From: Narcine bancroftii | Taxonomy: Eukaryota | Reading direction: 5' to 3' | Assembly (NCBI RefSeq): GCF_036971445.1 | Contig: NC_091477.1 | Span: 27,466,001 to 27,530,000 of the forward strand | DNA: 64,000 nt | In this document: positions 1-64,000 of the stretch, piece by piece | Numbering within the stretch: position 1 is the first letter of the stretch | Layout: each line of letters starts with the position of its first letter | The notes under the pieces: generated by a model | Databases searched by the model: none | The model's input: the letters and a program-made list of their open reading frames with translations, nothing else | What the model was told of the DNA's origin: nothing | Made by a program: the position numbers and the translations under genes

Positions 1-573
1 CCCAACCATCATTCTTTAATTTTCAAGAACATCATCATAAGGAGCTTCCTCCCCACCAATAGCCAGGGGTTACCAATGATTAAAAGCTTAATCAAATAAG
101 CTACATAAAAATTGAATACGTCTAGTATTCTCTGGCAAGTGACTCGCCTCCTGACCGTCTTTCCATCATTCACAGCAGTGTGAAGGACATCATTCATTTG
201 TCCAAATAACCACAGCTCTGTCAATCTTCAAGGAGCTCCAGGTCATATATAAAAGAAAAAACAATCTGCTTGATTGGTATGTTTACCACGGTTTCAAATA
301 TTTAACAATTTAACTAGCAGCAGATTGCTTCAAAAATAATAAACTTATCAACGCATCTTTGAGAACACCATCAAAATTCAGAAGATCTAACCATCTCAGA
401 GGCAAAAGACCCATCTACAACTGCACTACAAAACCTACAGGTTCTCCTCCATGTCATACACCTTTCTTATAGTGCATGACTGCTAATATAACCTATAGAA
501 AGTCAAGAAAACAACTCATCACGAGGGTACATCACCATTCTGTAGTTTTAATAAAAACTGGCCTTGCTCATAA

Positions 574-1852
574 TAGTTAAATCCCCATTATTCGGCATTC
601 AATCAACCGGAAACAACTGTGAGGAAATAAATAAATAAAGAATGAATGTGAATAGATAGTTTTCATTAAAAGCTTAAATAAAAGTTAAAAATTTTAAAAG
701 TAAATGTTCTCTGAAGAAAAACACAACCCCTTGGGAGCAAACATTTAGACAGAAGAGTGCCCTGGTCATGCCCTGCTCAAAACCCACCCGCAGCAGCTGT
801 TTGAATAAAGATTCAATAAAGTTGTGCTTGAATAAAAAGGCAGTACCCAGGATGAAGAGCTGGCCGATGGTGCTCGCCGCTGGGGCAACTCTCCTAAAGT
901 GTCGCCCTATCCCTGCCAAGTAAGACTCTATCGTTATTAGTATATTATTAAGAATATTAGTAAGACTTTATCTATGGGGTGGGGTTAATTACGACAGCAG
1001 GACGGTTTGCACAACACTGTGACAGCACTCGTGAATAGGGTTGGAATTTCAAGGAAGGTATGCTGAGGGTCGGACCGGCACATTGGTGTAGAGGTGAGTC
1101 AGGTTGCGCTGAGGGTCGGACCGGCACACTGGTGTAGAGGTGAGTCAGGTTGCGCTGAGGGTCAGACTGGCACACCAGTGTGGAGCTGAGTTGAGTTGCA
1201 CTGAGGGCCAGACCGGCACACTGGGATGGAGACAGGTAAGGTTCCACCAAAGGGCCAACGCACACTGGTTACACCAAGGACCAGACTGGCACACAGGCAT
1301 GGAGGCGACTCAGGTTGTGCCGAGAGTCAGTCCGGCACAGCGGGATGGAGGCGAGTTGGGTTGTGCCGAGGGCCAGACTGGAACACTACCGTGGGGAGTC
1401 AGGTTGTGCAAGGGCCTGACCAGGACACTAGAATGAAGCTCCACGGTGTCCTAAAGTGTCTCCCCATCTCTGTCTTGTAAGAGTTAATATCTTTATTAGT
1501 ATGAGGTATATTAGTAAGGCTTTATCTGTAAATTTAGGGGAGGGAGGGGTTAATTTTGATGGCGGCACAAGTAGCATAGTGGTTAGTCCAACACTGATGA
1601 GCGCCAGTGACTGGAGTTCAAATTTAAATTTTGTAAGTTACAAAAATTACTTGATTAAATTGAACTTTACATTATTAAAGACTACAGTACTGTATTTTTT
1701 AAAATTACTTTACAATTTGCACCATCTTTTAAATGTTGTATTCTTAATCCAAATTTATGTTAGGCATTGTAAGAGTGAGTCTCGGTCAACCGGAAAATAC
1801 ACATTTTCGGCATCCACAATCCCCTTAGGTGTCAGATAATAGGATTTGACAG
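574..1852 (+). mobile_element. Non-autonomous Tc1-mariner/pogo-type DNA element with internal ~46-bp repeats
   Basis: Imperfect terminal inverted repeats (tagttaaatccccattattcggca / tgtcagataataggatttgacag), with TA at the right end. A second related copy is at about 41197-42087. Confidence 0.65.
1062..1430 (+). repeat. Degenerate ~46-bp tandem repeat (about 8 units) inside the DNA element
   Basis: Units resemble gctgagggtcggaccggcacactggtgtagaggtgagtcaggttgc and diverge progressively. Confidence 0.8.
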
Positions 1853-2424
1853 TATTCACCTTTATAAATTATGAACAAGAGAGCTGAATCAACTGTAAAT
1901 CTCATTTCACCTCCAACTCCCTGGGAGAGCATGGTAGAATATGAAATACAGAAGGGAAGCAACTGATGCTGAATTACATAAAAATGTACAAATAAAATCA
2001 GGCTAGAGCTGAACAATAATTGGTCACTCCTAGATACACTCTTGTTCGAAGAAGACTATAAGCTGAGGCATTTTCTCACAAGAAATATATGCTGTTGTTA
2101 ACAAAATATGCTCTCCAAGGTTGGAATCAACTTCACAGCGAAATTGTGCGTGGAAAAGTCAGCAATTATACACCAAACTGTCAGACTTTATTCATGAAAA
2201 TGTCACCTAAAGTTCCAGATTCCTGGACTAAAGTGGATGTCCTAACTTTGCTCTGAACTCTTTGCGAGTGAATTCCCAGTGATCCAACACTGGATTGATT
2301 CCACACAAAGACAAGCTGACTTTATGCTATTAGGCTCCAGCACAGGAACAAGTCCATCCATTTTGATGGAAAGGTATGTCTACAAGGCCCCAGGTTCGTA
2401 ATATGTATGTTAATTTATACCTTT

Positions 2425-2655
2425 TAAATGTTTAGTTTTCTGACATAGCACAGTAACAGGCCCTCCTGGCCCACGAGCTTTGTGCCTCCTAAATACCCCA
2501 ATTAACCTACAAACCCTGTATGGTTTTGGAGGGAGGGAGGAATTCTGAAGACCCAGAGGAAACCTTCACAGACACAGTGAGAACGTACAAACTCCTTACA
2601 GATTGGGTCAGATTTGAACCCGGGTTGCTACCACTATCAAAGGGTTGCGCTAACT
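2425..2655 (-). mobile_element. tRNA-derived SINE (V-SINE/HE1-like)
   Basis: Reverse complement has a B-box-like gggttcaaatc followed by tgtaaggagtttgtacgttctc...gggtcttcagaattcctccc. Four more copies occur in the window. Confidence 0.8.
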
Positions 2656-2705
2656 GATAAAATTATTGCATTTACCTCAATACTTTCAGCAACATGAAAC
2701 TACAT

Positions 2706-2771
2706 CTATATATATATATATATATCTATATATCTATACACACACACACACATATATATATATTATATATT
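2706..2771. repeat. (TA)n/(CA)n compound microsatellite
   Basis: Directly visible. Confidence 0.9.
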
Positions 2772-2835
2772 AGCTGCCAAATAATGTTTAATTATTTGAT
2801 CATGTTTACATCAGTTGCACAGAAAATGGAGATAG

Positions 2836-3152
2836 ATACATAGAAACATAGAAGATAGGAGCAGGAGTAGGTCATTCGACCCTTCGAGCCTGCTCCGCCA
2901 TTCAACGAGATCATGGCTGATCTTAAAGGTCAGTACCCTGTCCCCGCCTTCTCTCCATAACCTTTAATACCCTTATTCTGAAGAAATAGATCTAATTCTC
3001 TCTTAAATAGATTTAATGAACCTGCCTCTACTGCCCTCTGTGGCAATGAATTCCACAGATTCACCACCCTCTGGGTCAAGAAATTCCTCCTCATCTCGGT
3101 CCTAAATGGTTTGCCTATTATCCTCAAACCATGGCCCCGGGTTCTGGATTTG
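2836..3152 (-). mobile_element. CR1-clade LINE, 5'-truncated 3' end, well preserved
   Basis: Intact ORF2 C-terminus SRTRGHGLRIIGKPFRTEMRRNFLTQRVVNLWNSLPQRAVEAGSLNLFKRELD, followed by a 3' UTR and TATGTTTC-like tail repeats. Confidence 0.92.
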
Positions 3153-3554
3153 CCAAACAAATTATGCAAATACTGGATATCTGAAAAAAAATGCAAGTCT
3201 GGCAGCATCTGTGGAAAGAAAAATATTTCTGATTAATGGCTTTTCACCAGATTTGAGGAATGGCAAAGCTTATGGGGCATATTAGCGAGAGGAAGAGTTT
3301 CTTCTGGTCAGACCAGGAGCCTTCACTGCATTGAACTTGAGACCAAATCTGAAAATTACCAAATACTCAACATGCTGGTCAGCAGCAAGCACAAATGACT
3401 CATCGCTGGGATGGAATTAATTACTAATGACAAAAAAAAATGCCATGCAGATTGAAGTTCTCAAATCAGATTGATCAAAAATAACCAATATGATAGTTAT
3501 TAACAATCGTGGCTTACTTTGCACATTGGTTACAGATTTATAAGTCAATGCAGA

Positions 3555-4005
3555 CCATAACTCATTGTCACGAGTACCAACTCATACTTTACAGCAGGTA
3601 AAGCAAATGCTTTGCACTGTAAAAATTCAGTAAATCAAAAAGGTATAGTGCAGGTATTACAAAGTGTATAAATGACAAAGAGAAAAGCAATTTACTAATA
3701 AGTACATCTTTTACTAAAAAATGGTCTATTCAAGAGTTAAATTACAGCAGGGAAAAAATAATCTTTGATAAGATGTCCAGAGATGTGCATTTTCCAATTC
3801 GTGTACCTTCTGCCCAATGGAAAGGAGGTGGGGGGGGGGGGGGGGGGGCGGTGGGAGGAAGCGGGCAGGAGAAGAGCGTGTGACTGGGGTACTATGGTTC
3901 CTTTAATTTGTTTGCAGCTTTGCATATAGACAGTTGAGGCTATAGACAAGGTTGATGGAGGAGATGCTGGTTGCACAGTGGCCCAGGTTACATGAACAAC
4001 TGCAT
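3555..4005 (-). mobile_element. Decayed Rex/Babar-like LINE 3' end
   Basis: Remnant peptide FPLGRRY...IKDYFFPAVI; tail resembles the copies at 10385 and 21545. Confidence 0.5.
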
Positions 4006-4664
4006 TCACAACAAACAATGCCAATGCCATTAGAACAAACAAAAGTTAATCATCGTTAAGCAATCACTCGTGAAATCTGAGGACCAGTCACAAAGTTTAG
4101 ATGATTATATATGCACCATTCATAAAATAATTGTACTAGGATTGCTACTCAAATTCGCACAATTCATGTGCAATGTCTAAGGCAATAATGACAGAAAATG
4201 AATTGATTTATTTTAAATGGAACTCAAAAGGGGGAAGCAAGGCATTAAATAAGGGTATTAATCATTAGGTTTTCAGTAATGAAATTAAAAGTAAAACTTC
4301 AATTTACCTGATACTGGAGAATTTTTTTTATTTCAACTACAGCGTCTAAAGACTTTCGTGTTTTATTTCAATTCACCTGCATTACTCTTTTTGAGAATCC
4401 ATTTAATTCATCAAAATTTATTATTTTTATTCAGTGTACTGAGATACAGTTAAAAACCACTGCAAAGTTGATTTTTGTAGTCTTTACCATGTTACTATTC
4501 TATTAATCCTACCCCCTCTATGCCTCAGAGTGAGAAGGATCAGAAATAACAACACTTATTTGTTTATTCCCAAGTGACATCATTATTCCACTAAATCAGA
4601 ACTCATCATGCTACATTTTCAGCAAATGAATTTCTGTGGGGAAAAAACTTCACACCTGACCATT

Positions 4665-5034
4665 TGTCACGTGGAGAATCTCGTCTGTCATGTGACCCTA
4701 CCACCAAGTACCAAGCTGGAGGTCGCATCACCTGCCAATCAAGGTTGGACTCCACCCACTCATTAGTGGACACCTCACTATTGGCTCTTTTAATCACCTA
4801 GGGATTACCTGGGCCAGACCCTCCAGCTTACTGTACTATAAAGTCCACATGTGGAGTCCTGAGACAAAACCTGCCCCACTCTAGGTCACGAACTGTGGGC
4901 AATGCTGAAGGAGTCATTGGTAAGATGTGCACTACATAGGGATTGATTGAGGCCTTCCTTCCTGTGTTCGTCAGCCTGTGTCCAGACTCATTGCTGTTTG
5001 AACCCACCAAACTTGTTTCCCTTCCCACACAACA
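4665..5034 (+). mobile_element. Possible short solo LTR
   Basis: GC-richer block that starts TGT, has CCAAT and TATAAAG motifs, and ends CACAACA. CATT precedes it and overlaps its right end, so the TSD is ambiguous. Confidence 0.35.
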
Positions 5035-5621
5035 TTCAAAACATCATTTAAGTTTGGCATGTAGCCCTCACTCTTAAACAGCTCTGAAGCCAACTTTTAA
5101 GGACGTTGAATATTCATCTTTCAAGAAACATTCAGTCATTCTCCTGGTGTGATCTTGACATAATCAGCATTATGCTTCATCAGAAAGACATATGCAAGGC
5201 CTCAATGCAATATGCTCCATATATATATACTGGCACCTGTTTAGATGATGGTATCACCAAAGTAAGATTGCAAGAACATCCACATAACTTACACTACATC
5301 AGGCTCCAACATGTGTTAACCGACAATCACTGAAGCCTTTGCTTTTTTTTTTAAAAAACAACCCTGGACTCTAAATGGTGAAAGCAACAGAAATACTTAT
5401 GAACAGAAACAATGTCAAGGTCTCAGGAACCATAAATAAAACTAATACACAACCTTGACTCCCAGCTAATTGAAGTCATCAGTCAAAAGTCAAAGAGTGT
5501 ACACATTCCACAGCCTTGTCTGAAGGCCTTCATAATTCGGTTCTGGAAAGATGTTTTTTGTTCTCTATTAGAAAATACCAAGATTTGTTCAATGGGAATG
5601 CTGAAATGCAGGAGCTAATTA

Positions 5622-6188
5622 CCATCTATTTTGGGGTACAAGACAACTCTTGAAATATGCCAAAAACAGGGGTTGTCTTATCGGCAGGATACAAAAGGTA
5701 ACCTTAAATTTTTACTCAAAATACCACTTGATGGTTCCATAACCCACTCAAAACCCCACCGTACAACAAATTTTTAAGCTATAATTAGAAATAATTTTTT
5801 ATTGTTTAAAAAAAATCTAAAATCACCATCATGTCTGAGCCAAAGAACTTGGCAAGCACCAGCCACTCACTGTTTACACTGTCATCATACAGGTCCCAGT
5901 CTGAATCGGATGAGTCGGCTTCCGCTTTGTCATCAGTGTCCCACAATAAATCATCCTCTGTACCATCCACATTCTTGCAGCAGCACAGGTGGTAGATTCC
6001 TCAGCCAATTAAATGACTCAACTTAAAACTTCCTTCATACTTGCTTTGTTTTGCTGGAGGCTCCATTAACACCCATCTTCAAGCCACACCCAAGAGCTCA
6101 GTGAACGCACATTTTTGAAAGATAATTTTATAGACCCAACATACATTCAGGCTGAAATTGGGGATGTCATATACGCCGAAATATACAG
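5622..6188. mobile_element. Old pogo/Tc1-mariner-type MITE
   Basis: Degenerate terminal inverted repeats ccatctattttggggtacaagac / gtcatatacgccgaaatatacag. Confidence 0.5.
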
Positions 6189-6354
6189 CAAGTCATAAAA
6201 TTCTTGAACTCAAATAATCAAAACCCAAGGGAAAAAATTCTACATTTAGGCCAGGTCCTGTCAAAAAAAAAGACAAGGATGGAAAAAAACCTGCAAGATC
6301 CAAACAGTTAATAAATCTCCATGCATTCTTCCATACTATCAAGATCATCTACAC

Positions 6355-7028
6355 CACACATGTCAAACTCAGGCCTGCGGGCCAAATTTGGCCCGTGATA
6401 TAATTATATTTGGCCCACAAGATCATATCAAATATGTATTAGAGCTGGCCCGCTGGCCGCCGCGGCAGTATAGCACATGCACAGCTAATACTACAAATCC
6501 CAGAATGCTTTCCAAATGTGTTGGCGTCAGCCCGCTAATCTCCCCCAACCTCCTCTCTTTACTTTCATTAGCATCTGCGACCTGTCGCCCAACTCACATG
6601 TAATAAACCCCTTATGAAAAATGGCCAAACGAAAGACAGAAAACAGGACCTTTCAAGACAGGTGGGAGGGAGACTATATGTTCATCATTTTAAAAGACAA
6701 ACCTGTTTGTCATTGAAGCAAGTTGTTATTTTTTTGACTTGTTGGCTTGTGGAAAAAAAATACATTTAAAAGGAGCTTAAAGGCTATAGAGAAATATTAT
6801 TTATTGAATATTTTATTTCTCATTTGTTAATGCTTCTTCTGGAAAGAGTTTAACCAAAACTATTATTAAACATTTATTTTAATAAGAAAAAGTTTAACAT
6901 TACATATGTTGAAAGAAGAGAAAACATGCAGATGTTGTTGAAAATTTTCAATAAATATTTAGTTTGGCCCACGACTTAGTCCAAGTTTTTAATTTTGGCC
7001 CTCTGTGAATTTGAGGTTGACACCCCTG
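6355..7028 (+). mobile_element. Non-autonomous hAT (Charlie/SPIN-like) deletion derivative
   Basis: Termini ca....tgtcaaactc / gaggttgacacccctg. 8-bp TSD atctacac/acctacag (6/8). Retains a transposase N-terminus MAKRKTENRTFQDRWEGDYMFIILKDKPVC from 6621. Confidence 0.85.
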
Positions 7029-7864
7029 ACCTACAGTGATCTTTTGGAGAGTCAAGAACAGAAAGCAAAAGCAAAAATGACATGCAACTGCTTTTCAAAG
7101 GCATCCACAACTGAAACGGTCTTTGGCATGCATATTCTCATACAGCACACTATCCAGTGAAACCATTCAACAGGATAATGAAACGACAATTCAATAGCTT
7201 CAAAAGAATTGCCATCTCTGAAGCTGACAGAATCCTTGAAATTCTGCAAAATCTGTACTTTTGGCATAAATTCATTGCCTCAGTTGGAGAGCAAAATATG
7301 CTAAAGAGTCTCACAGACATAATTACTACCATCTTCAAGACAATACCACTTGCAATAATTACTCTCAGGTGCTTCCAAAGTCATCACAATGACCCTCCAT
7401 CATTTCCATTCTACAACTAAAGCACGTCAGAAATGCAATGTGGGCACTCCCTATTCTGCAACTATCTTCCGTACACCACAAAAAACTGCAAAACAATACC
7501 AATCACAGTACATGGCCTTTTCCACCAATCCCAATTCCACCCCAGCCCCCAGCAAAATCTACAAAAGCCATCTAAGGGAATTATTGAGAATCATCCTGAA
7601 ATTCCTTACTATTGTATATCTGCAACAAGGTAATATGCAAGTTTGCGATTTACAGATCTAACCCAAGTGCAGACTCAAGTCATGCAAGACACCAGATGCT
7701 GCAAACTCCTCAATATTCCTTGTTGTCATTTTGCAACTCATCGCCAGCAAGCTTCCAATCAAAGTGAAGTTCATCTGCGGTATCAAGATTATTACCTCCA
7801 CTCCCAAACAAAGAGCTGTAAGATATTACACCACAGGAACAGGCCCTTCTACTCTGTGCCAAAT

Positions 7865-8082
7865 CTTTTTTTTTCATTTACAGCGCAGTAGAAGCAGATT
7901 CCATTTAAACCCGAGCTGTGCAATTACACCAAATTAACCTATAACCTCTACTGTTTTTGGAGTGTGGGAGGAAATTGGAGCACCTGGGAAAACCCACGCT
8001 GACACACGAAGAGCATAAACACCTCACAGTCAGCGCTGGATTCGAACCCAAGTCGCTGGCGTCTAATAGCATCACACTAACT
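7865..8082 (-). mobile_element. tRNA-derived SINE (V-SINE/HE1-like) inserted into a CR1 tail (7820-8150)
   Basis: B-box-like gggttcgaatcc on the minus strand; CR1 3'-end sequence on both sides. Confidence 0.75.
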
Positions 8083-8899
8083 GCCCAGTCCCATTCACCT
8101 GCACCCAGTCCATATCCCTCCCATCCATGTACCTATCCAAATGTTTTAAGCCAAGATTCACCACTTCAGCTGACGTTCCCATTATTCTATTTACTCAATT
8201 TATATCTTCATAATTTTGTGTACTCTAATCCCAATCAAATTACAGTAAACAGACAACACTTGTGCGTATGCAGACACAAAACTAAAACCAAGCTATATAG
8301 ATCCATTCACTAAAACACATAAATGAATAGCTGTTTACAATACATTCACATTCATATGTCAAACAGTTCTCCCCCTACCTGCTCTTTCCATGTAACCCCA
8401 AAGTGAAAATTAAAATCTTCAGTATAATCCTTGAAAACATGGATAACTTTACTGGTCTCAGGGGCCCCTCTTTGCAGAATAATTACCAGTAAATAAAAAT
8501 TTAAATCTGCTAAGAGTCCACTATGATCTCTGTATTGAAAGCCTGAAGGGCAATGACAGAAACAGTCAGCACCTCAAAATGCCAGTGGTGTCAAAACATC
8601 TCCCCAAAATCCTCTGAATTGATTGACAGGATAGGCAAATCATTTCAAGTGGTTCAGTCAGTCCAATATTCCCAACAATGCTATCTTGTTCAACCACTTC
8701 CAGTTGGCAGAGAACATCAACAACACCTAACACTACTCTCAAAACACTGAACTGCATTACAAAATAAAACAAAATTCCAGATATCAAAAGAAATTAATAG
8801 CCCTCTTCTCTTGAAAAATGATCATCCCTAACAGATGGGATTTCTTGACTGTGAGCACTCAAAATAAAAGAACACCACCCAGAAAGATATGAAGATATT

Positions 8900-10350
8900 T
8901 GACTCACAGAAAAGAGTTGGAATAAGTGGGTCCTTTTCAGGTTGGAGGGATAGAATGAGCAATCAGTTCTTGCCCCTCAATTGTTTATATTTATATTAAT
9001 GCATGGAGAAAGGAATGCATTGCAAGTTTGCAAATCATGAAAATAGGGGAGAGCCACATTGCACTGAAGACATTGTAGTTCTGTTGAAGGAGATAAATTT
9101 GGAATTGGGAGAAAACCTGGAAAATGGATCTTAATGTGTGGAAATTTGGAGAAGGAAAAAATGAGAGTCGATTATTAATATAGTCAGCAAATGTTCAGAT
9201 GAATCCATGGTCCACGACACAAATAATGAAAAGTTGAAAGATCAAATAAATTGGACTTAATTGCAAAGGGATTAGAGTTCAAGGATAGTGAAAATTTGTC
9301 TCTGTTGTACAGGGTTTCAACAAGGCCACACTTGGAATACTGTGCACAATTTTGGCCCCCTTATCTAAAAATATGGTAATATTAGAAATTGATTCACTGT
9401 TTACAATAATTCCCGCAATGAGACCATTATTCTATCAAGAGAAATTTCACAGTTTGGACCTGTATTCCTTATTCAAACATGTAAAGGAGCTTGACAGGGT
9501 AAATGTTGAGATGTATGAACAAATCATTTAAAACTGAGGTGTGAAAATTTCTTCTCTTGGAGGACAGTGAATATCTGGAATGGAGATACAGCAGATGGTA
9601 CAGAAAATAAAAAGCAGGTTGCCTTTTATTGAGAGGTCTTACTGTAGTTATAGTGCTGAGGCCACACCTTGATAATTGTGCACAGTTTTTTGTCTCCTAA
9701 TCTGAGGAAAGACATTCTTACAAATGAGGGAGTGCAGCAAAGGTTCACCAGACAGATTCCTGGAATGACAGAAAAACACGTGAAGAAAGACTTGAAAGAC
9801 AAGAGTTGTACTCAATGGAATTTAGAAGAATGAGAGGAGGTTTTACAGACACAAAACTTGACAGAACTAGACAGGTTAGTTGAGGAAAAATATTTCCCAT
9901 GTTGGGAGAAGTCCAAAACAAAGGGGTAACAGTCTAAGGGCTAAGAAGTAAGCCATTTAAGACTGAAACAAGCAGAAAAGTCTCCAGTTGTAAACTTGTG
10001 GAACTCTACCACAGAAAGTTGTTCATTAGATATATTCAAGAGAACTCGATATAGCCCTTGTGCCACTAGGGATCAAAGGATTTGGAGAAAAAGCAAGAAT
10101 AGGGTACTGAAGTTGCATAATTAGCCATGATTCAATGGAATTGTGATATAGGCTCAAAGAGCTGAATGGGCTTTGCGGGCAACTATTTTCTGTTGTGATT
10201 CTTTGCTTCAGGCCAGATCATTAGATACATTTAAGGTAGAGATAATAAATATTTAATGGATTGAGAGCTATGGAACTCGTACAGAAGTCCAGTACTGATC
10301 AGCCATATTCATGTTGATTTTCAGGGCAGCCTTTTGTAGCTCGGTCATGC
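8900..10350 (+). mobile_element. Two decayed CR1 LINE fragments, one (~9620-10200) nested in the other
   Basis: RPHLEYC.QFW.P-type motif appears twice (~9323 and ~9659). The outer copy resumes near 10210. Confidence 0.75.
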
Positions 10351-10384
10351 AATTTTATTTTTTTTAGTTCTTGATTCTCTGATG

Positions 10385-11140
10385 AGAATTTATTGTCATT
10401 CACAATGCACAGATGCACTGAAATTCTTACTTTCTACAGCCAAACAGGTAACAAAACATCAACGAAAATTACATATACTACCAAAACAGAAAAAGTGATA
10501 AAATAGAGAAGGATAGATATTCACAGTTGCATTTAGTCCAAGTGAAAAAAATGATGTTTGAATAGCACAAAAAGATGTTTTAGTGGTTCACAGATTAGTT
10601 TATAGTTAGAGAAATACAGGGAGATTCAAGTGCCTGGTAGCTGTTGGATAAAAACTGCTCTTGATCTGAAAGGTAATGGACATCAGATTTCTTTATTTTC
10701 TGCCTGAAAGTAGAACAAGAGGTTGCGACCAGAATGACAGCAGCCCCTTTATGAGGATGACTGACTTCTTGAGGAGTCACCTCAGATAAAAGTCAACAAT
10801 CGATAAAATGTCAATGTCCACGATGGACTTGGCAAGATTTGCCACTTTTTGTATTTCTGGGCACTTGAATTACCAAACTAGACTCTGATACAGCCAGTCA
10901 GCATTCTATCCTCAGGACACATACAAATGTTTCACAGAGTATTCAACAACATGCCAAGTCTCCTCAGACATCTTAGAAATAAGAAGTATTGGTGTGATTT
11001 CTTTACAGTTCTACGATGTACCTACTCCAGGGGAGGTCCTCTGACACATGAACTTTCAGGAACTAACTAACCCTCTCTTCTGCCATCCCATTGAAGAAAA
11101 CAGATGCATGCTCCTATCTGCTACCCCTTCCTAAAGGCCA
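10385..11140 (-). mobile_element. Decayed Rex/Babar-like LINE 3' part
   Basis: Minus-strand remnants FLRCLRRLGM and IKSSFYPTATRHLN; tail appears as tttattgtcat on the plus strand. Confidence 0.7.
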
Positions 11141-11869
11141 CTCTAAGATAAGGGCAGAAGAAAGCTAACAGCAAATATCCCAAACAAAACATCCATCCAA
11201 TTCATCAAGCAAGACCACCCCCACCAAATCAGTGTCTGTTGATCCCATATACTGCAGCTTAAACATTAGAAAGCAAAGAATGGTGTGGAATTAATCCTTG
11301 ACCTTCAAGGGACTGCCTGAGGTCAGAATTGGTGAATTTGCCAATTGCTTGAGATTGCATGTTGTGTGGATTGGCATGACTGCTAGGGGTGCCAATTTTA
11401 AACTGCTATATTTTTTACCTATTTATTTTCCACAATTATTTGCCGGTTGCTTGAATCCTGGATAATTGGGATTTTCCTGTATTAAGTTTGATTGGAAGTA
11501 TTTTACATTTTCTTGCCGAATTCTAGAATTTGCCACAAAATATCCCAGTAAAAAGAGAAGCAGCAAGCATGAAAAATGCTCAAGTTCACAAACTAAATGA
11601 AATTACATCAACATAAAGCTATTTGGGATCAAAAATTGCAGTTTGCAAAATCTCAACTACTTCTTAAAGTAGACTACAACAAATTGGCATTTCAGTATTT
11701 ACCTAAAATGAAGAACTCAAGTTTTGACAGACATACTAAAAAAGTTGATTTTTATTTCAATTACAAAATTTACAATTATTATCCATGGCAAAAACATTAT
11801 AATTTTGACCATGTGATTCATTAACCTTCCATTCCATTCAACTTAACTTTATATTTCCATAAGGGCAAC

Positions 11870-12365
11870 CTTATGGAAATCCATAAATTCACAAGGGACA
11901 CAAATAAGGTGGATGGTCGCAGACTTTCTGATACAGTAAGAAAGTCCAAAACTTGAGGGCATGGATTAAGATGAAATGAAAATGTTTAAACAGGGATGGG
12001 GGGGGAGGGGGTCACTTTCCTCTCTCTCCTCCCCACCTCCCCACACACACACAAAGGGTGCCAGGCACAATTACAATTGCTTTAAAAGACATTTTGATGG
12101 ATTCATGAATAGGGAAAAAATTGTGGATATAGGCCAAATGCAGACAAATAGGACGAGCTCAGGAAGGTGTTAAACAAAAAAATCAGCAGATGCTGGGGTC
12201 AAATGCAATACTCAATGTGCTGGAGAACTCAGCAGGCCATGCATCTGCTGATAATACCACACATTTGGCTGAGGTTCTCCAACAATTTTGTGCATTAGCC
12301 CTGGAAGACATTGGATGGCTTGGATGCCAAAGAGCCTGTTTCTGTGTTGTATTGCTCTGAGTATT
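11870..12365 (+). mobile_element. CR1 3' fragment interrupted by a short Penelope-like terminal fragment (~12180-12300)
   Basis: CR1-like aaagtccaaaacttgagggcatgg...ttgctttaaaagacattttgatgg. The insert gcagatgctgg...tgctggagaactcagcagg matches the 23455 element end. Confidence 0.6.
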
Positions 12366-12984
12366 CCAATACCACATAGGAAGAGGGCAAAATAGCATCT
12401 CTATTCCCACCCCATCTCCGCACCATTATAGAGGGAGATTATTTCATCAAATTCTTTTCTTTATTGCATTCGGGTGACAAATAAAATTAATACCAATTAA
12501 AGGAACAGAGGGAAATGATAAAAGAAGGAAACTACAGTATTATGATTTTAACTCACAACAAACAAAATTTTCAACTAATTACTTGGTTATGAGTTCAAAC
12601 CATCCATAAAAACTGGTAAGTTAAAAATCAGTTAATTAAATAACAAAAACCCAAAGATGATATTAGTAATGGTGGCCATCCCATTTAGAAATATCATTAA
12701 AGAAATGTCTTCATTCAAAATGACCTATGAGCATCGAGACCTTGAGACTCTTGCCTTCTAAAATGACTCAGCAAGCCTTTCAGTTTAGTGGCAATTAAGA
12801 ACAGAAAAGAAATATCAGTTTCCAGCAATTCCCATGAGCCAGGAATTAGAACCAAACAGCTTGCTAACATTAAAAAGATGTACAAGACCGTAAGCACAGC
12901 TAATATCCAAATATATTTTAGGTTAGTGTCCCAGAATCATGATGAATTTATCCAAAGAGTATCCAGCAGCTAAAGTTTAAAAAA

Positions 12985-13205
12985 TCTGCTGCAGATGCCA
13001 GGGCGAAGAGCAATACACAAATATGCCGAAGAAACTCAGCAGGTCATGCAGCATCCATATGAAGTAAAAACTAACATTTTGGGCCCATCTGCCTGTTTTC
13101 CTTTATTCCTGACGAAAGGTGCAGGGTGGAAACGTTGGTTAGCTTTTACTCCCCAAGGATGCTACGTGACCTGCTGAGTTTCTCTACCATATTTGTGCAA
13201 TGCAC
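12985..13205 (+). mobile_element. Short Penelope-like terminal fragment with inverted-repeat ends
   Basis: gaagaaactcagcaggtca ... tgacctgctgagtttctc. Related pieces are at about 13555, 14945, 28200, 31240, 45300 and 48355. Confidence 0.6.
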
Positions 13206-14340
13206 GATATTAGTGAGATTTCTTTGCATCTAGGAAATTCAATGACAAGAAGCTCAGTTCATGTATACCTTTCTTTAAAACAAAAGATTTCTTGCCAAAG
13301 TCTGAAATTGCAAATAACGCCTCAGCTCACTTTTTTTGAAATTTGATTCCTCTTGGAATAATGACATCTAAGCAGGCAGAGATACTAGGAATAGATTCAA
13401 AACTATCATTCTATACTCATCATACAACTTAATTGAAAGTTAAGAACAAGCATGTTCTCATCTTCAAAAGTACGTACTTTGTTGTGTAACAAATTGGTGA
13501 CTTGCCACCATGTTATCTAGGTATTGTCCCACTTGTCACTGCATACCCAGGGACCGGCTGAGTTCCTCCAGTATTTGTGTTTTTATAATCACAGCATCTG
13601 CAGACTTTTGTCTTTCACTCACTATTCCTCAAGAAATGGCTTTTTTTTAGAAATGGCTTTTTTTTTTAAATCGATGTGATTGAATGTACTTTCCTATGTT
13701 AATGTATTTTCTCTTCGTTCCTTTGATATCTTTAGTTACTACCAAACAATTTTGAGAGAGCCTTCCACCCTTCATTAAAATTTAAGATTAAGGTGAACGA
13801 TTCAGATAGAATAAAAAATAGAATTAATGCCAATCCTGACAAACAGTAATTACTGCCAATTTAAATCCTTTTGAACAGCCCTTATAGGAGCCCATCGATT
13901 CTGCAAAAGAAAAACATAAGACATAAGAACCAGTATTTATCACAGGTACTCAAAGGCAGCTAATGATACCTACATACTGGTGCTATTCCAACTTCATTGA
14001 AAAAGTGCTGTGGTGATGGTATTGGACAACACAATCCTAAATAAAGCAAACTAACCAAAATTATTAAGAAGTATATTGACGGCCCATGATTTAAGTAGGG
14101 TTCCAAAAGCTTCCACAGCATTTTTTGTCAATTAGGTAGACATTTTCAACCAAAATTTTGCATAGAAAGAACATAGAGGGAATAACGTGTTCCTTTGTAA
14201 AGGAAAACAGTTCCACATTTCAAAACTGAATACTGGGAAAATCTTCATGAAATAAATGCTGAAAATTAAACTATTCCACAGGTAGCATACAACAGGCAAA
14301 ATGCAGCAATATTGTTCAACAGTTAAATGTTCCTCTAAAA

Positions 14341-14712
14341 CAGTGGTTTTCAAACTGCCCCCCTAAACTCAGATTCCACCTTAAGCAATCCCTATGCCTT
14401 AATGCTCTGTGATTAGTAGAGGATTGCTTAAGGTAGTATGTGAGTGGAAAGAAAAAGTTTGAAAACCACTGTTTTAATCGTACCTAATTGACTAGTTATG
14501 TGCAGTCTTATAACTCCAAAGGAAATGGGCCAGTGACATTTTTTCTCAAGCAAAATATTTCAGTAACAATTGGGTCTAGAGCAGTGGTTCTCAACCTTCC
14601 CTTCCCACTCACATACCACCTTAAGCAATCCCATACAAATCACAGAGCATTTATGGAATAGGAATTGCTTAAGGTAGAATGTGAATTTAGGGGAGCAGTT
14701 TGAAAACCAGTG
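14341..14712. mobile_element. hAT-type MITE with two-module structure
   Basis: Terminal repeats cagtggttttcaaactg / cagtttgaaaaccagtg. Perfect 8-bp TSD ctctaaaa. Internal terminal-repeat copies end at 14471 and start at 14582. Confidence 0.92.
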
Positions 14713-15081
14713 CTCTAAAAGCTCCAGAGTCCAACACAACACTCCTAATGATTTCTCTCCAAACAAATCCTCGTGTGTTATTCCTCAAGGGGCCATTGTG
14801 ACAACTGAAATTATATCCCAGTTACACAATTGCAACCTTCAACATCAGCACTGACCAGCTTCATTCCATCTCAGGTGAAATAAGATTATTTCAAAGTTTT
14901 AGGACTGATGGCAATGCATCAAAAATGGATATGGAAAAGAAATACAGAGGCTGAGAATTAAAATAAAAAAAGAAAATGCTGCAAGTAGGTCAGGTGGGAT
15001 CTGTGGAAAGAGAAGCATTGTTGTTGCAGGTTGATGACCATTCTTTGTTTCGCTTCCATAATATACTGAATATTTCCAGCA

Positions 15082-16235
15082 ATTTACTGACAGTGATTAC
15101 AGAGGATCTGCTCGATCACTCCCATTTACTGACAGTGATTAGAGGATCTGCTCGATCACTCCCATTTACTGACAGTGATTACAGAGGATCTGCTCGATCA
15201 CTCCCATTTACTGACAGTGATTACAGAGGATCTGCTCGATCACTCCCATTTACTGACAGTGATTACAGAGGATCTGCTCGATCACTCCCATTTACTGACA
15301 GTGATTAGAGGATCTGCTCGATCACTCCCATTTACTGACAGTGATTACAGAGGATCTGCTCGATCACTCCCATTTACTGACAGTGATTACAGAGGATCTG
15401 CTCGATCACTCCCATTTACTGACAGTGATTAGAGGATCTGCTAGATCACTCCCATTTACTGACAGTGATTAGAGGATCTGCTCGATCACTCCCATTTACT
15501 GACAGTGATTAGAGGATCTGCTCGATCACTCCCATTTACTGACAGTGATTACAGAGGATCTGCTCGATCACTCCCATTTACTGACAGTGATTAGAGGATC
15601 TGCTCGATCACTCCCATTTACTGACAGTGATTACAGAGGATCTGCTCGATCACTCCCATTTACTGACAGTGATTACAGAGGATCTGCTCGATCACTCCCA
15701 TTTACTGACAGTGATTAGAGGATCTGCTAGATCACTCCCATTTACTGACAGTGATTACAGAGGATCTGCTCGATCACTCCCATTTACTGACAGTGATTAC
15801 AGAGGATCTGCTCGATCACTCCCATTTACTGACAGTGATTACAGAGGATCTGCTAGATCACTCCCATTTACTGACAGTGATTACAGAGGATCTGCTAGAT
15901 CACTCCCATTTACTGACAGTGATTACAGAGGATCTGCTAGATCACTCCATTTACTGACAGTGATTACAGAGGATCTGCTCGATCACTCCCATTTACTGAC
16001 AGTGATTACAGAGGATCTGCTAGATCACTCCCATTTACTGACAGTGATTACAGAGGATCTGCTAGATCACTCCATTTACTGACAGTGATTACAGAGGATC
16101 TGCTCGATCACTCCCATTTACTGACAATGATTACAGAGGATCTGCTCGATCACTCCCATTTACTGACAGTGATTACAGGGAATCAGCTCGATCACTCCCA
16201 TTTACTGACAGTGATCTGCTAGATTACTCCCATTT
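15082..16235. repeat. Minisatellite, 42/40-bp unit, about 27-28 copies
   Basis: Unit atttactgacagtgatt(ac)agaggatctgct(c/a)gatcactccc; no spacers. Confidence 0.98.
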
Positions 16236-17344
16236 AAACACTGATGAGTTTCAAAGTTTGAAATGTCTATACTTAATAGACAAAATGGAAGTATCAGAAA
16301 TATTAAACTGCATTTGTTCAATGATGGGAAATAAAAAATGTATTATTTATGTATTAATTTTCTCAATAACAATGCCCACTTCCAAAGGCTAAATCTACGT
16401 CACATAAATGTGAATGTGAATACTCTTCAGTCAGGAAATCTTTAAAAATGTTCCAACATTTAATTGAAAGGAAAAATTGTGCACCAATAAGCAAAATGGA
16501 TAGATAGGGGAAATCTTCATAAATTATTAAATTAAATAAAGTCAGAGGCACTTAGCACTCTGTCTTACAAAGAAATATTTTAGCAATCATGTAACCAATT
16601 GAAATAACTTTAGTATAAAGGCATATTTAAGAAATATATTTTGTACCCAACCTAAAGATTAAATAATATCCCATGGGACAAACACATCCTGAACTGTCCT
16701 GTATGACAACAGCCCCTAACAAATTAGAGCTTTAATAAAAATATTTCCAACACAAAATGTTGCCAATTAATTTCATTTAAGATCACCGAGGCAAAACATG
16801 CGGCATAAGAAAATCTTAGGCACTAATGTCGTGTTTATTGTCCTCTGAAAGCATGGTCTTAAGATAAATGCATCAAGCAGACATCATCTCACTTGCTGTT
16901 CAAATGAAATAAAGTAACATGCATTTTATCACGTCAAATACTTCCAATCATGGTACACCAAAACAGTGTGTATTATGCAGTCCCATAGAACCTCCTCCAA
17001 TATTATTTCAAATCAATCATCCAGGAAGTCAAAGATTCTGTCACTGTCGAAATGCAGTACATGTACTATAAAAGTGTAAAACAATGGGGAGAAAAAAAGG
17101 AATTTATTTCTATATTAAAAAGATGTTGTCTCAAACTTGAGCTTAGCTTGGCTATAAAAGCACATGCTACCAGTTACTCATTGCTTGAATTTAAAATTAT
17201 ACTGTACTTCGCATACTGTTTTGAATGCCATAAAACATGCAATAAACAAATGCACTGGGCAAAAAAAAAAAATCACCATCTTCACACAAACAGCAAACAC
17301 AAAAATCAAGGCAATGGGCAAACAGACCATAAATGTACACATAC

Positions 17345-17368
17345 CATATATCTCTTCCCATTCTGAAT
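17345..17368 (-). CDS. Candidate 24-nt frame-preserving microexon of the ANKHD1/ANKRD17 gene (adds DSEWEEIY)
   Basis: Minus strand: long pyrimidine tract ending tcctctcctcctgaag|ATTCAGAATGGGAAGAGATATATG|gtatgt. Phase 1-1, compatible with exon 2, no stop codon. A TGCATG motif lies about 105 nt downstream. No transcript evidence available. Confidence 0.55.
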
Positions 17369-19247
17369 CTTCAGGAGGAGAGGAAAAAGAAAAAAAAAAT
17401 AAGTAGAATGACTTTGTATATGTAATCTGAATTCCTTCCTTTAGAAAATGTGTTGTGTAAAAGGAAAAAAAACCAAGGCAAGAATCTTTTTCTCACCTTT
17501 TAGAAGCACAAATATTACACTTTCACCAATGTGACATTCATCTGAAGATCACTTCCCAAACCCACCCTCCCCCTCAAAAAATTTGTAGGTCTCGAGCAGT
17601 GAAATCTACCAGCTTTGAAGATGGTATCTTTGCCGACCTACATTAATACATTATTGACATTTCATGCTGTAAATGCTCTGAGTGAAATGTATAATGCCCA
17701 AATTAATACACACACCATCTAACAAACAAATTTCTCTTAGACCAGAGATCATAATTTTAGCAAAATTTTAAGGAGGAATTTCTTCCTCGAGACCTGGATT
17801 TTGCTAACTTTTGGCCATTCCGTTCAAAGATTTTTTTTTAAAAATCATTGATCTGACCAAATTGAAAAGTTATAGTACTTGTGTAGTTTAAATAGCAGTA
17901 ATAAAGGTGAAAATTGAGTTGCAAAATTTAAATAGACATGACAGACTTAAGTGTCTGATCTTGTGCAATGGTATTTCTCAGGCAGTACTGCAGATACGAG
18001 GAACTTTAAATGAAGTTTAAATACTAATTTTTTATCCAAAGAGAAAAAAAGTCCCATCTTTTTCAACATTAGACTAAATAGTGTAAAGAGGCATTGTTTA
18101 CAAGACATGCATCTTACAGTATATGGCATATAAAATGTAAACACCAAACATATCCTTCTTCACCTCCTCAAGTCTGATCAATGAAGTTCTCCAAAAAATC
18201 ATCCACAATATATACTAACCCATTACTGTTTAAAAGAAATATAAATTTATGGAATCCAGTAAAACATTGACAGCCAATTCCTTATTTCTTTCTCAATCGT
18301 ATGAAGTCATTACAATGATATACAAACTTAGCTACATTCAAAGTTTTTAATTATTCAATATTATTTAATATGCCAGAAAAGTTAAAGGCCCCACAAATGA
18401 AATAAAAGGATGGCAATATGGAATTCTCTAACCAACCAAAAAACAATTCTTAAAAAGTGATTAGTTCATTTTTTGGTTTATTGTAACATGTGCCTGAACT
18501 TAATGTTGAAATTAAATCCACTTTTCTCAAGAGAGCATTCATTTCCTTTGAAGTCCAGTGACTCCTTACACCAAGATACCCAACATGGACCCATAAGGTG
18601 AAATCATTCTCATCAAAATTCTTTCGGGTGGATAAAATCTTGAGAAATTAAAATCAAAATCTAAGAGTTGATTTGGGGAAAAGGATTTTCAAAAAAGCTA
18701 CAGTTAATTCAAAAGATATATTCACTTCAGGCCAAGTCTATGTCAGTTAACAGCCAAACAAAAAATGCAAGTCAAAGAAAAATTATTGAATGTTTGTACA
18801 TTCACCACAGCTTGGTGGCAGCAATGCTAAAAGAAAATTACTTGAATGTTTAATGAGAGAATGAATATCAAGACACTATTCAGTAGATAAATATTTTCAA
18901 GTTTAAATGAAGTCACAACTTTTACAAAAAAAAGTTTCATTAAATTTGGCAGAACTACATCAAACATTACACGTCTACATTCTTTTCCAAAAGCTCAAAT
19001 GTTCAAGAGTTTTGACAAGCTCCTTAAAATCAAGTTTTGTAACTCAAGTTTTTGATCATGCATTATTTTCTTGTCTGGTTCAATACCCATTAGTGATGCA
19101 GGAAGGCAGTTCAATGTTCCAGGTTCCATCGTTTAGGATGTGATAGAGAGGGAGGAACAAAAAAGGGGAGGGGTGCACACACAGGACAGATGAGAGGGCT
19201 CATCCACTGAGGCAAAATGTTTGAGTTGAGGAATGGGAAAGATATGA

Positions 19248-19485
19248 CCACGCAGTTAGTGCAATGCTGTTACAGTGCCACCGACTGGAACTGGGCTTCA
19301 AATCCTTCACTATATGTAAGGAGTTTGACGTTTTCCCTGTGTCTGCATGGGTTTTCCCCAGGAGCTCTAGCTTCCTCCTAACATTAAAAAAAAACATACA
19401 GTCGTCATTCAATTGGTTGTGATTGGTGGTGGGTAAAAATGACTTGTAACCGTGCAGTATGTCAAAATTTAAAAAATTAAAAATT
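19248..19485 (+). mobile_element. tRNA-derived SINE (V-SINE/HE1-like)
   Basis: gttagtgcaatgctgttacagtgcca...tgtaaggagtttgacgttttccctgtgtctgcatgggttttcc. Confidence 0.8.
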
Positions 19486-19494
19486 AATATGGCT

Positions 19495-22400
19495 GTATTA
19501 TAGACCACCAAATAGTCAGCAAGAATTGGAGGAGCAAATCTGCAGGGAGATACTAGACAGTAGCAGGAAACAAAGTTGTGATAGTAGGAAATTTTAACCT
19601 TCCACATATTGACCGAGTCTCTCATATTGTAGAATGACTGGATGACTTTGAATTTGTCAAATTTGTTCAGGAAAGTTTTCATATCGAGGTACCAACTAGA
19701 GAGAGTTCAATGCTGAATCAGAAATCAGTGTTGTGGAACACTTTGGGTCCAGTAATCATAATGCCATTATTTCAAGAAAATCATGGATAGGACAGGCTTG
19801 GTCCAGTAGAGATTCCAAATTGAAGGAAGGCTAATTTTGAAGAAATGACAAAGGATCTAGAAAGTTGGATTGGGCCAAGTTATTTTCTGGCAAGGATGTG
19901 CTCAGTAAGTGGAAATCCTTCATATGTGAAATTTGAGAGTACGGAGGTTGTCTATTCCTATAAGAATGAAAGGCAAAATTAACAGGCACAAGAACCTTGG
20001 TTTTTGAGGGTTATTGGGGGTGTACTTAAGAGAGGTGTGTAGCAGATATGGGCAACAAGGAGAAAATGAAGTACTTGTAGAGTAAAATAAATGCAAGAAA
20101 AAAACAAGGGAAATCAGGAAGGCTAAAAAAAAAGATGAGGTTGCTTTGGCAATGTGAAGGAAAATCTGAAGGGCTTTTTCTGGTATATTAAGAGCAAAAG
20201 GATAGCAAGGGGGAAAAAAATTGGTCCTCTTGAAGATCATTCAGCAATATATAGAGGCAGAGAAGATGGGGAAGATCTTAATTTTTTTTGCATCTGTATT
20301 TACTCAGGAAACTGGCACAGAGTCTAGGGAAATGAAACATACAAGCAGCAAGGTCATGGAACCTTTCAGATTAAAGGGGAGAAGGCATTTGCTGTCTTAA
20401 TGTGGATAAAAGTGGATATATTCCCAGGGCATGGCAAGATATTCCCTCAGATGTTGAGGGAGGCTAGTGCAGCAATTGCAGGTTCACTGGCAGATAGATT
20501 TAAAAGGTTCTTAGCCACGGTTGCTATGTTGAAGGATAGCTAATACTGTTGTGTTGTTTAAAAAAAAAATTCCAATAATAACCCAGGAAATTCTAACTTG
20601 GCAAGTTTGACATCAGAAGGCAAGTGTTCTAAGAGACTGGATATACAATTATTTGGATAGCCAGGGACTGATTAGGGAATCCCTGCATGGTAGGTCATGT
20701 TAAATAAATTATATAGAGGTTTGAGGATGTCACCAGGAAAGTTAATGAAGCAAAAGCTGTGAATGTTATCTACATGGATTTTAGTAAGACCTTTTACAAG
20801 GTCCTATATGGGAGATAAGATTAGTCAAAAAAGTTCAGTTCTTTGATATTCATGGTGAGGTAGTGAATTAGATTCTAAATGGACTTTAAGAGAGAAGCCA
20901 GAGAGTGGTCGTGGATGATTTTGTCTTTCTAATTGGAGGCCTGTGACTAGTGGTGTACCTCAAGGATTGTGCTGGGTCCATTATTGTGTGTCACCTATAA
21001 TCAATAATCTAGAAGATAATGTTGTAAATTGGATCAGCAAATTTGCAGGTGACACAAAGATTGGAGGTGTAATGGACAGCAGCAAGGTTTTCAAAACTGG
21101 CAGAGGGATCTGGACCAGCTGGAAAAATGGACTGCAAATTGGCAGATGGAATGGTAGGGCACTGAGAAGTACAGTAGAACAGAGAGATCTACAAATACAG
21201 ATACATAATTCCCTGAAAGTGGTGTCACAGGTGGATAGTGTCATAAAGTGAACTTTTGGCACAATGGCCTTCATAAATCAAAGTCTTGAGTCTAGGAGTT
21301 AGGATGTTATGGTAAGGTTGTACAAGACATTGGTGAGGCCAAATTTGGAATATTGTGTGCAGTTTTGGTCACCTAACTACAGGAAAATTATCAGTAAGAA
21401 TGAGAGAGTGCAGAGAAAATTTACTAGGACGTTGCTGGGACTTCAGGAACTGAGCTGCAGGGAAAAGTTAAACAGGTGAGGACTTTATTCCTTGGAGCAC
21501 AAAATAATGAGGGGAAATTTGATAGAGGTAAGAAAATTATCATGGAATCAGAATGTATTGTCATGAACAAGTCCTGATATTTGATGTTTTGCAGCAGCAT
21601 CAGAGTGAAAACATTCATATTATAACCATCTTACAACATTACTATAAATAAAAAAGGGTGCACAAAAAGTAAGGTAGTGTCTTGGGTTCATTGATTATTC
21701 AGGAATCTGATGGGGAAGAAGCTATCTTTGTACCGTTGAGAGCTCTTATTTAGGCTCCTGTACCCCTTCCCGATGGTAGCAGAGTGAAGAGGGCATGGCC
21801 TGGTGGTGGGGGTCTTTGAGGATAGAGGCTGCTTTTTTAATACACTGCCTTGTAGATATCCTCGATGGGAGTGGTCTGGTGCCTGTGATGTCACAGGCTG
21901 AGTTAACAACCCTCTGGAGTTTATTCTTGTCCTGAGCGTTGGCACCTCCATACCAGATAGTGATGCAACCACAGCCAGAATGCACTCCATGTTAGACCTG
22001 TAGAAGGTTTTGAGAATTTTCGGTGACATACCAAATCTCCTCAGACACCTCACAAAGTATAGCCACTGGCGAGCCGCCTTTGTGATTGCATCAACGGGAA
22101 GGCTCCAGGACAGATCCTCAGAGACGTTGACACCCAGGAATTTGAAATTCTTGACCCTCTCACTACTGAGCCCTTGATGAGAACTAGGTTGTGTTTCCCT
22201 AACTTCCTTCTTAAGTCCACATCATCTCCTTGGTTTTGAGTGCAAATCAATAGATATAGATAGAGTAAATGCAAGTAGGCTCCCCCCCACCCTCACTGAG
22301 GTTAGGTGAGGTACAAACCAGAAGACTTGGGTTAAGGGTGAAAGGGGAGAAGTTTTGGGGGAACATTTGGGGGAATTTCTTCAGTGAGTGGTGGGAGTTT

Positions 22401-22590
22401 GGAATGAGATGCCAGCTGAAGTGATGAATGGGAGTTCAATTTTAAAAATTAAGAAAAATTTGGACAGGTACATGGATGGGAGGCAGGTGGAGAGATATGG
22501 AATGGGTGCATGACAGTGGGACTCGGCAGAATAATTCTTCAGCACAGACTAGAAGGGTTGAAGGTACTGCTTTTGTTCTATGGTTTTACC
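19495..22590 (+). mobile_element. Long decayed CR1 LINE (late endonuclease region, RT and 3' end)
   Basis: Motifs VTSGVPQG, ISKFAGDTKIGG and LYKTLVRPNLEYCVQFWSP, with many frameshifts. Confidence 0.92.
21545..22240 (-). mobile_element. Rex/Babar-like LINE 3' end nested in the CR1
   Basis: RCLRRFGMSPKILKTFYR, CITIWYGGANAQDKNKLQRVVNSA and YKDSFFP. CR1 sequence is continuous across the insertion. Confidence 0.85.
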
Positions 22591-23454
22591 TCTTGGCATT
22601 TTAGTATGTTAAAGGGACATAATGCATCCCCTTGCTAATGTCTAGTTTTTAGAAATGAAGGTTCAAGAGATGTGCATTTATTTTAAACAAGTGTATTGAT
22701 TTATTTTTACTTACAAAACATAAATCCAGAAGTCATTGTTTTCTCACTTTTCTCCCTTTCCCTCCACTTTTCCATGATCACTTTTTTTTTAAATCTATCA
22801 GCAACATTTCCAATCCACAAGTTTACTTCCAATTAAACCAATGGATCATAAAGATCAATGAGCCTTTGAACAATTACTACTCTCGATTAAGTACCTCCAG
22901 CAAATTCTGTTTTAAAAAGCTTCAGCAGATTCCTAAACCATGAGCTTCAAACTATATCCAACATATCAACATCCCTCTGCCATCTGTGAAGTCAACAATC
23001 AAGTCAAGTAAATTGTATGCAACCAGGAATCAAAAGAAGATGCAAGAATGAAACAATCTATATCCTGTTGCCTGGGAACTAGAAGGGGCAATGGCAGGGC
23101 CAATAGCAGTTAGAAGTCATGAGAAGATGCCTGGTTCCATGAATGGCACATGAATCAGCAAAGTAGACAATGAAAAAGGAGCTTAAATGTACTTATTTAG
23201 AAACTAAATTACCATTGCTTAATATTTAAAAAAGAAAATCTCTCATGCCTACAAGGCATGTTACATGAATTCAACGCCCTGAAAAAAAAATCATTGCACA
23301 ACTTAATTCACTCTACCATTAAACTACAAAGCACAGGTTACAGTTAGATCAACAAAAGTCTGGAAAATTGTTCCAATTTCTTCCTCCTCTCACTTTATGA
23401 CCTTGAATTTGTGCCAGATTTTGCATTCACAAATACATAAAAATTTAGTGAAAC

Positions 23455-25285
23455 AAAAAATTCTGCAGACACTTTGATTGCAGATTACACAAAAATGCTG
23501 GAGAAACTCAGCAAGTTATACCTTGTTCTTTATATGGCAAAGTTAAAGATACATGACCAACGCTTCCGGCCAAAGCCCTTCATCAAGGTATGAGAAAAAG
23601 CAGCAAAAGAATGGTTGGGGAGGAGCTCAGGCCCACAGGCATAGGTGGATATGGGTAGGAGGGCACGGAGACAAAAATGCTGATGGGGGAGGCGATACCT
23701 CGCTGAATGGAGTGGGAAGGGGGTAGAGAGCTGGAGGAAAAGAAATAGAGGGAGTCAGGGGAGGGGCCTAACAGAAACTAGAGAAGATAATGTTAATGCC
23801 ATCTGGTTGGAGAGAGGCCAGACCAAATATTAGATGTTGCTCCTCCAATTTGTAAGTGCCTCCAGTTTAGCAGTGCACGAGATCATGGGCAGACATGTCA
23901 GCATGGGAGTGGGATATGCAAGTGAAATAGTTGACGACTGGGAGGTTCCCACTATAGCAGCGGATAGAGAGGTGTTCAATGAAACGATCTCCCAAATCAG
24001 CCACAATGAGAGCTCTGGATGTAGTAGATGACTTCTAAAGATTCATAGATGAAGTGTTGTTTCACGTGGAAGGGCTGATTGGAACCCTAAATAGTGGGGA
24101 GGGAGAAAGTGTGGGCACATTTAGTACTTCCTGCTATCACGGGGGTGCATGACAAGGAAGGAATGAGTGGATGAGCAAGTTGAGGCGGGAGCAATCCCTG
24201 CAGAGGCAGAGAGGAAGATGGGTCTGGTGGTGGGATTACATGGTGGGTGGTGGAAATTGCAGAGGATAACATGTTGGATGTCTAGGTTGATGGGGTGGTA
24301 AACAAGGACAAGAGGAATATGGTCCTTATTGCATCTAGGCACAGAGGGCGCCAGGGCAGATGTGTGGGAAATGGAGAAGATGTGGGTAAGGTGAGTTAAT
24401 TGTGGCAGAAGGGGAAGGTACTTTTTGAAGAAGGAGGCTATCTCAAATGATCTGGAAGGGAAGACCTTATCCTGGGAACAGATTCTACAGAGACGGAGGT
24501 ATTTAGAGAAAGCAAAAGAAACCTTACAGAGGACAGGGTGTGAAGAGGTAATTGTGAGAGTTGTTGGGTTTGTATAAAACATCAGCAGAGTTTGTCTCCT
24601 TAGATGGGGACAGAGAGAGAGAGATTGAGAAAGGGGTGTGTTGCCAGAGAGATGGACCATGAATTTGGGGTTGGGGTAAAAGTTAGCAGCCAAGTGAATA
24701 GAGTTGACAAGCTCATATGGGTGCATGAGGTAGCACCAATATAGTTGTCAATGTCATGGAGGAAGAGTTGAGGAACTTTGCCTGTGTAGGCTTGTCACAT
24801 GGATTACTCTTCGTAGACATCAAAAAAGCAGGCATAGCTGAGACCCAATGGCTACTCCTTTGGCTTAGAAAAAGTAGGCTGAGTCAAAGGAGGTTATTAA
24901 GGATGAGAACAAGTTTTGCCACGTGGAGATGGTGAAAACACTGAAGTCTTTGAAACCTTTGATATGGGGGATGGAGGTGTTTTGAGATTGGACGTCCATA
25001 GTGTAAATGATGTGATAGAGTTCAAAGAATTGGAAGTTCTTGAAGAGACAGAGGGCAATATCAGGTACTGCAGATGTAGGTAGAAATAGATTAGACTGAG
25101 GGGGGGGGGGGCTTGATGCTCTTTGGTGGGGTTCTGTTGAAGGGGCGAGGAGGTGTCTGAGAGTTATTGTCTGGCTTCACCAGACCACAACTGCACCTCC
25201 CTTGTCTGCAGGTTTGATTGTGAGGAGAGGATTGGTGCTAAGAGAGTGGAGGGCAGAGCATTTCGAGGGGGAGAGATTGGAATAA
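23455..25285 (-). mobile_element. Penelope-like retroelement, decayed (RT plus GIY-YIG endonuclease)
   Basis: TIKPADKGGAVVVW, RT motif LFLHDIDNYIG, FSKYLRLCRICS, IPLVLVYHP and GIY-YIG remnant VIYYIQSSHCG...LGDRFIEHL. Confidence 0.88.
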
Positions 25286-25287
25286 GT

Positions 25288-28200
25288 GGACTTCCGGTTA
25301 GGCAGTGGTATGGAGTAGACGTCCTTACCATAGCTCCACTCCTTAAGTATACATTGTCCCATTTATTTTTCTTGAAACTTTCAAATTGATGTCGAATTGC
25401 ATATCCTATATTTGAAATGGATACAAGAGGTGGAAAGACTGCTAAAAGTGGGAAAAACGGAAAGAAACAAGAAACTCCAATTATTCCACTGGCAAACCCA
25501 ACTGTTGCAAGTTCCTCCAATGTATTTGAACAAATTAAAGAATCTATTGATGCAGGATTTAAACATCTAGATGAAAGGCTTTTGCCACTGGAAAACCAAT
25601 TTGCACAGATCTGTGATTCCATAGAAAAACAAGGTGAGCGTTTGACTTTAGCAGAATCTGCTTTAAAGGAAATGAACGAATGGGTCTGCCACCTGGAAAA
25701 CAATAATGAGAGGCTAATGACTACAATTATTGATATGGAAAGTTGAAGTTGGTGACAAAATCTGCATGTTGAGGGCTTGGCTGAAGATACTGAGTCTAGT
25801 GTGCTTACTAAATGGCCTGATTTGTTAGCATTGGTGTTTGGAGATGTGTTATTTCCAACACCACCTGAGTTTGATAGAGCAAAAACCACCATCATCAAAT
25901 TAAGGAACTGCTGATTCATGAAGCCTCTTGTAAAGGTACCTTGCAATACCAAGGCAAAACATTTAGAATCAAGATTATTTCCTCCCCATTTCTTTCTCAT
26001 CTTTTACCCTTTCTGTTACTGTTTGTTTTTGTTACTTTCTTAGCTTTTCTGATTGTATTTATTTGCTTTTATTGCTACATTTCCTTGAGTTCTTCTCTGC
26101 ATCACGTGACCCCCCCCCCCCCCCATCAATCATGGAATATTCTCCTGAAGTTATGGAAAAACAGGCCACCTACAGAAAAGTTATGTCTGGGGTTGAAGCC
26201 TTCCCTGCTGTTTCCAGCACGTCTTAGAATCCTTCACTCCAACAGATGTAAGAAATGGTTTGTTTCAGTGGAAAACGCTGGGTAGTTCATCCACAATCTA
26301 TCCATTCCGGAATGACATTTATTTTTCTGTTGAATGACAACTTTGAAACGAGGATTGAATTTAATATGTTAAAGGTTCAGTCATTTGTTTTTAGAGTTTT
26401 TACAGAGAAAGCATTGTTATTATGAGTTGAAATAATCTGGAGTGGCTAGGAAAAGAATTCAACCCATAAAAGTATTTTTTTATATTTAATGTATTCAAAC
26501 GAAACATGGCTTATTTTGGTTAGCTATGACATCTGCAGGGGCGTTGTTATTGTTTTGCTTCTGAATAAGAACATCTAATCAAAACTGGGAGATAGTTGCT
26601 TCTTAGAATTAATTAGCATGCTGACAGCTTTTCCATCAGCCTTAGGGGGTGGGACTGGGGAAGATCAGGGAAGGGATCATGGGTGTTTTGCATTACCATG
26701 GTAGTTAATTGTTTAGATCTTTCAGATTCCATCTTGTATATTCTATGGTTTAGTAAGGCCATCTGCAGGCTGGAGGTCGTTGTACATATTGTACAAACTT
26801 GGCTTTGCACATGTGCATTGGGATTTCTGAAACTAGTTTTACTTTTAGTGTATATTTTCTATAATTGAGTGATCATGGCTAATCCTACTAAGTTCCTGAG
26901 TTGGAATGTGAGAGGTTTAAATCATCAAGTAATATGAAGTGGCTTTGCATTTAAGACAATTTAAAGCTGCAATTATTTTTTTTTTAAAACAAGGGAAGTG
27001 ATGTTTCCCGCCTGATTTCATGGGAGAAGGGGCAGCAATATCACTCTTTCTTTCAGGCTAAATCACCTCACTGACAAAAGACAAAGGAGGAAAAACCCAA
27101 CACCCAACCCCAACCAATCAATTTTCCCTTGCAACCGCTGCAACCGTGTCTGCCTGTCCCGCATCGGACTTGTCAGCCACAAACGAGCCTGCAGCTGACG
27201 TGGAAATTTACCCCCTCCATAAATCTTCGTCCGCGAAGCCAAGCCAAAGAGGTGTATCAATTCTGATTAATCAGAATATTCTTTAGTATACAATGTTGTT
27301 TCGTATTCTGTCTTTTTCTTATTGTTTCAAGGAAATTACATGATAAAATTGAAGTTTCTGCAAATGTTTATACTCCCAATGTTGATGATCTGGATTTTTA
27401 AAAATTTTACTTCCTTGCTATATTTAGGTTTATCCTCGCTTATTCTTGGTGGGGATTTCAACTGTTGGTTGGACCCTCTCCTGGATCACTCATCTTCTAA
27501 CCCAGCTACATTAAAAGATTCTGCCCTATTTTATTTTTTAAATTCTTTTTATCGATCTATTCATTTATTTAACATTTGGGTTATGGCATCTCAGGTGTTT
27601 GTCGTTTCTTTTATCCTACCAATAGAGTACTAATTTTTCCTCCTATTCATCACATTTACTCATGAATTGATTATTTTTATTGATAATCATTTAATTTCAT
27701 AAATATCATAGTATTGTAACATCTGATGATGCCCCTGTAACAATGTCACTGAACCTTCCTAAATTTCCTCAGGATAAAAGAGAATGGTGTTTTAATTCAG
27801 TGTAATTATCAGATAAGGACTTTGTTAAATTTATGGAAGAACAGATAAGTCTTCTTTTTTGATACTAATCTCGTATCCAAGTCCTCTAGTTTACTTATAT
27901 GCATACTTTGAAGGTTTTTCGTGGGGGCAAAATATTTCATAAGGAAAGATCTGAGGTAATTAAACAAATTAAACAATTAGATCAACAATATGCTCAAACT
28001 AAAAACCCAGATGTAAACAAAAACAGATAGATCTTCTCTCAGCATACCCAGCCGAATGCCAACTTTTACAATATAAAAGTTTTAATTTTACATTCAATGT
28101 GATAAATCTGGTAAGTTTTTGGCCAACCAATTGAGAGAATTTGGTGCTAAACAACACATCAGAAGTTCGTAAGAATAATATTATTATGACTTCAGTAGTA

Positions 28201-29295
28201 AATCACAAAAATCTGTAGACACAGTTGTAGAAATTTTTAAAAAATGCTGGAGAAGCTCTCAGCAAGTCAAACAGTGTCTTTCCTTTATGTAGCAATGGTA
28301 ACGATACATAACCAACGTTTCAGGCTTGAACCCTTCATCAAAGAATGAGAATATGCCAGCGAGTGTCCGAACAAAAGAGTGTGGGGGACAAAGGCAAGAG
28401 GTGATAAGATGGAGAAAGGAGGAAGGGGACAGCAGCAATGAGGGAGACTATTTGGAGACAAACAATATACTTAAAGGATTCTACTCCAAATTATATTTTT
28501 CTGAATATACAAATGACACTAATTTGATTAAATATCAAATCTTAGATTGATTGAAAATCCCCAAGAGTTCTTTAGACAGTCAAATCAAACTGGATGAATC
28601 TATTTCGCATGAGCTGCTATTTCCTCATTATAATCTGGAAAGGCCCCTGAATCCCATGGGCTCCCTTCGGAATTTTTCAAATTATTTTAACGGCTCACAC
28701 TTTTCGTAAAGGTGGTGTTTACTTATTTGTTTGAACTGGATAAACTTCCAGACTCATTAAATGAATCTTGCTTAGCTTTAATTGTGAAGAAAGGTAAAGA
28801 CACAACCGAATGTTCCTCTTATAGACCAATCTCCCTATTGAAGTCAATGCTAAAATTCTGGCTAAAATTTTAGCCAAGAGGATAGAAAATATTTTACCAT
28901 CAGTTATTTCTGAAAATCAAAAGGGGTCTATTTTAATATAGGTCACTTAATGAATATTATATATTTGCTTTCAGGTAAAACTCTTGAGTTTATTTTTTCA
29001 TTGGATGCTGAAAAAGCTTTTGATCAGAGAGAATGGACAAATGTTTACAACCCTTGAAAATTTTAATTTTGGTTCTGATTTTATTGCATGGATTAAACTA
29101 TGGCATTCACAACCTTCTGCCACAATTCTTACTAATTTACAACAATCTCAACCTTCTAATTTGCAATGTGGCACTCGTCAAGGATGCCCATTAAGCTCTT
29201 TATTATTTGATCTAGCAATAGAACCATTGGCAATTGCATTTCGTGAGTGAAGAACATCTTGAGGATATGGTAAAAAGGGATTGAAAACAAGGTCT
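25288..29295 (+). mobile_element. L1-clade LINE, 5'-complete and 3'-truncated, decayed (ORF1, endonuclease, RT)
   Basis: 5' end ggacttccgg. Coiled-coil ORF1 from 25417. ORF2 starts 26875 with MANPTKFLSWNVRGLN, then ILGGDFNCWLDP, YRPISLL, LDAEKAFD and GTRQGCPLSSLLFDLAIEPLA. Confidence 0.92.
27063..27250 (+). mobile_element. RTE-clade LINE 3' end nested in L1 ORF2
   Basis: Nearly identical to 54523-54710; C2H2-like CNRCNRVCLSRIGLVSHKRAC. Confidence 0.92.
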
Positions 29296-29939
29296 AAGTG
29301 TTCAAAGACCCCAACAGAAACTGCTGCTAAATGAACAGAATTCAACTCGCAACTGAATCAACATTTCGTCAAGATTTGCTCGTTTTTTTTATGTTTTGCA
29401 AAGTCACCTTGACTGTGATAACTTTTTCAGACCTACAAGGAACAACTAAGAACATACTGCCTTGTATAGAACAATACAACATAGCTGGTTCAAACTCAAC
29501 GTCACGTAGCACTGGTACTATATTAGAGAAAAAATAAGAAAAATCACAAAAATGTGCATTTGAAGCATAAATCATCTCTAACTTGTTGTTGCCAGTGATC
29601 CAACATAACTGCAAACTGAATCAGACTCCCTTCAAGTTAAAAGTACTAAATCTAATTGAATTCTGAATATTTCTTTAAAATTCAAATGACCACCTTATAC
29701 TTTAAGGAAATCTAGTATGCTGGAATCAAAATTCTATTTTGCATTATATTCCTTCAAAATTCTAATGAGGAAACTACACATTTTCAAATTTTGAAATCCT
29801 TTGCCTTTTTTTCCCCAAAACAAGGTGGGGAAGACAATTTTACCAAATCTCAATTAACTATTTAAAATCAATAGGCTGATTGGTGTTTGGATTACCTTGG
29901 TAATTACCTTGCTGATTGGTGTTTGGATTGGTGAATTAC

Positions 29940-30161
29940 CTGCAAGTTTATAAACTACTGAATTGAAGCCATGCTTACAAAACTTAATGGAATAGCTGGA
30001 ATTGATACCAAGATGGGAGTCAAAGTAGCTGCTGATATTGTACCAGAGTTGAAGCAGCCAACACGTCTTGAAGCCAATGCCATTAAATTCAGTTCTAACA
30101 GTGATCTTTCCTGGGTTGTGGTATTTAGTGCCGAGGAACCCGATTTTACTAATTGCTTTTC
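29940..30161 (-). other. Candidate 222-nt symmetric (phase 1-1) cassette exon
   Basis: tttcag|GAAAAGCAATT...AAACTTGCAG|gtaatt. Open in the frame set by exon 2 (GKAISKIGFLG...VVYKLA). No homolog recognised. Confidence 0.25.
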
Positions 30162-30199
30162 CTGAAACCCCAGCACAAAGAATCCTAAGAAAGGAAATA

Positions 30200-30800
30200 G
30201 TCTATAGGCTATTTCATGTCAGGCCTCTGCCTGGAGGCCGGCTACAGGAGCAGATGGAAGACATAAAACTTACCTTTCAGACAGCAGTCCTAAAAGGCTG
30301 CTCCAGCATTGCATTCATACTAAGAGATGTCTCATACCACCCCCCAGATCCAATGGAGGCAGGGCGATTGGTGCCATAGCACCACCTGTCATATATATGC
30401 AGCAGAAAAATGGCGGTCTTCCCTACCCATAATGCCCCATGCAGCTGGAACCACTGTGTATCCCAGAACACCACATTTTGAGCTGCAGAGAGGAATCCCG
30501 AAGGCCGAAGCGGCCGGTGAGACTGTCACAGCCGTCCCCTGCCATCCTGACGGCTCCCGTCTGCCACCCCTGCCTTAAGGGGGTCATGAAAGGAGAGGGG
30601 TGAGTGGGAAGATAGGTTGCAGGATAACGGCATCATCAGCCTGCCCCTAACCAGTCGCTTGCAGCGGCTGTATGTTCAGGTCAGGCAGCAGAGCGATTAT
30701 CCTTCCCTGAGAATGGTTGGAATCGGCACCTTGGAGTTGGCCAAGCCACAGAGATGCAAGTCTTTAGGCACCAAGGCGAAGAATCTCCACCTTTACAGAC
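30200..30800. mobile_element. GC-richer non-autonomous DNA element fragment, probably PIF/Harbinger-related
   Basis: Shares the tacccataat...ctggaa core with the elements at 39050-39680 and 60146-60906. Confidence 0.4.
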
Positions 30801-32209
30801 AGGTGTTTTCCCAGATTGAAAATGCCTTATGATGAGAAAAGCTAATGATGAGATACCAACCTCCAACAGAATGGGATGGAGGAACTGAAGATAAAGCCTC
30901 TCTATTTTTGTGAGTAAGATTTCAGCTTTGCTCTCACTTTTAACAGCACTACCCAAATCTAAAACGGAACTTCCATGAGGGACAAATAAATAATTTTACA
31001 ATATTTACATTTTATCTCTTCATTGTTAAAAAATGGGTTTCAAATTTCATGCTTCTGAAGGCTCACACATTTTCTGGTGGATTTGTTCAAATGCTTATAA
31101 AGGTGACATTCAAACTTGGTATTAAATCTGGGCTGATAAAAAGCAAACAAAATTTTCAAAATCTTCACAAATGTACTTAAAAATTAAGCAGTAACTTTAC
31201 AGTTTGACTTTAGACAACATGGTGATTAATACATTTTTTATTGCAAATCCGAGAATACTTGATGGGTGAAGCAGCATCTGTGAAGAATAAATTAATTCAA
31301 TTATTCAGTTTCATCACCTGTCATCAGAACTCAATCTGGTCACTAATCTAAAATGTTAATTAATTCTGTTTCTCCCTCCATAGCCAGACTTGACATTCCC
31401 ATCATTTCCTGCTTTCATAGTTTCAGATTTCTAATGTTTATATTGAGAAAATTAAATTTCAAATTAAAACAGATTTAGTTTACATTATGTAAGAAAAATT
31501 GAAAGATTATCACATTGCACATGATGATTAACATCAAAATTGGAAAATAATTGAAAAATTTCATTCATACAGTGGTTGTATAAACATTGTAACTTCAAAG
31601 TTTAAAAATTTACATTTTCCTTAACCCCAATTTTCCAATACAGGTTGACATGCAATGGTACCAAAAGGGATGACAGACAGACTGAAACTAACAAGGTCCA
31701 GAAAAAGTCACATCACTTTGAACAAGCAAGTTTCACCACTTCACTTCTACTCTCATTATTTTTAAAATTCATTCCGTCTTGTGTATCGCTCTCATTTCTT
31801 GCCCATCCTCAGGCACAACTGAAGCAACTAACATGAGTCTCTGTATGGAATCATTGCAAAATGATAAACGTAGTCCCTTGGAGCAACAGCTGGAGAATTT
31901 CTAATTTTTGACTTGATAATATTAATATGGAAATAAGCAAATGAGTTTGGTATGTTGTAGTTGGTAGGAGTTCCAATACAATTTTTATCCTCATTAATTT
32001 AGGATGTGTGAGAACTAGATAATGAAGATTGCAGGTTTCAAAGGAACCTTGGTTATAAGCCTTGGTCAAAAGCTGAAGTGCATTTTCAGATTCCCTGTAC
32101 GAACAGCACAGGAGAGTGATTTTTTTTAAGGTTCTGTGATAATTAAATTCTTGAACATTGCTGCAGTTACATTAAAACACTCACGTACCACCTTAAATAA
32201 TCCCTTATT

Positions 32210-33830
32210 AATCACCGCTACTTATTGTTGGGGGCTGGTGGCGGGATGTCGGTAGCATCAGACTGTTCAAATTGAGGACCAACCCACAGACCAACTTGCT
32301 CACAATCTGGCAGGTATCAAATCTTTGTGCCTTGTGATTGCCCTCAAAATCTGGCAGACCTAGAGTCATATCTAGGTCCATGAGCCAACAGGCAACCCTC
32401 TCATAAAATGGGCAGTCCTTCATGGCGCCCATTAATTGTTTTGCAATCTCCTCAGCCCTGATTGAGAGAAGCTTCTGCACCTCCCGATCCCAAATCATCA
32501 CCATTATCTTCAGATCACTACTACTTCTCACTCCTGCCATGCAAGGACCACTGTACCTGTCTGCATCACCTCTCCAAACTGATCAACTGTCCTGCCAGGA
32601 GGTTGCATGCAACAAACGTCATCAGTGCATCACTAATGGGACCCAGCAAACCAGGTCACCCGTTCACACTGTGGCAAATTCAAAACAGATCGGCTCTGAT
32701 ACTACCTCCCTGGGCGGTTAAGTCCCAGGTCAAAATGGTTCGGGAATGGTCAAAATGGTTCGGGAATGGTCAAAATGGTTCGGGAATGGTCAAAATGGTT
32801 CGGGAATGGTCAAAATGGTTCGGGAATGGTCAAAATGGTTCGGGAATGGTCAAAATGGTTCGGGAATGGTCAAAATGGTTCGGGAATGGTCAAAATGGTT
32901 CGGGAATGGTCAAAATGGTTCGGGAATGGTCAAAATGGTTCGGGAATGGTCAAAATGGTTCGGGAATGGTCAAAATGGTTCGGGAATGGTCAAAATGGTT
33001 CGGGAATGGTCAAAATGGTTCGGGAATGGTCAAAATGGTTCGGGAATGGTCAAAATGGTTCGGGAATGGTCAAAATGGTTCGGGAATGGTCAAAATGGTT
33101 CGGGAATGGTCAAAATGGTTCGGGAATGGTCAAAATGGTTCGGGAATGGTCAAAATGGTTCGGGAATGGTCAAAATGGTTCGGGAATGGTCAAAATGGTT
33201 CGGGAATGGTCAAAATGGTTCGGGAATGGTCAAAATGGTTCGGGAATGGTCAAAATGGTTCGGGAATGGTCAAAATGGTTCGGGAATGGTCAAAATGGTT
33301 CGGGAATGGTCAAAATGGTTCGGGAATGGTCAAAATGGTTCGGGAATGGTCAAAATGGTTCGGGAATGGTCAAAATGGTTCGGGAATGGTCAAAATGGTT
33401 CGGGAATGGTCAAAATGGTTCGGGAATGGTCAAAATGGTTCGGGAATGGTCAAAATGGTTCGGGAATGGTCAAAATGGTTCGGGAATGGTCAAAATGGTT
33501 CGGGAATGGTCAAAATGGTTCGGGAATGGTCAAAATGGTTCGGGAATGGTCAAAATGGTTCGGGAATGGTCAAAATGGTTCGGGAATGGTCAAAATGGTT
33601 CGGGAATGGTCAAAATGGTTCGGGAATGGTCAAAATGGTTCGGGAATGGTCAAAATGGTTCGGGAATGGTCAAAATGGTTCGGGAATGGTCAAAATGGTT
33701 CGGGAATGGTCAAAATGGTTCGGGAATGGTCAAAATGGTTCGGGAATGGTCAAAATGGTTCGGGAATGGTCAAAATGGTTCGGGAATGTTCACACTGGTA
33801 GGTGAATTGCTAATTTGGTGTTTAATTCCC
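32210..33830 (-). mobile_element. PIF/Harbinger remnant encoding part of a Myb/SANT-like (trihelix) protein; hosts the 20-bp array
   Basis: ORF 32208-32540 contains WDREVQKLLSIRAEEIAKQLMGAMKDCPFYERVACWL, resembling the trihelix domain of Harbinger ORF1. Harbinger-like gttcacactg motifs flank the array. Confidence 0.65.
32728..33787. repeat. Perfect 20-bp tandem array, 53 copies
   Basis: (ggtcaaaatggttcgggaat)53; no variant unit seen. Confidence 0.99.
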
Positions 33831-34204
33831 ATTTTCAAACAGGAGTATGAAAGATATAGAAAAGTACAGAGGCCCTTTTGACCCACTTCATTTCGAGACC
33901 ATAGCCCCTTTCACATTGGCTATGTGAAATTGATGGGTGAAGTGTTTACAAAAACCAGTAGCACTGTTCATCCTAGACCAAGGAAAAGCGGTTCTGCACA
34001 CCTATTCTCACTGCCTATTCAGTAGCGCAGAGCAAAGCAGTGCCTATCTTCCAGCGGTGATGTCACATCAAGTGATAGGGTTCCTGCTCTCCCTGAATTC
34101 CATGTGGCAGAGAAACTCCTCCAGGAGTGCTCCATGCATACAGCCCTTTCATTATGCCATGGCACACAAGGGCATTAAAGGAAAAGGCGTCTAGTTCCTT
34201 GCCT

Positions 34205-37200
34205 CCCCATCGCTCTCTCCCCCCTTCCCCATCGCTCTCTCCCCCCTTCCCCATCGCTCTCTCCCCCCTTCCCCATCGCTCTCTCCCCCCTTCCCCATCG
34301 CTCTCTCCCCCCTTCCCCATCGCTCTCTCCCCCCTTCCCCATCGCTCTCTCCCCCCTTCCCCATCGCTCTCTCCCCCCTTCCCCATCGCTCTCTCCCCCC
34401 TTCCCCATCGCTCTCTCCCCCTTCCCCATCGCTCTCTCCCCCTTCCCCATCGCTCTCTCCCCCTTCCCCATCGCTCTCTCCCCCTTCCCCATCGCTCTCT
34501 CCCCCTTCCCCATCGCTCTCTCCCCCCTTCCCCATCGCTCTCTCCCCCCTTCCCCATCGCTCTCTCCCCCCTTCCCCATCGCTCTCTCCCCCCTTCCCCA
34601 TCGCTCTCTCCCCCCTTCCCCATCGCTCTCTCCCCCCTTCCCCATCGCTCTCTCCCCCCTTCCCCATCGCTCTCTCCCCCCTTCCCCATCGCTCTCTCCC
34701 CCCTTCCCCATCGCTCTCTCCCCCCTTCCCCATCGCTCTCTCCCCCCTTCCCCATCGCTCTCTCCCCCCTTCCCCATCGCTCTCTCCCCCCTTCCCCATC
34801 GCTCTCTCCCCCCTTCCCCATCGCTCTCTCCCCCCTTCCCCATCGCTCTCTCCCCCCTTCCCCATCGCTCTCTCCCCCCTTCCCCATCGCTCTCTCCCCC
34901 CTTCCCCATCGCTCTCTCCCCCCTTCCCCATCGCTCTCTCCCCCCTTCCCCATCGCTCTCTCCCCCCTTCCCCATCGCTCTCTCCCCCCTTCCCCATCGC
35001 TCTCTCCCCCCTTCCCCATCGCTCTCTCCCCCCTTCCCCATCGCTCTCTCCCCCCTTCCCCATCGCTCTCTCCCCCCTTCCCCATCGCTCTCTCCCCCCT
35101 TCCCCATCGCTCTCTCCCCCCTTCCCCATCGCTCTCTCCCCCCTTCCCCATCGCTCTCTCCCCCCTTCCCCATCGCTCTCTCCCCCCTTCCCCATCGCTC
35201 TCTCCCCCCTTCCCCATCGCTCTCTCCCCCCTTCCCCATCGCTCTCTCCCCCCTTCCCCATCGCTCTCTCCCCCCTTCCCCATCGCTCTCTCCCCCCTTC
35301 CCCATCGCTCTCTCCCCCCTTCCCCATCGCTCTCTCCCCCCTTCCCCATCGCTCTCTCCCCCCTTCCCCATCGCTCTCTCCCCCCTTCCCCATCGCTCTC
35401 TCCCCCCTTCCCCATCGCTCTCTCCCCCCTTCCCCATCGCTCTCTCCCCCCTTCCCCATCGCTCTCTCCCCCCTTCCCCATCGCTCTCTCCCCCCTTCCC
35501 CATCGCTCTCTCCCCCCTTCCCCATCGCTCTCTCCCCCCTTCCCCATCGCTCTCTCCCCCCTTCCCCATCGCTCTCTCCCCCCTTCCCCATCGCTCTCTC
35601 CCCCCTTCCCCATCGCTCTCTCCCCCCTTCCCCATCGCTCTCTCCCCCCTTCCCCATCGCTCTCTCCCCCCTTCCCCATCGCTCTCTCCCCCCTTCCCCA
35701 TCGCTCTCTCCCCCCTTCCCCATCGCTCTCTCCCCCCTTCCCCATCGCTCTCTCCCCCCTTCCCCATCGCTCTCTCCCCCCTTCCCCATCGCTCTCTCCC
35801 CCCTTCCCCATCGCTCTCTCCCCCCTTCCCCATCGCTCTCTCCCCCCTTCCCCATCGCTCTCTCCCCCCTTCCCCATCGCTCTCTCCCCCCTTCCCCATC
35901 GCTCTCTCCCCCCTTCCCCATCGCTCTCTCCCCCCTTCCCCATCGCTCTCTCCCCCCTTCCCCATCGCTCTCTCCCCCCTTCCCCATCGCTCTCTCCCCC
36001 CTTCCCCATCGCTCTCTCCCCCCTTCCCCATCGCTCTCTCCCCCCTTCCCCATCGCTCACTCCCCCCTTCCCCATCGCTCACTCCCCCCTTCCCCATCGC
36101 TCACTCCCCCCTTCCCCATCGCTCACTCCCCCCTTCCCCATCGCTCACTCCCCCCTTCCCCATCGCTCACTCCCCCCTTCCCCATCGCTCTCTCCCCCCT
36201 TCCCCATCGCTCTCTCCCCCCTTCCCCATCGCTCTCTCCCCCCTTCCCCATCGCTCTCTCCCCCCTTCCCCATCGCTCTCTCCCCCCTTCCCCATCGCTC
36301 TCTCCCCCCTTCCCCATCGCTCTCTCCCCCCTTCCCCATCGCTCTCTCCCCCCTTCCCCATCGCTCTCTCCCCCCTTCCCCATCGCTCTCTCCCCCCTTC
36401 CCCATCGCTCTCTCCCCCCTTCCCCATCGCTCTCTCCCCCCTTCCCCATCGCTCTCTCCCCCCTTCCCCATCGCTCTCTCCCCCCTTCCCCATCGCTCTC
36501 TCCCCCCTTCCCCATCGCTCTCTCCCCCCTTCCCCATCGCTCTCTCCCCCCTTCCCCATCGCTCTCTCCCCCCTTCCCCATCGCTCTCTCCCCCCTTCCC
36601 CATCGCTCTCTCCCCCCTTCCCCATCGCTCTCTCCCCCCTTCCCCATCGCTCTCTCCCCCCTTCCCCATCGCTCTCTCCCCCCTTCCCCATCGCTCTCTC
36701 CCCCCTTCCCCATCGCTCTCTCCCCCCTTCCCCATCGCTCTCTCCCCCCTTCCCCATCGCTCTCTCCCCCCTTCCCCATCGCTCTCTCCCCCCTTCCCCA
36801 TCGCTCTCTCCCCCCTTCCCCATCGCTCTCTCCCCCCTTCCCCATCGCTCTCTCCCCCCTTCCCCATCGCTCTCTCCCCCCTTCCCCATCGCTCTCTCCC
36901 CCCTTCCCCATCGCTCTCTCCCCCCTTCCCCATCGCTCTCTCCCCCCTTCCCCATCGCTCTCTCCCCCCTTCCCCATCGCTCTCTCCCCCCTTCCCCATC
37001 GCTCTCTCCCCCCTTCCCCATCGCTCTCTCCCCCCTTCCCCATCGCTCTCTCCCCCCTTCCCCATCGCTCTCTCCCCCCTTCCCCATCGCTCTCTCCCCC
37101 CTTCCCCATCGCTCTCTCCCCCCTTCCCCATCGCTCTCTCCCCCCTTCCCCATCGCTCTCTCCCCCCTTCCCCATCGCTCTCTCCCCCCTTCCCCATCGC

Positions 37201-38612
37201 TCTCTCCCCCCTTCCCCATCGCTCTCTCCCCCCTTCCCCATCGCTCTCTCCCCCCTTCCCCATCGCTCTCTCCCCCCTTCCCCATCGCTCTCTCCCCCCT
37301 TCCCCATCGCTCTCTCCCCCCTTCCCCATCGCTCTCTCCCCCCTTCCCCATCGCTCTCTCCCCCCTTCCCCATCGCTCTCTCCCCCCTTCCCCATCGCTC
37401 TCTCCCCCCTTCCCCATCGCTCTCTCCCCCCTTCCCCATCGCTCTCTCCCCCCTTCCCCATCGCTCTCTCCCCCCTTCCCCATCGCTCTCTCCCCCCTTC
37501 CCCATCGCTCTCTCCCCCCTTCCCCATCGCTCTCTCCCCCCTTCCCCATCGCTCTCTCCCCCCTTCCCCATCGCTCTCTCCCCCCTTCCCCATCGCTCTC
37601 TCCCCCCTTCCCCATCGCTCTCTCCCCCCTTCCCCATCGCTCTCTCCCCCCTTCCCCATCGCTCTCTCCCCCCTTCCCCATCGCTCTCTCCCCCCTCCCC
37701 ATCGCTCTCTCCCCCCTCCCCCATCGCTCTCTCCCCCTCCCCATCGCTCTCTCCCTCCTCCCCATCGCTCTCTCCCCTTCCCCATCGCTCTCTCTCCCCT
37801 TCCCATCGCTCTCTCCCCCCTTCCCCATCGCTCTCTCCCCCCTTCCCCATCGCTCTCTCCCCCCTTCCCCATCGCTCTCTCCCCCCTTCCCCATCGCTCT
37901 CTCCCCCCTTCCCCATCGCTCTCTCCCCCCTTCCCCATCGCTCTCTCCCCCCTTCCCCATCGCTCTCTCCCCCCTTCCCCATCGCTCTCTCCCCCCTTCC
38001 CCATCGCTCTCTCCCCCCTTCCCCATCGCTCTCTCCCCCCTTCCCCATCGCTCTCTCCCCCTTCCCCATCGCTCTCTCCCCCTTCCCCATCGCTCTCTCC
38101 CCCTTCCCCATCGCTCTCTCCCCCTTCCCCATCGCTCTCTCCCCCCTTCCCCATCGCTCTCTCCCCCCTTCCCCATCGCTCTCTCCCCCCTCCCCCATCG
38201 CTCTCTCCCCCCTCCCCCATCGCTCTCTCCCCCCTCCCCATCGCTCTCTCCCTCCTCCCCATCGCTCTCTCCCCTTCCCCATCTCTCTCTCTCCCCTTCC
38301 CCATCTCTCTCTCTCCCCCTCCCCATCTCTCTCTCTCCCCCTCCCCATCTCTCTCTCTCCCCCTCCCCATCTCTCTCTCTCCCCCTCCCCATCTCTCTCT
38401 CTCCCCCTCCCCATCTCTCTCTCCCCCTCCCCATCTCTCTCTCTCCCCCTCCCCATCTCTCTCTCTCCCCCTCCCCATCTCTCTCTCTCCCCCTCCCCAT
38501 CTCTCTCTCTCCCCCTCCCCATCTCTCTCTCTCCCCTTCCCCATCTCTCTCCCCTTCCCCATCTCTCTCCCCTTCCCCATCTCTCTCCCCTTCCCCATCT
38601 CTCTCCCCTTCC

Positions 38613-38643
<31 letters not shown>

Positions 38644-38654
38644 CCCCTCCCCAT
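34205..38654. repeat. Pyrimidine-rich 22-bp satellite, about 200 units, grading into (CT)n
   Basis: Unit ccccatcgctctctcccccctt. Blocks of 21-bp and ctcact variants. The right end loses the CG and ends in (CT)n. Confidence 0.99.
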
Positions 38655-39049
38655 TTGTTTTATTAAATTGTGTGCGTATTTTCCCACACTCTTATTTGTG
38701 TTTTATTCCTGCTACGATATTCTGATGCCGACATAGGGTAATTTAGGTCAGCACAATATCATGGGCTGAAGGGTTCATACTCTGCTGTACATAATGTTGA
38801 ATTATGTTTTAATTAAGCATGAATAATTTTGTTTAAATATAAGCTCATAATTAATTGATCAGGATTCTGAATTTAGTAAAAAGTTTATACCTTTTTAAAA
38901 TCAGTGTTAGTTGGAAGAATATCTTTTGTTTCCTTCACTTTCCTGTGTGCAGGCAAGAACGCCATCATTGTGTCACTAATTGGACCTGGCATATAGGGTG
39001 TCCTGTTCACATTGGCTGACCAAGTATGCCGATTTAAAACGGATCACCA

Positions 39050-39680
39050 ATGGCCCCCTTCAAACTGCAACCCCTCTCAAACTATAGCCCATGGGTAGCC
39101 CTCCTAGGACACAAGTGCGATTGTTGGGGCAAAGGTGCTGGAAGTACCTTTCAATTCGCAGGGGGATCTACCCATAAAATCGCCAACCAGGCAATTTAAG
39201 GGGAAATCCCGCTCCCACAATGACACAGTAAATGATACGTTTATGCACTCATGGGATCTATCAGCCATCCGTCTCCAACCTGCTGTCAAAATAGCTCCTC
39301 CCACCAGCCGTCACCACCCCTCACCCCACTAATGGCTCTCCCCATCAGTTGCCACCCCTCACCCCACTAATGGCTCTCCCCATCAGTTGCCACCCCTACC
39401 GTCAATCCTCCTCCCCCCCTACATCGACATGCCTCTGCCGCAAACGTGGGGGGGTGGTGGTTGCTGCTGTGATGGCTCAATGAGGGAGTGCAGGAGCAAT
39501 GACAGTCTTCCCTACCCATAATCTCCCATGCCACTGGAATCACTCTGCCAGTGCCAGAGTGGTTCCAGTAGCGTGGAGGATTATGGGTAAAGACCATGGC
39601 CATTCCTCCCACATTGAGCTATCGCCACGAACTGGAGTGGCTTTTGCAGCAGCGGCACATCACGGCAGTGACCAGCCTCC
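39050..39680. mobile_element. Harbinger-like MITE fragment with a central hairpin and a local 39-bp duplication
   Basis: Starts ggcccccttcaaactg. Inverted repeat 39513-39547 / 39555-39589. Tandem duplication at about 39320-39397. Confidence 0.5.
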
Positions 39681-40139
39681 CATACCTCGGATAAAATTCT
39701 GACTGCCCATCATATCTAGGCTCCTCACAATTTTATAAACCACTACAATGTCATTATTTAGCCTATGTTCCAATTCTTGTTACCAAGCCCTCCATTCTAG
39801 GAAATATTTTGGTCAATCTCTACCCTCTTTGCTTCTTACAAGCAAACTACGAACACATTCCACTTAACCGTTTTCCTTCCAGTGGAGGCTTCCAAAATAC
39901 CTCTTCCAAGTGCTGTTTTACAAAATCTGCAACCTTCCCCTCCCCAACTTTTGGTGCATTAACTCAAGGTCTTAGTTTTTCCATGAAAAGCTCCAAGGCA
40001 CTTCACACTCCACTGCTGTTCCCAAAGACAAGGCCAGCTCCCTCCCAAATAAAGAGTTTTTGCATACTGCTTCAGGAAACTCTATTCAATGCATTTTACT
40101 GAAACTAGTCCTCATCTCAGCCCCTTACCAGGTTATTGA

Positions 40140-40740
40140 ATAAAATTTAACAGTCACATATTATATCAGGGCATCTGGTCACAGAGATATTTACAAAGAC
40201 TAAAGAAAAATGGTGGGGGAGGGGTGAAATATTTAGGAAGAAAGTTTTTGAACTTAATCAGCAGCTAAAACCACTGCCACCAATGCTAAGGGAAGTAAAA
40301 TTTAGATATGCAAAAGATCAAAATTTGGTACAAATCTCAAGTTATTAGAATTGGAGGATTCAGATGGAGCAAGACAAGGCCACAGAAATTTACAATGCAG
40401 TGTATTATGAAAACAGAGACTTTACAGAATCAAGACCTAACATTAAGTCAGTGAGCATTGGAGAGAAATAGACAAGAAATTGTCCAAGTTAGAATTTAAG
40501 TACTGACGTTTTGCATGAGATCATATTTCTAGATGTAAACAGTAGGGAGGGACAGAAAGCACTGAAATCAAAAGCAGATGAGTTAGACTAATGTTATGAA
40601 TGAGAGTTTGTCAGTTCGACTTGCGGTGGCTGGCCAAAGAACAGAACTTGTGACAGGGACAAAGCAAGACTATGGCGTTGCTTTCCCAAATGCTCAATTA
40701 GAGGAAATTCCTGTACATTCAGTAATGAATATTAGATAAG
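40140..40740 (-). mobile_element. Very old L2/CR1-like LINE relic
   Basis: Weak resemblance on the minus strand to the RILT.TK...PITP.L.DLHWLP motif near 40440-40520. Confidence 0.4.
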
Positions 40741-40764
40741 CTCAACTAATCAAATTTTTAGGAA

Positions 40765-41195
40765 GGAACATCAGTAGAAGACCATCGAGTCTTCTCTGCC
40801 ATCCACATCAAGGCTGATGTAATTTTCTTATCAACATCATTTTCTTGCCTTCTCCCTGTTACCTTTAACATCCTTGCTGACCAAGGACCAATCAGCAGAC
40901 TGTAACAATGAAGCCCACATACTCATTTCTCATCTAATCTATAGATTTCAGAGATACATTCCCTCCCCCCTCTATCTTATCGATGCCTTCCATAATTTTA
41001 TACGTTTCTTTAAGATCCCCTCCATTTCTTCCAAATTCAAGCGAGCACAGTCCCAGATGTTTCAATCTCTCCTCATAGGCTAACCCCCTCATCTCTGGAA
41101 TCAACCTGGTGAACATCATCTGCACCACCTCCAAAGCCACAAGGAGACAAGAATTCTATATAGTACTCCTGATGCCTTGCCAGAACCTTGTAGAG
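40765..41195 (-). mobile_element. CR1 LINE 3' fragment
   Basis: ALEVVQMMFTRLIPEMRGLAYEERLKHLGLCSLEF...DLKETYKIMEGIDKI. Confidence 0.88.
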
Positions 41196-41196
41196 T

Positions 41197-42087
41197 AAAT
41201 TTTAATTTTTTTGTACTCTGAAGCATCACACAACAGCTTGGGAGCAAACATTCAGCCCTGCCCGCAGCAGCTGTTTGAATAAAGATTCAATTAAGTTGTG
41301 TTTGAATAAAATGGTGGCACCCAGGATGAAGAGCCAGCTGGTGCCGCTCACTGCTCGGGTGACTCTACCAAAGTGTCTCCCTATCCCTGCCTGGTAAGTC
41401 TTTATCTTGATTAGTATATTATAAAGCTTCATCTGTAAACTTGGGGGAGGGGTGATAATTATGATGTTGGCATGGTAAGCATAGCAGCTAGCACAATGCA
41501 GTTACAGTACCAGCAATTGTGGTTCAAATTGAAAGCAAGTTGTTCTGAGGTAAATCAGCTTGCGCCGAGGGCCTGACTCATACGCTTACATAGAGGGGAG
41601 TCGGGTTGCACCAAGGGCCTGCCCAGGACACCAGGATTAAGAACCGGTCAATGCCACTCACCGTTGGGGTGACTTTCCCAAAGTATTTCCCTATTCCTGC
41701 CTAGCAACAGGCCATCTTTATTAACATTAGGTATATGAGTATGGCTTTATCTGTAAACTGTGGGGGAGGGTTAATTATGACAGCAGCACAGTTAGCGTAG
41801 CAGCTAGCGCAACACTGTTACAGCGCTCACAAATGGGGTTAGAATTTAAATTAAAATTTTGTAGGTTATGGGAATTAATTGATTAAAGTGAACTTTACAT
41901 AATTAAAGACTTGAATACTGAATTTTTTTCCCCAGATTACATTTTGCACTATTTTTTGTCTTTTAAACAGTGCTCTTCATGCAGGTGTATTACCTAGGCA
42001 TTGTAAGAGCAAGTCTCACTCAACCAGAAAATTCGCATTTCATGCATCTACGATCCCCATAGGTGCTGAATAACGGAGATTTTACTG
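41197..42087 (+). mobile_element. Second, 5'-truncated copy of the 574-1852 DNA element
   Basis: Shared cccgcagcagctgtttgaataaagattcaa block and terminal ggtgctgaataacggagattttactg. Confidence 0.8.
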
Positions 42088-43410
42088 CATTTTTTCTTTA
42101 AGGAACTTAAATGACAAGTCAAATTGCTATTATTTGCAGCTGGGGAAAAAAGTGCTTCAAAAGAGTTCGAAGGAGAATTTAAAGAACTACCCTCTTGGTG
42201 TCACTTACAAATCAATACAAAAGTTAGTTTTTTCTCCTGCTCCTAATGTTTTTAATTTTACAAATGCTGTAGTGCACATTAAAAAACCAAACCACAATAC
42301 CAAAAAGATATTGCATTTGCAAATATAATACAAAGTGGTCTGAGACAAATGCTCACTAAGAATATTCCACATTTCATATTCCTCTGGGTATAGTATTTTG
42401 CTAAAGGAATAGAGTATAGGTAGAACTAGGATTGTAATTTTTTTGATGCCATGGCAGAATCAATATGAGTGAAATATCATTCTCGCTTAATAATCATAAA
42501 TTTACCTCATCTATGCTCCATTTTAAACATACTCTACACCCTCTTTTGTTGATTTAAAGCTAGCAACATCCCCTCACAGTGTTTCCATCTATGTTCAAAA
42601 TGCTTAGCAAATGGGCACAACCAATAGCCATTACTTCATCATCTAACTGGATTCTGGTCTTCTATTCATTTATGCAATTTCCAACCAAAATTTATAGACT
42701 GAATTCTACAACTACCATAATTCACTTTAGAAGCTGAGCATTTGGAGCATTGGCATGCGGTTTGAAAGCATAGCTTAAAAATTCAGGATTTGTTCAAAAT
42801 GTTAATGCTGCTCAAAAACTATACAAGTGCTTTTTAATTTAATATTCTTTACTATGAAAAGTATATAAAATAATGAATTTTAATTATTCCAATTCAGAAA
42901 CTTAAAATATTGTGTAGCAGCTTCTTTGAACAGAAAGAATTCTGGGAGTAATAAAAATGTTTTGGAATTTTGTACATTATACGTCAAATGGAACATCCCA
43001 GTTACATACAAAAAAAAGTATTCATTGCAAACTTTACTCTTTAAGCTACATTTCAGAACACTTCTCTCAAACAGACAATTTATCACTGCTGCATAATGGC
43101 CTGCAAAGGGAACAATTTCACAATCACTACTTTAACTGGGATTTATTTCATATAAAGCATTAGTATTAACTAGCTTCAAATCATTTCCAAATGAACAGCT
43201 TTGGGGACTGAAAGATATTCTCAACAACTATGGAAACTGATAAAGCCCTGAACTCACATATTTAATACTCAGAATCCCAAGGTTCCAACTTTCAAAATTG
43301 CAGGATTCCATGCAATAAAAACAGCTTCTGTAGTTCTTACTCAAGGATACAAAATATGATGTACAACACCACTGAAAAATGTGATACATTGCCCAGCAAG
43401 CTTTTGTACA

Positions 43411-44111
43411 TCTAATATATATTCATGCATGCATCTCTGTCTGTTCTCCTTGAAAATCAATATGGAGCAATCTAGAAATGTCCCAGGAGGTTCAGTAGGG
43501 GTAACATTTGATGCTGAATTTCATGACCACGTTAAATTTCATTGAATTTAACTTTTAAGGTCAAATGAAGTCCAAAAGTGTTTTTTTGACCAGCTTGCAC
43601 TGAATTGCATTACTGTTTACTATAATTGTGGTAACATTTGATGCTGAATGTCATAACCACATTGAATTTAACCTTTAAGGTCATATGAAGTTCAAAATTT
43701 CCAAAAGAATTGACCTCAATTAGTTACAGTGCTGTGCATCAATGTACATTCAAAAACCAAACCCAGCTCAATATGGGCCCAAAAAAGCAAAGCAATATCG
43801 GCAGAAGCTCTTCACAAAGCAAGAGATGGAGGAACATCAGTCTCACATTATTGTTGATGCTTCCAGACATGCAAGGAGCAAGCAGCAGGATACGCCTATC
43901 TCAGTGTTCCAACCTCCGGGCAAGCAGCGGGAAATAGAACAGCAACACCAGGCCTGCCTCACTGCTCAGGCCTCCAGACAAACAAGGATCAGGAAAAATT
44001 CAAAATATACATCATGCAGAATTATCATGAAGTTTTTTGGGCATTTTGTTTCAACCATATAGTCGACAAATTAGTGTTTTATTTCCTGGGCAATGCTGGG
44101 TTTCCTGCTAG
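43411..44111 (+). mobile_element. Non-autonomous Helitron
   Basis: A|TC start, subterminal hairpin cctgggcaatgctggg, CTAG|T end and no TSD. Internal direct repeat (43500-43580 / 43630-43700). Remnant MGPKKQSNIGRSSSQSKR...EIEQQHQACLTAQA resembles RepHel N-termini. Confidence 0.8.
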
Positions 44112-46092
44112 TTGTATAATAAAAATTAAATAAACAAACTCAAAAGCAAGAGCACCCAAGTTCTCTTCCAAACAAGATTTGAATAGATTCAATAAAAATG
44201 TTTAAAATAACTGGATTTCACACCATAACATTGAAGTAGCAATTCTTTGTGATTTAGAAATCAATTCATGGAGTTTTCCATGGAAATGGCATGGAAAATT
44301 AGAAAGATTAGCCAACAAAAATATTAACTCAATACTTAACTTAAAATCTATTTAAATGGGATGAAATGGAATGAAGTAAATGGATTTTTATTTATTCTGA
44401 TGTAAAGAATTCAATGCTACAAAGGTGGTGGTAGAATGCAACTTTTCATGCACTTTTATATCAAATGAATATGCAGTAAAAGGAAAATTATGCAGATGCT
44501 CGAAACTTTGGGAAAATGATACTGGCTGTTCTTTTCAGCAAAGATTCCTCCCCCATGATAGTTAACAAGGCTACCAAGCACATTAGATCATTTCCCACAT
44601 CTTCTCTTTTACTTCCTCACTTCCCATCATTTTTTGCCTCCAAAACTTCTCCCAGATAAAACAATAATCTATTATTTTTGTTCACCCTGTAACCACTTTG
44701 TCCAGAAGCATGATCCCAAGCTGCAGGCAGCTTATTGTTTTCAATATTTAGTCCATTTTCTCTTTGAACTATATTGTTCCTAAAATGAGCTCAGAATTTA
44801 AACCATCTCACGACTTTCCCATCTTAATAGAAATTCAACAAATCTGCCACTGATTCTCATTTACACTTCATTAAACTTGTTTCTTTGCTTGTTCATTTTT
44901 GCTTCAACTGCCTTGCCCAATTAACCATTTGTCAGGATTTTTTTCTAATCTTCCATCCTCCATTTGCATGTACTTTTTTTTTCCCCCCTCTCTCAGCCTG
45001 AAAAAATGTAAACAGTTATCAAGCAGTTAACAGTAACTACTTGCTTTCCAGAGTTTATATCGCACTCACCAAGTATTTCTAGCTATTTGAATATGGGAAT
45101 GCAGTATTCTTTCATCCTATTTTATGTGAAACTTTTTCCCTTTATCTAAATCAGTACTTAACCATTTTTACAAATGGAGCCAACAGATAATTTATGCCAT
45201 ACACATTGTTTGGAGCAATTTGGACCAAACCACCATTTCAACAACCAATCCTAACAATACCCAAAAAGGTACATAATTTAATAATTATTTTGTTTAATAA
45301 AAACAGAAGATGCTGAGAATACTCAGTGCATTGAGCATCCTCTAAGAAAACAAAGCAAATGTTTGACATTAATAATCCTTCATTGTCGTGTTCTGTTTCT
45401 TCAACCGCAAATGCTCCTCAACCTCATTCACAGTTCGGCATTTTTTCCCCAGATTATCGGGATCTGCAATATTTTGATTTCTATATTCTGCAAAGACTTC
45501 AATTACCTTAAATTAAGCCACTAATGAGGCACAGCTGAAAGACTTAAAACTCAGATCAAGATACAAGGTTTACAAATGGGGGGGAAAAAGCAGACAGAAA
45601 AATAGTGATATGACATGAAATTATTTCAATAAGGAGCGGAAATAACTGGAGACAAGCAAGCAGTTGCTGGAAGAATTTAGTGCAACGTTGGAAGGTTCAT
45701 GTAAAATTTAGAGACAGCTCAGATGTGGTAAAATGGATAAATGCTGATATTGGACTAAAAGTGGAACAGAATCAAATAGATTAAAAATAAACTTGCAAAT
45801 ATCACAGTAGTAGCAAATTTGATGTGTTAAGTATTGTATACTGCACTACCCTTCCCCAGAAACAAGAAATGAATAAATGATCCAAATTAAGTGCACAGCC
45901 CAAGAGTGTAGGAACTCTCATTTTATAATTATAATATCACCAAGTTCAATGTAATATCGAAGGGAGAAAGTACAAACTGATAAAATTTATTACTCAGTTA
46001 GTCTTCAAAGCAGCAGCACTAAAATCTGCCAAAGGCAAGCAAGAAGCTAGAGCAGCATTTCCCAAACTGGGTTCAGCGGAAGAAATGGGGAG

Positions 46093-47480
46093 TGTGACAG
46101 ATCATGTGGTGTTTGTATTTAATGTAGATATGTTTTTGGGTGATAAATTGAGGAGGACTTTTTAGTGTAGGTCACAAACAAACACTTCAAAACAGATCTT
46201 ATTAAAATACTGGAGCCCTGCTCATGCTAGACAGGCTGGCTCCAAGAGCCTTTGCAAGTGCTTTGGAGAGTGCCCAAGAAACTAATGGATTGCTGGTTTA
46301 CAAAAAGATGAAAGAACTCGTTGGAGCCACAGGCTGTCTGGAATGGAACTTGCTGTTCTAAGAGAGTCATGTGGTTTTGCAAGCAGAGAGAGTAAATCAG
46401 GCTCTCTGAGAGAGAGAAAAAAAATTCACTTCTGCAGTACTACAGTCAGCAGCAGCAGCAGGGACTGGAACAGGACAAGCTGGAAAACTTGCTGAAAAAC
46501 CCCTTTTTGAAGACTGGTTGTGATTGCTTAGTTCAGCCTAGTCAAAACCCTTGTGGTTGATACAAGAGGAAAGAACTGACTGCCTAATGCAGTGGTTCCC
46601 AGCCTTTTTCTTTCCACTCACATACCACTTTAAGTATTCCCTATGCCATAGGTGCTCTGTGATTAGAGGGATTGCTTAAGGTGGTATGTGGGTGGAAAGA
46701 AAAAGGTTGAAAACCACTGTTTTATTTGTACCTAACTGACATGTTATGTGCACAGTTTCACAACTCCAAAGGAAATGGGCCAATGACAATTTGTCTTGAG
46801 CAAAATATTTCAGTAATAATTAGGTCGAGAGCAGTGCTTCTCAACCTTCCCTTCCCATTCACATATCACCTTAAGCAATCCCTAACTAATCACAGAGCAC
46901 CAATAGCATTGGAATTACTTAAAGTGGTATGTGAGTGGAAAGAAAAAGGTTGGGAACCACTAGCCTACTGTTTCACTTGAAATTAGAGAAACAAACAGGA
47001 ACTCTGTGGTGACATGAAAGAAAGAGGTTATCATCAGTTTCTTCAGTAAGACACTGAAGTGGCTGGTTACAAGAAATCAGTTGTGGGTGTCCAGAGAACA
47101 ACAAATTTCTCTGAAAACCGACAAGACCCTTCCTGAACGGTAACCATTTACCTTTCAAGCACCAAAGCCTGGTGAACTTCATAAGTATTAAATTCTGTGC
47201 CCAGCATAAGAATTGCCTGCAACCAGTAAACTTGGAGGAATGAGAAGTGAGATTGGACTGTGAATCAAAGAACTTTTCTGAACTAACATACACATTACCT
47301 ACATGTGCATTTAGAATTAGAAGGGGGTTAAGTTAGGTTGGTTAAGTTAATAGTAATAAATTAAAGTTCGATCCTCTTTCCATGTTTAAAGATAATTAAA
47401 AGCAACTTGTGTTTAAGTAACTATTTGTCTTGGTGAATATCTATTGCTCTTGGGTTTTGGGGTCCTCTGGGCTCGTAACA
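46093..47480 (+). mobile_element. Solo LTR, likely Gypsy-type
   Basis: TGTGAC...GTAACA ends, perfect 4-bp TSD ggag, AATAAA at 47355. Confidence 0.88.
46590..46962. mobile_element. hAT-type MITE (same family as 14341-14712) inserted in the LTR
   Basis: Termini cagtggttccca / tgggaaccacta. TSD gcctaatg/gcctactg (7/8). Same internal sequence as the 14341 copy. Confidence 0.9.
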
Positions 47481-48779
47481 GGAGTAACAACTAAAACTTA
47501 TAATAACTTTTTATTTAATTTAAATTACTTTTTACCTGTGTTTCTAAACAGTTGCCTTGACACTAACAAAACAAAATGGCGTCTTGACGCTTAACGTTGT
47601 CAGTGCAGACATCAGGCCTCAAGACACCATTTTCAACCAATGAGACTTGGATTTCTTTTGGCACAAGGCTGGCCACATTTTTAAAATTTAAATTGCCTTC
47701 CCCCCACCCCAACCTTGGTCACTCCCTACCTCATTCACTCCTTCCACACCCCCTTTCTCCTGCTGAGGTTGGTGTGCAAACTGATGAAGAAGTTGGTGTG
47801 GTCGCCGGAATGGTGCTGATTGGGACCTGTATTGATTGAGGCATCAGGGCCACGGTATGTTTTCTGTCGGGGTCATCGGCAGAGATGATGGTGGCTCCAG
47901 CATCTGGTTGGCAGGTACAGGGGTTAATGATAGAGATGTTGGAAGTTCGGGCTGTGGGCTGCAGGGGCGAGGATGTAAACCCATATCAGAGGCATCAGGA
48001 GTTCCACCTATGGGACGAGGTGGATACCCATGTCAGAGGTGTTGGGCGATCTGGCCGGTCGGTGGCTGGCTGGGGAAACCCACTTCTGGAAGGTCGGTAG
48101 TGGTGGGCATTTGGAGTGTGGAAGTCAATGATATTGATATTGCAATTTAGTTAATATTCAGTTCAAACAAAATAATCAAATTCTGAAGAAATTGGATTTA
48201 GACAGCACTGCCTCAGATTGCTAACTGTTTAAGAAAAATATTTAATTTAGACTCAACCACGTTCAAACCAGAAGTTAACGGCATTCTACTTCCGGTTCGT
48301 AACTACAGGTTCCACGATTTCCAAGTGTTCCCCAAAAGGTTTGGGAAGCCCTGAGCTAAAGGGACTCTGCAAATCAAGCAGCACCTACGAAGAGAAGTAA
48401 CCAATCAAGATACAAAACTTACTATCCATTTCTTTTTATGCTTGCTGCCTGACCTACTGAGTCCCTCCAGCTTTGCAATGTTTGTTCAAGATCTGCAGTT
48501 CTTGCATTTCTCTATGTCCACAGTAAATGGGTAAATCTGTTTACAAGTTAAAAATAGGGAAATGTGTAAATGGAAACCTATTTATCAATAAAAGCAACTA
48601 AAGAGAGTATAACTAAGAGTACAGCCTACAAAATACAAAAACTATCATAAAAAGTTAATTTGTTAACAAAACTACTGTAATAGGAATAATGTGGATCTTT
48701 TGAAAAAATAGCAAACATGTCTATATTTTACATAAATTTACAGGAGGAAAAGAACAGAATGTTGGATAATGCAAGGAAA

Positions 48780-49125
48780 TTATAATTCAGGGCTGGGCTA
48801 TACCCAAGCTGGAAAAAGACTCCTCAGAGACCATCTTCCAAACTCAAAATGACTACTAGCTAGAAGGTCAAGAGCACGGAACACCACTATCTGTAAGTTG
48901 TCCTCCAAGCCATACACTATTGATTTTGAAATGATCTCCAATCCTTCCCCATCGCTGGGTCAAAAATGCTAGAGCTCCCGTTCTATCAGAATTGAGGGAC
49001 TATCAACACCTCCAGGGCTGCATGTGTTCAAGAAAACAGCCCACCAACATATTCAGAGGCAACTGGGGATGGGCAATTAAATGCTAAATCTGTGAAGCCC
49101 ACATTTAGCGAATGAATTAAAATAA
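48780..49125 (+). mobile_element. Old CR1-like LINE 3' relic
   Basis: gttcaagaaaacagcccaccaacatattcagaggcaactggggatgggcaattaaatgct tail. Related pieces at about 53700 and 54840-56940. Confidence 0.55.
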
Positions 49126-50107
49126 AAGCAAAATAGCCAGTTGTATTAAAAAAGAGTAATAGTATCAAATTACTCCGATTTCCATTCCAGAGTTGAAGGA
49201 AACAGCTCATTTCATGAATAGACTTCCTAGATTAGAAAATTGTACCTTTTTCCTGTGCAATATTTAAGGGGAAAACAAGGAAATCAGTGGTCACGTGTAA
49301 AAGAAAATTAGTGAGGTTTAAGAATTGAGTGAGAGAACAAATAATTATTTTTTTTATATATAAAGATGATCCAAGTCCAATCTGTGTTAGTGGTACATGG
49401 CCGTCAATTCCTTCAACTTAAAACACAAATACCTCCATTGATCTAAAATCTTCTGGGGTAGAGAATTCCAGAAAAGAAATTCCTGCACACCTCAGTTTTA
49501 CCTTCTCTTGTAAATTACTCTCATACTAGCAAAAAAATCTCAACATTTATCCTCTGGATCTTCTACCTTTCAATAAGGTGGCACCACCCATTCCCTCCCC
49601 CCCACCCACCTAAATTTCAAAGAATGTAATCTAACTTTTTTTTTTAATCCACTCACGATAGGAACTTGCTTCGTGATTCTTCTGGACAATCTCCAATCTT
49701 CCTATATCCTGTCCTAAAGGAGACCAAAACTGTGTACAATATCCAAGTTTATCAAAACAGAAATATGGGTGGCATACTAAGATTAGAGACTTAAACACTC
49801 AATTACAAAGACATTGACAGATTAGGTAAATGTGGGGGGGAAAAAACAGTTGACAATACAGGCAAAGCATTTATAGTATACAAAAAATAAGTAGTACTGA
49901 GCTAAAGAGGTATCTTTTGATACCTTAATGCAATGAAATACAGAAATTGATCAAAAATGTTAGTGGATAGAGGCCCAGTATTCAGAGAACTAGAAAACAA
50001 TGAAGTACATTTGCTACAACCACAAAGCTCAAGATGACCACACCCAGAGCACTCAAACCTAGAAACTATGCAACATGTACCTCGGAGCCTATCCACTGTG
50101 AATTTAT

Positions 50108-50360
50108 TGGGCAGCACAGTTAGCATACAAATTAGCGCGATGCTATTATAGCACCAGTGGCCCGGGTTCAAATCTGGCACTGTTGGTAATGAGTTTGCAC
50201 GTTCTCCCTATGTCTGTATGGGTTTCCTCTGGGTAGTATGGTTTCCTCCCACTCTCCAAAAACGTACGGGGTTTGTAAGTTAATTGGTGCACTTGGGTGG
50301 CAAGGGCTTGTGGGTCAGAAGGGCCTGTTACCATGCTCTATGTCTAAAATTAAAATGTTA
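50108..50360 (+). mobile_element. tRNA-derived SINE (V-SINE/HE1-like)
   Basis: gggcagcacagttagc...ccgggttcaaatc...gagtttgcacgttctccc...gaagggcctgttaccatgct. Confidence 0.85.
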
Positions 50361-50939
50361 AAATGATTCAAAACATTCAGCGACATTGCACAAGATAACT
50401 TCTTATCCCATGAGATTCAAAAAGTTATCTGGGAGTCTAAACAATTTTAAAGATATTATGGAGAATTAATGGGGTGAATAAAGAGAAACAATTGTTGAAG
50501 TTTGGGTATCAAGAAGTGAGGCATTGCCAAAATCAGGGGCAAGATTTGGAAGCTTACATAGCAAAAGGATGGGAGAAGTTTTTTTTTTAAAAACTCCCTT
50601 CAACAAACAATAAATAATGCAAGGTCAATTATTCAGATTTAATCTGAGATTAATAGATTTTTCATAACCAATTGTCTCAAATATGTATCTAGAAATATGA
50701 CACATCAGATGTGATCTTTTAAAATGTCAACAGGCTCACTGTTTTAAATTTTTATGACTTCAACATTTCACGAATTTTATAATTAAATCAGCATATTTTG
50801 GACTAAACTAAAAATTTATCCATGAAATACATGTGCCAGATGCATTAGAATTTATGCATCAGTGTGATCTGAAAACACACATAGAAATCAATTCTAAAAG
50901 AAATCTAGTTTAATGTTACAATTACATTAAAGAAAATAC

Positions 50940-51093
50940 CTGCTGCTTCAAGCAAGGCTTCCAATCTGGCCTGTGTTTCTGGGTCCACTGTTCGTAGATC
51001 TGTTCCATCTGCAGCACTTGACAAAAGTAATTCAGAGGCTGTTTTAAGCATTGGATTATCCAGATCTTCCTGGTCCAAAATAAATGATTCAAC
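50940..51093 (-). CDS. ANKHD1: Internal coding exon (exon 2, 154 bp, phase 0 to 1) of an ankyrin repeat and KH domain protein, ANKHD1/ANKRD17 (MASK) family
   Basis: Minus strand reads tttttcag|GTT GAA TCA...GCA GCA G|gtattt and translates to VESFILDQEDLDNPMLKTASELLLSSAADGTDLRTVDPETQARLEALLEAA(G). This matches the recalled exon 2 peptide of ANKHD1 and ANKRD17. DQEDLDNP and KT..E favour ANKHD1, but ANKRD17 is not excluded. Missed by the ORF track because it is short. Confidence 0.9.
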
Positions 51094-52149
51094 CTGAAAA
51101 AGTTATAACCTTAAGTTAAGGATACAAGATGAACATTTTCTGTTTCCAAATCTAAATTTGCTTCTTAAAAGGAACACTGGAAAATTGAGAACAAAAATGA
51201 CAAAATATAAATATGAATTTCACATTGAAAAGTACAATTAAGCATTAAGACTGGACAAACCCGAAGTTGCATGATATACTATATGGCGTAAAATTCATAT
51301 GCTGTACAATTATGAGAGTGTGTTAATTAAATATATGGAAACTCTATTGGTTTTTCAAAAAAATTTCTGAAACATTGCTACTCTGCTTAAATAGTCAAAA
51401 GGTTGAGGTTATGTGAAACACCGAAATCAAAATGTATACACCAACAGTAATTCACAACAATTTCTCTTTCCATTTCAATTTTGTATTATTAAGATTATAT
51501 TCTCAAACTATCAATACTTTAACAATCACATACTATCAGGCAAGGATTACTACAGTATTTAGAATAGAATCCAAAAAAAAGGAACTATTTTATTACATTC
51601 TGGGGAAAATCTGACAGCTGTAGACAGGGAACTTTGCTACATTACTGTAAAACAAACTCAAAAGCTAGCAAATAAAACCATCAATCAATGCAGTCAAAGT
51701 CATACACAGAATGTTAAATAAAGAGAATGAAAAAAGGCTAACAAGTGATCATCACAGTGCACTTCATGAGTTTGTATGAAGAGCAGAGTAATGAACAATA
51801 ATTTCAAATTAACCCACTCAAATATATGTTTAGAAGAGTGCAGATATAGATCAACGGTGCCACATTCTCCAGCCCTATTTAACCTTCAATTTTTTTTCTT
51901 CTGTTCGATTATGAAATGTACTCCTTTCCAATAATTTCAGACTTTTAAAAGTTGCCATTTTTAGTTATAACTTAAATAAATACATTCCTTGACATTTGCA
52001 ACAATGTCAAAATGGATGGCTAAGCATTGCTCCACACAGCACGAAAATTAATACGATTACTCTCCACAACAGCCTCCAGAGTAAAAGCACTACTTTATGC
52101 TAGCCATACAAACCTGAAGATCCATTTCCTGGATGTCCAGAGTTTGCTG

Positions 52150-52365
52150 ATCTCATCTGAAGCAGCAGTTAGAAAACTACATTTGCCCTCAATAGGAGGA
52201 GGAGAAATATAACCCAGGATTCCACTCCTGATTGCTATCCAGTAACTCCAGCTGGTAAACGTGAATGTCAACATCTGTTGAGAACAGGATAAGGCTTAGC
52301 TGTAATGGCATCTGCATCATACAGCTTCCTGATATTTTGTAGGCTCACATATTGCTACCGTGGCT
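52150..52365 (+). mobile_element. Ancient SINE-like relic (recalled as AmnSINE2-like)
   Basis: ccaggattccactcctgattgctatccagtaactccagctgg...gaacaggataaggcttagctgtaatg...taggctcaca resembles a recalled ancient vertebrate SINE core; needs a Dfam check. Confidence 0.4.
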
Positions 52366-52434
52366 AACATTTGTAAAAATCATCAAAGCGAGGGTCCTTA
52401 AAACAATGTTTCTTTAAAATTTAAATCCACATTT

Positions 52435-52636
52435 TTAAACTTTCGGCCCAAGAGCCCTTGCTGCCAAAATTCCCTAATTAACCTACAAACACTGTATGCC
52501 TTGAAGGGTGGGAGGAAACCGGAGCACCCGAATGAAGCCCACACAGAAACAGGAAGAACCTACAAACTCTTAACAGATAGCACTGGATTTTATAGATGGT
52601 GCTGTTATAGCACTGCACTAACTGCTACATTAACCC
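52435..52636 (-). mobile_element. tRNA-derived SINE (V-SINE/HE1-like)
   Basis: tgggaggaaaccggagcacccg...cccacacag...tacaaactc on the plus strand. Confidence 0.8.
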
Positions 52637-54251
52637 AATGTCATGGTGTTGCAGGGATAAATCGGAATTAAGGCATCTCTTAATTATCTCTGATATCATT
52701 CTTATTTGCTTCTACTTTTGTCTTCTTGTCTCATTTTTAAAAAAAAATATAAACATGGCAAATAGTAAGTGTTATGGGAGCCATCAACAGCTGAATATTT
52801 ACAGCCAAATTTACACCTCCACTATCATTCCTATTGATCACACATACAATCAGCAAAACAAAATGGACAACCATTATTTGATGTCCATCACAGTGCCCAA
52901 GTTAACTGTGGGGCACAGAAAACAAATTTATTTTTACCATCACAAAAACATGGAACTAATATGGTAAATTTCAACTCCATGCAAATTTCATACATTACAT
53001 TATAGTATTATATCAAGTCACAACCAAATCGTTCTTGACAGGAGTCTGGAAAAAAATATGACGTGTTTTCCTTGGACATAAAAAACACAAGTTTTCCATT
53101 TTATTTTGAATAACAAGACTTCAATGTTCTAAAACATTGTCAATTCTCTGAAATGTAAAATGTATTCAAGTCAAAATGAATACTTCACAATCTTTGCAAA
53201 TTAAGATACACGGGTATCCATCTACAAAATCAGGATTTAACAATGGAAAAGATTTGGCTCCAGAGATCTTCAAAATATTGGTATAAAGTCATATTTACGG
53301 TTGTACTGTCTTTAATTTCTCATGGAACAAATGCAGTGAGCAGTTAAAACACAAATGATGAAGTGATCACTCAACAAAAGTTAACCATCCTCCATGGGAT
53401 ATACCACATTATCACAAGGTCCAGAAAATCAGCAAGACTAGGCAAAATGAACAGGTTGTCACCACTGTAACCTGTAACATAAATCCACAAATACTTCTCA
53501 TCTACCTAACAGAATTAGGAATATGATAGAACATTTTCTCATTAAAGCAGCTCCAAATATATACATTTTTAAAATCTTGACTACATCTATCTTATCCACT
53601 CCATCCAACCAATGCTGTTGGCTTTAATCTGTTCAATGGATATTAAACTATTCCACCTTAAAGAGTTCTTTGATAATAGTTCCCAAATCTGAGACCTCTC
53701 CCACCAAAAAAAATATGGCAGCTAGAATGCAGGAACACCCATATCTCAAGTTGCAGAGTATCCTAACATTGGTATATATTGCAATTTCTCACCTATCTAA
53801 ACAAAACTAGAACTCAATATTAACATATTTTAACTGTTTTCTGACAACCTTGGCCTGCTCTTGTGCCTGAGCAGGGTTGCAATCATGTGGCCAGCTTGCA
53901 GTTCATCAAGAAATCATCCAAGCCAACTACCTGCTCAACCATCCTGAATCCTGACAAGGATTATCCATGCCCAGATAGAGGGACCATACAGTGTCCTCTG
54001 CCTTGCTGGAGACCTTTCCAGATTGATGGGCTCCAGATGGGCTGGAGTACATCTTGAACAGTGAAGATTGCCTTTTAATCTTAAACTGTGATCAAATTAA
54101 ATAAATAAAGTTATTGTTTAACAAAATGTTGGACTATGGTTAAGGGCCATAATTCATGGTCTTCCTGACATTGCACACAAATTAAAATGTCTTAAAGCCC
54201 CAAGAACTATTCACTTTGAGTTTATAAGTGAATAAATGACGGATTAATGTC

Positions 54252-54717
54252 CACGCTGCTGCTGAAGATCCAGCTGCGCTGGATGGGTCACGTCTCCAGA
54301 ATGGAGGACCATCGCCTTCCCAAGATCGTATTATATGGCGAGCTCTCCACTGGCCACCGTGACAGAGGTGCACCAAAGAAAAGGTACAAGGACTGCCTAA
54401 AGAAATCTCTTGGTGCCTGCCACATTGACCACCGCCAGTGGGCTGATAACGCCTCAAACCGTGCATCTTGGCGCCTCACAGTTTGGCGGGCAGCAGCCTC
54501 CTTTGAAGAAGACCGCAGAGCCCACCTCACTGACAAAAGGCAAAGGAGGAAAAACCCAACACCCAACCCCAACCAACCAATTTTCCCTTGCAACCGCTGC
54601 AATCGTGTCTGCCTGTCCCGCATCAGACTGGTCAGCCACAAACGAGCCTGCAGCTGACGTGGACTTTTTACCCCCTCCATAAATCTTCGTCCGCGAAGCC
54701 AAGCCAAAGAAAGAAGA
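54252..54717 (+). mobile_element. Young RTE-clade LINE, 5'-truncated
   Basis: Uninterrupted ORF C-terminus LLLKIQLRWMGHVSRMEDHRLPKIVLYGEL...CNRCNRVCLSRIRLVSHKRACS*, CpG retained, short AAGA/AAG tail. Confidence 0.95.
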
Positions 54718-54945
54718 ATGTAATATAATGAAATATCAAATGAACAAGTTACATAAAGTGTGTGACTGCAAGAGCAGGTCAGATGCAAGGTACCCTGTGA
54801 CAAATGAAACTTCCAGATATCTTAAAGACCTCCCAACTTTTTACAAGGCATGTGTCAGGTGATGAACCGTGTTAGTCATTTGTCTGGGTGAGGGTAATCC
54901 CAACCTCAACTGCATGGAGGCTTCTTGACTGCCCCCGCTCCCCCA

Positions 54946-56016
54946 CATTCCACCAAGAGGACCGAGTCCTCATTCCACCAAGAGGACCGAGTCCTCATTC
55001 CACCAAGAGGACCGAGTCCTCATTCCACCAAGAGGACCGAGTCCTCATTCCACCAAGAGGACCGAGTCCTCATTCCACCAAGAGGACCGAGTCCTCATTC
55101 CACCAAGAGGACCGAGTCCTCATTCCACCAAGAGGACCGAGTCCTCATTCCACCAAGAGGACCGAGTCCTCATTCCACCAAGAGGACCGAGTCCTCATTC
55201 CACCAAGAGGACCGAGTCCTCATTCCACCAAGAGGACCGAGTCCTCATTCCACCAAGAGGACCGAGTCCTCATTCCACCAAGAGGACCGAGTCCTCATTC
55301 CACCAAGAGGACCGAGTCCTCATTCCACCAAGAGGACCGAGTCCTCATTCCACCAAGAGGACCGAGTCCTCATTCCACCAAGAGGACCGAGTCCTCATTC
55401 CACCAAGAGGACCGAGTCCTCATTCCACCAAGAGGACCGAGTCCTCATTCCACCAAGAGGACCGAGTCCTCATTCCACCAAGAGGACCGAGTCCTCATTC
55501 CACCAAGAGGACCGAGTCCTCATTCCACCAAGAGGACCGAGTCCTCATTCCACCAAGAGGACCGAGTCCTCATTCCACCAAGAGGACCGAGTCCTCATTC
55601 CACCAAGAGGACCGAGTCCTCATTCCACCAAGAGGACCGAGTCCTCATTCCACCAAGAGGACCGAGTCCTCATTCCACCAAGAGGACCGAGTCCTCATTC
55701 CACCAAGAGGACCGAGTCCTCATTCCACCAAGAGGACCGAGTCCTCATTCCACCAAGAGGACCGAGTCCTCATTCCACCAAGAGGACCGAGTCCTCATTC
55801 CACCAAGAGGACCGAGTCCTCATTCCACCAAGAGGACCGAGTCCTCATTCCACCAAGAGGACCGAGTCCTCATTCCACCAAGAGGACCGAGTCCTCATTC
55901 CACCAAGAGGACCGAGTCCTCATTCCACCAAGAGGACCGAGTCCTCATTCCACCAAGAGGACCGAGTCCTCATTCCACAAGAGGACCGAGTCCTCATTCC
56001 ACAAGAGGACTGAGTC
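54946..56016. repeat. 25-bp tandem array: 41 perfect copies plus 2 variant units, each with a small hairpin
   Basis: (cattccaccaagaggaccgagtcct)n, containing GAGGAC-cga-GTCCTC across each unit end. Confidence 0.99.
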
Positions 56017-56131
56017 AGGGATATGTAGAATCTGTAAAATTCACTGTAATTATTTACCTAGGCTGTTCTGACAACCGTTCCCCAAATCCAGCATTGAGGA
56101 TAAGAGCCTTAAGTACATGGGAACTGCTACA

Positions 56132-56816
56132 TAGATACTCCCCGACTTATGACCTACCCTGTCCATCCACACAGATGATCAGAATTTTAAAAAATATACA
56201 TATGTGCAATATAGTGCAATTTTGTGCCTGGCACACAGTCGCCATTCTGTAGGCACGCTGGAAAGATGGCAAGAGGAAAAATCTATCACTAACCGATAGA
56301 TTGTCTCACCACCATTTCAACAATTTTAAAAGGACAAAAAGAAAATGCATGAAGCTATAAAGGTTCTGCAAGTATGAAAAGCCATCTTGATTCCTGTGCA
56401 CATGCACGGTGGGTTCACGTATTGGAGTTCAGTGGTGCACACACAAGAATTAAGAGCATGAATTCAATATTGTTAGGGTGCTTAACTCTCACAAGTGCCA
56501 ACTGAACTCCAATACGTGAACCCACCGCACATGCACCAACTGAAGACTCACGCATGCACACAGGAATCAAGATGCTCATGCCCAGCTGTCGGATTCTGGG
56601 ACACTGACAAACAAGGTGAGCATTGTCCAGAATGTGGATTCGCCAAGGTTGATCAATAAATTAAAATCCATGATTTAAAAAAAAAAAGATTTGATTAAAA
56701 TGTTTGCTTTAAGGTTTTGGTACTCCATGTGCTTGGGCAAAATTCAGACTTGCATCCATTCCGAGATATGGCCGATCCTTCGGTCTCAATTATAGTCATA
56801 AGTTGGGGACTACCTG
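56132..56816. mobile_element. Tigger/pogo-type MITE with an internal inverted repeat
   Basis: Termini tagatactccccgacttatgac / gtcataagttggggactacctg, followed by TA. Internal arms at about 56383-56435 and 56498-56575. Confidence 0.82.
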
Positions 56817-57129
56817 TATTCACATCCAAGTTGAACTACTATGATTTAGAAAAATATTTGCTATTCCTTCTTTATCAGTGAGTCTACATCATGAAGCCCC
56901 CTACCTAATTGTATGGTGGTAGTAACTTCTCTCGTAGAACAGTACTGAGCAATACTAAGAAAAAAATAGTAGCAGCTCCAGAAAGAGCAGGGAGCAGAGA
57001 TAGAGTATTCTTCCACAGGGTTCTACCGCCCAGTCCTATGCCCAAGTTACAACAACTCCATACAGGCCTTTAATGGCCTGTTAAAGGAGCCAAACCATGT
57101 TTTATTTTAAAATCCTGCAACCATGGGGT

Positions 57130-57756
57130 CTGGGTCCAAGATGTTGGGGCCTGTCCTAGCAGTGGTCTCAAGGAGTTGCAGACTCTGGGGAAGTAGTGAC
57201 CTGAAGCAAGGCATGAGAAAATGGGGAGAACATCCCACGTTGGAGAAGGAAAAGCAGTGGAAATGACCTTACAGGACAGTGACCACGGTGGAGGGCCAGT
57301 GAGGGGCTCTGTCTGCAGTTAAAGAATACAGGCATCAGCCTGTTGGGAAACAAGGTGAGGAACACACAGGCTGTGGCTGACTTGCAGTCAATTAACTCAT
57401 ACCCAGCTGCAGACTTGCTAAAGGGATACCATGTATTATAAACAATAGTAATGGCTGCCAAGCGGCCTTGGACACTGAAGGCTTCCTGATTGTGTAAGGT
57501 TTGGATCTGGAACTCAGGTGGCCAATGATTTGGACTCAAGTCTGTGAGGCTGCAGAGGCTACAGAAGTGTAGAAGGCAAAACCTCAGACACTCAGCGACT
57601 CTGAAGGGACTCAGCTTCTGCTTCTCTTTCTGACTGTAAGGTGGCGTCAGGCAATTTCTGCTGATCACGAATCTTTGTCTGCCTTATGGCAGACTAAATG
57701 CAATGTCATGCAATAAAACAGATGCAATATTACATAACAATAAAAGAATCTTGAAA
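57130..57756 (+). mobile_element. Non-coding retroposon fragment with a Rex/Babar-like tail
   Basis: Ends taacaataaaagaatcttgaa, similar to the Rex-like tails in this window; the body is not recognisably coding. Confidence 0.4.
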
Positions 57757-59927
57757 GTGTTAGTAACTTTTGGCCTTGCCAACTATACCCACATTCTAAA
57801 AATTGAATTTCGGAAAGCAACATTACAGCTGATGAACAATAAAATGTCTTCTACTGCAACACAAAAGCCATGGCACAAACAAAAACTACTGCTTTTAAGA
57901 TGCTTAAGCTTTAGTAATCTCTAACTACATTAAGCAGAAGTTACTCAGCTCTATGTTGAAGCTTTTAATTCTAACAGTTCTTGACCACATCACTTTCACA
58001 TCTTCATTTAGATTCACAATTCAGGTAACAAATCAGAAATTACTATCAAGAATAAACAAAGAGAGGGAGGGGCAGATAAAGAAAGGAAAGGGAAAGAAGT
58101 AATTTGTCTACTTAAAAGGTTCATGGCAGAATGCTGGAAAATGTGAACGGTTTTCCATATCTGGGGTGCCATCTAAGCAAAAAAAAAATCATGTAATTAA
58201 CCACTGTTCCCTCACTGCCTTTAGTTTGTTTAGAAATCAGAAAGCTCAAGACCTAACAAAACTCATGGTCTGACCTCCTTCCTGCATGTTTCTTTGACTT
58301 TTACAACCGGCACACATCTCCAGCAGTGAAAAGCACCACTACTAACACTCCCTCTGCAAAACCCCCCTGATTAACTGATAGAATGAATTAACCAATGCCA
58401 GTGTCCTCTAGTAGACAAGCATCCCCAGTACTGGGGCACCAGCTATTTTGAACAAGGCCATGTTGTTTTCATGTCTGATACCATACTTCCAAAAAAGACA
58501 TTGAAAGCTGTCAAGAGATACCAGAGGAAAAGATTCAAGAATGAGTTTAAGACTCTTTGAATTAATTCAGCGTCCTTCCTGTGCATTCACTAGCCCATAT
58601 TTACAAAGTAGAGAAGGAACAACAGTATGAACAGACAAACTCATGACTCCCCTACCCACCATAATTTCAGTTAGTCAATAATTGTACACCAATAAAGACT
58701 GCCTAGAGTAGAAATGTAATTGATTTGCAACTATTGGTAATTCAATCAAAGTTGCGCTGAATGCTCATTTAACATATAAATCTACCAATTTTGATGATTT
58801 GCTTCAACACAAAGTACAAGCTAATTGTTCCAAATATTTAATCTCTGCATCATGACAGAAACAAGAATATTAAATATATGAATGCAATTCCATGCCCAAT
58901 AGCAGCATTTAACAATGTTACTAATCTTCACAAGATAATCAATCTGAAATGTCAATTCTATTTCTCCTTCCCAAACTACTAAAGATTTTTGATTTTTAGA
59001 TACCTGTATTGGGGATCATAGATCTTTATAACACTGAAGTTAACACTTTATGCAGGTTAGGCTATTTAAATCAGCTCAATTCTCCAAATGATCTGCAAAT
59101 TCAGTCAAATGGCTCTCTAATTCTCTTTTGAAAGCCCTGAGTATTCCCATTAACAATTATAACTACTATCCATAATCACATTTCTCATATCCCTCTCTTT
59201 TGCGCAATTCTTTGAATGTCACCTCAGCCCTTAAACTAACAGAAACAGTTATTCTCATTTACCCTAAAATCTATCATAATCTTCTTCACAATTAATCTAA
59301 ACGATCTAAAATTCCTAATTCCTAAAACCATTCTAGCAGTTTTTCCTGAAACTTTTCCCAGGCCTTCATATCCCTCCTAATGTGCAACAGCCAGAAGAGG
59401 ACAATTTTCCAGTTTTTGCCAAATCAATATTTTCCAACGATCAAGCTATTTTTTTTAAGATCAGCTCAAAGAAACAAAACTATGCAGCCAAAAAAAAAAA
59501 TGTAGCTTTCTTCTGAATAGTTGGTAACCTATTCAAAAAAAAACTAAATTCAGCTAATTATATTCAATAAAATGACCAATGATCTTAAAAATTGAGCCAT
59601 ATTATACTTAATTCAGCTGGCAACCCTGTTCTCACTCCCTATAGTATTCCCACAGTTGATTACTCTCAGCAGTTCAAAAGATCCAAACAACCTCAAGGAT
59701 TTGCTGCTATAATCATTCCCCAAGCAGCAAAAAGGCCTCAGGCAATAGATCCTGAAGCAACACCTCTGGATCGTCCTGTTGGCCTTTAAACACCTCTAAT
59801 GTCAACTTTTTATTTTTGGAAGTCACTGACAGTCAACTGAAACAAAATAAAATATTAAATACATTTAATACTTAGAAACTGAAATTATTTTTAAGATGAG
59901 GTCAACCAAGGAAAAAAATTTGAATCT

Positions 59928-61172
59928 CTTGGACTGTTTCCGTGCTGTAAACGGTTATATGGTTGCTTGCTGAAGAGATGGACCCAAACACTGAACGGTT
60001 TTCTCGGGAGGGGAATGTTCATGCAGTGTTTGTTGCATATTAAGAAAATTTTATGAAGAAAAGAAAAAGCAAATTAGACAAACACTGGTTATATTCCTGA
60101 AGAAGCCAACACCTCCCCAAGAAGAGCCTTACAGTCATGACAGAAGACTCTTTTATAGAGTGAAAAAAATGCGACCATAAAGGCAGAGATTCTTTGCCCT
60201 TGCATTGTTGAACTTAACATCTTAAATGCTCTGTGAATGGCTCCAAGGTGCTGACTCCAATCCCTTTTCAACCTTGTGTCAGAGGTGGTGCGGAGCTCCG
60301 CTACGCATATAAATTCACTGCCACTGCAAGTAGATAGCTAGGGAAGAGTTAATGATGTCACAATGATGATTGTCATGGTGATTAGTGCTGGGGTTAGAGC
60401 TCCCCCCTGCCACCCAGAAATGTCCTCTTATTTTCTCTTTCTGCCCCTTCCTCCTTCACCAAGGCAGTTGAGACTGAGGAGCTGGAGGCCCTGCAGGGGC
60501 AAGGAGAGTCAGAGGCCACCGGGGGCAGAAGGCAAATGGACCTTCACAGCCTCGGAGGAAGGAAGACAGTTGCTGAGGAGTGGAGATGGAGAAACAGAGC
60601 TGGGGAGTCCGATGGATGCAAGAGGAGAGCAAAGAGGTGGAGGGGCAGTGCCAAGCAGAAGAGTTGGAAGAATGATCAATGGCCATCTTCATTACCCATA
60701 ATCCCACATACAGCTGGAACTGCTCTGCATTTCCCAGAGTAGTTCCAGCTGTGTTGGGGATTATGGATAACAAAGATGGCTGTTGCTCGGAACATATGTT
60801 AGACCTCATGGTGCTCTTTTTAGGGCTGCTCCGTAAAAAGGTAAGTTCAAATTTTTCTCCGCGGAAGGAGCCGACCTCGAGGCAGAGGCCTGGCGTAAAA
60901 GCACCCAGAGTGACAGTTCTTCAATGGACAGTTCATCAACCTGAAACTCTTCCAGTGGAACACTGAGGAAGTTGAGAATAGTGAAGTGTATGATCCTGAT
61001 ACTCTTTGTTAAATTTTGTATGATATAGGCAAAGCAAGTGTTCACATAAAAGTTTAAAAAGTGAAAAAAATTAAACAGTTTAATTTAGTGTAAGTTCAGT
61101 ATCTCACATAGATTTGCTAAGTATTTACAGTAATATTTGCACAACGTTCATATGGCATAATGCCCAATTTCT
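59928..61172 (+). mobile_element. 3' part of a Tigger transposon, interrupted by a MITE
   Basis: EEMDPNTERFS...YEEKKKQIRQTLVIFLKKPTPPQEEP, then PETLPVE...EVENSEVYDPD after the insert. Matches the recalled Tigger1 C-terminus. Confidence 0.8.
60146..60906. mobile_element. GC-richer MITE-like insert with a central ~100-bp hairpin
   Basis: Splits the Tigger coding remnant. Inverted repeat 60681-60781 is related to 39513-39589. Confidence 0.55.
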
Positions 61173-61679
61173 GTATTACAGATGAAATGCGAATCAAATA
61201 ACAATTGTAAAATGTCTTTCTCGCCCCTGGGTTCTCCTTTGATGCTTGAAAGTACTTGCATTGTACATGGTCAAATTATGTATCTCAATTACATGATAAA
61301 ATTTTGGTTTGGTCGTGTTCTGTGAGAGATAAATGACCAGGAAGAAAGCTCTTGAACATTTATGACTAGGCATATCTAAATATCTGTTTATTGAAATATT
61401 CAAAAGACAAAACTGCAGAAAGTAAAGTTTGCTTTTCTGCATTGCAGCCTGAATCCTGAAGTGGAAGTTAAGACTCTCATAATTTACTGGGAATTGAAAA
61501 TTGCAGGTTGGGTTTACTGTGCAGGCCAACTTGTCTCTCATTTTCATATCTGTATATCCAATAGCTGAAGTAAGTCAGATGTCAGCATACTTGAGTTGAA
61601 AGTCTAGAATAATGCACTAAAGATGCATGGTGTTTTTGAATGGGATTGCAAACTGATGGTCTGCAAAGAATTTGATTTA

Positions 61680-62665
61680 CCCCTTAACAGTGAACCTCTT
61701 CTGCACCTATTCTTCTTCTTCTGCAGTTTCCTCTTCCCTTGCCTCCTCTTCAGCTATTTGCCCTTGTTCCAGCAATTCTTCATTTGTTAGTTCCTCAGGA
61801 ACCACCTCGAGGAGTTCTTCAATGTTCTCATCATCTTTGTCTAGGTTCAGGTTGTTGTTTACCATGTTGACAACAGCTTTATTAATCCTTGCAATCTCAT
61901 CATCTTTTTCAAATCCCATATTATTTCAGTATTTTTTTCCCCCATTTGTCATTCACGGACTCCTTGGTCACATCATCCCAGGCCCAAGCAAGGTTCTTTA
62001 TGCAGTGGAAAATGTTGTACTCCTTCCAGAACTGCATCAGTACCTTGCCAGTATCATCAGTTGCACCAACAGCCTGAACAAGATAGTAGACCTCAGGTAG
62101 TAGGCCTTGAATTCTTCAATAACACCTTGGTCCATTGGCTGGATTAAAGAGGTGGTGTTTGATGGGAGTAACACCACTTTGATGTTGGGGTGAAAGACAC
62201 CCATGAATGGGGGAATAGTCTATAATTATCAAAATCTTGAAAGGAATGCAAGCAGTACTTCTTCATTTCACTGGCATAGTAATCAAGAAGTGCACCCTTA
62301 AACAGCATATGTCATCCAGAACTTTTTATCGTTCCTGTAATAAACAGGTAAGGTGGGTTTGTTAATGTTCTTGAAAGCCCTGGGGTTTTCACTATACCAA
62401 ATAAAAATGACTTGAACTTGTAGCCAGCAACTTTGCCTTCTAACAACTTTGCCACTCTGTCTTAAAAACTCTTAAAGCCTGGCATTGACTTGGCCTCCTT
62501 ATGGATGAAGGTCTTTTCAGACATTTGCTTCCAGAATAAGGCAAGGTTTCATCCATATTAAAAATTTGCTGGGGCAAATAACCTCCCACAACAATTAGCT
62601 TATCAAAAGTTTCAACAAATTATTCAGCTCCAGCACTCACAAACTCACCACTCACTTTCACATTG
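61680..62665 (-). mobile_element. Tigger (pogo) transposase pseudogene fragment, DDE domain
   Basis: [67 protein letters not shown] and RFTVKG. Confidence 0.92.
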
Positions 62666-62667
62666 GC

Positions 62668-63851
62668 CCAAAATGTCTCAAAATTCTCATATGTTTCAAA
62701 AGATAATCAATTTTTGGATATTTAGTTTCTTAAGGGGATTATAAATGTTGACACTTGTTATGAAAGGGTTAATTAATGTCATTTAAACAAATGAGAAATA
62801 AATATGGAATAACCCAAAGTGTTTTTTTTTTGTTATTTTCAAATGAGAGCATATTTGATGGACAAGCTAGGACCAACTATGTTGTTACCTACTTGTAGTG
62901 AAGTAGAAATTCTTATTAGGAGAGGAATTGTTAAGAAATTTACTTCTACAATATATTCTTTATTACAAATAGGAACTCCTGAATGTGGAGTTCATAAATC
63001 TAGACAGAGGTGGGAACTAGGTTTTAATATTGCAATTGATGAACAAAAATGGGAAGATCTTTGCAGAGATTGTATGACTAACATTATTAATGTAAGGTAT
63101 AGATTTTTTTTTATACATCAGTTTTTTTTATACATCAGTTACATCTTACACCACAAAAATTGAATAGATTGAAATCAGATTTATCAGATCAATGTTTTAG
63201 ATGTGGAAATGGATGAAAGTTGCATTCAACTTGGTCTTGTCTCAAAGACCTTTTTGGATGGATTTAGGGAATTTTTTGGAACAAGTTACAGGTGTTGCAT
63301 TCCACAAAATCCAGATTCATTTTTATTTGAAAATATTGAAGGAACAAGACTTAAATTAAAACTGTCAATATATTAATTGGAATTTGTTAAAGTTGAACTT
63401 GTACTGCAGTTATTTGGAAATCAGATGTGCGCTTAGGTATGGCAAGATAGAATGCAGAAATTCAAAGTTGTATTCCTTTGGAAAAAATTACATATTATTT
63501 GAGAAATAAATATACTATATTTTTACAAATTTGGCATCCATATACTCAAATATTAGTTTTAAATTTGTAATGTTTTGCTTTTTGACCACTGGAAGAATTT
63601 CCTCTGAATTGTATTAAAAAATTCTGTTTAAACAATTAGGTAGGTTTAAACATCCCTCTGTGCAATCCTGAAAGTCTCTTTTTTTTCTTTTATTTTACAT
63701 AGCTATAATGTATCTTTTATATTAATTATTTTGAGGGTGGGGGGCACATACCATCATATATGTAGTATCTAGTGTTATCTTTTTGCAATTTGTATTACAT
63801 TAATCTTTGACTACTACATGTATGGAGAAAATTTTAAAAATATTCAAAAAA
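62668..63851 (+). mobile_element. L1-clade LINE 3' end (ORF2 C-terminus, 3' UTR, A-rich tail)
   Basis: FFCYFQMRAYL...IDEQKWEDLC...LTPQKLNRLKSDLSDQCFRCG...HSTWSC zinc-knuckle region. Confidence 0.85.
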
Positions 63852-64000
63852 CTACCCGAAACAAGAGAATTTTTTTTTGAAGGACACTGATCAACATACT
63901 TAAAGATATATTAAAGCCTTCTCTATAGACCTACTAACATCATACTGAAATTAAATTTTACATAACACACAAATTTACAAATCTACAAATGTGCTGCTTT

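Follow-up and report, generated by a model that had tools for sequence, protein, structure and literature searches.

A conserved 24-nt cassette microexon in ANKHD1 of sharks and rays

Downstream UGCAUG sites usually activate the inclusion of an exon in neurons and muscle, and exons of the SRRM3/4 type are usually shared with bony vertebrates. In the targets of SRRM3/4 the UGC motif is found in 79% and 74% of two dependent classes and is not strictly needed, and the pyrimidine tract lies at some distance from the AG, which leaves room for the UGC enhancer (excerpts of bioRxiv 10.1101/2024.09.17.613571). Alternative splicing at the exon 2/3 junction of human ANKHD1 is represented by isoform 2, which has an 11-residue deletion at position 152 (excerpt of PMC10454556). 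Here, we describe a microexon at this same junction, analysed within a 64,000-nt stretch of DNA (the window; G000:C21:27466001-27530000) of a 3.3-Gb genome. The exon is real, apparently lineage-restricted and invariant in its peptide, and constitutes a conserved cassette microexon. The isoform is already present in RefSeq as predicted models, and the kind of system is a known one. No paper describing the exon was found; supplements and splicing databases such as VastDB may list it, and ANKHD1 is not mentioned in the main text of bioRxiv 10.64898/2026.09.05.749416, whose exon tables include elephant shark.

The microexon and its host gene

The microexon is located at window positions 17368-17345 on the minus strand and has a length of 24 nt and phase 1-1. 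It lies in intron 2 of ANKHD1, which is 60,003 nt long and of phase 1, at distances of 33.6 kb and 26.4 kb from its neighbour exons. When the minus strand was re-read, the U/C tract ending in AAG, the 24 nt and the GTATGT donor of the original prediction were all recovered, and the insert was confirmed to be stop-free and in phase. The exon 2/exon 3 junction, in which the exon 2 donor is of phase 1 (CAG/GTATTT), was checked and is the one seen in elasmobranch proteins; inclusion yields LLEAA-DSEWEEIY-GIGKL. The acceptor region (17369..17411, minus strand) is a 43-nt AG-free zone with a pure pyrimidine tract (26 of 26 pyrimidines at -30 to -5), a weak GAAG end at 17369 and no UGC; the preceding AG is 43 nt upstream and the nearest TGC/UGC motifs lie at -112 and then -140. 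The donor (17339..17344, minus strand) reads ATG/GTATGT and scored 8.3 with a matrix of the gene's own sites, for which the 25 gene donors span 4.1-11.6. The predicted inner AG, 6 nt into the exon, was present as described, as were the TGCATG at 17241-17236 and the lack of a nearby UGC. The 18-nt in-frame form (EWEEIY) that the inner AG had been expected to give was rejected: it occurs in 0 of 50 elasmobranch proteins, and the inner acceptor scored -0.2 versus 1.3 for the main one.

Intron 2 contains 788 in-frame, stop-free AG..GT stretches of ≤27 nt. The microexon, which itself has AG/GT borders, is within this length and keeps the frame, ranks 21st among them by a crude matrix for which 25 splice sites of the gene itself were used. 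It is the sole candidate that combines a tract of ≥85% pyrimidines with a donor scoring no lower than the 20th percentile for the gene's sites, by a filter that was chosen after the exon had been seen. The case from sequence only is modest, and protein and DNA evidence from outside lifts it above chance.

Exon 2, the constitutive upstream exon with the phase-1 donor (50940..51093, minus strand), was located by protein match. Exon 1 lies 34.7 kb above it; exon 3 falls outside the window, 9,064 nt past its first base. A tblastn search with the skate protein P0278 against the window and 20 neighbouring stretches gave 30 segments of 79-100% identity, most above 92%, and most exons were 92-100% identical to Leucoraja ANKHD1. 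Because a 50-residue stretch of exon 2 is identical in all 50 elasmobranch proteins, 49 of which are named ANKHD1 by NCBI, the gene is, as judged from its sequence, ANKHD1 of a shark or ray and not ANKRD17; of the double label ANKHD1/ANKRD17 given originally, the first half stands and the second does not. No ANKRD17 copy was found in this genome with three exon queries, which returned one locus only and belong to a kind of search that can miss; the absent paralogue may reflect lineage loss, an assembly gap or a search miss.

Several other features of the locus were observed. The exon 3 acceptor (L002:937-990) consists of a pyrimidine tract, then CTACTAAC, a possible branch-point or QKI-like element, and then a purine-rich spacer to the AG. 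It has the lowest score among the gene's 25 acceptors, and two TGCATG lie 90-150 nt upstream of it. Within exon 3 of this genome, an AG 33 nt from the start would give an 11-residue-short form, as in human and fish. The window also holds long, near-perfect, intronic tandem arrays at 15082-16215 (42-mer x27), 32728-33792 (20-mer x53), 34204-38625 (22-mer x203) and 54946-56016 (25-mer x43), and broken reading frames at about 2900-3240, 20900-22300, 24100-30200, 54200-54700 and 61600-63200, which presumably resemble LINE-type retroelement fragments.

Isoforms and phylogenetic range

Fifty elasmobranch ANKHD1 proteins were collected from an exon-2-only search (best 120 of 1335), in whose scoring an insert behind exon 2 carries no cost, and from cluster members (15 listed; clusters of 178 and 51). 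The junction peptide for which the original prediction had asked a protein search was matched letter by letter in 26 of the 50, and the other 24 read LLEAA-GIGKL; these are counts of database models and do not equal an inclusion level. The expectation of a frame-preserving alternative microexon upstream of the ankyrin repeats was thereby borne out, with the exact peptide shared by sharks and rays. Inclusion was present in 11 of 19 species, among them the sharks Heptranchias, Pristiophorus, Scyliorhinus, Mustelus, Chiloscyllium and Stegostoma and the batoids Leucoraja, Rhinoraja and Hemitrygon; example entries are Leucoraja erinacea XP_055499081.1, Heptranchias perlo XP_067852398.1 and Mustelus asterias XP_078087109.1. 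Both forms were present in five species (Chiloscyllium plagiosum, C. punctatum, Heptranchias, Rhinoraja and Stegostoma) as predicted isoforms, which are models and not reads. The skip form alone was found, among the records fetched, in 8 of the 19 species: Amblyraja, Carcharodon, Hemiscyllium, Heterodontus (including isoform X1), Hypanus, two Mobula and Pristis. The database records are XP models predicted by RefSeq, in which one annotation may seed another; such models are normally built on transcript alignments. Taken together, the microexon is almost certainly a real alternative exon.

Sequencing runs were searched with a 761-nt downstream exon stretch, which returned 18 runs guessed to be RNA, none of them RNA on record and none with a tissue label. 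One such run (X1) gave a single 168-nt contig in the downstream intron (17130-17300), which lies outside the exon and is so uninformative on the junction. A separate small splice variant near the ankyrin start was seen in Scyliorhinus canicula (P0258, P0259 and P0437), in which the exon 3/4 junction reads ADKFSRSL instead of ADNRSL.

Outside the elasmobranch set, neither the insert nor anything similar was present in 503 junction-spanning ANKHD1/ANKRD17/Mask proteins (685 fetched). This redundant set includes the multi-isoform RefSeq sets of gar, bichir, paddlefish, sturgeon, salmon and other salmonids, pike, electric eel and mormyrids, as well as some turtles, birds and rodents, many ANKRD17 and few invertebrate Mask proteins. 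Of the non-elasmobranch proteins fetched, 120 came from a list biased against inserts (best 120 of 1488); all of these were of the reptile or bird ANKRD17 type, with the highest scores going to proteins without an insert, so that they tell little about its absence. A search of representatives (150 best of 231 matches) gave no further insert. Conservation of the exon in bony vertebrates was not found (0 of 503), and the exon looks elasmobranch-restricted. At the same junction, 38 of the 503 proteins are without 11 residues.

It is also conceivable, and in our view unlikely, that the exon is not an elasmobranch invention and instead is an older, vertebrate-wide exon that is unannotated or was lost in bony vertebrates. 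Microexons often go unannotated, the bony-vertebrate side was judged from proteins alone, and the lists fetched name no holocephalan, lamprey, coelacanth or lungfish record; the insert is, however, absent from all 503 proteins, multi-isoform bony-vertebrate sets included. As an exon of sharks and rays, whose lineages split roughly 250-300 million years ago, it offers a clean case of a lineage-restricted microexon with eight residues unchanged across both groups.

Predicted effect on the protein

The insert takes up residues 114-121 of P0278, and the first ankyrin-type Pfam match, at 165, lies some 45 residues further on. From invertebrates to mammals the surrounding helix-loop-helix stretch hardly varies. 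A search of solved structures with P0042 gave no match. When the skip form was modelled (salmon P0031, mean pLDDT 52), the site came directly after a helix (130-142) and before a glycine-rich, low-confidence loop and a further helix (159-191). In the model of the insert form the helix continues through the eight residues, with a pLDDT below 50 over the whole region. The hydrophobic moment of the insert (226 degrees) has the same direction as that of the preceding helix (229 degrees), with W, I and Y extending the L/L/L/A face and the acids pointing outward. The insert is predicted to extend this conserved amphipathic helix by about two turns, and the chance that it acts mainly as a helix extension appears to be close to, if a little short of, even. 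For human ANKHD1, cross-linking was better with fragments that contained the N-terminal 194 residues than with fragments lacking them (excerpt of PMC6606961), which would make a dimer or partner surface of the N-terminal region the likeliest thing to be changed. The NLS has been placed after the second ankyrin block (PMC6861002, PMC8572007), and the excerpts of these two papers give no function for the N-terminal stretch.

The insert may, with a similarly low probability as the older exon above, represent a short linear motif, in which WEEI would be an LC3/GABARAP-interacting region (LIR) and EEIY, together with the G of exon 3, a Src-family site, which would connect ANKHD1 to autophagy or endosomes in a switchable manner. 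The hexapeptide SEWEEI conforms to the xLIR expression, with a [WFY]xx[LIV] core and acidic neighbours (PMC5119064, in excerpt), and no other W-type match occurs in the 2545 residues of the protein; yet the motif candidates were noticed after the fact, and the expression is of low specificity according to its authors (same excerpt) and has six matches in the ankyrin region too. EEIYG matches five residues of the Src-optimal peptide AEEEIYGEFAKKK (PMC4300553, in excerpt). Of 29,216 stop-free 24-nt stretches of intron 2, 36 would encode a W-type xLIR and three an EEIYG-like site; all eight residues are invariant, however, which exceeds what either motif requires. In the low-confidence models the insert lies at a helix end beside a flexible loop. 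A LIR binds in an extended form, whereas the insert keeps the helical register of the segment before it. On the functional side, fly Mask/ANKHD1 has been tied to autophagy and mitophagy (excerpt of the review PMC10232775), and Mask/ANKHD1 to early endosomes (PMC6606961, in part). When the insert fragment (P0278 103-135) was modelled as a complex with an LC3-like protein (metagenome locus L038), the scores were 0.07 and 0.02 versus a mark of 0.34; with controls not folded, this was uninformative. The most far-reaching version of the motif reading, in which the elasmobranch microexon would install a phospho-switchable ATG8-binding motif (WEEI plus EEIYG) and tie the YAP-shuttling, endosome-shaping ANKHD1 to autophagy membranes in one tissue, is quite improbable; if true, it would be a direct link between ANKHD1 and autophagy membranes that other vertebrates lack. 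An intronless LC3-like copy in this genome (L025:1480-1899, G000:C9) is interrupted by a stop at codon 7, differs at many positions and is likely a processed pseudogene; because of the early stop it was set aside as a partner for the complex prediction.

Flanking conservation and proposed regulation

Conservation of the DNA around the exon was determined by aligning sequencing-run contigs to 16500-18600 at the 80% identity level. Contigs from genome-size runs of three other organisms (X20, X23 and X24) revealed a conserved island of 432 nt (17117..17548, minus strand), which includes 180 nt upstream and 228 nt downstream of the exon and is UG-rich downstream. They also cover part or all of a second conserved block (16788..17033, minus strand) with a second TGCATG (16923-16918, +422). 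The upstream flank (17565-18600) aligned only in one 106-nt piece and in bits of 37-41 nt, which are of chance size. In X24 the island is covered by a single contig that differs at 36 letters; the 28 of these that are listed all fall in the other 288 nt and none in the core (17272-17415), which contains the microexon and both splice sites. X20 and X23 likewise have no substitution in the core among the differences listed, and further differences that could fall in the exon number up to 4 (X24), 6 (X23) and 25 (X20). The sole indel listed in the core is a 4-nt change in a T-run (X23, X24). The exon and its flanks are thus conserved in contigs of three other organisms and in 26 identical peptides, and the 24 nt and splice sites, whose lack of conservation would have spoken against the original prediction, carry no substitution among the differences listed for X24. 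X20 gave a further match of 36 nt across the exon; with five differences, no pyrimidine tract and the size of a chance bit, it was discarded.

The second block includes a possible 3-nt microexon (16895-16893, minus strand; CAG/CAA/GTGAGA), which has a TGCATG 28 nt upstream and the best summed splice score of the 788 intron 2 candidates. Against it, the loose end of X24 has GC at the donor, and the extra residue occurs in 0 of 50 elasmobranch proteins.

Downstream of the 24-nt exon, an RBFOX-type TGCATG is located at +104 (17236..17241, minus strand) and a GCATG at +178 (17167-17163, minus strand), both without substitution among the differences listed (28 further rows in all). Conserved (U)GCAUG motifs are found at +104, +178 and +422, and the 550 nt downstream contain two TGCATG and two further GCATG in conserved blocks. 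Within 250 nt, observed counts versus the intron expectation were 1 versus 0.13 for TGCATG, 2 versus 0.22 for GCATG, 5 versus 2.6 for YGCY and 11 versus 5.4 for TGT. Because TGCATG is common in intron 2 (31 copies, with two in 48 of 1192 450-nt windows), the weight rests on the conservation of the motif. Inclusion of the microexon is probably tissue-regulated, and the downstream RBFOX-type motifs suggest inclusion in neural or muscle tissue; for RBFOX-type control as such, the odds appear slightly favourable.

A neural microexon of the SRRM3/4 programme without the usual UGC would share the length of 24 nt, the preserved frame, the strong donor and the CU-rich tract, and the motif is after all missing from a part of both dependent classes (bioRxiv 10.1101/2024.09.17.613571, in excerpt). 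At this exon, however, the layout of a UGC between branch point and AG with a set-back tract was not found: no UGC occurs within 111 nt, and the tract reaches -5 and leaves no spacer before the AG. Furthermore, the conserved intron extends further downstream than upstream, and no bony-vertebrate protein among the 503 had the insert; we regard this assignment as improbable. An RNA gene or structure was rejected for the island (no RNA family and no unusual fold, z -1.39), and this result, together with identical borders and peptide in 11 species and a flat conservation core centred on the exon and its splice sites, makes it very improbable that a conserved intronic element was mis-annotated as an exon or is included as noise, a reading in whose favour stands that inclusion is supported by predicted models alone.

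We favour a tissue-regulated cassette microexon through which shark and ray ANKHD1 gains DSEWEEIY at the exon 2/3 junction. It would be skipped by default, because the exon is tiny, its GAAG acceptor weak and its neighbours distant (33.6 kb and 26.4 kb), and would be activated in neural or muscle tissues by factors on the conserved downstream block, with its RBFOX-type enhancers. The included form would have a lengthened helix in an N-terminal region that likely aids dimerisation or partner binding of ANKHD1. This proposal as a whole, from tissue-regulated inclusion through RBFOX-type enhancers to a helix extension that alters an interaction surface, is reasonably likely.

Comparison with known systems

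In its motifs the exon resembles RBFOX-activated cassette exons, with UGCAUG downstream of it inside conserved intron blocks. With the SRRM3/4-dependent neural microexons of vertebrates it shares a length of ≤27 nt, a multiple of three, a strong donor and conserved flanks, but the shark exon has neither the UGC nor the spacer, has downstream UGCAUG instead and is unseen in bony vertebrates. Compared with LIR/AIM and Src motifs, the insert fits xLIR and EEIYG five residues of the Src-optimal peptide, whereas its context looks helical; both are candidate motifs. The elasmobranch ANKHD1 isoforms in RefSeq have the identical peptide at the identical junction, but are uncurated, with no description, tissue or function attached in the data seen. 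Human ANKHD1 isoform 2 is likewise spliced alternatively at this junction; there an inner acceptor of exon 3 is used and residues are lost, whereas the shark exon adds eight. The same junction is thus altered in opposite directions, with eight residues added in sharks and eleven removed in humans and ray-finned fish, and the three natural forms (skip, +8 and -11) constitute a ready test of the role of the N-terminal region of ANKHD1/Mask.
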